Shown: piece after piece, positions 1-40,726 of the stretch
Layout of the letters: the number at the start of each line of letters is the position of its first letter
How positions within the stretch are numbered: position 1 is the first letter of the stretch
Source of the DNA: a virus
Taxonomy: Duplodnaviria > Heunggongvirae > Uroviricota > Caudoviricetes
Reading direction: 5' to 3' (one strand)
Virus record (IMG/VR): IMGVR_UViG_3300031952_000006
Length of the DNA stretch: 40,726 bases
Notes under the pieces: generated by a model
Told to the model about the DNA's origin: nothing
The model's database searches: none
What the model saw: only the letters and a program-made list of their open reading frames with translations
Program-made: the position numbers and the translations under genes

Positions 1-37
1 TCCGGCAGAATAGCTGGAGAAGGCATATCTTTCTTTA

Positions 38-48
38 GCCGATACTAT
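38..48 (+). promoter_or_regulatory. GCCGATACTAT motif, putative sigma28/FliA-like -10 promoter element
   Basis: Identical 11-mer at 3627-3637, with variants at 5809, 20978 and 34715, all intergenic upstream of + strand genes. Resembles sigma28 -10 GCCGATAA; no canonical TAAA -35. Confidence 0.45.
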
Positions 49-117
49 GTCATAGCAGTGAATAACACAAGTAAGGAATACTTGAAAATAATGTATAAAA
101 AATAGGAGTAAAATTTT

Positions 118-240
118 ATGAAGAAAAGGATTGTATCACTAAACGTACTATTTTTTTCACTAGTAGCTTCAATGTTTTTCAGCAATTGCTACATAAACGA
201 TTCAGAAGAATTTGATACGTACAACGAACTAACACAAGAT
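118..240 (+). repeat. Duplicated lipoprotein leader, copy 1 (copy 2 at 1496-1618)
   Basis: Manual alignment of the first 41 codons of the 118 and 1496 ORFs: 29/41 aa and 101/123 nt identical; upstream aaaatagg(a/g)gtaaa also shared. Confidence 0.9.
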
Positions 241-1431
241 CAGCTGTTAACAAGCAGCTCAGAAGCGTTTACCCTTGTCGTTGTCCCCGATTCCCAGGAA
301 ATGGTGGGGAGCGATGGCGGTGGAACTCCCACAATGTTCATTAACCAAGTTAAATGGATTAAGAACAATGTTAATGCGCTCAATATTAAATTTGTCAGCC
401 AGGTGGGTGATATAACAGATGACAGCAGTTCATATCAATGGACCACGGTAAGAACTGCCATGTACCAGCTGGACAATAGTGTGCCGTATGCAATTACTCC
501 AGGCAACCATGATGGAAGTGGTGACTATAGTTCATTCAATGCAAGTTTCCCATACAGCAAGTATTCGAGTTACCTCTGGTATGGAGGGGCCTACAATAAT
601 AGGAATCACAACAGCTACCAATTGTTTAGCGCAAGCGGTATGGATTTCATTATAATCCACCTTGCGTACGCTCCAGATTCGTCCGAACGTGCATGGGCTT
701 CAGGAATTTTAGACAGGTATCCCAACCATCGGGCGATCATATCCACACACAGTTTTCAAGACAGCTCACGTATGACACCCGAGGGGAGTGCTATCTGGTC
801 AAGTGTGGTCAAAAACCACAACAACGTATTTATGGTAATCTGTGGGCATATGCATTACCAGCGATACTATACCTATAAAAACAATTTCGGCAGAACTGTT
901 CACGTTCTCCTGAGCGATTATCAAGGAGACAATCCTCAAGTTGCAAAGCTCCGCTATTATACTTTCAAACCTGCGGAAAACACTGTGTATGCGTACACAT
1001 ACTCAACCCAAAAAAACCAGTATTATACCGACAGCGGAAGCCAGTTCAAATTCACCCATCAGATGAGGATTTACTCGGCAGATGATACCCTGCTTATGAA
1101 TCAAGACCTCTTCGTGAATGAGTATTTGGAATCATCAAATAAACAATACCGTCTGTATCTCCAGGAGGATGGAAACATCGTTTTGAGGGATACGCAGACC
1201 AAAGCTGCCCTTTGGTCCTCGAAAACAAATGGTAAGGGCGGAACCCATCTTGTTCTTCAGGGAGATGGCAATCTGGTGCTGTATACTGACACACAGTCGG
1301 CTGTCTGGGCAAGTAACACTGTGAATTCCGGAGCCATCAGGCTTGAACTTCATGACAACGGCTATTTGGCACTTTACAAAGGTGAGAATACTGCAGTCTG
1401 GTACGTTAATAGCACACCCCCCACGAAATAG
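118..1431 (+). CDS. Lipoprotein: calcineurin-like metallophosphoesterase fused to C-terminal bulb-type (mannose-binding) lectin domain
   Basis: Signal peptide ending FFSN-C24. Metallophosphoesterase motifs PDSQ, GDITD, GNHD, THSF, GHMH. B-lectin repeats LQEDGNIVL, LQGDGNLVLY, LHDNGYLALY. SD-like aggag upstream. Confidence 0.85.
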   Translation: MKKRIVSLNVLFFSLVASMFFSNCYINDSEEFDTYNELTQDQLLTSSSEAFTLVVVPDSQEMVGSDGGGTPTMFINQVKWIKNNVNALNIKFVSQVGDITDDSSSYQWTTVRTAMYQLDNSVPYAITPGNHDGSGDYSSFNASFPYSKYSSYLWYGGAYNNRNHNSYQLFSASGMDFIIIHLAYAPDSSERAWASGILDRYPNHRAIISTHSFQDSSRMTPEGSAIWSSVVKNHNNVFMVICGHMHYQRYYTYKNNFGRTVHVLLSDYQGDNPQVAKLRYYTFKPAENTVYAYTYSTQKNQYYTDSGSQFKFTHQMRIYSADDTLLMNQDLFVNEYLESSNKQYRLYLQEDGNIVLRDTQTKAALWSSKTNGKGGTHLVLQGDGNLVLYTDTQSAVWASNTVNSGAIRLELHDNGYLALYKGENTAVWYVNSTPPTK

Positions 1432-1432
1432 A

Positions 1433-1462
1433 AAATATTTTTTATGGAGGGGAATCAGGGTT
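1433..1462 (+). repeat. 30-bp direct repeat, copy 1 (copy 2 at 1625-1654)
   Basis: aaatattttttatggaggggaatcagggtt vs aaatattttttatgggggggaatcagggtt, 29/30 identical. Confidence 0.9.
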
Positions 1463-1495
1463 TATTTGATTACAATTAAAATAGGGGTAAAGTAA

Positions 1496-2251
1496 ATGGA
1501 TAAAAAGATTATACAACTAACCGTACTATTTTTTTCACTAATGTTTTCAATGCTTTTCAGTAATTGTTATATAAATGATTTAGAAGCATTTGATACACGC
1601 AACAAACTAACACAAGATTCAGTGAAATATTTTTTATGGGGGGGAATCAGGGTTGGTTACCTCAATAAAGGGGGCCTTACAAACGGAGGTCTGACAAATA
1701 CCCCTGCCGAGGCAGGTGATTATGAGATCGTATCCTTTGGTGCAAGCCATGGCAGCGGTACGGGAAACGAGAATACTTATTTTAATGCAGCCAAAATGAA
1801 AAACCAGGGATTTAAACCAATTGCGGTGCGAGGTCTGGACGACAGGAAAGCTGAAATGTGGATACGAAAAAACAGCGGTCAGACACGCATTAATATCCCG
1901 TCTGCTGCTCGTGCATACAACTTCCTAGTTTTGGATGGGAATGATATACAGATTAACCTGAACACAATTACTGCTGCTACTGTCTTCAGCAGCGGGGATT
2001 CTTACAGAGTGCCTGCCCCGAATGGGTCAGGCTTGAAAATTCTCTGCTATTTCAGTGATGACTCCGTAGAGCTTGTGAATGTCGGAAACGGTAAACTGCT
2101 CTTCCAGACCTGGGGTTTTGGCGATGGTGACGGTTTCGCCAATGTGCTGTATTCTCCCGGCAAACAACTACCGGGAACTGTTTCAATTAGAAATCATGCC
2201 GCAGGAGGGAAGCAATACGTGGGAATTACAGCGAATTTTAATAAGAAATAA
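1496..2251 (+). CDS. Lipoprotein of unknown function (same leader as 118..1431, unrelated beta-rich body)
   Basis: Signal peptide ending LFSN-C24. Body begins with YFLWGGIRV, encoded by the 30-bp repeat. No family recognised. Confidence 0.7.
   Translation: MDKKIIQLTVLFFSLMFSMLFSNCYINDLEAFDTRNKLTQDSVKYFLWGGIRVGYLNKGGLTNGGLTNTPAEAGDYEIVSFGASHGSGTGNENTYFNAAKMKNQGFKPIAVRGLDDRKAEMWIRKNSGQTRINIPSAARAYNFLVLDGNDIQINLNTITAATVFSSGDSYRVPAPNGSGLKILCYFSDDSVELVNVGNGKLLFQTWGFGDGDGFANVLYSPGKQLPGTVSIRNHAAGGKQYVGITANFNKK
1625..1654 (+). repeat. 30-bp direct repeat, copy 2 (in frame within ORF 1496)
   Basis: 29/30 identical to 1433-1462; contains a G7 run at 1638-1644. Confidence 0.9.
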
Positions 2252-2361
2252 TAGATATCTGGATACTATAATTATGTAAAATTTCTTTTTTTCAAAAGAA
2301 AGTTTCTATCATGTGAAATATGTGGTAGATTAATACCTAAAACAAGATGGATGTTAGATTT

Positions 2362-2390
2362 GTAAGCAACTCCCGCCTGAAGACGGAAGT
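2362..2390. mobile_element. Possible isolated IS200/IS605-family end hairpin (relic)
   Basis: gtaagcaa-ctcccgcc-tgaa-gacggaag-t forms a 9-bp stem on the minus strand with two G-U pairs. Layout resembles the short leader + GC stem + TGAA/TAAA loop of IS200/IS605 ends. No transposase nearby. Confidence 0.3.
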
Positions 2391-2501
2391 GTTCTGTACT
2401 GCAAGAAAGATTATGAAAAGGAGGTATAAAATAATTATATAACCAGCGCAAATGAATTTCGTACGATGTATTTTATAATTTTATAAAAGGAGAATTTTTA
2501 A

Positions 2502-3422
2502 ATGAAAACTATAAAAAATAAAACAATTCAAGTTTTTGTTATGTTTTTAATAATTGGCATGCCTTGTGCGATTTTTGCAGGAGCACAGGACCATGTTATC
2601 ACAGCTGAGGGTTCAGATATAGTCAGCTTCACTGATGATGCAACTACATGGGGTACGGCAGATCTCATTGGGTCAATTGCACTGAGCTGGACTGATGGCT
2701 TGATCGGAGACACTATCAATGGTGGCAATATACACCTAGTTGTAAAACCCTTTCCTTCAGAAGGAGATTACAAAATTTCCCTGAAAAAGGTTACCGCCAG
2801 TACCCCAGAAGCTATTTATGGGGAGTGGGCTGTTGAAAAGAATGGTGTGCTGGTATGCAGTGGTTCAGGGTGTATCGGGGAAGCAACAGGATTAAACGGA
2901 GTCGTGGATGTTGATACATTTAAAGTTGTTATTACCGATGGTTCTAAAGCCTGGGCAGTAAAAAGTATTATAGGATACAGCTTTATCGGAGTTAAACCTC
3001 CTACAACAGTTAAAGGCACTCTCTCTCGTGATAGTCTGCTCGATCCTTTGACAGGTGTTAAAGTTAAAGCAAAATTTAAAGTTCCTGGGTCTCCTGCAGA
3101 AAAAGAGAAAGATTCTACCTCGGATGACGGTACATATGTATTCGATTTCGGCGATTTAGATCCTGTGAATTTTAAAAAAGTTGTCATGTTTTTCCAAAAT
3201 ACTGATGCTGACGTAGTATTTAAAGGGTACATTGGTATTGCAGGCCGACCCCTTGAAGGTGCGACTGTGGTAGTAACAAGTCAGGTAAATGGACATGTTT
3301 GGGCAACAGCAACGGTAGATGCAAATGGATTGTATGAGTTACACGTAGTAGGAGCGGTCAATAAGAAAATCAATGGTCAACTGGTAAAATTAGGTAAAAT
3401 TGAAATAGAAATAAAAAAATAA
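2502..3422 (+). CDS. Secreted beta-sandwich protein with two C-terminal carboxypeptidase-regulatory/prealbumin-like repeats
   Basis: SD aaggag. Signal peptide MKTIKNKTIQVFVMFLIIGMPCAIFA. Repeats VKGTL..PLTGVKVK..TSDDGTYVF and FKGYI..PLEGATVVV..VDANGLYEL. Confidence 0.65.
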   Translation: MKTIKNKTIQVFVMFLIIGMPCAIFAGAQDHVITAEGSDIVSFTDDATTWGTADLIGSIALSWTDGLIGDTINGGNIHLVVKPFPSEGDYKISLKKVTASTPEAIYGEWAVEKNGVLVCSGSGCIGEATGLNGVVDVDTFKVVITDGSKAWAVKSIIGYSFIGVKPPTTVKGTLSRDSLLDPLTGVKVKAKFKVPGSPAEKEKDSTSDDGTYVFDFGDLDPVNFKKVVMFFQNTDADVVFKGYIGIAGRPLEGATVVVTSQVNGHVWATATVDANGLYELHVVGAVNKKINGQLVKLGKIEIEIKK

Positions 3423-3529
3423 CCAGAATAGATTTGTTTTAGTATAATGAGTAAGAATGGTGAATAGTGATCACATTCAGAAAAAATTTCATTGTGATCA
3501 GATGTGAAGATTTTTTATGATACTAATAT

Positions 3530-3566
3530 AAAACCCCCACCATTGTAAACCGGCGGGGGTTTTTTT
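3530..3566. terminator. Intrinsic terminator (probably bidirectional)
   Basis: aaaacccccacc ... ggcgggggtttt stem (one non-Watson-Crick position) with A-tract before and T-tract after. Confidence 0.75.
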
Positions 3567-3626
3567 ACATGTATACATTAAAAAACTGCTGATATTTATT
3601 GATTTCTTCTCTTAACAAATAAATCT

Positions 3627-3637
3627 GCCGATACTAT
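3627..3637 (+). promoter_or_regulatory. GCCGATACTAT motif, putative promoter -10 element
   Basis: Identical to 38-48; lies between a terminator and the next ORF. Confidence 0.45.
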
Positions 3638-3652
3638 ATCAAAGGTGCCTCT

Positions 3653-4234
3653 GTGAAAATAATGCATAATTTTGAAAAAATAGCCAGTATGCGCTTAGCT
3701 CATATCAATAATCTTAAATTAGATGGGTATACGCCTTCCTTTGATAAAGAAGAAACTAAGAAAACAATGGAGATGCACCTTGATCTTTTGAAGAATTATA
3801 TAAGTAATTTTGGAGTATACCTTTGGATATACTACACACAGTCTGGTTTGATTACACGACGGAAACTATTGAGAACGCTGCGCTTTAAAAGGATAAAACA
3901 AATTGCTGCTTCCTATACAAAAAAAATTGAAAGGGATTATGTTACAATTGAAGAAGTTCTTCTTTTGTATGGTACACTCAATTTGAATAAAGACTTTCTC
4001 TATTACTTTATATCAAAAACTTGTCTATCATATACTATATATAAAAGTCATGAGATACATCCTGTTGCAGCGGTGAATGAATTAAAAAACGGAGATGATT
4101 TATATCCAAAATTTTCTCAATTTGTGTACAGTATCTTAGTTGAATATACTATATTGCATAATCTCATGTTTGCCAGCGGTCTGAAGTTAAAGGAAATTAC
4201 AACTATAGATCGTTGGATGGAAGATTTGGAATAA
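3653..4234 (+). CDS. Hypothetical protein
   Basis: 193-aa ORF with GTG start (ATG at 3662 is an alternative); no motif recognised. Confidence 0.6.
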   Translation: MKIMHNFEKIASMRLAHINNLKLDGYTPSFDKEETKKTMEMHLDLLKNYISNFGVYLWIYYTQSGLITRRKLLRTLRFKRIKQIAASYTKKIERDYVTIEEVLLLYGTLNLNKDFLYYFISKTCLSYTIYKSHEIHPVAAVNELKNGDDLYPKFSQFVYSILVEYTILHNLMFASGLKLKEITTIDRWMEDLE

Positions 4235-4274
4235 CCTGGCGCATGCCAGAAATAATATAAGAAAGGAGATATAT

Positions 4275-4493
4275 ATGCAAAAAGTTATCGATTTCTTCAA
4301 CAATACATTCGGTAGCGAAGGAAAATGGATAATGCTCGCAGTTCTCTGCGTTGTTATCATTCTTGCTATCGTTTTGTTTTCGTATGTCATAGCGAATCTG
4401 AAATGGGTTCTTCTCGGAGCAGCTATTCTTGTGGTACTAGCAGCGGTAGGACTTATCCTGTATAAAAAATATGGACCCGTTGCAAAAGCATAA
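4275..4493 (+). CDS. Small membrane protein with two predicted TM helices and a basic C-terminus (holin-like topology)
   Basis: Strong SD aaggag. Hydrophobic segments WIMLAVLCVVIILAIVLFSYVIA and WVLLGAAILVVLAAVGLILY, then KKYGPVAKA. Confidence 0.65.
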   Translation: MQKVIDFFNNTFGSEGKWIMLAVLCVVIILAIVLFSYVIANLKWVLLGAAILVVLAAVGLILYKKYGPVAKA

Positions 4494-4506
4494 TTTACTA
4501 AGGGGA

Positions 4507-4526
4507 GAGGGGGAGTAATCCCCCTC
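4507..4526 (+). promoter_or_regulatory. GC-rich hairpin with GNRA loop in the translation-initiation region of the Lar-like gene
   Basis: Perfect 8-bp stem gaggggga-gtaa-tccccctc, 10 nt before ATG 4537; no U-tract. Confidence 0.45.
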
Positions 4527-4536
4527 ACCAATTACT

Positions 4537-4908
4537 ATGAATGAATTAACAAAAAAATTATATAAACTTGAGATCGGAAAAATACTTGTACTTAAAAATA
4601 AAGATGGTACTAGTGAAGGAACGATCTTGCGAGTCCCTTCTGGATGGGTATATAGATATACTCTTCGTAATGGGGCATGCTGCTGCTTTATACCATACTC
4701 AGAAGACGTAAGTCACTGGGATGTAGACTTATTAATAAAAAAGTGTCCGTTCTGTGGTTCTAAAAATATTTTTGTTATTGCTGATGAAATAAAATTCAAA
4801 GTGAGCTGTTCTGATTGTAAAGCAACTACTAAAGAATACGATACCAAACAAGATGCTGTTTCTGTGTGGAATTCAATAATATTGAAAGTACCAGAAAATC
4901 CTGCTTGA
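4537..4908 (+). CDS. Phage protein with C-terminal Lar-family (restriction alleviation) zinc-binding domain
   Basis: KKCPFCGS...VSCSDCKATT...QDAVSVWN matches the Lar pattern CPFCG..CxxC..AxxxWN. Confidence 0.65.
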   Translation: MNELTKKLYKLEIGKILVLKNKDGTSEGTILRVPSGWVYRYTLRNGACCCFIPYSEDVSHWDVDLLIKKCPFCGSKNIFVIADEIKFKVSCSDCKATTKEYDTKQDAVSVWNSIILKVPENPA

Positions 4909-4936
4909 CAGATAATGTATATCTGGTGTATATGTT

Positions 4937-5395
4937 GTGGCATATATAGGGAGGCTGTGTATGCCAGGAGATTTCATATTTCGCATGATTCTTGGTCATC
5001 TTGTTGGTGACTATTTTCTTCAAAACAATTGGATGGCTCTTAACAAAAAAGATCGATTCCTGCCTTGTTTTGTACATTGTATTCTATACACCTTCGCTGT
5101 TTGCCTTTTTATACAAACAGAACTTCGTATGCAATTTCCAAACACTATTGTACTTAATATAATTGGTATCTTTTTATCTCATTTTATTATAGATTATACT
5201 AATATTGTTGATAGATATCTTGATTTAATCGGAGGGCGTAGCTGGAAAAATACAGAGCAGCTTATACGAAAATTAATTAGTATGTATTCACCACATGTGT
5301 GCATCGCATACTCTACTATTGTTTCAACAGTTATTGATAACACATTACATCTACTGTGTATGTATTATTTGTTTACGTTTACAATACAATTTTGA
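4937..5395 (+). CDS. DUF3307-like membrane protein
   Basis: LGHLVGDYFLQ..WMA.NK, then H..LY, SHFIID and C-terminal D..LH, with hydrophobic helices. Confidence 0.65.
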   Translation: MAYIGRLCMPGDFIFRMILGHLVGDYFLQNNWMALNKKDRFLPCFVHCILYTFAVCLFIQTELRMQFPNTIVLNIIGIFLSHFIIDYTNIVDRYLDLIGGRSWKNTEQLIRKLISMYSPHVCIAYSTIVSTVIDNTLHLLCMYYLFTFTIQF

Positions 5396-5443
5396 AAAAA
5401 TAAAGATATTTAGGTTTTATAAGAAGACAAAAATGAGATTTCT

Positions 5444-5653
5444 GTGGATACAATAAAAATTATCCAAAAAGTAAAAAGTGATCCAACAAAAAATACGACA
5501 ATACTGACGTGTCGTATAGCAGCTGCTCTATCTAAAGATTTATCAGATATCTGTCGGGCAGAAAAGTTAAAAAAGTCTTCGATTGTTGAAGCAATTGTAG
5601 AAGATTTTGTTGAATCGTATAAGAAAGTCCGCTACACGGAGAAGAAGAAGTGA
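5444..5653 (+). CDS. Ribbon-helix-helix DNA-binding protein (putative)
   Basis: Strand TILTCRI, helix AALSKDLSDICRAEK, helix KKSSIVEAIVEDFVESY. Confidence 0.55.
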   Translation: MDTIKIIQKVKSDPTKNTTILTCRIAAALSKDLSDICRAEKLKKSSIVEAIVEDFVESYKKVRYTEKKK

Positions 5654-5663
5654 GAAAATGAGG

Positions 5664-5745
5664 GGAGTTGCTTATTCGTTGGGGGCGTACAAGCAACTCC
5701 GACCAGAAAGATAAAAATGTGCTTCTAACCATATCAGAGATATGG
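5664..5745. other. Two intergenic hairpins
   Basis: Perfect 10-bp IR ggagttgctt (5664-5673)/aagcaactcc (5691-5700); ccatatc-aga-gatatgg (5729-5745) followed by aggtttttt. Confidence 0.5.
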
Positions 5746-5760
5746 AGGTTTTTTGCAACT

Positions 5761-5796
5761 AAAAAACCCCAAGTTTTTTTAAACTTGGGGTTTTTT
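5761..5796. terminator. Bidirectional intrinsic terminator
   Basis: Perfect 16-bp IR aaaaaaccccaagttt-tttt-aaacttggggtttttt. Confidence 0.85.
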
Positions 5797-5808
5797 ATTA
5801 TAAAATAT

Positions 5809-5820
5809 GCCGAAAATAAT
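5809..5820 (+). promoter_or_regulatory. GCCGAAAATAAT, variant of the putative promoter motif at the start of the virion gene block
   Basis: Directly downstream of the 5761-5796 terminator, about 70 nt before ATG 5890. Confidence 0.35.
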
Positions 5821-5889
5821 TTATGATGGATAGGTATACTTAAAAAAGTATTGCGTACCTATATTTTTAAAAATGCAAGGAGATATGAT

Positions 5890-6819
5890 ATGAACGAGAC
5901 GTATTCTAACCTTGATCCTAAACAGATCGATCTATTAAACAAAAAAATGCAGCAAGTAAGTAACGACCCAATGCTAGCAGATGACCTCCCCTCATCAAAG
6001 CTTGCTGGATTAGGTACTTCAATGTCAGCTGCTTTCACAGGATCAATTCAAACAACAGCACCACTATCGTCACCAGGAATATCAACAATTGTTTCACCAG
6101 ACAGTGTTTTTGCAACGCCACAAAAAGCAGATGCAATTAAATCAAAAATAGCTGAAATAGAACGCGAACTCGGTTCATTAACAGCAGACCCAGTATCAGA
6201 AAGTGATCTTACTTACCGAGATAGTACCGGAAACGAAACATTTTACGTCAAAAATATCTGCGGTGGTCATTATATTCTGAGTGATATGCAAATGGACAAA
6301 ATACCGGCAGGAAAGTCGGTAGATTTGCTACAAATGGCCCAACTGGAAGATTTGAAAAAATCAAGAGATCTACGAAAAGCTATTCGTGGTGTTGGATCAG
6401 AAAGGACTCTGCAACGTCTTACTGAAAGAGAATATCTTGAAGAAAAACGAAAAGAATTGGAAAATAAGAAGAGGCTTGATATTCTTCAACAGCAGGATCA
6501 ATTGAGAAGGATGAACCAACCAAACCAACAACAGCAACAGCAGCTACTTCCCCATGAGCGCCAATTCGAACCCAATCTTGCAAATAGAGGAATTCGCCCC
6601 GCTATAGAAGCACGATTGGGTAAACTCGCCCTCAGAACAGATAGCAATGCTGACAATAGGCGACAGGCGATGTCGAGCTATGAATTCATATCCTGGCTTC
6701 AACAAGAAAGATTGACTCATGCTGAAATAGAAAATATAATGGGGCACCCTAGTGTCGTTAACGATCATGACATTAGGGCAGCTCTTCTTGAAAAGAAAAA
6801 ATCCACACCACCTGAATAG
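5890..6819 (+). CDS. Hypothetical protein (first gene of virion block; low-complexity N-terminus, coiled coil, polyQ)
   Basis: Start moved from TTG 5851 to ATG 5890 because SD aggaga precedes it. No family recognised. Confidence 0.65.
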   Translation: MNETYSNLDPKQIDLLNKKMQQVSNDPMLADDLPSSKLAGLGTSMSAAFTGSIQTTAPLSSPGISTIVSPDSVFATPQKADAIKSKIAEIERELGSLTADPVSESDLTYRDSTGNETFYVKNICGGHYILSDMQMDKIPAGKSVDLLQMAQLEDLKKSRDLRKAIRGVGSERTLQRLTEREYLEEKRKELENKKRLDILQQQDQLRRMNQPNQQQQQQLLPHERQFEPNLANRGIRPAIEARLGKLALRTDSNADNRRQAMSSYEFISWLQQERLTHAEIENIMGHPSVVNDHDIRAALLEKKKSTPPE

Positions 6820-6828
6820 GAGACAAAA

Positions 6829-7764
6829 ATGCTTAGGTTAGTCAGTGTTTATGAACAAGCGGCGGACCATATTACATTTCAAACAGAAGAATTTACTGGC
6901 GAAGCAGTTCCATATGTTATGTTTGATACAAGTACTGGCGTTTCAATATATTCACCAAATTATACGGAGGATTATCCAGCATGGCGTGCTACTGCTATAG
7001 CAACATCCACTGGATCTGCTGTATATAGATTTACTATTAACAACAGTAATCTCTATCCAGCAACATCTAAAACTATTGCTGATTATACTACCCTCAGTCC
7101 TCGTTTGTTCAAAACAATGACTTTGCAGGAGTATACAATACTTAATGATGTTCTTATTCGATTCGATCTTGTTCGAAGGCGCTTACCAAATCCAGGTATC
7201 GGATTAGCATCAACTGATGGTATTGGTGAAGATGGAGTAGTTGCTTTTACTGGGGGTCACGAAAAAAAGATGATGATTAGCGAAATCATGTCAATGGGTG
7301 AAGGAGCCATTCTTGAAATTAATGGAACTCCTCCAAGAACACAGTTCTGGCCAGTATATCTAACTCCAGAAAATGATAAAATATATAATCCGTATTATTC
7401 AAATGCAGGTATCCCCAATGATATGATGGAGCTTGCCAAAATGGGAACTCTTATTCGTTGCCTTATAGCTATGGGTATTCTTGAAGTGGATATCAGCTTC
7501 TCAACTTCAGATAGCGGACTACAGCTGACATTTGACAGAGCAGCAGGTGTTAAAGGATGGCACGATGCCCTCATTACTGAATACAAAGAAATGAAAAGTT
7601 TATTCAAATGGAACCACGCCAACCACGCGGGTGTGGGGGTCGGAACTGTACCATGGTCAGCAACCGGAATTTGGGGTACTCTTATGAATAATGCTACTTC
7701 TGGCGGAACATTGGGGCTTACATCATTATTGGGCTTTACCGCCCGTGGTAATGTTCCACTATAG
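6829..7764 (+). CDS. Putative head-tail adaptor/neck protein
   Basis: EINGTPPRTQF and ISFSTSDSGLQLTFDR...Y.EMKSLFK recall large-phage adaptor proteins (recollection, not searched). Lies upstream of head-closure and tail genes; SD aggag. Confidence 0.45.
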   Translation: MLRLVSVYEQAADHITFQTEEFTGEAVPYVMFDTSTGVSIYSPNYTEDYPAWRATAIATSTGSAVYRFTINNSNLYPATSKTIADYTTLSPRLFKTMTLQEYTILNDVLIRFDLVRRRLPNPGIGLASTDGIGEDGVVAFTGGHEKKMMISEIMSMGEGAILEINGTPPRTQFWPVYLTPENDKIYNPYYSNAGIPNDMMELAKMGTLIRCLIAMGILEVDISFSTSDSGLQLTFDRAAGVKGWHDALITEYKEMKSLFKWNHANHAGVGVGTVPWSATGIWGTLMNNATSGGTLGLTSLLGFTARGNVPL

Positions 7765-7819
7765 TGTATATTTGTGTAAAGTCAGTTTGGGCGTAAGATC
7801 TCCTTTTTGATTACACTTT

Positions 7820-7847
7820 ATTCCCCCTACGTCAGGGGGAATTTTTT
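7820..7847 (+). terminator. Intrinsic terminator
   Basis: attccccct-acgtc-agggggaat followed by a T-tract. Confidence 0.75.
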
Positions 7848-7929
7848 ACAGTTTTTTTAAAAAATTGATGTACTTTTTTAAACTTTTTTGCATAAAGTGG
7901 ATTCTAATAAATTACGTGAGGTATTTTTA

Positions 7930-8193
7930 ATGAAAAAGTTTAATACCCTAGTAATTCTGGTGCTTGTTTTATCAATGATCGCATGCTCATCAATATCGGT
8001 AAGCAAAATACAGCCGTCAGGTGATCTGACAGGGTATATTTTGTTAAAAGATGGTAAGAAAATTTCATTTGAGAAGGCATTCGTCAGTGTTGATGGAAAA
8101 CTCATCAGAATAAACAGTACCCTTGTTCGCCAGACAGTTCTTATGGAAAATGTGGCGAGCGTGTGCTTAGGAAAAGATAAGACTAAAAAATAG
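7930..8193 (+). CDS. Small lipoprotein (87 aa), moron-like
   Basis: Start moved to ATG 7930 (SD gaggt). MKKFNTLVILVLVLSMIA-C signal with lipobox; terminators on both sides. Confidence 0.7.
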   Translation: MKKFNTLVILVLVLSMIACSSISVSKIQPSGDLTGYILLKDGKKISFEKAFVSVDGKLIRINSTLVRQTVLMENVASVCLGKDKTKK

Positions 8194-8231
8194 ATAAGAC
8201 TAAAAAATAGATAAGACTAAAAAATAGATAA
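8175..8231 (+). repeat. Tandem repeat, 3 full copies plus a partial copy of 17-bp agataagactaaaaaat
   Basis: Copies at 8175-8191, 8192-8208, 8209-8225, then agataa; no spacers. Confidence 0.95.
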
Positions 8232-8260
8232 AATCAATGAAACTATCCCATTCGCAGAAA

Positions 8261-8284
8261 GGCCCCTGGAAACAGGGGTTTTTT
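8261..8284 (+). terminator. Intrinsic terminator
   Basis: ggcccctg-gaaa-caggggtt followed by a T-tract. Confidence 0.8.
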
Positions 8285-8365
8285 ATTATAGAAATACTTA
8301 AAGTTAAATGAATATTTTATATATTTCTATCTTAGAAACCAGACACTATATTCAGGAGGACATCA

Positions 8366-8569
8366 ATGGCTTACTCAGGCAACATTAAATTCATATTTGA
8401 AACTAATAACGAAGCTCTCGTAGAAGAAACACCATCAGGCGCTACTTCGTATGATAGGCACGTTAAAGTTAATGCTGATTTCTCTGCAAAAGTTCGGGGA
8501 GATGTTATCAGCTATAACTACAATGCTCGTAGCAATTTTAACGATGGTCACGATATAACCATTGTATAA
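8366..8569 (+). CDS. Small hypothetical protein (67 aa, beta-rich)
   Basis: Strong SD aggagga; no family recognised. Confidence 0.65.
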   Translation: MAYSGNIKFIFETNNEALVEETPSGATSYDRHVKVNADFSAKVRGDVISYNYNARSNFNDGHDITIV

Positions 8570-8575
8570 TATTTT

Positions 8576-9595
8576 TTGGGTAGCATGATGGCAGACAAAA
8601 AATTGGAAAAGATGAAACAAGAGGAATATATGTCTAATGTAGATAGCACACTTGATTGGAATGAGTTCCTAAAAAAACCAACAAATCGAGTTAAAAAAAT
8701 GGCTGCACCAGCATTAGATATTCCCTCTATAGAAGACAAAAAACCTGGTGAAGCAGGATCACCTCCAGTTCCTACTGGAGGAGTACCTGTACTACCAACA
8801 GCAGACGCGCTTCCTCCATTACCAGGCGGCCCTACGGACGCGCTAGCACCGCCCTTACCGGAACCACCTAAGCCGAAAAAACCAAAAGAAAAAGATCTTT
8901 CATCGAAAGAAAAAGAAGAAGTTCTGTCATCTCTTGATGAGCTGCGTGAAACAATAAAAACTCTTAAATCTGAACTCGAAATGTCCGTAATGAAAGATGA
9001 AATTATCGAAAAGATAAAGAGTCATTACAAAGGCTTAGAAGAAGAACTAGATTCCTTAAAAAGAAAAGAGATACCAGAACGAAAGTATTTTGACACTGAG
9101 GGAGCTTACAGAGATCGTTTGTATGGAATGGCTACAAACATGTTGGATGAATTTCTTCCTGACTTATTCGAAGAAATACCGGAATACAATTTCACAGCTA
9201 CTCAGGTCAGTCGATTGTTTGAAGATGGAACAGTTGCCGATGCTCTTATTCTACTCATGGCAACAGTTCCGCGAGAAGGAATGAAGTATGATTTTAAAAT
9301 CGAAGTACCTGTTCTCAATGGACTAATGCAGTATCCGATGTATATCCAACGTGGTCAGAAAATAATCCCCCTCACAAAAGCCGAGATTCAACGAGAGCTC
9401 AATTCAATGTCGTATCGAAAGCTTGATATTGAAGAGCCCTTAAAAAAAGATAATTTATTCAATAATATCGGGGAGAACATTCATCGTAGACCGGACAGCC
9501 AAAAATGGTACGAGACTGCCCCTAATACATATAATCAGACAGCAATACCACCTGATCACATGCAGCAAGTCCAAAGAGGAAAAAGCATAAAATGA
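8576..9595 (+). CDS. Hypothetical protein with Pro-rich linker and coiled coil (possible head/scaffold-associated)
   Basis: Pro-rich residues about 60-102, followed by a heptad-rich helix. Start may be one of the downstream ATGs. Confidence 0.65.
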   Translation: MGSMMADKKLEKMKQEEYMSNVDSTLDWNEFLKKPTNRVKKMAAPALDIPSIEDKKPGEAGSPPVPTGGVPVLPTADALPPLPGGPTDALAPPLPEPPKPKKPKEKDLSSKEKEEVLSSLDELRETIKTLKSELEMSVMKDEIIEKIKSHYKGLEEELDSLKRKEIPERKYFDTEGAYRDRLYGMATNMLDEFLPDLFEEIPEYNFTATQVSRLFEDGTVADALILLMATVPREGMKYDFKIEVPVLNGLMQYPMYIQRGQKIIPLTKAEIQRELNSMSYRKLDIEEPLKKDNLFNNIGENIHRRPDSQKWYETAPNTYNQTAIPPDHMQQVQRGKSIK

Positions 9596-9930
9596 AAAAA
9601 GACAATGTTTATATGACACGGGATCTAGCCAGTGCCACGTACATTGCCTATAACGGAGTTAAGTTTGCAAAAAACTACGATAAGGCCAATCGATCGTGGA
9701 TTTTTCAAGATCCAGATGTGTGTGAAGACTTAGATTTGAAGCTACGAAATGGGGAAGCTTCTGTCGAAGTTATTAAGTATGAATCGGTGAGACGAAATTT
9801 GCTCGGGATGGTTAAAATGACGGGTTCAGAGGGTGGAGATGATTTACTCAATATGAATGGATATACAAATGGGGCAACAAACGGAAGAAGAGATAAGTCA
9901 AATCGAGATACTTCTAGGGATAACCAGTAA
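9592..9930 (+). CDS. DUF5659-like phage protein
   Basis: YMTRDLASATYIAYNG...WIFQD...NGEASVEVIKY pattern; ATGA overlap with upstream stop. Confidence 0.5.
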   Translation: MKKDNVYMTRDLASATYIAYNGVKFAKNYDKANRSWIFQDPDVCEDLDLKLRNGEASVEVIKYESVRRNLLGMVKMTGSEGGDDLLNMNGYTNGATNGRRDKSNRDTSRDNQ

Positions 9931-10063
9931 ACTAGATGACGTTAACCGTCGATTAGGAATAATTGACCACAAATTCTCTAGTTTTATTAATCAGATAAGA
10001 CCAAAAGACATATCTCCTGCAGCAAAGGTAGAGGAATGGACAGACCGCTTGAAAAGAAGATAA
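9857..10063 (+). CDS. Small hypothetical coiled-coil protein
   Basis: 68-aa ORF overlapping both neighbours; start uncertain. Confidence 0.4.
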   Translation: MDIQMGQQTEEEISQIEILLGITSKLDDVNRRLGIIDHKFSSFINQIRPKDISPAAKVEEWTDRLKRR

Positions 10064-10203
10064 AAAACATATTTGTACCTCTCGCATATACATCCTATGA
10101 ACTATTTAAGCATAAATGCTATAGCGAAGGGTACTCTATGAAGAAAGTTATAGAGATTCTTGTTGAGCAGTATACAAATGATAAACTTGTTGTTAAAAAA
10201 TAA
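10036..10203 (+). CDS. Ribbon-helix-helix DNA-binding protein (55 aa; absent from ORF track)
   Basis: Manual translation MDRPLEKKIKNIFVPLAYTSYELFKHKCYSEGYSMKKVIEILVEQYTNDKLVVKK: strand KNIFVPL, helix, EG-SM turn, helix (Arc/CopG-like). Confidence 0.6.
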   Translation: MDRPLEKKIKNIFVPLAYTSYELFKHKCYSEGYSMKKVIEILVEQYTNDKLVVKK

Positions 10204-10253
10204 TAAGGAGTAATACTATGATAGATTATGGAAGACAATTGAAATAGTAAATT

Positions 10254-10988
10254 ATGGATAAAAAATCAGACATGGGAGTATCTGTTTCAGGTGCACCTGA
10301 TTCTTTAGCAGGAAATCTTAATTATACACTGCCTCAGAAATTTCAAGATCCCGGCACAGATATATTTAAAACAGTAGCTCCCTTTGACGTAGTACATCGA
10401 ACTCCCGAAAGAGTAGAGCTGCAATATAATGATGCGCTGAAGCCAACGGTGCTTCCGACAGATTCAAAATATGATAATAACAATAAATCAAATACCGTCG
10501 ATTCAGGAAATAAACAGGTTGGTGATACTGATTTAGCAGCTAAAGCCAATAGATCATCTATGGGATCATGGAGTATTGCTATGAATGAACAACAATTTTC
10601 GAAAGTAAGTAACATTGATTCTCTTATAAAAACTGCAGAAGACGATTCTATTAAAAAGAAAATAATGGAATGCTTCGCTAAAAATGAAAACCCACCTGAT
10701 GCAAAGATACACAAGATGGCAGAAAAACTTGGTATTGAACCTGATAAAATGGAAGAGTCTATCTACAAACTTCTATCATCTTTTTTATCTCAAGGAAAAT
10801 CAAAGGACTATACGGGTGAGTATGATCCCGAAGAATTGAGAATGGGTATTGAAGTTGAGATGGAGCATACGAATGACAGAGATATTGCAGAACGGATTGC
10901 ACGGGATCACCTCGCAGAATTCAAACACTATTATACTGCTCTTAAAAAGATGGAAGAAGGATTAAAGAATCAATCATTTGAGAAATGA
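10254..10988 (+). CDS. Phage protein with C-terminal DUF5661-like domain
   Basis: ELRMGIEVEMEHTNDRDIAERIARDHLAEFKHYYTALKKME. Possible internal start at ATG 10581 (SD ggag). Confidence 0.7.
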   Translation: MDKKSDMGVSVSGAPDSLAGNLNYTLPQKFQDPGTDIFKTVAPFDVVHRTPERVELQYNDALKPTVLPTDSKYDNNNKSNTVDSGNKQVGDTDLAAKANRSSMGSWSIAMNEQQFSKVSNIDSLIKTAEDDSIKKKIMECFAKNENPPDAKIHKMAEKLGIEPDKMEESIYKLLSSFLSQGKSKDYTGEYDPEELRMGIEVEMEHTNDRDIAERIARDHLAEFKHYYTALKKMEEGLKNQSFEK

Positions 10989-11271
10989 AATGAATACCGG
11001 AATGGTTTTTATGGATAAAGGGAGTTCCTTTAATAAAATCAGTTTTATTGTGCATATGAAAGGGCATAAGAACTCATCTGGAGAGATCGCTCCGTATGTA
11101 ATAAAATCGCACGAAACCAATAAAATTCTATCTTCTCATAAAACTCGTGGTGAAGCAGAAAAACATTTAAAACAAATGCATGCGCACTCAGGTTCGTTTA
11201 TAGGTGTAAGAAATATAGATGAACTTATTTCAGGAGGTACATATGAGCAATGTAACCTTTACCGAAGCTGA
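10978..11271 (+). CDS. Small hypothetical phage protein carrying the shared tag near its C-terminus
   Basis: YVIKSHETNKILSSHKTRGEAEKHLKQM, then FIGVRNIDELI. True start may be a few codons later. Confidence 0.6.
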   Translation: MRNEMNTGMVFMDKGSSFNKISFIVHMKGHKNSSGEIAPYVIKSHETNKILSSHKTRGEAEKHLKQMHAHSGSFIGVRNIDELISGGTYEQCNLYRS

Positions 11272-11497
11272 TTTTTCTAGCATGGACAAGAAATCAAAAG
11301 AGATGCTCGGATGGACATTTAAAGAGAAATTTGGTATGAGCATTAAAGAAATGGTTGCTGATCCGATTAAAGGACAAGATGCGATAATAGCTGCAAAAAG
11401 AAAGGCTGGCTTTGTCGATAGTATACAGATTAAGAAGATAATGGATTTTTTATCTGAGCCAGATTGGGAACAGACATTGAAGGATAAGCTTGCATAA
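11243..11497 (+). CDS. Small hypothetical protein
   Basis: Start moved to ATG 11243 (SD ggagg); stop overlaps the next ATG. Confidence 0.6.
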   Translation: MSNVTFTEADFSSMDKKSKEMLGWTFKEKFGMSIKEMVADPIKGQDAIIAAKRKAGFVDSIQIKKIMDFLSEPDWEQTLKDKLA

Positions 11498-12054
11498 TGG
11501 AAAAAGATTTGGTTATCATGTGCGATCTCGATGGAGTACTTGCCGACTTTGCCGGGAGATTCAAAGAATTTGGACACGGTACTATTGGTGCCTTTACAGA
11601 AAGGCATGATCATGATGACGCAATTCTTTGGTCGTTCATTAAGAAAAAAGATCCTGAGTTCTTTCTAAATCTCAAAATGATGTCTGATGGAAAAGAACTA
11701 TGGAACTATATCAAACAATTCGATCCTATAATCCTAACTAAAATACCTCGATGGGCGCGTGCTTCCTCAGATAAGAAGAAATGGGTTAAAAAGCATCTTG
11801 GAAATGTTAAAGTAATAACCACCACTAAAAAAGAGAAATACGTTGAACCTGATGCTATTCTTATTGATGACATGGATGAAAATCTTGAAGCATGGGAAAA
11901 AGCTGGCGGTATCGGAATAAAGCATACGTCTGCAGCGAAAACCATAAAAGAACTCAAAAAAATAATGAAAGAAATTCCTACAAAAGAGGCATCTGAACAA
12001 TACATGTTTGTAGGTATAAAAAGCATTGAAGACCTACTCGCACACGAAGCTTAG
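11497..12054 (+). CDS. HAD-superfamily 5'(3')-deoxyribonucleotidase-like protein with appended C-terminal tag
   Basis: HAD motif I DLDGVLADF; motif IV ILIDDMDENLEAWEKAGGIGIKH, typical of phage NT5C-like proteins. Confidence 0.8.
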   Translation: MEKDLVIMCDLDGVLADFAGRFKEFGHGTIGAFTERHDHDDAILWSFIKKKDPEFFLNLKMMSDGKELWNYIKQFDPIILTKIPRWARASSDKKKWVKKHLGNVKVITTTKKEKYVEPDAILIDDMDENLEAWEKAGGIGIKHTSAAKTIKELKKIMKEIPTKEASEQYMFVGIKSIEDLLAHEA

Positions 12055-12107
12055 TCTAAAAACAATCAAAAATCATTCCTTTTACAACATAACTCCCTTA
12101 AAAACAA

Positions 12108-12518
12108 ATGCGTTATCATTATATTTCAAGGATAGCACGTAGTATAATTATGCTGTATAAGGATAAACCAATGCTTACTAATCGCAAACTTACTGATCAA
12201 ATAAAAGCCATTGAACGAAGCGGACAAGCAGATGGTCGGTCTAAGGAGTATATCATGAAAGCACTTATCGGAAATACATCTAAATATGGTGAAAAATCAA
12301 TGGAACCACACAAGAAATCAATTGAGCTCGATCAAAATGATCGTACAAGTATTGAAGAAATAATAACAAAAATAGCCGGTGTTAATGATATTAGCAATGT
12401 CTCGTTTGTAACCATGAATCTTACACATAATGATTGTGTTGTAAAATTTAGCTGTGAAGAAAAAAAAGAAAAGAAGAGAACAGAGGAGATGGGAGATGGA
12501 GCAAAACTGGAGGCATGA
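12108..12518 (+). CDS. Hypothetical protein
   Basis: 136-aa ORF in operon context; no motif recognised. Confidence 0.55.
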   Translation: MRYHYISRIARSIIMLYKDKPMLTNRKLTDQIKAIERSGQADGRSKEYIMKALIGNTSKYGEKSMEPHKKSIELDQNDRTSIEEIITKIAGVNDISNVSFVTMNLTHNDCVVKFSCEEKKEKKRTEEMGDGAKLEA

Positions 12519-12519
12519 T

Positions 12520-12786
12520 ATGGCCGAAGTATTGGATGAGAGATTTAGCAGTGCTCAGTCGCTACAGGACTTAATAAAAAAAGCTGGGTCAGATACTACT
12601 ATAATTCTTACTCTAAAAGAAATTGAAGATATCATAAAAGCTATGAATGTTATTCAACAATCTGCAGCTCTTCTCCCATCTGCCCCTGAATCTGATGTAA
12701 AGGATGAGCAAAATATGATATATAGCCAACTTGATACGGTATATCAGATACTAACAAAAAAACAAAAATCAGAATCAATAGTATAA
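12520..12786 (+). CDS. Small helical hypothetical protein with shared N-terminal tag
   Basis: Start moved to ATG 12520 (SD ggagg); begins MAEVLDERFSSAQSLQDLIKKAG. Confidence 0.6.
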   Translation: MAEVLDERFSSAQSLQDLIKKAGSDTTIILTLKEIEDIIKAMNVIQQSAALLPSAPESDVKDEQNMIYSQLDTVYQILTKKQKSESIV

Positions 12787-12793
12787 GGTATTT

Positions 12794-13129
12794 ATGGCAA
12801 CATGTAAAGTATACGGATATATTGTAGATGGTTCAGAAATACCTCTTTCAGGAGTAGCTATTCAGTTTATTCCTGCAGCGCTACCTGCAGTAAACTCAAG
12901 TACAGGGAAAGCAATTGTACCGAGAACCGTTGAAGCATTTACAACATCAACAGGATACTTTGAAACCAATCTTCTAGTTAATACAGATTTTGTTGCTATT
13001 ATAAACGCACTTGGATTGAAAGAAAAAATACGAATACCTCAAGCAGTAAGCGCAAATCTTTTTACGCTTACAGGAATGTACACGAGCGGAGATCCTACAC
13101 CAGAAGATACAGGACAACCTAATTGGTAG
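12794..13129 (+). CDS. Small beta-sandwich (carboxypeptidase-regulatory/prealbumin-like) putative virion protein
   Basis: CKVYGYIVDGSEIPLSGVAIQF...TTSTGYFETNL pattern. Confidence 0.55.
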   Translation: MATCKVYGYIVDGSEIPLSGVAIQFIPAALPAVNSSTGKAIVPRTVEAFTTSTGYFETNLLVNTDFVAIINALGLKEKIRIPQAVSANLFTLTGMYTSGDPTPEDTGQPNW

Positions 13130-13159
13130 TATGATTAAAATAAAAGAGGCACTATTATA

Positions 13160-14188
13160 ATGCGCTGGGCTCATGGAGACAGACTCCCGTCAATAAAAAC
13201 AGTAATGGATCGATACCGAATATTGAATCGGATGGTCGATCGCAACCGCACCAAGATGTGGGCTGCGGGATCTCCCTGCACGTACTGGAGAAATGTATCT
13301 GTTGATAAAATGGGTGCTCTTGTTCAGAATCAAACTAAATGCTATTGCTGGGCAACCCCCGCAGGCGGAGACAGCCAGCAAAGCCAACCGGATAGAAAGC
13401 ACTTTCTTTGTATGGGAACTGGGATGTTATCTGGTTATCAAAAATATGGGTATCATGAAATAGCCCTCAGTACACCCTCAAATCTCACAAAATCTTCACC
13501 CAATCTTGTTATATCGGGTGATCGAGGAAGCAGCTACATATTGTCGGGAACAACCTTGGCAGAAACTTTGACAACAGAAAGGCTGGCCTTAACACGTTTT
13601 AAAGATGTTACGTTTTTTCTTGCAAACGAATCTACCGATAAAGATCAAAACAGAATTGAATATGAATACTCAACAGATGATATAACCTGGATTACGATAG
13701 TAATGACTGACTATGTATCTCCATTAGCTAATAAGCAAGGAGCTCTGTCACTCCCAGCAAATACTGAATATATCCGATTCAGAGTAAGACTGAAAAAAAG
13801 AGTTGCTACGGCAACATCACCTAAATGGAACAGCATTCGATTCAGATATAGAAATCATGTTATGATTAAAGAGATGGACCCAAGATTCAATTTAGCCATG
13901 CCTGCTTTTCTTGCTGCACGAGAACAACAATCTCGATACATCGAACAGGGCGAATACGGTTGGATAACGAAGTTCCCCGTTGAATGGTGGACACTTCCTG
14001 ACGCAGATATTCTTAATACAGATATAATTACATTTCTTCAAGGAACGTACTCCGGTTATAAATTTCAGGTAAAAAATCTCAGGGAATTTGCATATGGGGA
14101 GAACCTTCAAATACTACACAAGGGATTTGAAAGTTCTCTTATTCGTGATAAGAATGAGCTGCTTGGTATTATACACTATCTTATGTGA
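13160..14188 (+). CDS. Putative head-closure/neck protein with Cys-rich zinc-binding segment and central insertion
   Basis: CYCW...HFLCMGTGMLSGY resembles the C-x-C-W...C-x-x-C-x-G-T-G..GY motif of large-phage neck proteins; C-terminal barrel-like segment (PDADILNTDII...KFQV). Confidence 0.5.
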   Translation: MRWAHGDRLPSIKTVMDRYRILNRMVDRNRTKMWAAGSPCTYWRNVSVDKMGALVQNQTKCYCWATPAGGDSQQSQPDRKHFLCMGTGMLSGYQKYGYHEIALSTPSNLTKSSPNLVISGDRGSSYILSGTTLAETLTTERLALTRFKDVTFFLANESTDKDQNRIEYEYSTDDITWITIVMTDYVSPLANKQGALSLPANTEYIRFRVRLKKRVATATSPKWNSIRFRYRNHVMIKEMDPRFNLAMPAFLAAREQQSRYIEQGEYGWITKFPVEWWTLPDADILNTDIITFLQGTYSGYKFQVKNLREFAYGENLQILHKGFESSLIRDKNELLGIIHYLM

Positions 14189-14196
14189 GGATGCAA

Positions 14197-14475
14197 ATGG
14201 AATTTCAAGGAATTACTTCTATTGACGAGCTTATCAAACACGCTGATGCTAAATTTGAAACAACAGGCATTGGTTCAACTTTAGGTGGAATTGCAGGCGC
14301 AATCGTCGGTCAGTTTATTCCAATTCCTATCGTTGATGATATTCTTCTTTCATGGTTGGGCAGCAAAGCTGGTGATTGGCTAGAACGACACTTCACTGAA
14401 CCAAAGAGTGAAGAAGAAGCTAAAACTAATCTCGCAAAAGCAAAACAACTATATGAAGAGGAAAAAGGTTCATGA
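14197..14475 (+). CDS. Glycine-zipper protein with shared N-terminal tag
   Basis: Start moved to ATG 14197 (SD gagg). MEFQGITSIDELIKHA, then GxxxG repeats GIGSTLGGIAGAIVG. Confidence 0.65.
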   Translation: MEFQGITSIDELIKHADAKFETTGIGSTLGGIAGAIVGQFIPIPIVDDILLSWLGSKAGDWLERHFTEPKSEEEAKTNLAKAKQLYEEEKGS

Positions 14476-14975
14476 AATTTGCTGGAATAAAATCTCTAAA
14501 TGAGCTTCTTATCAAAGAAGGAATAGCATCTGATATTGATAATGAATTCATCGAAGATTTCACAGAAAATCTGAAAATATTTCCCGATACTGTTGAAACA
14601 ATACCCACCAGCATAGCCGGACCAGACAGAGATGTTGGTATATTTAACCCATATATAGAAGAAATGGGAGCATCTATAAAAGCAACGGCACAAATTTCGA
14701 AAGAGACTGCTTTGAGTATTGGATTGGGCCAAGGATCGATTAAAGAGTATATTGAAAATAATGCTGCAGGTGCCGTAAGAAATTTTTCAGAGCAATGGGA
14801 TATTATAGAAAAGTTATTCGTAAGTTCCATATATAATGACAGAGTTCAAAACGCAGGAATACCAATACAAGAAATAAAAGATGAGGTTAATCAGGAATTT
14901 CGCTGCAGCCTTCTTGAAATTGCTAACAGTGAAGAGGGCAGTTCATTTATATTAAAATTAGAATTTTTTGTTTAG
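14472..14975 (+). CDS. Acidic hypothetical protein with shared N-terminal tag
   Basis: Begins MKFAGIKSLNELLIKEG; ATGA overlap. Confidence 0.65.
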   Translation: MKFAGIKSLNELLIKEGIASDIDNEFIEDFTENLKIFPDTVETIPTSIAGPDRDVGIFNPYIEEMGASIKATAQISKETALSIGLGQGSIKEYIENNAAGAVRNFSEQWDIIEKLFVSSIYNDRVQNAGIPIQEIKDEVNQEFRCSLLEIANSEEGSSFILKLEFFV

Positions 14976-14985
14976 GAGATCTCAC

Positions 14986-15597
14986 ATGGTTAACAAACTG
15001 ACCTTACATCAACTTAATCTTAAATATGCATCCGAAGGGCTTGATCTTTTAAAAGCTGTTCGAGCATGGAAAGACCTTCAATTCACACCTGATTCAATCA
15101 GAGATCAAGTAAGAAATGATGTTGGTACTACTATTACCGCATCGGATGCTCGAGAACTGTATCATCTTGGATCATCAATGAAATATGATTATGATGCAAT
15201 GGCTAAACCTTATGAAGTCAGCAAGGGACGAGAAAAGCTTATCCCAGATAACATAAAAAATGAGCAGCGCAAGCTTAGCCCTGCAGTCAAAATGTCAATG
15301 GAGCGTCTTGGTCAGAATCTATATCGAGACAAAAAAGCAAAAACATATTGGACTCTCAAAGAGAAAGTTGCTGATAACGGAGAAAAAGCTGTATATCTGG
15401 TGGCTATCGAAGAACCAGATGATGTTAAAAAAACTGCAGCGTTGTCAGGTGTTGATGGAGAACCGGGTACAGCATATTCAAAAGAAAATGTAAAAGCACA
15501 GGGCGAAGAATCTCCTGAAAATCCTGTGGGAAAGTCAACGGAACCAAAAGACAAGGAGCAGTGGAAGAATGAGCTTTCAGAACACGGAAACTATTGA
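14986..15597 (+). CDS. Hypothetical phage protein
   Basis: Start moved to ATG 14986 (SD aggag). Contains NLKYAS and VKKTAA; acidic low-complexity C-terminus. Confidence 0.65.
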   Translation: MVNKLTLHQLNLKYASEGLDLLKAVRAWKDLQFTPDSIRDQVRNDVGTTITASDARELYHLGSSMKYDYDAMAKPYEVSKGREKLIPDNIKNEQRKLSPAVKMSMERLGQNLYRDKKAKTYWTLKEKVADNGEKAVYLVAIEEPDDVKKTAALSGVDGEPGTAYSKENVKAQGEESPENPVGKSTEPKDKEQWKNELSEHGNY

Positions 15598-15847
15598 TAC
15601 CCTCATAAAACAAGCTGAGCTTGAAGTACTTCTGAAGCGTGTGACAGTTGAATCAGATAGGGGTACGATTGTTACCCCTGTGCGCTGTCCTGCAAAAGGG
15701 AGGGTAGATGATTATCAACGAGATGGAGAAGGAAAACCTGCCTGTGTATATAATAACAGCAATTGTCATTATTTTGGCAGGTCTATGTTTGATCTCGATG
15801 GTTATGTTAAACAAATTATATGTACGTTTGAAGAAGGTCAAAAGTAG
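15569..15847 (+). CDS. Small Cys-containing protein with shared N-terminal tag
   Basis: Begins MSFQNTETIDTLIKQAE; four Cys in the C-terminal half; SD aaggag upstream. Confidence 0.55.
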   Translation: MSFQNTETIDTLIKQAELEVLLKRVTVESDRGTIVTPVRCPAKGRVDDYQRDGEGKPACVYNNSNCHYFGRSMFDLDGYVKQIICTFEEGQK

Positions 15848-15849
15848 AT

Positions 15850-16566
15850 ATGGGATTTAGAACTCCTTTTCTTCCTGACAACCAACCAGGTGACTTAGTT
15901 GATTTTGGTTTTTACAAGGTACAAAGACACGCCAAGTCTTCTGTAGTAGGTATGCTCAGAAACTTTTTTGATTCCATTAACACTACATACAAAATTCAAA
16001 TTCCAGATATATACGAAGTTCAAAATAGCACAGATGTCCAAAAAATATTTGTAGAACGAGATTTTCCCTACAAAGAACGAAAAATTCCTATTATTCTTGT
16101 TACTATTAAAGGAGCCACTGAAAGAAAATTATATATTGGTGCTGATAATACATCAGGGATGCAAGTCATAGAAACTTCTGCTGGAGTTACTGTTGCATCT
16201 GATATATATCACGGCGCTGCTGATATAATGATGTCCTTAATCGTAGTTTGTCAATCTCCTGAGCATAGGATGAAGTTTGCTGAATTGATTAATATGTGTT
16301 TTACCCATTATTATCGTTGGCAATATTTCTATACACTTGGAGATGGAAATACCTTTTCAATAGTACCAAATACGCAACCGTTGGAATTTGGTACAGAATC
16401 TGAAGCTACTGATGTATCGCCAGATAGCCTTCTTTATATTATTGATATTTCTATGAAGTGTTTTATTGAGTATACCTTCACAGATTCTGTAAATTTGCAT
16501 GGAATTCTTGAAGATATAACCTTCGATCCTACAAACGGCCCTACCCAGCACGACGGAAAATTCTAG
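15850..16566 (+). CDS. Putative tail terminator/completion protein
   Basis: Immediately upstream of the sheath gene; alpha/beta pattern (ERDFPYKERKIPIILV...MSLIVVC.SPEHR) fits the terminator fold. Mainly positional. Confidence 0.5.
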   Translation: MGFRTPFLPDNQPGDLVDFGFYKVQRHAKSSVVGMLRNFFDSINTTYKIQIPDIYEVQNSTDVQKIFVERDFPYKERKIPIILVTIKGATERKLYIGADNTSGMQVIETSAGVTVASDIYHGAADIMMSLIVVCQSPEHRMKFAELINMCFTHYYRWQYFYTLGDGNTFSIVPNTQPLEFGTESEATDVSPDSLLYIIDISMKCFIEYTFTDSVNLHGILEDITFDPTNGPTQHDGKF

Positions 16567-16681
16567 TAAAAGAACAGCTAAAATTATAAATTTTTTGGAT
16601 TTAACAGGCTTAAAATCCAATTGGCTATTCATATCTTTACCAATTAGTACACCACCAAGAAATTTGTAAGGAGCTGCAACT

Positions 16682-18073
16682 ATGGCTGGATTAGGATATC
16701 GCTTACCAGGGACTAGAATCGAGGAGCAGACCCTCCCGCAATCAGTTAATATATCGTCTTCACAACGAATACCCTGTTTCATAGGCATTGCCAGTGACTA
16801 TATAAAAGTTACATATGAACAAGTTATTCGAAGTTCTACTGGATTAGCCGACAATTTATTGTACACTTCGGCGGGAATTCATGAAATTACGCAAGTTGGG
16901 TCTCAAAAAGGTTTGAATGACTATGTTCAAGGAACTCATTTTAATCTTGTAAATAATCAAATCGTCTGGGTATCAGCTGGAATTGTTACAATAGGAGCAA
17001 CTTACTTTGTAACATATTCCTATGACCGTCCATATGATCCAATTGATATTACTGATGTGACTAAAAATGATTATCGTTACAAAGAATTTACGAATTTTGA
17101 AGATGTTGTGACTGATCTAGGAGATGACATTCCTGAACACCCGCTTGTTATGATAGCTAAAATAGCTCTTCGGTATTACAATGTTCCGATGATAGCAACC
17201 GTACAAGTTCGGACCGGATCGTCCTCAGATTATGCAGTTGCGCTTGAGCTTATAAAATACCGTGACGTTCAAACAATTGTACCCCTTACTACGAATTCTA
17301 CAGTAAGAACATTAGTTATTAGTCATGTGACTGAAAGAAGTTTACCTGATAATATGAGAATGAGGATGGCTTGGTTTGGAACAGCAGCAGGAACTCCGAT
17401 AGGTTCTGAGTCAGATCCGACGTCTATTCGGGGAATAGCTGCGAGTGTTAAAAATGAATTGTGTATGGTTGTCAATGCAACACGAGCTAAATATTATTAC
17501 AATGATCCTGTTACAAAAGAAGAGCTGTATACAGTAGTCGATGGGTCGTTTATAGCAGCCGCACTTGCCGCATATCGTGATTCCTTCGTGTACCCATCGA
17601 CTACTTTACTCAATAGAACTGTAGCCGGTCTTGAATTATTCGATGAAGATTATGATGATTACTATTCAGAGTATCAGCTTACTTTGGCTGGTGGAAGTAG
17701 TGTATTTCTTGTTGAGTCTCTTGGTGGAGTAATGCGTGTTGTTGACGATTTAACAACTGATAATTCAACTGTTGAACGTAACAATATCAATGTTATCACT
17801 GCCAAGCACTACATTGCTAAAGATGTTGCTATTCAAATGAATAGAACCTTTAAGGGAAGACTTATTACAGATGCTGGAAGTTATACTAATACAGTATCTT
17901 CCTATCTATCGTCGATGTTTGCGGCTTATAAAAAAGCTTCTGTTATTGAAAGTATAGGAACCATAAAAGTAAATATAAGCCCAGAAAGACGTGATACCAT
18001 AGAGATACATTATGAGTATACAGCGGTGTACACGAATAAGTATATAGAAGGAACTTACTCACTTCTCGTGTAA
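16682..18073 (+). CDS. Contractile tail sheath protein
   Basis: N-terminal Y.LPGT.IEE and PCFIG. C-terminal RVVDDLTT..INVI...YIAKDV...FKG and final DTIEIHYEY...KYIEGTY strands. SD aaggag; followed by tube/chaperone/TMP genes. Confidence 0.8.
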   Translation: MAGLGYRLPGTRIEEQTLPQSVNISSSQRIPCFIGIASDYIKVTYEQVIRSSTGLADNLLYTSAGIHEITQVGSQKGLNDYVQGTHFNLVNNQIVWVSAGIVTIGATYFVTYSYDRPYDPIDITDVTKNDYRYKEFTNFEDVVTDLGDDIPEHPLVMIAKIALRYYNVPMIATVQVRTGSSSDYAVALELIKYRDVQTIVPLTTNSTVRTLVISHVTERSLPDNMRMRMAWFGTAAGTPIGSESDPTSIRGIAASVKNELCMVVNATRAKYYYNDPVTKEELYTVVDGSFIAAALAAYRDSFVYPSTTLLNRTVAGLELFDEDYDDYYSEYQLTLAGGSSVFLVESLGGVMRVVDDLTTDNSTVERNNINVITAKHYIAKDVAIQMNRTFKGRLITDAGSYTNTVSSYLSSMFAAYKKASVIESIGTIKVNISPERRDTIEIHYEYTAVYTNKYIEGTYSLLV

Positions 18074-18088
18074 ATTCATAAAAAATAC

Positions 18089-18117
18089 TTGACTGTATCG
18101 TTGAAAAACCTTATATT
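18089..18117 (+). promoter_or_regulatory. sigma70-type promoter for the endonuclease gene
   Basis: TTGACT (18089-18094), 17-nt spacer, TATATT (18112-18117). Confidence 0.6.
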
Positions 18118-18134
18118 ATATATAAGGTTTTTTT
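18104..18134 (+). terminator. AT-rich hairpin plus T-tract overlapping the -10 box
   Basis: Perfect 13-bp IR aaaaaccttatat-tat-atataaggttttt continuing into a T-run. Confidence 0.5.
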
Positions 18135-18143
18135 ATTTTACAG

Positions 18144-19976
18144 ATGAGAGTAAATTATATGAAAGAAAAAATGTGTAGGCATTGTGGCACAAAGGAAAAT
18201 CTACGAACTAATAAGAATGGTGTCGTTTATAACTGCTGCAAACATTGCTATGAAACTATTGAAGTGCCCGATCAAATTAGAAAAGCGAATGAGAGTATTG
18301 TTGCGAAGTATGGTGTTTCTGATTTAGGAGAGCTTCGACAAAAAAGATCAAAGGATAATCCTCCAAAACAAAAGGAGAAAAAAATCGTAACATGCAAGTA
18401 TTGTGGAACAACAGAAAATCTTGTTGTAACAACAACTAAAAAGAGAACTATTTCTTTTCATACCTGTAAAGAACACTGGGAGCAGTATCAAAAAGATAAG
18501 TATGAAGTAAGAAAAAAATCTAACAAAGAAAAATTTGGAGTTGAGCAGCCTCTACAGAATAATGACATTAAAAGTAAATTCAAACAAACTATAAATAGTA
18601 AGTCTCTTGTAGAAAAAGAGAGCATTAATAAAAAAAGAGAACAAACTAATTTAGATAAGTTTGGAGTGACAAATCCCAATAAGTTAAAAGAATTTGCAGA
18701 TAAAAGAAAAAACACCCTATTAGAAAAATACAGTGTATCGAATCCTATGGAATCCGCTGAATTTAAAGAAAGGCAGAAAAAGACATTATTAAAAAATTTT
18801 GGAGTAGATAATCCTCTCAAATCTAAAGAGATAAGGGATAGAGTAAAAAAGACTAATTTAGAAAAAAGAGGAGTAGAGTACCCATCACAATCTTTAGAAG
18901 TTCAAAATAAAGTTAGAAAAGCAAAAAGAATTGTGTATTGGGACATATTTGTAATTCTTCTTAAACAAAAGAATACCCTACCTTTGTTTACAAAAGAAGA
19001 ATACATTGATGCTACCGGCGAGCTTACATATAAATGTTTAAAATGTAACTCTGTTTTTAAATCAGAAGGAACAGCTCCACAAAGAATTACCTGCTCTTGC
19101 TATCATAGAAAGTCTTTGTATGAGTATGAAATAGAAGATTGGCTTAGATCTTTAAATATAGAAAATATAAAACCAAACGAAAGACTTTTCGAAAAAGGAG
19201 AAGGTAATTTTGAAATAGATGTGTACTTACCAAACTATAATCTAGGCATAGATTTCAATGGTCTTTACTGGCATTCCAATGTATATCAAAGAAGCACGTA
19301 TCATAGAGAAAAATATATATTCTTTAAAAAGAAGAACATATCCTTTATTCAAATTTTTGAAAGTGACTGGTTGTCTAATAAGGATGTAGTGAAATCTATT
19401 ATTCTAAATAAACTCAGCTCCTCTGAAAAAATACAAGCAAGAAAATGTACCGTATCCGACGTTCCTGAAAAAGATTATATGCGCTTTTTGTCAGAGCACC
19501 ATCTACAGGGGTATGCCTCAGCAAGCATAAAGCTGGGATTATTTTTTAATAATGAATTAGTGTTTGTTATGTCGTTCGGAAAACCTCGTTTTAGTGAAAA
19601 GAAAGGATTTGAAATCATTAGATCCTGTTCTAAAAAAGGATACCTAATAATAGGTGGGTTTGATAAATTACTTTCTTATTTTGAAAATACCTATGCGCCA
19701 GAAAAATTAATCAGTTTTATAGATATTCGATACTTTAATGGAAATTCTTATAAGGCATCTGGATTTATTTTAGAACACCATACTGATCCAAACTACTATT
19801 ACTTTGATCCAAAAAACCCAACAGCCCTATTTAGTAGAATAGCCTTCCAAAAGCATAAACTCGCTGGAAAACTCAAAGTGTTTGATCCCGCTCTTTCTGA
19901 ATCTGAGAATATGTATCTCAATGGGTATCTAAAAATATATGATGCTGGAAACCTAAAGATGGTTAAAAACTATTAA
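18144..19976 (+). CDS. Free-standing Hef-like homing endonuclease (duplicated Cys motifs, K.TNLEKYGV.NP repeats, PD-(D/E)XK-like core, GNAT-like C-terminus)
   Basis: CRHCGTKENL/CKYCGTTENL; about 6 repeats such as KKTNLEKRGVEYPSQS; FEIDVYLPNYNLGIDFNGLYWHS; ARKCTV...HHLQG...IYDAGNL. Confidence 0.75.
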   Translation: MRVNYMKEKMCRHCGTKENLRTNKNGVVYNCCKHCYETIEVPDQIRKANESIVAKYGVSDLGELRQKRSKDNPPKQKEKKIVTCKYCGTTENLVVTTTKKRTISFHTCKEHWEQYQKDKYEVRKKSNKEKFGVEQPLQNNDIKSKFKQTINSKSLVEKESINKKREQTNLDKFGVTNPNKLKEFADKRKNTLLEKYSVSNPMESAEFKERQKKTLLKNFGVDNPLKSKEIRDRVKKTNLEKRGVEYPSQSLEVQNKVRKAKRIVYWDIFVILLKQKNTLPLFTKEEYIDATGELTYKCLKCNSVFKSEGTAPQRITCSCYHRKSLYEYEIEDWLRSLNIENIKPNERLFEKGEGNFEIDVYLPNYNLGIDFNGLYWHSNVYQRSTYHREKYIFFKKKNISFIQIFESDWLSNKDVVKSIILNKLSSSEKIQARKCTVSDVPEKDYMRFLSEHHLQGYASASIKLGLFFNNELVFVMSFGKPRFSEKKGFEIIRSCSKKGYLIIGGFDKLLSYFENTYAPEKLISFIDIRYFNGNSYKASGFILEHHTDPNYYYFDPKNPTALFSRIAFQKHKLAGKLKVFDPALSESENMYLNGYLKIYDAGNLKMVKNY

Positions 19977-20202
19977 ACTGCCTTAAAAAAGTCTGCTTCC
20001 TTTGTAAACTTAGTCTTTGTTCACTTCTTGTGTAGTTTTTGTCTGCTTTGTGCCTATATAAAAGTCTTAATATTAACCCCCTGTATGATATTATACAGGG
20101 GTTTTATTTTGATTTTTCTTGCCAAAATGACTTAAAAAAATCTGTCATCTTTGTAAATTTACCTTTTGAAACGTCTTATAGATTCTTATTAGGAGACACA
20201 CC

Positions 20203-20892
20203 ATGGGTCAATATACCGTAGAAGGGAGAAGGTTACTCCCGCTTCATAATGTCAATGAGAATGCCCGCGCACCGCACAGCACTATACAATCTATTACAAT
20301 GGGTATTCGTATTGGTGATCAAAAATATGCAATAGGATACATACATAAATTCACGTTCGATATGAAACGAGATAATAAAACTATATATCAAGTTGAACCA
20401 TATCCCGATGTACTCGGAGATGATACTGGTGCAGCAGGTATCACCTCGAGATTTACAACAGCTGAGTTTAATGAAGATACATCATATTGGCCTGGTGAAC
20501 CTGTGGAAGTTATCCCTGGAAAAATGGGTGTTGTTGAAATTACCCTTGATCGGTATGCTCTTTATACAGCAAATCTCATGGCGGCAGTTCTTCGTGCAAC
20601 TGGTGGTGGTGTTTATGACAGCACATCAACTCCTCCTAATCTTCAAGAATCAGCAGATCCTGTCATAAAATATGTTAATATTTTGCAACAGGTAAGACCC
20701 TTTGATATTTATCAAATTTTCGTGTCACCTATAACTGGTTCGGTTCTGTGGGGCAGGAAATTCGGCGGGTGTTGGTTTAACTCAGTTGGTGAAAATACAC
20801 CGGAATCTGACAAGAATGAACCTGTTCTTGAGAATGGTAAAATTCAAGCTACATACATCCGACCCCTGTCTTCTTCCATCGGAAGAGCATAA
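20203..20892 (+). CDS. Tail tube protein
   Basis: IGYIHKFTFDMKRD..IYQVE...EVIPG..EITLDRYALY pattern; between sheath and chaperones; SD aggag. Confidence 0.7.
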   Translation: MGQYTVEGRRLLPLHNVNENARAPHSTIQSITMGIRIGDQKYAIGYIHKFTFDMKRDNKTIYQVEPYPDVLGDDTGAAGITSRFTTAEFNEDTSYWPGEPVEVIPGKMGVVEITLDRYALYTANLMAAVLRATGGGVYDSTSTPPNLQESADPVIKYVNILQQVRPFDIYQIFVSPITGSVLWGRKFGGCWFNSVGENTPESDKNEPVLENGKIQATYIRPLSSSIGRA

Positions 20893-20901
20893 TTTATGAC
20901 T

Positions 20902-20936
20902 TTAAAAAGCTCCTACATATTGTGGGAGCTTTTTAA
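20902..20936. terminator. Bidirectional intrinsic terminator after tail tube gene
   Basis: Perfect 12-bp IR ttaaaaagctcc ... ggagctttttaa. Confidence 0.85.
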
Positions 20937-20977
20937 CAATAAATCTTACCCCTTTTGCGTTTCATGCGGTTAGTCAT

Positions 20978-20988
20978 GCCGAAACTAT
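20978..20988 (+). promoter_or_regulatory. GCCGAAACTAT, putative promoter -10 element
   Basis: 10/11 match to GCCGATACTAT; between terminator and chaperone gene. Confidence 0.45.
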
Positions 20989-21031
20989 TTATAGCTACAT
21001 TAATTATATATGATATTAAGGAGATTACTAC

Positions 21032-21724
21032 ATGGAAAAAATGAAACCATTCAATCCCATGCCTGAAACCTTGGATGATACTAAAATCAATCCGAATGAT
21101 ATGCTTGGGCCGAACAAAGCAGATACTTTCGAACAGGAAGGTGTTTTTGGAGATCCTGATGCACGGCCAACAATAACTCGTCAAAGAGAAATTGATGACA
21201 TAGTAAGACAACGGCTAACGGAAGATGTATTAAATAAAGAAATCCTCAATGAGAAGATACGGCAAGATATCGCTGCATCAAAAACTTCACCAACACAAAA
21301 AGAAGCCAGAACTCCTCGAGAATTTTTGAAACTTCTTATTGCCAAAGGTGAGTACAAAGAAGACATCGATATTTTTGGGCAAACCTGGACAATTCGAGCG
21401 CTCAATCAAGGAGATATCATAGAAGCTTTTAATGATATAAAAGACTGGGCTTCAACAACAGAAGGAAAAATAAATACTATACTGCTGTCTCAAATTGCTT
21501 TTTCTATTGAAGCCATGAATGGAGTTTCAGTATATGAATGGTTTTCTGACGTAGTTCAACGAAGTGAATTCAGTACAACTGAAGAATATAAATTAGCTAT
21601 TCGACGAGTTCTTAGAAGATATCTGGAACAGATGTCAAACGATGTTATAAAGCAGTTTGATAATGCATATGCAATCGTAGAATCTAAAAGAAATGAGGCT
21701 CTTGCTGAACTAAAAAAATCCTAA
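21032..21724 (+). CDS. Tail assembly chaperone (lambda G-like)
   Basis: Between tube and tape measure; WTIRALNQGD..EA motif; ends in slippery A AAA AAA; SD aaggag. Confidence 0.75.
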   Translation: MEKMKPFNPMPETLDDTKINPNDMLGPNKADTFEQEGVFGDPDARPTITRQREIDDIVRQRLTEDVLNKEILNEKIRQDIAASKTSPTQKEARTPREFLKLLIAKGEYKEDIDIFGQTWTIRALNQGDIIEAFNDIKDWASTTEGKINTILLSQIAFSIEAMNGVSVYEWFSDVVQRSEFSTTEEYKLAIRRVLRRYLEQMSNDVIKQFDNAYAIVESKRNEALAELKKS

Positions 21725-21771
21725 GTCACCCCCCACGCGAATGGGAGGATTTGTCCCAGTTGGTGGGTGAC
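21712..21771 (+). promoter_or_regulatory. Programmed -1 frameshift signal (slippery A_AAA_AAA plus downstream hairpin)
   Basis: Heptamer 21712-21718 in XXXYYYZ phase; 6-nt spacer; stem gtcacccccca/tggtgggtgac (21725-21771) with inner tggga/tccca. The -1 frame is open into ORF 21751..22182. Confidence 0.8.
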
Positions 21772-22182
21772 GACTTCATGAAGTTTTATGTATGTATGCA
21801 TAATAAATGGAATCCATACTCAGACGAAGTAAAGAGTATTCCATTCGTATACTGGATACTTGCATTTAATTTTATTCAAGTTCAGCAAAACCATGATTGG
21901 AAGAATTTCATGCTTCCTCATGCTGAAATGGTGGGGCAACTTACACATCCTGAAATTTATAAAGAGTATGACAGAGAAAAGAAAAAACGAGAAGCACTTA
22001 ACAACACAAAAGAAGGAGAAGACTTCTATAAAGAAAGTGCAAGCGGTATAGAGGGCGGCGGTGTTGCTACTGTAAGATATGATCCAATTAAAGGTCTTGT
22101 AAACGCAGAAGGAACGATTATAATTCCAAAAGAACGATATGATGAAATGCTTGGTTTAGATGGAGTAGCTATTTCTTTATAA
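21718..22182 (+). CDS. Frameshift extension (T part) of the G-T tail assembly chaperone
   Basis: -1 frame reads ILSHPPREWEDLSQLVGDDFMKFY... without a stop; fusion about 383 aa. Confidence 0.7.
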   Translation: MLSHPPREWEDLSQLVGDDFMKFYVCMHNKWNPYSDEVKSIPFVYWILAFNFIQVQQNHDWKNFMLPHAEMVGQLTHPEIYKEYDREKKKREALNNTKEGEDFYKESASGIEGGGVATVRYDPIKGLVNAEGTIIIPKERYDEMLGLDGVAISL

Positions 22183-22194
22183 GAGGATACTGTT

Positions 22195-24315
22195 ATGGCG
22201 GAACCAAAAGGAATTAAAGAAGTATTTGATAATTTAATATCTGGTATGGGTAAAGGTGGAGGAGCTATGCCAGATATGAGTACAGCCTTGAGTAATATAA
22301 AAGCTATTACCTCGAGCCTGACATCTAGTACTACTGATATGGTTAAAAATCTATCCGCGCTACAAACAAGCATTCGCTCAGGAAATATAACAGGTATTGT
22401 TAAAAGTATAGATGAGCTGTCGAAAGCAATGGGCGGCTCCATAAAAAGTATTACGGGATCTATTCTTCGATTTATGGATGGTGCTATTTCTGGTCTAATA
22501 TCAACCCAAACAAAAATTCTTGCAATGACTACAAAAGGAATTACAGGGGGATTACAAGGAGCTGTCGGAACATTTGGAAATTCTATACAAGATGTAATGA
22601 ACCAAGCAGCTAAGCAGACAGGCATTCAGTCTTTCTCTGCAGTTGGAGGTATGGTAAATCAAATAATACAGACTTCTATGGCTGCATTTAGTTTATATTT
22701 TCAAGATAGGCTATCCCAACAAAAAATGAAATATCTCGCTGCATCGCAAACAGGTGGTGGTGCTGCTGGAGCAGAAAGAGGAGCTGACACTGTCTCAACA
22801 ATGAGATCTCTCTATGGAAATTTTGCGCGGGAAGAAGCAGAGCAATGGGCCAATTCTATGTTAAGACAAGGCGCTGTTGTTGAACCCGGCTTAACTGACA
22901 TGATGATACGTGTTGGAAAACAAATGCAGATTGAGCCAGGAGAGATGGGTGGTATCCTCGATAAGATGATGACTATTGCAACAAAAGGTCAAGATCCTGG
23001 TAAAATGATGTCAGATTCCTTTAGAGCTTCTATGGGTTTTGCTGATAAGTTGGGAGTATCTACACAGAAATTCCAAAAAAATATAATGGATGCTACTGCA
23101 CAAGCTCGATTTCTGAACGTTGATATGAAAACAGTCTCATCTACAATGCAAATGCTGACAAATAATCAAGAAAAGTTTCGAGCTGCTGGTGTATCTATAA
23201 GGGAAGATGGTGGTAAAATATTAGGAGAACTTACCGGAGGAAGCAAGAAATTCTCAGATGCAATGCATGTCTTCTTTGGAACAAAGGGAGGAACAGAGGG
23301 TTCTCCTATAGAAGGATTGATAAAATCTAAATTTGGAACGACGTTTGCATCCACACTGAAATCGACTGCTGGAGGAGGTTTTACTGCCAAAGAAGGTACC
23401 TCTGGTGATATGACAGCGCAAAGATTAGAGATGATGAAAAGTATGATGATGGACGCAGCAAAAGGAGCAAAATCCGATGCTGAAAGAATATACCTGCAAT
23501 CAAAAGTTGCTGAAGAAACATTTGGAATGAGTGAAGAAACCGCCCGTGTTCTGGCAATGAGTGATAAAGATAATTTAAAGAAGCTTGCAGAAAATCCAAA
23601 ATTAGCCGATCAGTTTAAATCCCAAAAAGATATTATGAGTGATTTGAAAAGTATGGCTGCTATAGATCAAGGTATTCAAAGAACAATGGCGATGATGGCA
23701 GGAGATCAAATAAAGCAATTAATTGCTACAGCAACAAATACAGCTCTTATGGCAGCAGAAGCATTAGGTGTTGATGTAGACAAAGATCTTTTGGCAGATG
23801 CAGCAAAAGCATCGCTTAAAGCTACAATGGATAGTAATGTAAAAATGTTACAATATTCTGGAAGTTTGGTTAAGAGCGTAGTAGATTCTACCGGTGGTAA
23901 GAAAAAAGGAGAACCTAGCGATACAGATAATCTGCTGGGTGCATTTAAACAGGTCTCGGCTGGGCTTGCAGGTAAGCTACAAACTGGGGGTAATATTTAC
24001 CCAGCACAAACAGGAAGAAATGTTTATTCAGTAGCAGAAGACGGAAGACCAGAATTATTTCATAGCGGAAGCGGATCAAATACTCTCTTTGCTCCTGGTG
24101 AAGCTGGTAAAATATTCAATGCCAATGAAACAATGAATACATTTCAAAAAGGATTGGGTGGCGGAGGAGGCGGTGGAGGGGGAGCTCCTACAGTAAACCG
24201 AAGTGGTGGTGGAGAAAAAACAGTATTGAATATAACTATAAATGCAGGAACTCTTGATAAAGGAAGTTTTGCAAAACTTCTTGAAACAGAAATTCTTAAT
24301 CACATATATCGATAA
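22195..24315 (+). CDS. Tape measure protein
   Basis: Ala/Gly/Met-rich helical protein after the chaperones; C-terminal GGNIY...YSVAEDGRPELF motif and terminal LNITINAG strand. Confidence 0.8.
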   Translation: MAEPKGIKEVFDNLISGMGKGGGAMPDMSTALSNIKAITSSLTSSTTDMVKNLSALQTSIRSGNITGIVKSIDELSKAMGGSIKSITGSILRFMDGAISGLISTQTKILAMTTKGITGGLQGAVGTFGNSIQDVMNQAAKQTGIQSFSAVGGMVNQIIQTSMAAFSLYFQDRLSQQKMKYLAASQTGGGAAGAERGADTVSTMRSLYGNFAREEAEQWANSMLRQGAVVEPGLTDMMIRVGKQMQIEPGEMGGILDKMMTIATKGQDPGKMMSDSFRASMGFADKLGVSTQKFQKNIMDATAQARFLNVDMKTVSSTMQMLTNNQEKFRAAGVSIREDGGKILGELTGGSKKFSDAMHVFFGTKGGTEGSPIEGLIKSKFGTTFASTLKSTAGGGFTAKEGTSGDMTAQRLEMMKSMMMDAAKGAKSDAERIYLQSKVAEETFGMSEETARVLAMSDKDNLKKLAENPKLADQFKSQKDIMSDLKSMAAIDQGIQRTMAMMAGDQIKQLIATATNTALMAAEALGVDVDKDLLADAAKASLKATMDSNVKMLQYSGSLVKSVVDSTGGKKKGEPSDTDNLLGAFKQVSAGLAGKLQTGGNIYPAQTGRNVYSVAEDGRPELFHSGSGSNTLFAPGEAGKIFNANETMNTFQKGLGGGGGGGGGAPTVNRSGGGEKTVLNITINAGTLDKGSFAKLLETEILNHIYR

Positions 24316-24326
24316 GAGGATTAGCT

Positions 24327-25115
24327 ATGGCTCCAAAAATAATAGGGGATCTTGATAAACTTTACAAAAGCGCATCATCGACAGTCAGAGCCGACATGTT
24401 TAATAACAGAGGATTTACTCCATTTCAGTTCTCCTCTCGAATGACTCAAGTAAATACATCACAGCTAGGTGGACTTATACCACAAAATATTATCAGCAAT
24501 TTGGCAAATGAACGATATGCCTGGTATGAAATGTGGGTCAATCCTCAAAAGATTGATATCTCTCGGGACTTCTTACATAAGAAAGAAAATACAGCAGGTT
24601 CCATTGTTACATTCCACTACCGACCTGATACATATAAAATGAAAGTTTCTGGAGTATGTGGGTGGATTGCTCTCAATCCTCAAAAAGATAAAGATACCCG
24701 ATCTCTTGGCTTTGTAAAACCGCAGGATATAAAAAAAGCTAAAACAATCTGGGCAGCTAATCGAATAAGGCTTGATCCTGCGTCACGAAATTCACCGCGA
24801 ATCTTTCTTGAGCGATTGCGAAACATTGCTGAAGAACCTATGTATTTTGTGGATTTGCAAGGAGTAGAGCACTACAATATAAAGTACATAAAAATTTTTA
24901 CAAAACAGTATCCTGATGGAGTTGTGTGTGAAGGCTATTACACCAATTTTTCTATTCCTGAAGACGGAGAAGATCCTCAAACAATTACATATTCGTTTGA
25001 TTTTACTGTTGAAAAAATGACATCAGTGAGCGCTTTACGAAGCATGCTTGGTATGTTTGGAACAAGTCCTACACCTGCACGAACGTCAATATCACCTCTG
25101 CCAGGAGTAATGTAG
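24327..25115 (+). CDS. Putative tail tube initiator/baseplate hub-proximal protein
   Basis: MWVNPQKIDIS...GSIVTFHY...MKVSG...FSIPEDGEDP..ITYSFDF tube-like pattern; follows TMP. Confidence 0.55.
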   Translation: MAPKIIGDLDKLYKSASSTVRADMFNNRGFTPFQFSSRMTQVNTSQLGGLIPQNIISNLANERYAWYEMWVNPQKIDISRDFLHKKENTAGSIVTFHYRPDTYKMKVSGVCGWIALNPQKDKDTRSLGFVKPQDIKKAKTIWAANRIRLDPASRNSPRIFLERLRNIAEEPMYFVDLQGVEHYNIKYIKIFTKQYPDGVVCEGYYTNFSIPEDGEDPQTITYSFDFTVEKMTSVSALRSMLGMFGTSPTPARTSISPLPGVM

Positions 25116-25116
25116 T

Positions 25117-28100
25117 ATGGCATCATTTCTGAAATTTGGAGTAGGTGATCCTGAACAAATTAATGGTTCCGTGTTTGGAACATTCAATGTTCAATATAAG
25201 CCAGAAGAATTTGAAAGGATACGTGAAGATGGATTTACTGTCATGGGTATGGTTCCTGATTGTCGAGTTTTTATTTATGGAGCTGAGTTAACCAAAGACG
25301 TATTGGATGTTTCTGTAAATAACTCACTGGAAGGCAACACCTGCGATATTACTCTTACTAATCCTCGCGGAAGATATGAAATAACCAAACAAGATTTAAT
25401 GGGTAAATGGCGAGAAGATAAAGATATTCTTGCCGCATATGATTATTCACAATTTAATCGCATGGCTCCGGGTTTGTTTGATAATTTCATGGATAAAATA
25501 ACAGAAACTGCTTTTGGAAAAAAAGGCGCAACGGCTATCAAACAAGGAATGAACATTGCCAGAAGCGCAAATTCTCTTATGGGCAGCGGCGGGGGTATTC
25601 CAAAAGTGCGTGGTGTTACCCGTCAAATATTTGAAACAAAACATTATAGTGGAATAACAAAGCATAATGGTGATGTAGTATTTGACTACAAAGATCCCGT
25701 CTATGTTTTCTTTAAGGGTAGATTTTCTCCATTATGGTATTTTGGATTTACAGGTATAATTACTGGTTGGGATGATTCCGACGCATATGAACAAACATAC
25801 AGTATCAAACTTAAGTGTGAAGATATTACTACTCTTTGGAAAAGATCGAAATTAACCGAACAGGGCGCAATGTTTGCCTTTTCTCGTGGAGAAGATAGAT
25901 TTAAAGGAACAAACACAGGTCAATCAACAAATCCCACTCAATTAGCAGCTACATTCAATTTTTCTGATTTAATTAAAGTTGCTGTGTATTCATATAATTA
26001 TGGATTAAAAGCATACAATTGTCATGAAAGTAATCCTGGAAAATATACAAATCCTGATGTAGGTGCGGCAGCAGTAGCAGGTGCCTCCGTTATTGGAGGA
26101 ACTTCTTTAAAATCCGGGGGATCATTCAAAAGTAAATTAAAAAAATTACAAGATGAAGCTTTCATTGATGCTCGTTATATGTTTACAAGAAGTGTTGGTG
26201 GTTGGGGAATCAGTCTTAATGGAAAATCATCTTTTAGCGGATCTAATAAAGGCGCATCTGGTAGTTCTATAAGAATCGGCAGTTTGCAAAATGCAGGAAT
26301 AATTCCTATTTCCGAAATAACATATATCCATAAAAAACAATTCAATACTAAAAAATATAAATTAAATGAATCTCCCCTTGGCCCATCGGCACCTATTTAT
26401 TTTCAGCTTAATGAGATAGAGTTTCCAGAAAAAATTGCATTTACTGGTGATAATCTAAAATCGATGCTTAATGTCTCTGTTCGCTACTGGGAAGCTGAGC
26501 ACAGCATAGCATCTTCTTTGAGTTCTGATGCATCAAATATAACTGGAACAGGATGGAAAGATAATAAAGCTTTTGGTATTGCTGGAGTTCATCCAGCGCT
26601 TACGTATGATTTTATAAGTAATTTTAATATTCTTGATGGTATCTGGCAGCAATGCTATAAATCAAAAAAAGAAATTGATAAAGTAATAATGAGTCCCAAT
26701 GATAAGATTCGTTCTACTGTTGGAGGTATGCCAACAGAACTTGTGCGAAACGATGAATTATCGAAGGCAAAATTAGATCCAATTGGAACAGCATTTAATT
26801 TTTTTAGACCACGATTATTTATAATACTTCCAAGACGATTTTCTGATAGAAATAAAAAAGCGGGTCCAGGGAAATTTCAACAATTCGAAAATCTATTTAA
26901 AGAATCAGCAACTAGTGTATATGAATTCTTAAAAGAAAAAACTAAAAGTGTTGAGTATCTCATGTATGCATCTCCTTGTGGAGATGTCTTTATAGAGCCG
27001 GAGTTATATGATTTCCATCCATTAGATTTTTCATCAAAAATAGAATCAAAAAATATTATAGTAAAAGAAGTACCAGTTAAAGTAAGAAGCTATAGCGGTT
27101 TGACAAATCAACCTGCAACTCGTCAATCAAAAGCATATATGTTTAATTCTTACGCAAACCATCCATTTTTCATAATGGAAAAGGATAGAATGCGTACAAC
27201 ACAAACATTTAATCATCAACTTATTCACACGGAGGTAACTGTAAGAGGAGGAACCATGGAAGGTGGAGGTATTCTTGAAGTAATAGATGAGCAAACTGCA
27301 GAAGCCGTAACTGCGGTAGCATCTGGTCGAATGAGTCGTGGATATAGTATGCAAACAGCTTTTGCCAATGGAGTATATGTTGCTGATGGGTTTCAAAAGA
27401 ATTTTGAGCCCACCAGTGCTGTAGCACAAACTCGCACTGCTTATGAAAAAGCACGAATTGAGTTAGATAAAACCATATTTATGGAAATGTTTTCGATAAT
27501 TGGATCTCAGCTAGTATCACAAACTGTTAAATCCTACACAAATTATATGGCAGCCTTTCCAGATGATCCAGGAGCGGCTCTGTATGATTTATTTTCCGAA
27601 GAGTCTATCCGAATAAAAAAGATTGTAAAAGATACCCTAGGAAAAGCCGTTACTGCATTAAATGATAATGACTATTTAGTAATTCTTGGAGACGAATTTC
27701 CAAGTCTTTTGCCTTCATATTCTAAAAACATGGATCAAGTACTAAATTCTGAGTTTAATAGACATCAAACAGAGAGTACGAAAGAATTCAAAACAGTATC
27801 AAGAAAGTCAGTATTTATGGAAAAACTTAAGGTTAATGAAACTACATATTCTGCCGTTATAGATATGATAACTGATGGAAGCTACAATCCAAAAGATGAA
27901 TCATTTGCTTTAGTACGAGATATGATTCGATTGGGCACTCCATCTGTCATAAACACTGTAATGGTTAAACCAGTTGCAGATGCAACAATAAAAGCACTAA
28001 AAGAATATAATATACGAGGGGGTTCACAAATTTTAATCAGAAACATAGCAGAAGAGAAAAGAGCTGCTCAGCTAGGCATCTATGATCCTCGTTATGATAT

Positions 28101-29394
28101 GGTAAAACATTACGGATACAATCCAAAGGAACCTCTTAAAAATACATTTATAAAAAATGGTAGTGAAGCGTACGATTATGCACGAACAGTATTTAATAGA
28201 CTACTGGGGAAAGCATTTCAAATAAGTATGGATATTATAGGAAGGCCTGAATTCATGTTAAATCGTCCATATTATTGTGAAAGAAAAGACTCAATCGGAC
28301 TTCTTACAAAATATTCTATCCGCTATCAAGTTCAATCGGCATTTACGTCATCAGCAACACTCGAATATGTACGTAAAAATGCTATAACATTTAATTATTC
28401 TATGGGTGATTTAGATCCATTTCAAAGCTCAGCTAATAATAAATATTTTAAAGCACAGGCAGATTACTACTATAAACTAAATCGATTTGCTACTAATTTT
28501 GCAGGTAGAACAACTGATGCAATAACTGGAGGTGTTGCTGGAAAAAATCCAGGATTTGGCAGAGCCCTAGGAGCAAAAGTTGTGGGTAACGCTGCTTCAA
28601 AACTTATGGGTAGCTTACTTCCAGCAGGTGGTGTATTTTCAATGCACGATAGAATAGGACATATTCCGTTTGATACTCGTTTTTCGGACAGCACAACAAC
28701 AACGACTGCCTTACCAGGAAGTCTTCCTGGAGATACAAATGCAGATAAGTCAATTAAAGGCTCATCTATGGCAGCTCTATATGAAAAAACTATACAGATT
28801 TCTCAAACACTAGAAAATAGAAAAACTAATGAAGTTAAAAGAGATCAATACAAAACAGAAGGTAAGCAAGTACAAGTTGATATTCTTCAGGATATCAAAA
28901 CAATAGATGAAAAGAATAAAACACTTAGTACTCTTCCTGTAAATCAAGAACGTATCACTCTTATAAAAGAAATAAGAGCATTAGAAATTAGTATTACCAA
29001 GAAACAATCGAATTATAAAGCCAAAGAAACAGAGTATAAATTAGCTCTTACGGCTATAGATGAAGCCAATAAATTACTTTATGGAGTTCCTCTTGATAAA
29101 CGGACAGATATAAGTAATATTGTTTTAGCTACGTATAAAGCAGTACGACCTGGTGGAAGAATTACAGCAGATTCTGCACTATATTCAAATGGGTTGTTCT
29201 ATCAATTATTTGAAATATATATGGCACGTAGCGTTCAACTTGTTCCCGATCAATGGTACATTGATGAAAATAGTAAACACACAGTTAAATTTGAAGGTTT
29301 GGCTGAGAATATTACATTTTATATTTTAAGAAAGCAAGCACCCCCTGCTGTAGCTAAGAGCGGATCAAGAGGTAGAACTACAGCGATTGCCTAG
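25117..29394 (+). CDS. Large baseplate hub protein (gp27/gp44-like) with long insertions
   Basis: VLDVSVNNSLEGNTCDITLTNP, FTGII, IKLKCED, ASPCGDVFIEP, ISMDIIGRPEF.LNRP; between initiator and spike. Confidence 0.65.
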   Translation: MASFLKFGVGDPEQINGSVFGTFNVQYKPEEFERIREDGFTVMGMVPDCRVFIYGAELTKDVLDVSVNNSLEGNTCDITLTNPRGRYEITKQDLMGKWREDKDILAAYDYSQFNRMAPGLFDNFMDKITETAFGKKGATAIKQGMNIARSANSLMGSGGGIPKVRGVTRQIFETKHYSGITKHNGDVVFDYKDPVYVFFKGRFSPLWYFGFTGIITGWDDSDAYEQTYSIKLKCEDITTLWKRSKLTEQGAMFAFSRGEDRFKGTNTGQSTNPTQLAATFNFSDLIKVAVYSYNYGLKAYNCHESNPGKYTNPDVGAAAVAGASVIGGTSLKSGGSFKSKLKKLQDEAFIDARYMFTRSVGGWGISLNGKSSFSGSNKGASGSSIRIGSLQNAGIIPISEITYIHKKQFNTKKYKLNESPLGPSAPIYFQLNEIEFPEKIAFTGDNLKSMLNVSVRYWEAEHSIASSLSSDASNITGTGWKDNKAFGIAGVHPALTYDFISNFNILDGIWQQCYKSKKEIDKVIMSPNDKIRSTVGGMPTELVRNDELSKAKLDPIGTAFNFFRPRLFIILPRRFSDRNKKAGPGKFQQFENLFKESATSVYEFLKEKTKSVEYLMYASPCGDVFIEPELYDFHPLDFSSKIESKNIIVKEVPVKVRSYSGLTNQPATRQSKAYMFNSYANHPFFIMEKDRMRTTQTFNHQLIHTEVTVRGGTMEGGGILEVIDEQTAEAVTAVASGRMSRGYSMQTAFANGVYVADGFQKNFEPTSAVAQTRTAYEKARIELDKTIFMEMFSIIGSQLVSQTVKSYTNYMAAFPDDPGAALYDLFSEESIRIKKIVKDTLGKAVTALNDNDYLVILGDEFPSLLPSYSKNMDQVLNSEFNRHQTESTKEFKTVSRKSVFMEKLKVNETTYSAVIDMITDGSYNPKDESFALVRDMIRLGTPSVINTVMVKPVADATIKALKEYNIRGGSQILIRNIAEEKRAAQLGIYDPRYDMVKHYGYNPKEPLKNTFIKNGSEAYDYARTVFNRLLGKAFQISMDIIGRPEFMLNRPYYCERKDSIGLLTKYSIRYQVQSAFTSSATLEYVRKNAITFNYSMGDLDPFQSSANNKYFKAQADYYYKLNRFATNFAGRTTDAITGGVAGKNPGFGRALGAKVVGNAASKLMGSLLPAGGVFSMHDRIGHIPFDTRFSDSTTTTTALPGSLPGDTNADKSIKGSSMAALYEKTIQISQTLENRKTNEVKRDQYKTEGKQVQVDILQDIKTIDEKNKTLSTLPVNQERITLIKEIRALEISITKKQSNYKAKETEYKLALTAIDEANKLLYGVPLDKRTDISNIVLATYKAVRPGGRITADSALYSNGLFYQLFEIYMARSVQLVPDQWYIDENSKHTVKFEGLAENITFYILRKQAPPAVAKSGSRGRTTAIA

Positions 29395-29429
29395 ATAGAT
29401 TAAAAATTAAACAGTAACGGTAATACACT

Positions 29430-30800
29430 ATGCGCGGAGCATTAACAAATAATGAAACAGTACGATTCAACGATAAAATAGAAGCTGACAGCATCATGTG
29501 GGGTCTAGTTGACAAAGTAGATACCCAAACTCAAATGATGAAAGTTCTTGTTCCTGCAAATCCAAATGCAAAACCCAAAGCTATTGATGTATCTATAGGA
29601 AATGCAGTTACTAATTACGGTTCTGGATTTCGACTTATACCTTTTTCTGGAGGAAGAACTGGAGTATTCATATATGAGGATACTGGAGGAAAATATCACC
29701 ATATAGGGTATGTCTTAGATAATATAAAAAATATTACTGATGATATGACTGGAGATGCACAAGAAAATGCTAATAGAGTACTTATTCGTCACCTCGAAGA
29801 AGGTGAAGTTCAAATGGCGGGTGCATATGGAAATGAATTTTATTTGTCCGTTGACGGCAGCGCCTTAGTAAAAACTCAATTTGGATCTTATCTCAAACTT
29901 GATAATTACATGAGTCGTTTGGAAGGAAATTTTTCTAATTTAAAATATGAAATGGACGGTGTTCGTCTTCGTATGGGTAATGTGATTCGACCCACACGAA
30001 CTGACACAACAGAAGATCAATATATTGTATATGGTGGAGATGGAATATTAAAAGGAGCTGACAAAATTACAGATGGTGAAACATGGACACCCCTTAAAGA
30101 ATTTACGATACAAGTTGGTACAGTCCCTAATTCAGCAAATAAATATGTTGATTATACAGATCCTTTTCTAAGTCCTACCGTTGGTACATTTTCAATAGCC
30201 GATACTTTTGTAAAGGAAGATGGAACAGGAGTATATTCAGGAGGATCTCCTGTAAAATGTTATCTTCGTATGGCCAGTGGTGGTGGTTTTATGGTAACAG
30301 AAGATGGGTCATTCTCTATTATGGATTTTACAAACTGGAGTTCTGTTAAATTCCCAGCACAAAGTCCAGAAAGATCGTTACGATTACGAAAAAGTAGTAT
30401 ATCTGTTGCTGAATCCGTAGATGAAGAAGCGCAGTTCAAAACTGAAATACTGCTTGCGCACGAAAGCAATGCTCAGATTGAAGTTCGAGAAGGCTATGTT
30501 CAATTAACCGAAGCGACCGGTCGCTATCTGAAACTTGATAATTTTGGACTTGCAGTAACAGTACCGAAGGCTACTGTCTCCATAAATGCAAAAGACATTC
30601 AGCTTTCTGTTGATGGAGGAAGTGTAAGTATTGGGGGAATGCCTATAGATGGCGTTTTAAAAGCAACACAAACATCTTTGATGTTTGACACACATACGCA
30701 TGCAGGACCAGCGGGTCCACCTCTTCCTACATTTCAATGGACACCATCGTTACAAATACCTAATTCTCCGTTTATGGCGCAAAGTTTTAAAGTTATGTAG
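29430..30800 (+). CDS. Baseplate central spike (gpV/gp5-like)
   Basis: OB-fold-like N-terminus (WGLVDKVD...MKVLV), short beta-strand repeats, C-terminal FDTHTHAGP HxH apex motif. Confidence 0.75.
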   Translation: MRGALTNNETVRFNDKIEADSIMWGLVDKVDTQTQMMKVLVPANPNAKPKAIDVSIGNAVTNYGSGFRLIPFSGGRTGVFIYEDTGGKYHHIGYVLDNIKNITDDMTGDAQENANRVLIRHLEEGEVQMAGAYGNEFYLSVDGSALVKTQFGSYLKLDNYMSRLEGNFSNLKYEMDGVRLRMGNVIRPTRTDTTEDQYIVYGGDGILKGADKITDGETWTPLKEFTIQVGTVPNSANKYVDYTDPFLSPTVGTFSIADTFVKEDGTGVYSGGSPVKCYLRMASGGGFMVTEDGSFSIMDFTNWSSVKFPAQSPERSLRLRKSSISVAESVDEEAQFKTEILLAHESNAQIEVREGYVQLTEATGRYLKLDNFGLAVTVPKATVSINAKDIQLSVDGGSVSIGGMPIDGVLKATQTSLMFDTHTHAGPAGPPLPTFQWTPSLQIPNSPFMAQSFKVM

Positions 30801-30811
30801 GAGGAACATGC

Positions 30812-31192
30812 ATGCCTATTGATTTATCCGTATGGGAACAAAAAGTATTTGATTTTGGTGTAGATATACCATTACCACCCATGCCGGAACCGCCAGCAGA
30901 ATGGGGATTACCTGGGGTTGGATTAGACCTTAAAGCAACATGTCCAGGTGCTCCTTTTTGTGGAAATCCTGATGCTGACAAAAATTGTTCCAAGGGTGTT
31001 AAAAAACCACTGACAATACCAGAATACATACCTGCAATACCTTTTCCACCTGAAATAAACATACCTCCTATGAAATTTAGAGTAGTGTTTCCTCCAACAT
31101 CAATAATACCAACACCACCAAAAGGTAGTGGAGGAGTTCCAGGAAAAGGGGGAGGTTGTCCTAATTATCCAGATAAAGAGGCTCATGGATGA
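30812..31192 (+). CDS. Small Pro/Cys-rich protein downstream of spike
   Basis: SD aggagg; very Pro-rich with four Cys. Confidence 0.55.
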   Translation: MPIDLSVWEQKVFDFGVDIPLPPMPEPPAEWGLPGVGLDLKATCPGAPFCGNPDADKNCSKGVKKPLTIPEYIPAIPFPPEINIPPMKFRVVFPPTSIIPTPPKGSGGVPGKGGGCPNYPDKEAHG

Positions 31193-31653
31193 TAAAACCA
31201 GAATTAATTACTGCACTTAAAGCATTCAGATTTTCAACTATGGGTAGAGACCATATCGCTAAAGTATTTCCAGAGTTACTTGCAAACTCTTGCAGAACTA
31301 TGGCTATCGTAGATATATTTGGAAACAAAAAAGAAGTTATCTTTAATTGGGGTAAATTAATGGAATATAAGATTAACTTCAGTTCTGCTATTTATAATAA
31401 TAGTTATGACATGCTGGATAATATACTCATCGAATTTTTTAAATCATACAATTATAAGATAATTGTACCACCAGGAAAACTTGTCATGTTTCATATTGAT
31501 TTTCCTGATGAAGCTGTACAAAAGTTTGAAAATACCTGTAATGCTTTCAAAGGAAAACAGTGGGATGATATAATAGATACTTTTCTTGATTCCTTTTATG
31601 AATTTGTATCAACAGCCACTGTACACGGAGATTGCTTTACCTCATGGCATTAG
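31189..31653 (+). CDS. Hypothetical protein
   Basis: 154 aa, ATGA overlap; no motif recognised. Confidence 0.6.
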   Translation: MIKPELITALKAFRFSTMGRDHIAKVFPELLANSCRTMAIVDIFGNKKEVIFNWGKLMEYKINFSSAIYNNSYDMLDNILIEFFKSYNYKIIVPPGKLVMFHIDFPDEAVQKFENTCNAFKGKQWDDIIDTFLDSFYEFVSTATVHGDCFTSWH

Positions 31654-32228
31654 TAGTAGATACATTAAAGACTCAAATAAAAGCAGCTTTTCAAACGATT
31701 GACTGGGCTGTATGTGCAACACAGTTAGCCAGCGCAATTGATAACTTTATTAAAACAGCAACTACAACTACAACTGTTACTGCTAATATACAAGTTCCTT
31801 CCAGTACTGTTGTCGCAGCGGGTATTGCTAATACAATAGCAACTACTGGGCTGGCTGCAATGCAATCAGCAATATTAGCAAAATTCCAAAATCCGTCTAC
31901 GTTATGGGCTGACCTTGGACCTGCTATCGCTACAGCAATAAGTACGAATGTTAAAACAGGTACTGTTACTACAACTGTGACTGGAGCTGCGTCTGGAGTA
32001 GGAACTGGCGTTCCCGGATGCGTAAATGATTCTTCTGGGTTAAGTGGTCTCATAGCAAATATTACAACTGCATTTACAACCCAAGCATTCTCATCAGATT
32101 GGAATATCGTTGCTGATAAGATAGGAGATTCCATTGACCAATATCTAAAGGCAGCAACTGTAACAACAGTAGATAGCGGAGCAATACCAAGTTCTTGGAG
32201 TGGTTCTGGGATAGGAAAAATATCATAG
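31632..32228 (+). CDS. Thr/Ala-rich protein built from three internal repeats (putative spike-associated)
   Basis: Three copies of I..[AK]F...W....[LI]...I....K.[AG]T.TT; start may be ATG 31644. Confidence 0.65.
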   Translation: MLYLMALVVDTLKTQIKAAFQTIDWAVCATQLASAIDNFIKTATTTTTVTANIQVPSSTVVAAGIANTIATTGLAAMQSAILAKFQNPSTLWADLGPAIATAISTNVKTGTVTTTVTGAASGVGTGVPGCVNDSSGLSGLIANITTAFTTQAFSSDWNIVADKIGDSIDQYLKAATVTTVDSGAIPSSWSGSGIGKIS

Positions 32229-32237
32229 GAGTATATT

Positions 32238-32681
32238 ATGGCAACAACAGAAGAACTTTTACAAAAATTATCAGTTGTTGAGAAACAAAGCTATAAAGAT
32301 ATAATAAACATATCCATAAAAGAATACGGAGGAAAAGAAGTAACATTTACCATGCTTAATAATTCCATCACAAAATCTTTAAACAGAGCAACAGCTTTAT
32401 TAGACGGATACTCAACTAAGTACAAAAATGCTGATGTTACCAATAGTTATAATGTGTTTAGAAGTATTACTGAGAATATAAGTGGCCAAGTAGCAGAATT
32501 AGATAAAACAAACGGTCTTATTAATATGATGGTTTATGGTGATGCAAAAACACAAAGGGAACTTAAACGATATATCTCTGAATTAAGTAAACGAGGTTCT
32601 TTATTGAATACTCAAATATTAAATGATATCGATACAGCAAAAACAAGCTTATCAACGTTACTGAGTCTAATCCCTGCATAA
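32238..32681 (+). CDS. Helical hypothetical protein
   Basis: SD aggag; 147 aa. Confidence 0.6.
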   Translation: MATTEELLQKLSVVEKQSYKDIINISIKEYGGKEVTFTMLNNSITKSLNRATALLDGYSTKYKNADVTNSYNVFRSITENISGQVAELDKTNGLINMMVYGDAKTQRELKRYISELSKRGSLLNTQILNDIDTAKTSLSTLLSLIPA

Positions 32682-32734
32682 ATTTACTTAAAATTACCGG
32701 GATATATGCTATATTTGTATGTCAGAGGTGCGTT

Positions 32735-33181
32735 ATGGCAGTAGGATTAAAAATAGTTAACGGGGATTTTATAATAGGACAAGGCGGCACTATTGAAATG
32801 GTTAGTGAGGTTACTAAATGCACTAGAGATTTCGGTAAAATGCTCGTTACTGAAAAAGAGTATACCACCAACATTACAACGTACGAAAGATATAATCCAG
32901 AATATGGAACTGAGCTAAACAATAAAGCTCAATATGTTGGCCTATCTCGAATGGGAAAACGAGATTCTGTTACTATGCTCTTAAATGATGCGATAGCAAG
33001 TTATCTAAAATTGCAAGAAAGTAGAGATAATCTCGATTTTGGTGAAGTTATTACAAATGTTGATTTCGATGCATTTTATGACGTACGAGATATGCGTAAT
33101 TTAATAATAGAAATTAGTTTTGAAACTGCCTTCGGCGGCCAACCAGTGTCATTAGGACAGTATATACAAAATGTTGAATAA
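32735..33181 (+). CDS. Baseplate wedge protein, gp25/gpW-like
   Basis: LKIVNGDFII..G...V...YNPEYGTEL pattern; directly before baseplate J. Confidence 0.65.
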   Translation: MAVGLKIVNGDFIIGQGGTIEMVSEVTKCTRDFGKMLVTEKEYTTNITTYERYNPEYGTELNNKAQYVGLSRMGKRDSVTMLLNDAIASYLKLQESRDNLDFGEVITNVDFDAFYDVRDMRNLIIEISFETAFGGQPVSLGQYIQNVE

Positions 33182-33192
33182 AGAGGGATGCT

Positions 33193-34656
33193 ATGATTTC
33201 TAAATCAAGTAGCGATGTCAGAAGTGAAATAATAGAATCATTACTCGGACGACTTCCAAACTTAGATCTCACAGAAGGCTCGCCAGAACGAGATATGTTT
33301 GTAGAAGCTCCCTTAGAAGGTCAACTTAACTCCTTGTGGGATAGAATTATCTATGCAGCAAAATTACATGCACCACATGTATACCAATCAGATATAGAAG
33401 ATACTGATTTAATAAATTATATGACTAATTACGGGATTAGTCAATCTTCTGCAACATATGCATCCGGCGTTGTTACATTTTATGCAAATGCTCAACCTAC
33501 TCAAGATGTAGTAATACCATCTGGAACTATAGTTAAAACGCAAGAAGTAACCCCGGTTGAATTTTCTGTGCAAGGCGATTATACTATGTATTTTAGCATA
33601 GCTTCTTCTTATTTTAATGCAAATACACAGAGATATGAAATAAATTGTGCGGTGAAGGCTCTCGCAGCAGGATCATCTAATAAAGCTGGTGCAAATACTA
33701 TAGTAGGTATGGCGACAGCAATAAGTGGTATTTCAGGAGTTACCAATGCCAATCCAATTACTGGAGGGCAAGATGAAGAATCTGTAACAGACGCTCTTGC
33801 TCGAGTTATTCAAACATTCCAAGGAAGAGGATTAGGACCAACCCAGGGTCTTATCAATTTTATAAAACCTTATGTTGAGGCTGTAAATGTTGTTGGCGCA
33901 AATGACCCTGAAATGGTTAGAGATGAGGGTCTCGGAGGCGCAATAGATTTTTATGTCATTGGAGAAAGTCTTATAACAGCAGTAGATACAGTAACAGTAA
34001 CATCGACAGGATTATCTACTGGAATAAATGTTTCATATACATCAACAGGGATGATACTTTTAAACCAGCCAGTTAACATTCTATTATCAGTTATTTCTAA
34101 TGGTATTGTTATCTATCCAACATATTATACCTTAACTCTTGATACTGGAATTTTATCAAAATCTACACGCGCATCTGATATGGTTACAGTTACCTCTACA
34201 GGTATTTCTAACGGATTTTGGTTCAAGGCAAATGATATTGTTGAGGTGGCATATCAATACAATAGCTTGCTTGCAACAATAGAAGATGATTTGAATTCAG
34301 TTGAAAATCATTATCAAAACAGAGATTATTTACTTCGAGAAATGACTGCAGTTACAATAACTGTATACATGCGAATAAAAGAGACAGCTGGGCAAGATTT
34401 TGATGCGGTCGCATCTGATGTAGAAACAACTGTATCTAGCTTTATAAATTCAATCATGAATGGTGGATCACTTGAACTAGCCGATGTCGTTGGAGCGGCT
34501 AAAGCTATCAATACTGTTGATAATATAGATCTTACTACAGTCTCAATGACCCCCACGGGGGGTGGTACAAAGACAGCTCAGGGCGATATTCTATTTAATA
34601 AGAATGAATATCCTGTTGCGGGTGCCATAACAATAGAACGTTGGACCAACGAATAA
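33193..34656 (+). CDS. Baseplate J-like (gp6/gpJ) wedge protein
   Basis: DLTEGSPERD, ATYASGVVTF, AGSSNKAGANTI, VTNANPITGGQDEES..ARV motifs. Confidence 0.85.
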   Translation: MISKSSSDVRSEIIESLLGRLPNLDLTEGSPERDMFVEAPLEGQLNSLWDRIIYAAKLHAPHVYQSDIEDTDLINYMTNYGISQSSATYASGVVTFYANAQPTQDVVIPSGTIVKTQEVTPVEFSVQGDYTMYFSIASSYFNANTQRYEINCAVKALAAGSSNKAGANTIVGMATAISGISGVTNANPITGGQDEESVTDALARVIQTFQGRGLGPTQGLINFIKPYVEAVNVVGANDPEMVRDEGLGGAIDFYVIGESLITAVDTVTVTSTGLSTGINVSYTSTGMILLNQPVNILLSVISNGIVIYPTYYTLTLDTGILSKSTRASDMVTVTSTGISNGFWFKANDIVEVAYQYNSLLATIEDDLNSVENHYQNRDYLLREMTAVTITVYMRIKETAGQDFDAVASDVETTVSSFINSIMNGGSLELADVVGAAKAINTVDNIDLTTVSMTPTGGGTKTAQGDILFNKNEYPVAGAITIERWTNE

Positions 34657-34714
34657 AATCATTAGAAATTTTTTAAAAATATTTCAATTCGTATCTTATA
34701 AATAGAGTGCGTGC

Positions 34715-34725
34715 CGATACTTTAA
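34715..34725 (+). promoter_or_regulatory. GCCGATACTTT, putative promoter -10 element upstream of the glycosyltransferase cluster
   Basis: 10/11 match to GCCGATACTAT; intergenic, 38 nt before ATG 34763. Confidence 0.45.
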
Positions 34726-34762
34726 TTGAGTAAAGATAGTATCTTCTGTAGCAGGAGAAGCA

Positions 34763-36115
34763 ATGAAAGTATGTATTATCAGTCCTGATACTGTACCACT
34801 ACCATTAAAGGATAATCCTCCAGAATTTATAACAGAAAATGGCCAAGAATATTTACTAAAAAACAAATGTTTACGAGCAACTGGTCTTGGAAAAAGAGCA
34901 TGGAAGCTTGCTGAAGCTTTATCAAAAGAAAACGATTTCGAAGTTACCCTCCTTGTTCCCGATCTCAATTGTCCAAAAAATGATCTTATCGACAAATCGA
35001 AACTTACATTTGACATAGAACAATATAATTTCAAGGTTGCAACATGGAATTGGTCGGAGGAGCTTGATAAGAAATTACTTAAGTATGATTTTGTGATTGT
35101 TCAGTCCGCAGCAGGAACAGGATTTAAAAACTGTTCCGTGCTACCAGGAAGCATCAATGTCATTATGGATGGGTTCGTCCCACTGTTTGCAGAGCTTCCC
35201 TGCACAATCCTTGGAAAATCAACAATTTCTCGAAAGGTCTTCTGGGAATCATTTCGTCAGCAATACTTGAATCTGATCACACGGGCAAACTGCACACTCT
35301 ACGCAACGGATCGTCAGTATTATTACTATGAGGGGCAGTTCTTTGCAACGGATAAGTTGAACTGGAAAGCTTTTAAATTTTCTCCGTTGTTGAAAGTTCC
35401 CCTGGGTGTTGACATTGTTGAAAAAGTGCAGAAGGAGAACACATCGACTCGATTGAAATTGCTCTGGTTTGGTCCCATCTATCCCTGGTACCGACCGGAA
35501 AAATTGTTGGAAATAGCACCTGATCTGAAAAACACAGACATTGATTTTGTCGGAGTGAAACATCCCCGCTACGGCAACACCTACAATAACTTCTTTAAGA
35601 AATTCTTTGAATCAAATTCTTCATCGTATAACATCACGGTGACTGAGGAATTTTGTGATGATCCTGCAGAACTCTATACACATTACGACGCAGGTATTAT
35701 TCTGGCCTGGGATTGGCTCGAGGAGAAATACTCAGTGCGCGGCAGAATCCTGGACATGATCTCCCATGGACTCCCAGTAATTATAAATGAGAATAATTCA
35801 TTCTTCAATGAACTCAGATATATCAATGATTCTATCTATCCCACAAGCGCCCACACATTGCGACGAGACATCCAGAGATACGAAACTAATAAATCTTTCC
35901 TCACCGTGTCTGATCGATCTCACAAATTGTTGCAGAAAAATCTCTCATGGTCTGCTGTCGCTTCTCCCTTGATAGAATATATTCGACGATTCTCTCTGGA
36001 TTCACTCGAGGAAGAAAATAAACTTATTCGAAAAGAGAATGTATATAATCAAACTGAAGAGAGCGATTCACCGCGTTTAAAAAATTTTAATTCGAAAAAT
36101 GAAATAACAATATGA
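34763..36115 (+). CDS. GT-B fold (GT4-like) glycosyltransferase
   Basis: N-terminal MKVCIISP; RAWKLAEALS..FEVTLLVP; KLLWFGPIYPWY; R.RILDMISHGLPVI; C-terminal LSWSAVASPL. Confidence 0.65.
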   Translation: MKVCIISPDTVPLPLKDNPPEFITENGQEYLLKNKCLRATGLGKRAWKLAEALSKENDFEVTLLVPDLNCPKNDLIDKSKLTFDIEQYNFKVATWNWSEELDKKLLKYDFVIVQSAAGTGFKNCSVLPGSINVIMDGFVPLFAELPCTILGKSTISRKVFWESFRQQYLNLITRANCTLYATDRQYYYYEGQFFATDKLNWKAFKFSPLLKVPLGVDIVEKVQKENTSTRLKLLWFGPIYPWYRPEKLLEIAPDLKNTDIDFVGVKHPRYGNTYNNFFKKFFESNSSSYNITVTEEFCDDPAELYTHYDAGIILAWDWLEEKYSVRGRILDMISHGLPVIINENNSFFNELRYINDSIYPTSAHTLRRDIQRYETNKSFLTVSDRSHKLLQKNLSWSAVASPLIEYIRRFSLDSLEEENKLIRKENVYNQTEESDSPRLKNFNSKNEITI

Positions 36116-38361
36116 CAGATTCTGACGAAAGACCATTAATATCTATCATCACGCCTGTATACAATGGCACCATTGCTTACATCCGGGCTGCTTTTGATTC
36201 CCTTAAAAAACAGACATACGGAAACTGGGAATGGTGCGTCTGTGATGATGGTTCAACTGATCCTGCAGTTGTAAGTTACGTGCGCTCACTCAGTGATGAC
36301 AAACGAGCATCAGTAAAATTTCTCAATAAAAATTCAGGAATTGCCTTTGCGAGCAACGAAGCGGTCAAACTAGCTTCTGGTCGTGTCATAGCTTTTCTTG
36401 ATCATGATGATGAGCTTCATGAAGATGCTCTTATGGAAATTGCTACAATCTTTAAAGATTTCGCTGCCGACATTGTGTACACCGATGAAGCTTTGAAATA
36501 TGAAGATAGACTCGTAGAACATAGAAAGCCTCGGTTCTCTCCCCATTACCTCCTCTCAACCAATTATATCTGTCACTTTCTTGCAGTAAAAAAAGATTTA
36601 TTTAATAGCATAGGTGGCTTCAGAGCAGGTTTCGAAGGTTCCCAGGATCATGACCTTGTTCTTCGATTAACGAATGCATCAAGAAAAGTTTTCCATATTC
36701 CAAAAATTCTTTATTATTGGAGACGCCATGCTGGATCATTTAGTGATGTTTCAAAAGGACTTAGTATAGCTGCCACAAACGGAATTAAGGCAGTATCAGA
36801 TGAACTTCGACGAAGAGGCATTCTTGCTGAAGTTACGAATCCTGGTGGTAAGACTCACTATAAAATAAAACCAATGCTTTTGAACAACCCTCTTGTAAGT
36901 ATAGTAATTGCCACGCACGCTGCAGACAGAAATATTAATGTTGCTGTTGATTCAATTGTAAACAAAACAATCTATGACAATTATGAAATTGTTATATTAT
37001 CAGATAATATAGATAGTCTTAAAAATATCTATAAGGGTGATGCTCGTATAAAAACCATACATGACAAATCGAGCGATTTCAAATTATCAAGAAAACTTAA
37101 TTCCGCTATAAAGTATGCAGCAGGACAGCATGTTGTAGTAGTACATGATGATATAAGAATAACAGATTCCAATTGGATAGAGTGGCTTCTGAGCTATTCA
37201 CAAGATCCATTAGTAGGAGTTGTAGGATGTAAAATTCTTAATCAAAATGGAACAGTTCAAAATTTTGGATTAGCTGTAGATTCAATTAATTTTATATCTC
37301 AACTTTTTTCTGGATTAGATAAAGACGAAATGGGGCACATGGGAAGAGCTATTCTCACTCAAAATGTCTCAGCACTACCTTCAGCATTGATGATGTTTAA
37401 AAGAGAAGTATTTGATAAAGTTGGTGGATTTGATGAGAATTTTTATGGATTTCACTTTGATGTTGATCTTTGTATACGAATTAAAGATACAGGATTGTTT
37501 AATATTGCTGTTCCCTATTGCACCGTTACTCATTTAGGAACAAATACTCGATATAAGTCTCATGGTGCAAAGACACCTGCTTTACAAGAATTAGATAAAA
37601 AGATTTTTAAAACAAAGCACGAACATTCATTAAGGAATGGTGATCCCTATTACAATCCATTTATAATTTCGGAATCTGTACTACCAGAACAGCTTAATCA
37701 ACAAGAAAATAAAGAAACATTTATTGTCCAAGAAGAAATTGGTAAAACACAACAACATATTGCTAAATCCACTAAAGAACATTCTAAAGGACTAGTTTCA
37801 TACATTGTACCATGGTATCAACAAGCACCTGTTGCCATACCATCTTTGCTTGCACAATCATATACTAATATAGAAATTATAATAGTATATGATGGTCCTA
37901 TGAAACCTGAAATTAGAAGACAAATTGAATATATCAATGATAGTCGAATACATCTTTTAAGTACTCCAAAACGATATAACGATTGGGGACATACACCACG
38001 AAATTTTGGTATTGATATACTATCAAGCAAAAGTGAGGTTGTCATATTTACGGGAATCGATAATTATTATTTTCCAACATTTACAGAAGAAGTTTTTTAC
38101 CCTATTGCCACAAGTGATGTTATTGTGGCATCATATTGCAACATGATACATAATGGTAAAAATTGGATGCATGTTGAGGTTAGTCTTGACTATGGAAAAA
38201 TAGATTGTGGGTGCTTTATTATTCGTTCAGACATAGCTCGAGAATTTCGTTGGGGAAGTCGCGTTTCATGGGAAGATTGGGTATTCATTGAAAAAGTAAT
38301 TAAGAAGTATGGGATGAATCGAATAGCAAAAGTACCGAGAATGTTGTATATACATAATTAA
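36112..38361 (+). CDS. Multidomain GT2 glycosyltransferase (three GT-A-like domains)
   Basis: Domain 1: ISIITPVYN, CDDGS, LDHDD, FEGSQDHDL. Domain 2: VSIVI, HDDI, GGFDE, DVDLC. Domain 3: VSYIVPWY, IIVYDG, GHTPRNFG, TGIDN, WEDW. Confidence 0.85.
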   Translation: MTDSDERPLISIITPVYNGTIAYIRAAFDSLKKQTYGNWEWCVCDDGSTDPAVVSYVRSLSDDKRASVKFLNKNSGIAFASNEAVKLASGRVIAFLDHDDELHEDALMEIATIFKDFAADIVYTDEALKYEDRLVEHRKPRFSPHYLLSTNYICHFLAVKKDLFNSIGGFRAGFEGSQDHDLVLRLTNASRKVFHIPKILYYWRRHAGSFSDVSKGLSIAATNGIKAVSDELRRRGILAEVTNPGGKTHYKIKPMLLNNPLVSIVIATHAADRNINVAVDSIVNKTIYDNYEIVILSDNIDSLKNIYKGDARIKTIHDKSSDFKLSRKLNSAIKYAAGQHVVVVHDDIRITDSNWIEWLLSYSQDPLVGVVGCKILNQNGTVQNFGLAVDSINFISQLFSGLDKDEMGHMGRAILTQNVSALPSALMMFKREVFDKVGGFDENFYGFHFDVDLCIRIKDTGLFNIAVPYCTVTHLGTNTRYKSHGAKTPALQELDKKIFKTKHEHSLRNGDPYYNPFIISESVLPEQLNQQENKETFIVQEEIGKTQQHIAKSTKEHSKGLVSYIVPWYQQAPVAIPSLLAQSYTNIEIIIVYDGPMKPEIRRQIEYINDSRIHLLSTPKRYNDWGHTPRNFGIDILSSKSEVVIFTGIDNYYFPTFTEEVFYPIATSDVIVASYCNMIHNGKNWMHVEVSLDYGKIDCGCFIIRSDIAREFRWGSRVSWEDWVFIEKVIKKYGMNRIAKVPRMLYIHN

Positions 38362-38374
38362 TCAGGAGGAAAGA

Positions 38375-38998
38375 ATGAAAATTATACAATCAAAAGATTT
38401 AGCAGTACCTGGAGTTAAAGTCATAAAATTTGGAAAATTTTATGATCACCGTGGATATTTTGCTGAAACATTTAGAAAGAGCGATATGGCAAAAGAAGTA
38501 GGATTTGACATTGTTCAGATGAATGAAAGTTTATCGAAGAAAAATGTTGTGCGTGGCTTGCATTTTCAATGGAATCCCTACATGGGAAAACTGGTTAGAA
38601 CAGTGAAAGGCCACATGGTTGATTTGATTCTGGATATACGAAAAGGAAGTCCCACATACGGGAAGGCCATCGCATATGATATGCCTGTAAGTTTGGATTT
38701 TGAATCTGAATCTGAGTGGATATGGATACCTGCAGGATGTGCACATGGTAATTTTTTCAAGGAAGTAACAATGATTGAATATCTGTGCTCAGGTGAATAC
38801 TCTCAAGGATGTGAAGCATCAATTTCTCCTGCATCAAATGATATTGATTGGTCACTCTGCGAACCAAAATTGCATGAAGAGATAGTAGCTCTTTTAAAAG
38901 ATGATGCTGTCCTGTCGGATAAGGATAAGCAGGGTTTTTCATTACATCAGTGGGAGAACAAAAAAGAATCTGACAATTTTATATATGGTGAATGCTAA
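38375..38998 (+). CDS. rmlC: dTDP-4-dehydrorhamnose 3,5-epimerase
   Basis: DHRGYFAETF, QMNESLSKKNVVRGLHFQ, GKLVRTVKG, DIRKGSPTYG, WIPAGCAHG; SD aggagg. Confidence 0.9.
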   Translation: MKIIQSKDLAVPGVKVIKFGKFYDHRGYFAETFRKSDMAKEVGFDIVQMNESLSKKNVVRGLHFQWNPYMGKLVRTVKGHMVDLILDIRKGSPTYGKAIAYDMPVSLDFESESEWIWIPAGCAHGNFFKEVTMIEYLCSGEYSQGCEASISPASNDIDWSLCEPKLHEEIVALLKDDAVLSDKDKQGFSLHQWENKKESDNFIYGEC

Positions 38999-40726
38999 AT
39001 GCAAAGTATCCCTTCATTTAGCATAGTAACAACAGTTTTTAAAAAAGAAAAAGAAGTAGGCGTTTTTTTAGAAGCTGTACTTAATCAAAACTATAATGGC
39101 AAATGGGAAGTTATCGTATTTAATGATAATTCTCCCGATAATTCAAAAGAAGTTATAGATTCTTTTGTATCTCTCTATGAAAATAAAGGAATTGGTTTAA
39201 AAGTAATAAATAACGAAGAAAATATTGGTCAGTGCGTTTGCAGAAATGTGGGGGTGCAGCTATCTACTGGTGACATTATAATAATAATTGATTCTGATTG
39301 TATTATGGATAATACTTATTTAGCAAACTTTGCGCGTCTCTATTCATTTGATGATTGTGATGTTGTCATCGGACCGCAAAATATTGAAGTTTTAGACAGG
39401 AATGTATCTATAGTATTAGCTGAGTGCAGAAATGAAGTTACTGTTAGAAAGCTAACAGATATGCAAGATCCTGTTAATAAAAGAAGTTTTGTTAACTGCA
39501 TAACTCGTAACTTCTCTATTAAAAAAAGTTTTATAACTGAAGATTTATTTGATGCTGCACTATCGCATAAAGCATCTGACCCAAAAACAGGATTTGGGTG
39601 GGATGATGTTGAAATGGGATATCGTCTTTATAAGAAAGGAGCGCGTATCAAATATAGTAATTCTGTCTATACAGTTCATATGAATCACCCACCGTCAATT
39701 GAAGATCCTGCGTCCATCCCGTTGCGAAGCATGAAAAATTACAGAATAATGCATGAAAAACATCCTGAAATGAAGGATGTTGCTCGTTGGTGGTCGATGG
39801 ATATTTATGATAAAGTACAAAAATGGGCGGACAGATATAATATTGATTATTCTAAGAATGAAGATTATTTATTTTTAAAGAATCATTTCAAAAATCAAAT
39901 TCCATACATCTATGAACCTATCAAAAGAAAAAGATTAAAAATTTTAACGTATTGCTGGCATCTTCCTCATCAGTACGAACTCCATAAATTACCTCATGAT
40001 TTTACTCTTATTACTGACCTCGGAACAAGTCATTGCTACAGATGGGGTTATTCAAAAAGACCGTTTCCTGCAAACGACACTCTAAAAAAAATAAGAGATA
40101 TAAATGTAAAAAACTATGACCTTGCAATTTTGCATTTTGATGAAAACTGCCTTCATCCAGAATATACTAATAATGTTATTAGTGCTAATTGGGGATTAAA
40201 TTTTAGATACTTTGTAGAAAAGCTTGGAGAAATTCCAAAAATAGGAATTTGTCACGGAACACCTCAATTTTATGGAGCGTACACGCCAGATTATGCTGGT
40301 GCTGATCTCTTGCAAGTGATTGAATCCGCTCGCCAAGATTTAGTTAATTATTTAAAAGATATAATGGTTATATGCAACTCCCATCAGGCAGAGCGTGAGT
40401 GGAAATTTTATAAGTCTCGTGTTATATGGCATGGGTTTGACCCTGCTGAGTTTCCAAGATCATTGTATCATAAAGCTGTTCTAGGTCTTACTAATATGAT
40501 AGGACGACCACATTACAGAGGTTTACATATATTAAATGCTGTAAATTCATATCTACCAGAACATCTGCAAGTAGAAGGTGTGGTAACACCTGAACCCACA
40601 CAGTATGAAGATAAAGAAAATAATGATTATGCTTTCTCAAAATATAGAAACTATGTTGATGCTATTCGGGAATATTCAATTTATTTCAATCCAACAATAC
40701 GATCTCCCATGCCACGATCGAGAACA
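38999..40726 (+). CDS. GT2 plus GT-B-like glycosyltransferase fusion, 3'-truncated by window end (absent from ORF track)
   Basis: ATG directly after the rmlC stop; 576 codons to the window end with no stop found manually. GT2 motifs FSIVTTVF, FNDNSPD, RNVG, IIDSD, GWDDVEMG; then KILTYCWH..HQY and HGFD...FNPT.RSPMPR. Confidence 0.85.
   Translation, partial: MQSIPSFSIVTTVFKKEKEVGVFLEAVLNQNYNGKWEVIVFNDNSPDNSKEVIDSFVSLYENKGIGLKVINNEENIGQCVCRNVGVQLSTGDIIIIIDSDCIMDNTYLANFARLYSFDDCDVVIGPQNIEVLDRNVSIVLAECRNEVTVRKLTDMQDPVNKRSFVNCITRNFSIKKSFITEDLFDAALSHKASDPKTGFGWDDVEMGYRLYKKGARIKYSNSVYTVHMNHPPSIEDPASIPLRSMKNYRIMHEKHPEMKDVARWWSMDIYDKVQKWADRYNIDYSKNEDYLFLKNHFKNQIPYIYEPIKRKRLKILTYCWHLPHQYELHKLPHDFTLITDLGTSHCYRWGYSKRPFPANDTLKKIRDINVKNYDLAILHFDENCLHPEYTNNVISANWGLNFRYFVEKLGEIPKIGICHGTPQFYGAYTPDYAGADLLQVIESARQDLVNYLKDIMVICNSHQAEREWKFYKSRVIWHGFDPAEFPRSLYHKAVLGLTNMIGRPHYRGLHILNAVNSYLPEHLQVEGVVTPEPTQYEDKENNDYAFSKYRNYVDAIREYSIYFNPTIRSPMPRSRT

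Follow-up and report, generated by a model that had tools for sequence, protein, structure and literature searches.

A portable 16-residue peptide tag in head and neck gene modules of uncultured giant phages, a candidate signal for prohead loading

A short signal that directs proteins into a phage head is the capsid-targeting sequence (CTS) of T4, which is borne by the internal proteins IPI, IPII, IPIII and Alt (Mullaney and Black 1996, as described in PMC7411985, PMC3012670). At T-even internal-protein loci turnover of the cargo beside conserved flanking structural genes has also been reported (PMC3012670). In P1 the N-terminal signal of DarB, a large enzyme acting in the next host, is sufficient to send a reporter into the myovirus capsid, and no consensus is reported among the N-termini of the Dar proteins (PMC9024508). 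For the giant phages SPN3US and phiKZ, N-terminal propeptides of head proteins were proposed to target proteins into the prohead; these propeptides are long (111 residues in gp47) and are removed by a protease at defined sites, and we found no description of a shared consensus for them (PMC7411985). Outside phages, encapsulin cargo is loaded by peptides with the consensus DGSLGIGSLKG (PMC7925596).

Here we describe a 16-residue peptide, consensus M-x-F-x-G-I-x-S-I-D-E-L-I-K-x-A, that is common to seven proteins encoded in a stretch of 40,726 nucleotides (the window) from an uncultured giant phage (Table 1).

The tag and its seven carriers

An earlier sequence-only reading had reported seven motif sites. 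When all six frames of the window were searched, the regular expression F..[IVAT].[SNT][IL]..L[IL] and a profile returned those seven, all on the + strand, and no others. The expression matched on average 0.056 times in residue-shuffled gene products (maximum 2 in 2000 shuffles) and 0.89 times in mononucleotide-shuffled window DNA. Because the expression was written post hoc, after the motif had been noticed, the independent recovery of the peptide in related phages (below) outweighs these shuffle statistics. With an enlarged profile the seven sites scored 16.7-30.5 bits, copy 5 having the top score, and the next best site in the six frames scored 6.2 bits.

The claim that conservation is at the protein level was confirmed. 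The DNAs of the seven window copies share on average 51% identity, and 39% when third codon positions alone are compared; Leu10 of the tag is encoded by four different codons, and no repeat was found among these copies at the DNA level. The carriers are otherwise unrelated, as originally stated: after masking of the tag no pair of the seven proteins was found by BLASTP at E<1. The amphipathic-helix character that had been suggested agrees with the helical moment of tag positions 8-18, which averaged 0.52 versus 0.29 ± 0.14 for shuffled sequences.

Table 1. Tag copies and flanking features in the window
Feature	Coordinates	Strand	Tag sequence	Remarks
Tag copy 1	10596..10637	+	FSKVSNIDSLIKTA	residues 115-128 of 244-aa ORF 10254-10988
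Tag copy 2	11197..11238	+	FIGVRNIDELISGG	residues 74-87 of 97-aa ORF 10978-11271
Tag copy 3	12007..12048	+	FVGIKSIEDLLAHE	residues 171-184 of 185, NT5C ORF 11497-12054
Tag copy 4	12544..12585	+	FSSAQSLQDLIKKA	residues 9-22 from ATG 12520; ORF ends 12786
Tag copy 5	14203..14244	+	FQGITSIDELIKHA	residues 3-16, ATG 14197, gene ends 14475
Tag copy 6	14478..14519	+	FAGIKSLNELLIKE	residues 3-16 of 167-aa ORF 14472-14975
Tag copy 7	15575..15616	+	FQNTETIDTLIKQA	residues 3-16 of 92-aa four-Cys protein, ORF 15569-15847
Conserved 342-aa neck protein	13160..14188	+		stopper-type core; inserted CBM/discoidin-like beta-sandwich, residues 98-232
Tail sheath gene, end of neck region	16682..18073	+		phrog_279, E 1.7e-15
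Intrinsic-terminator-like hairpin after 311-aa gene	7820..7842	+		consensus scan only

The placement of the tag proposed earlier holds for four N-terminal and two C-terminal copies. Copy 1 had been placed just after an internal start; the 112 residues N-terminal to it are kept in homologues (P0317 and L001 7855-8214), so this tag is internal and lies between two modules. The same ORF contains Pfam DUF5661 at residues 193-235. In the ORF of copy 2 a small conserved 'GHKNS...SSHKT' domain is followed by the tag, an arrangement that recurs in G002 (L018 3115-2738), L047 8774-9493 and L046 7974-8591, and all three of these genes sit between portal and protease genes. Copy 3 is a C-terminal appendage of an NT5C/HAD 5'-nucleotidase (phrog_2643, PF06941). 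For the body of the copy 4 protein no homologue was found in any fetched locus. The ORF of copy 6 has a sole homologue in the fetched loci, L001 11497-12000, which is likewise N-terminally tagged. The body of the copy 5 protein has a hydrophobic glycine-zipper segment and weak PHROG matches to regions of tail-lysin or tape-measure-like proteins; with a segment like those of ejection and tape-measure proteins, this cargo resembles an ejection protein in its sequence. The copy 7 protein stands two genes ahead of the sheath gene. The body of its family is conserved clade-wide, and only the nearer relatives carry the tag, which in L001 and L002 is set apart from the body by a long linker.

Distribution in related phages and portability

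To follow the motif across related phages we used a profile built from the seven window copies alone. In metagenomic relatives it recovered this peptide exclusively on the coding strand; the top score on the opposite strand was about 5.8 bits. Approximately 40 copies were counted in these phages; every one is in a coding frame, and roughly two thirds begin at the initiator Met. A profile search of 1.84 billion proteins gave 24 significant matches, 19 of which start at residue 1. The observation that the tag occurs only between the neck genes is correct for the window and fails in the relatives: in G002 a run of six tagged genes is located about 60 kb away from the neck genes, with additional copies at 108.8 and 136 kb, and the tagged NT5C gene of G003 is separated from the neck genes by about 50 kb.

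The tag is modular and portable, and it is kept on NT5C when moved between ends. The NT5C orthologues of the window and L002 are 59% identical, with the tag at the C-terminus in the window and at the N-terminus in L002, and the [ED]QY prefix of the tag is retained in both. NT5C is N-terminally tagged also in G002 and G003 and is untagged in L001 and L013. Other carriers, with the tag at their N-terminal end, are DUF5662 proteins (L001, L002 and G002), CCA-adding enzymes (L002 and P0316), an AAA_33/polynucleotide-kinase-like ATPase and many orphan proteins, as expected from the original proposal of a portable tag on diverse cargo. The tag sits outside the catalytic domains. Cargo bodies vary between related phages; the flanking structural genes are conserved.

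Gene context and interpretation

Tagged genes are concentrated in the modules for head and neck morphogenesis. In four relatives (G002, G003, L046 and L047) they lie between the portal and prohead-protease genes; the head module of G003 encodes a portal (phrog_16240), a protease (phrog_18299) and a major capsid protein (phrog_2522, E 6e-55). Three genes of the window (10254, 10978 and 12108) have homologues in this interval of the relatives, in support of the link to head morphogenesis made earlier. The conserved neck protein of the window has 81 homologues. Its AF2 model (pLDDT 83) was aligned with VIA-align, which matched the core to 8vhx_F (Z 9.0), 8gtf_M (Z 8.8) and 9jlf_C (Z 8.7) and the beta-sandwich insert to 9euf_0 (Z 12.0). 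Of the 12 non-redundant phage loci fetched, 8 have one or more tagged genes directly beside the stopper-type neck gene. At a profile cut-off of 9 bits no tag adjoined this gene in L006, L007, L011 and L013, and the enlarged profile adds a weak 9.3-bit match at L007 9538. In the window the tagged genes overlap or abut neck genes. Since a consensus scan revealed no convincing + strand terminator from the hairpin listed in Table 1 to the sheath gene, cotranscription of the tagged genes with the neck genes is probable.

The tag behaves like a movable address label, and loading into the head is the likeliest of the roles considered. This reading is supported by the specificity and conservation of the tag, its portability, the head context, the probable co-expression and the turnover of cargo, as well as by the ejection-protein-like cargo of copy 5 and the precedents of the T4 CTS and P1 DarB. 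Tentatively, we regard it as a T4-CTS-like portable peptide that would dock proteins in the head for prohead loading. In this view F-x-G-I would form a short extended stretch, S/N/T would cap a helix and I-[DE]-[ED]-L-[ILV]-K-x-A would be the amphipathic helix itself; together they would bind one common receptor in the assembling head, for which a scaffold or core component, the portal and the capsid protein are candidates. Any protein bearing the tag would then be incorporated into the prohead, and a variable set of small orphan proteins, NT5C nucleotidase, CCA-adding enzymes, polynucleotide-kinase-like ATPase and DUF5662 proteins would probably be delivered into the next host together with the DNA. 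The peptide would work like the T4 CTS but be indifferent to its position in the protein, and it might conceivably be cleaved. Several observations speak against prohead loading. The six-gene array of G002 and the NT5C gene of G003 are far from the neck genes; the RNA-repair and nucleotide cargoes (CCA-adding enzyme, kinase, HAD phosphatase) could equally join an intracellular complex; no protease-type site is invariant in the tag; nothing in T4 corresponds to the C-terminal and internal tags; and the tagged window proteins are acidic, unlike the internal proteins of T4, which are basic.

The distant tagged genes and the recurrence of CCA-adding enzyme, AAA_33/polynucleotide-kinase-like ATPase, NT5C/HAD phosphatase and DUF5662 as cargo would also fit docking into an intracellular assembly instead of the virion. 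The tag would then build a multi-enzyme complex in the infected cell, where a hub, possibly a DUF5661-type or 'HK-domain' protein, gathers RNA-repair and nucleotide enzymes and small accessory proteins. The one or two tags joined to DUF5661 in P0317, P0311, P0316, window ORF 10254 and L018 look multivalent, as such a hub might be. We consider this explanation rather unlikely given the position of tagged genes between portal and prohead protease in four relatives and their interleaving and translational coupling with neck genes in the window. Furthermore, the 92-aa family, a conserved structural-module protein, bears the tag, and many cargoes are tiny orphan proteins without an enzymatic domain. 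Tag and DUF5661 do not co-occur cleanly either: no DUF5661 was detected in G001 or G004, and Rctr197k has this domain without the tag.

It is improbable that the peptide serves an enzyme for recognition or processing, either for docking or cleavage by the prohead protease at propeptide or domain junctions or for covalent modification, which could be carried out, for example, by the ubiquitin-like system of the genome. In its core, [IL]-x-[ED], the tag is similar to the L/I-x-E site of T4 gp21, but position 11 is variable (of 39 copies, 19 have E, 11 have D and 9 have another residue). Internal tags at module junctions (window 10254, the 1061-aa protein of L002, L047 and P0316) and the conservation of the prohead protease family in the clade would suit cleavage, whereas there is nothing to remove where the tag is at the very C-terminal end (window NT5C, L001 8167). 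As a modification acceptor the conserved Lys is disfavored because it is replaced by Arg in 5 of 39 copies, and no modifying enzyme was seen among the annotated neighbors of tagged genes.

A tag without addressing function, being an ancestry relic or a recombination junction between gene cassettes that is kept as a harmless helix, could account for tag-only mini-ORFs and remnants (L046 7538, 20 aa; P0312, 37 aa; G2 8783) and for tags at cassette boundaries in tandem arrays. It is made very improbable by the protein-level conservation with free third positions between phages that share only 45% identity in the neck protein, by the retention of the NT5C tag after its switch to the other terminus, and by acquisition of the tag, with an inserted linker, by the old structural 92-aa family; nor is there a DNA-level repeat that could drive recombination. 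That the tag sends proteins to the cell membrane, as the amphipathic targeting helices of MinD, FtsA and MreB do, is scarcely credible despite its amphipathic character, its occurrence at either terminus and the one cargo with a glycine zipper, since D/E at positions 10 and 11 make its polar face acidic, with one basic residue only, whereas the membrane-targeting helices known so far are basic, and since the conservation of F3, G5 and S8 is too exact for generic binding of lipids.

Comparison with known targeting systems

Read as a prohead-loading tag, the peptide shares features with each of several systems. Bacterial microcompartment encapsulation peptides are amphipathic helices of about 18 residues that recruit diverse enzymes into a protein shell and are attached N-terminally, C-terminally or between domains via a linker. 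The present tag is similar in being a linker-joined amphipathic helix at either end or between domains; it belongs to phages, however, and the loci examined showed no microcompartment shell genes. Encapsulin peptides likewise load diverse enzymes into an HK97-fold shell, although for the present tag binding to the capsid is hypothetical. In both cases Gly-separated hydrophobic anchors are followed by a conserved Ser-Leu and Lys (G-I-x-S-[IL]...K in the tag, G-I-G-S-L-K in encapsulin cargo). This resemblance spans about five residues and could be due to chance, and encapsulin peptides have an extended instead of a helical form and are located mostly at the C-terminus.

SPN3US and phiKZ are also giant phages with many internal or ejection proteins. 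Their propeptides are long and cut off at defined sites, whereas the present tag has 16 residues and one consensus. The same consensus over many proteins per genome distinguishes the present phages from P1 with its Dar proteins.

The analogy with T4 internal proteins drawn in the sequence-only reading stands for the idea of a shared tag and not for a close match. By eye the two peptides have no sequence similarity. The T4 CTS is strictly an N-terminal propeptide ending in a protease site, whereas the present tag occurs also at C-termini and between domains and lacks an invariant Glu cleavage site. The lineage is unrelated, with an HK97-fold capsid protein of phrog_2522, and no match to Pfam Gp23 or S77 was found in four relatives. 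The likeness lies in the design: a short peptide, mostly at the extreme N-terminus, is common to otherwise unrelated proteins whose genes are diverse and turn over quickly in a phage with a prohead protease, and the role proposed here is to bring cargo into the prohead, from which it would be delivered together with the DNA.

Sequence and distribution of the tag

The 16-residue peptide tag M-x-F-x-G-I-x-S-I-D-E-L-I-K-x-A was found at the seven sites proposed in the sequence-only reading; a regular expression applied to six frames of the window matched those positions and none elsewhere. The seven matches compare with a mean of 0.056 in residue-shuffled gene products. Because the expression was fitted to the same data, an independent profile test is stronger. 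When no sequences but the seven window copies went into a profile, it recovered the same peptide in related phages and in coding frames only, with opposite-strand frames reaching at most about 5.8 bits. With an enlarged profile the window copies scored 16.7-30.5 bits and the next best window site 6.2 bits. The seven proteins are otherwise unrelated, as had been claimed: after masking of the tags no pair matched by BLASTP at E<1.

Mean identity among the tag DNAs was only 51% over all positions and 39% over third codon positions, so the tag is conserved at the protein level, in agreement with the codon differences pointed out earlier. A DNA-level repeat or regulatory element was rejected. A wrong-frame artefact was also rejected since every copy lies within a long ORF, except two or three mini-ORFs. 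Tag-only mini-ORFs of 20-37 residues may represent what is left of lost cargo genes, or free peptides that act as competitors; one has a TTG start that overlaps the upstream gene's stop codon.

Consensus counts were taken from 39 non-redundant copies. The residues at each position were M at position 1 (22/39), F at 3 (33/39), G/N/S at 5 (31/39), I/V at 6 (29/39), S/N/T at 8 (37/39), I/L at 9 (36/39), D/E/N at 10 (28/39), E/D at 11 (30/39), L at 12 (37/39), I/L/V at 13 (38/39), K/R at 14 (34/39) and A/S at 16 (30/39). The helical hydrophobic moment of positions 8-18 was 0.52, as compared to 0.29 ± 0.14 for shuffled sequences, which fits the amphipathic character assigned to the tag before. S-x-x-E at positions 8-11 is a classical helix N-cap. 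The AF2 model of a tagged 92-aa protein has a short helix at residues 9-14, predicted with low confidence.

The tag survey covered four large IMG/VR records and the fetched neighbourhoods of homologues of a 342-aa gene that lies centrally in the region, and about 40 copies were counted among the relatives of the window. The initiator Met forms the start of the tag (M-x-F) in about two thirds of the copies, and N-terminal placement was recovered for four of the seven window tags. Among 1.84 billion representative proteins the profile had 24 matches at E<=0.001, and 19 of these begin at residue 1. The tag was not found in the more distant Rctr197k, of which the capsid protein is 37% identical. 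Confinement of the tag to the neck region, as proposed from the window, holds for the seven sites there but not for two large records of relatives, G002 and G003. G002 has an array of six consecutive genes at 25.3-30.1 kb, each starting MNF, and more copies at 108.8 kb, whereas G003 has a tagged nucleotidase at 76.9 kb. Genome-specific flavours of the tag as a sign of receptor co-evolution were considered and rejected as too weak, with an identity of 0.388 within and 0.365 between genomes (permutation p ~0.05).

Cargo proteins and companion domains

The portability of the tag was borne out most clearly by the NT5C/HAD nucleotidase. The window protein and its orthologue in locus L002 of a related metagenomic phage share 59% identity across the whole catalytic domain, and the tag is C-terminal in the window protein and N-terminal in the orthologue, with a three-residue prefix retained (EQYMFVGIKSIEDLL versus DQYKFSNIKSIDELI). 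The tag was thus kept through a change of ends. The switch resembles a circular permutation and looks like the outcome expected from tandem duplication followed by deletions. Orthologues are N-tagged in G002 and G003 and untagged in loci L001 and L013.

Other cargo, the proteins bearing the tag, includes DUF5662 proteins (L001, L002, G002), CCA-adding enzymes (L002 and related protein P0316) and an AAA_33/polynucleotide-kinase-like protein in which the tag is internal. In L002, DUF5662 is joined to an HD domain and a CCA-adding enzyme in one fusion protein. The tagged G002 gene for DUF5662 is interrupted by an intein with a C2H2 zinc-finger insert, which suggests that DUF5662 proteins are important enzymes. 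A 92-aa four-Cys protein is conserved clade-wide, but only the nearer relatives have it in tagged form; the L001 and L002 versions have a long low-complexity linker between tag and body. Its AF2 model had a pLDDT of 67 and a fold search gave nothing above Z 2. For three window cargo bodies no homologue was found in any relative examined, and for the cargo at 14472 a body homologue was found in L001 only; the flanking structural genes are conserved. Most cargo bodies had no PHROG or Pfam match, and a literature search found no mention of DUF5661 or DUF5662. A small tagged window protein with a GxxxGxxxGxxxG glycine zipper showed weak PHROG matches to tail-lysin or tape-measure-like proteins, in their hydrophobic regions.

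One or two tags repeatedly flank DUF5661, an arrangement that suggests multivalent assembly. The tag always follows a small domain of the type GHKNS...SSHKT, and either this domain or DUF5661 could be the receptor of the tag. DUF5661 as an obligate partner was rejected since it shows no clean co-occurrence with the tag.

Table. Positions of tag copies and associated features in the window, in loci (L) and large records (G) of related phages, and in related proteins (P)
Source	Position	Feature
Window	118-1431	Metallophos + B_lectin protein, called a lipoprotein in the sequence-only reading
Window	1496-2251	Second protein called a lipoprotein in that reading
Window	10254-10988	Tag, then DUF5661
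Window	10596	Tag, internal or between domains
Window	11197	Tag, C-terminal
Window	11497-12054	NT5C/HAD nucleotidase; C-terminal tag at 12007
Window	12544, 14203, 14478, 15575	Other tag copies
Window	13160-14188	342-aa protein
Window	14197-14475	Small tagged glycine-zipper protein
Window	15569-15847	92-aa four-Cys protein
Window	16682-18073	Tail sheath (phrog_279)
Window	18144-19976	610-aa HNH/homing endonuclease (phrog_3339, E 3e-116), directly after the sheath gene
L001	8167	Tag, C-terminal
L020	4064	Tag, C-terminal
L002	3137, 7875	Tags, internal or between domains
L047	8936	Tag, internal or between domains
L002	6764-7318	NT5C orthologue
L016 (G002)	4902-6614, minus strand (26901-28613)	Tagged DUF5662 gene with intein
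L018 (G002)	1804-1049	DUF5661 - tag
L032 (G003)	13686-17981 (213686-217981)	Portal, 1431 aa
L046	7538-7597	Tag-only mini-ORF
G002	near 8783	Tag-only mini-ORF
P0312		Tag-only mini-ORF
P0317		Tag - DUF5661-like - tag
P0311		GHKNS domain - tag - DUF5661-like - tag
P0316		Tag - CCA enzyme - tag - DUF5661

Genomic setting of the tagged genes

The window is part of an uncultured giant myovirus. No close phage relatives were detected among 50,697 phage records by blastn with the region or tblastn with the 342-aa protein, and the only matches of the sheath and capsid protein were to distant jumbo phages, among them phage G, Rctr197k, phiRSL1 and Erwinia Y3. The 342-aa protein has 81 metagenomic homologues with 39-99% identity and a confident AF2 fold (pLDDT 83). 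Its core, made up of about residues 18-95 and 233-329, resembles phage neck and stopper proteins (8vhx_F, Z 9.0; 8gtf_M, Z 8.8; 9jlf_C, Z 8.7), so the earlier designation of neck genes is plausible by this predicted stopper-type fold. Residues 98-232 form an inserted CBM/discoidin-like β-sandwich (9euf_0, Z 12.0), and the protein may surround the neck as a collar that faces outward or as a ring that binds sugars. It also has an invariant Cys/His cluster (C40, C61, C63, H81, C84). The tagged window genes overlap or abut the neck genes, and no convincing terminator was found between 7842 and the sheath gene.

The head genes of relatives were found through PHROGs after Pfam gave none (no match to Peptidase_S77, Gp23, Phage_capsid or Peptidase_S78 in four relatives). 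In G003 the head module comprises portal, prohead protease and major capsid protein (E 6e-55). The protease family phrog_18299 adjoins the portal and capsid genes in G002, G003, L046 and L047, and in all four the tagged genes sit between the portal and protease genes. The window genes at 10254, 10978 and 12108 are homologues of genes from this interval. The portal, protease and capsid genes themselves are outside the window; judging by L047, the gene for the major capsid protein is probably located immediately upstream of it. The capsid protein in relatives is HK97-fold, and NCBI gives related protein P0165 the name HK97-fold major capsid protein; the capsid family comprises 181 proteins. Comparison of the protease profile with PDB sequences gave no meaningful match and no scaffold was identified. 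In the G003 portal, portal profiles match the first ~400 residues only, and the C-terminal extension of ~1000 residues is a candidate internal hub. Further candidate partners of the tag are the 593/677-aa proteins encoded between the protease and capsid genes, the β-sandwich insert of the 342-aa protein and oligomers of the capsid protein.

Function of the tag and comparison with known addressing systems

The results show a portable peptide module under selection, and the tag almost certainly mediates a protein-protein contact. As its function we prefer, tentatively and at somewhat less than an even chance, a prohead-loading signal like the capsid-targeting sequence (CTS) of T4 internal proteins. 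This preference is based on the placement of tagged genes in head and neck modules, on how tightly they are coupled with late structural genes, on how fast the cargo turns over, and on the precedents for capsid loading in T4 (PMC3012670, PMC7411985) and P1 (PMC9024508). A complex prediction with the capsid protein, prohead protease and a 36-residue tag alignment, all based on G002, gave no answer (score 0.00) and counts neither way. If head loading is true, genomes alone would suffice to list the proteins that uncultivable phages inject, pre-packaged RNA-repair and nucleotide enzymes would represent a possible counter-defence strategy, and a compact tag for putting proteins into phage capsids would be available.

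The main rival, which we consider unlikely, is that the tag is a docking peptide for an intracellular complex, a role suggested by the presence of RNA-repair and nucleotide enzymes in the cargo and by tagged arrays distant from structural genes. If the tag recruits proteins to an intracellular hub, it would still be an undescribed short linear motif, one that organises a dozen proteins in each genome. A site for a protease or a modifying enzyme is a weaker explanation because residue 11 varies between copies, some tags lie at extreme C-termini and 5 of 39 copies have R in place of K14; a lysine-acceptor site was rejected on the last ground. A functionless relic is likewise weaker, since protein-level conservation persists over deep divergence and the nucleotidase retained its tag after switching ends.

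The prohead-loading reading can be extended to a multivalent dock-and-lock scheme, which seems improbable, in which the tag and DUF5661/GHKNS domains would build the prohead core. Proteins with a receptor domain and one or two tags would self-assemble as this internal core, and a tag at either end would suffice for any protein to join it. Repair proteins for tRNA and nucleotides (CCA-adding enzyme, kinase, HAD phosphatase/NT5C and DUF5662) would thereby be pre-loaded as a kit and injected with the DNA, giving an immediate counter to host defences that damage tRNA or deplete nucleotides.

Among known systems, the encapsulin targeting peptide has the consensus D-G-S-L-G-I-G-S-L-K-G (PMC7925596) and shares with the tag only G-I-x-S-[IL], a five-residue likeness that may be due to chance, and a later Lys. 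It is located at the cargo C-terminus, whereas the tag is mostly N-terminal and runs on as a helix. Encapsulin peptides bind the luminal face of their shell protein, which is HK97-fold, as is the capsid protein of the relatives. Microcompartment encapsulation peptides are amphipathic helices at either terminus or between domains, a trait that the tag shares. Such peptides occur together with BMC shell genes; no BMC domains were present among the Pfam matches listed for neighbouring genes.

The likeness to the T4 CTS drawn in the sequence-only reading stands in that one short peptide is common to unrelated proteins of one phage, here in seven window copies. It does not extend to placement: the CTS is strictly an N-terminal propeptide right after the initiator Met, but N-terminal tags make up only 4/7 of the window copies and about two thirds of all copies, the others being C-terminal or internal. 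No sequence resemblance of the tag to the CTS was found. The CTS ends in a prohead-protease site, L/I-x-E, and is removed on maturation; a T4-like [IL]-x-[ED] falls inside the tag, but just 19/39 copies have E at position 11. The CTS suffices to bring a foreign protein into T4 capsids, and its cargo is found in virions and is ejected. T4 has a prohead protease and a prohead core, and here the protease family phrog_18299 is known from the genes of relatives. If head loading is true, the tag would join the T4 CTS as a second natural capsid-addressing system with a defined sequence. Its source is a lineage of uncultured giant phages unrelated to T4, and unlike that of T4 it would act from either protein end or between domains.
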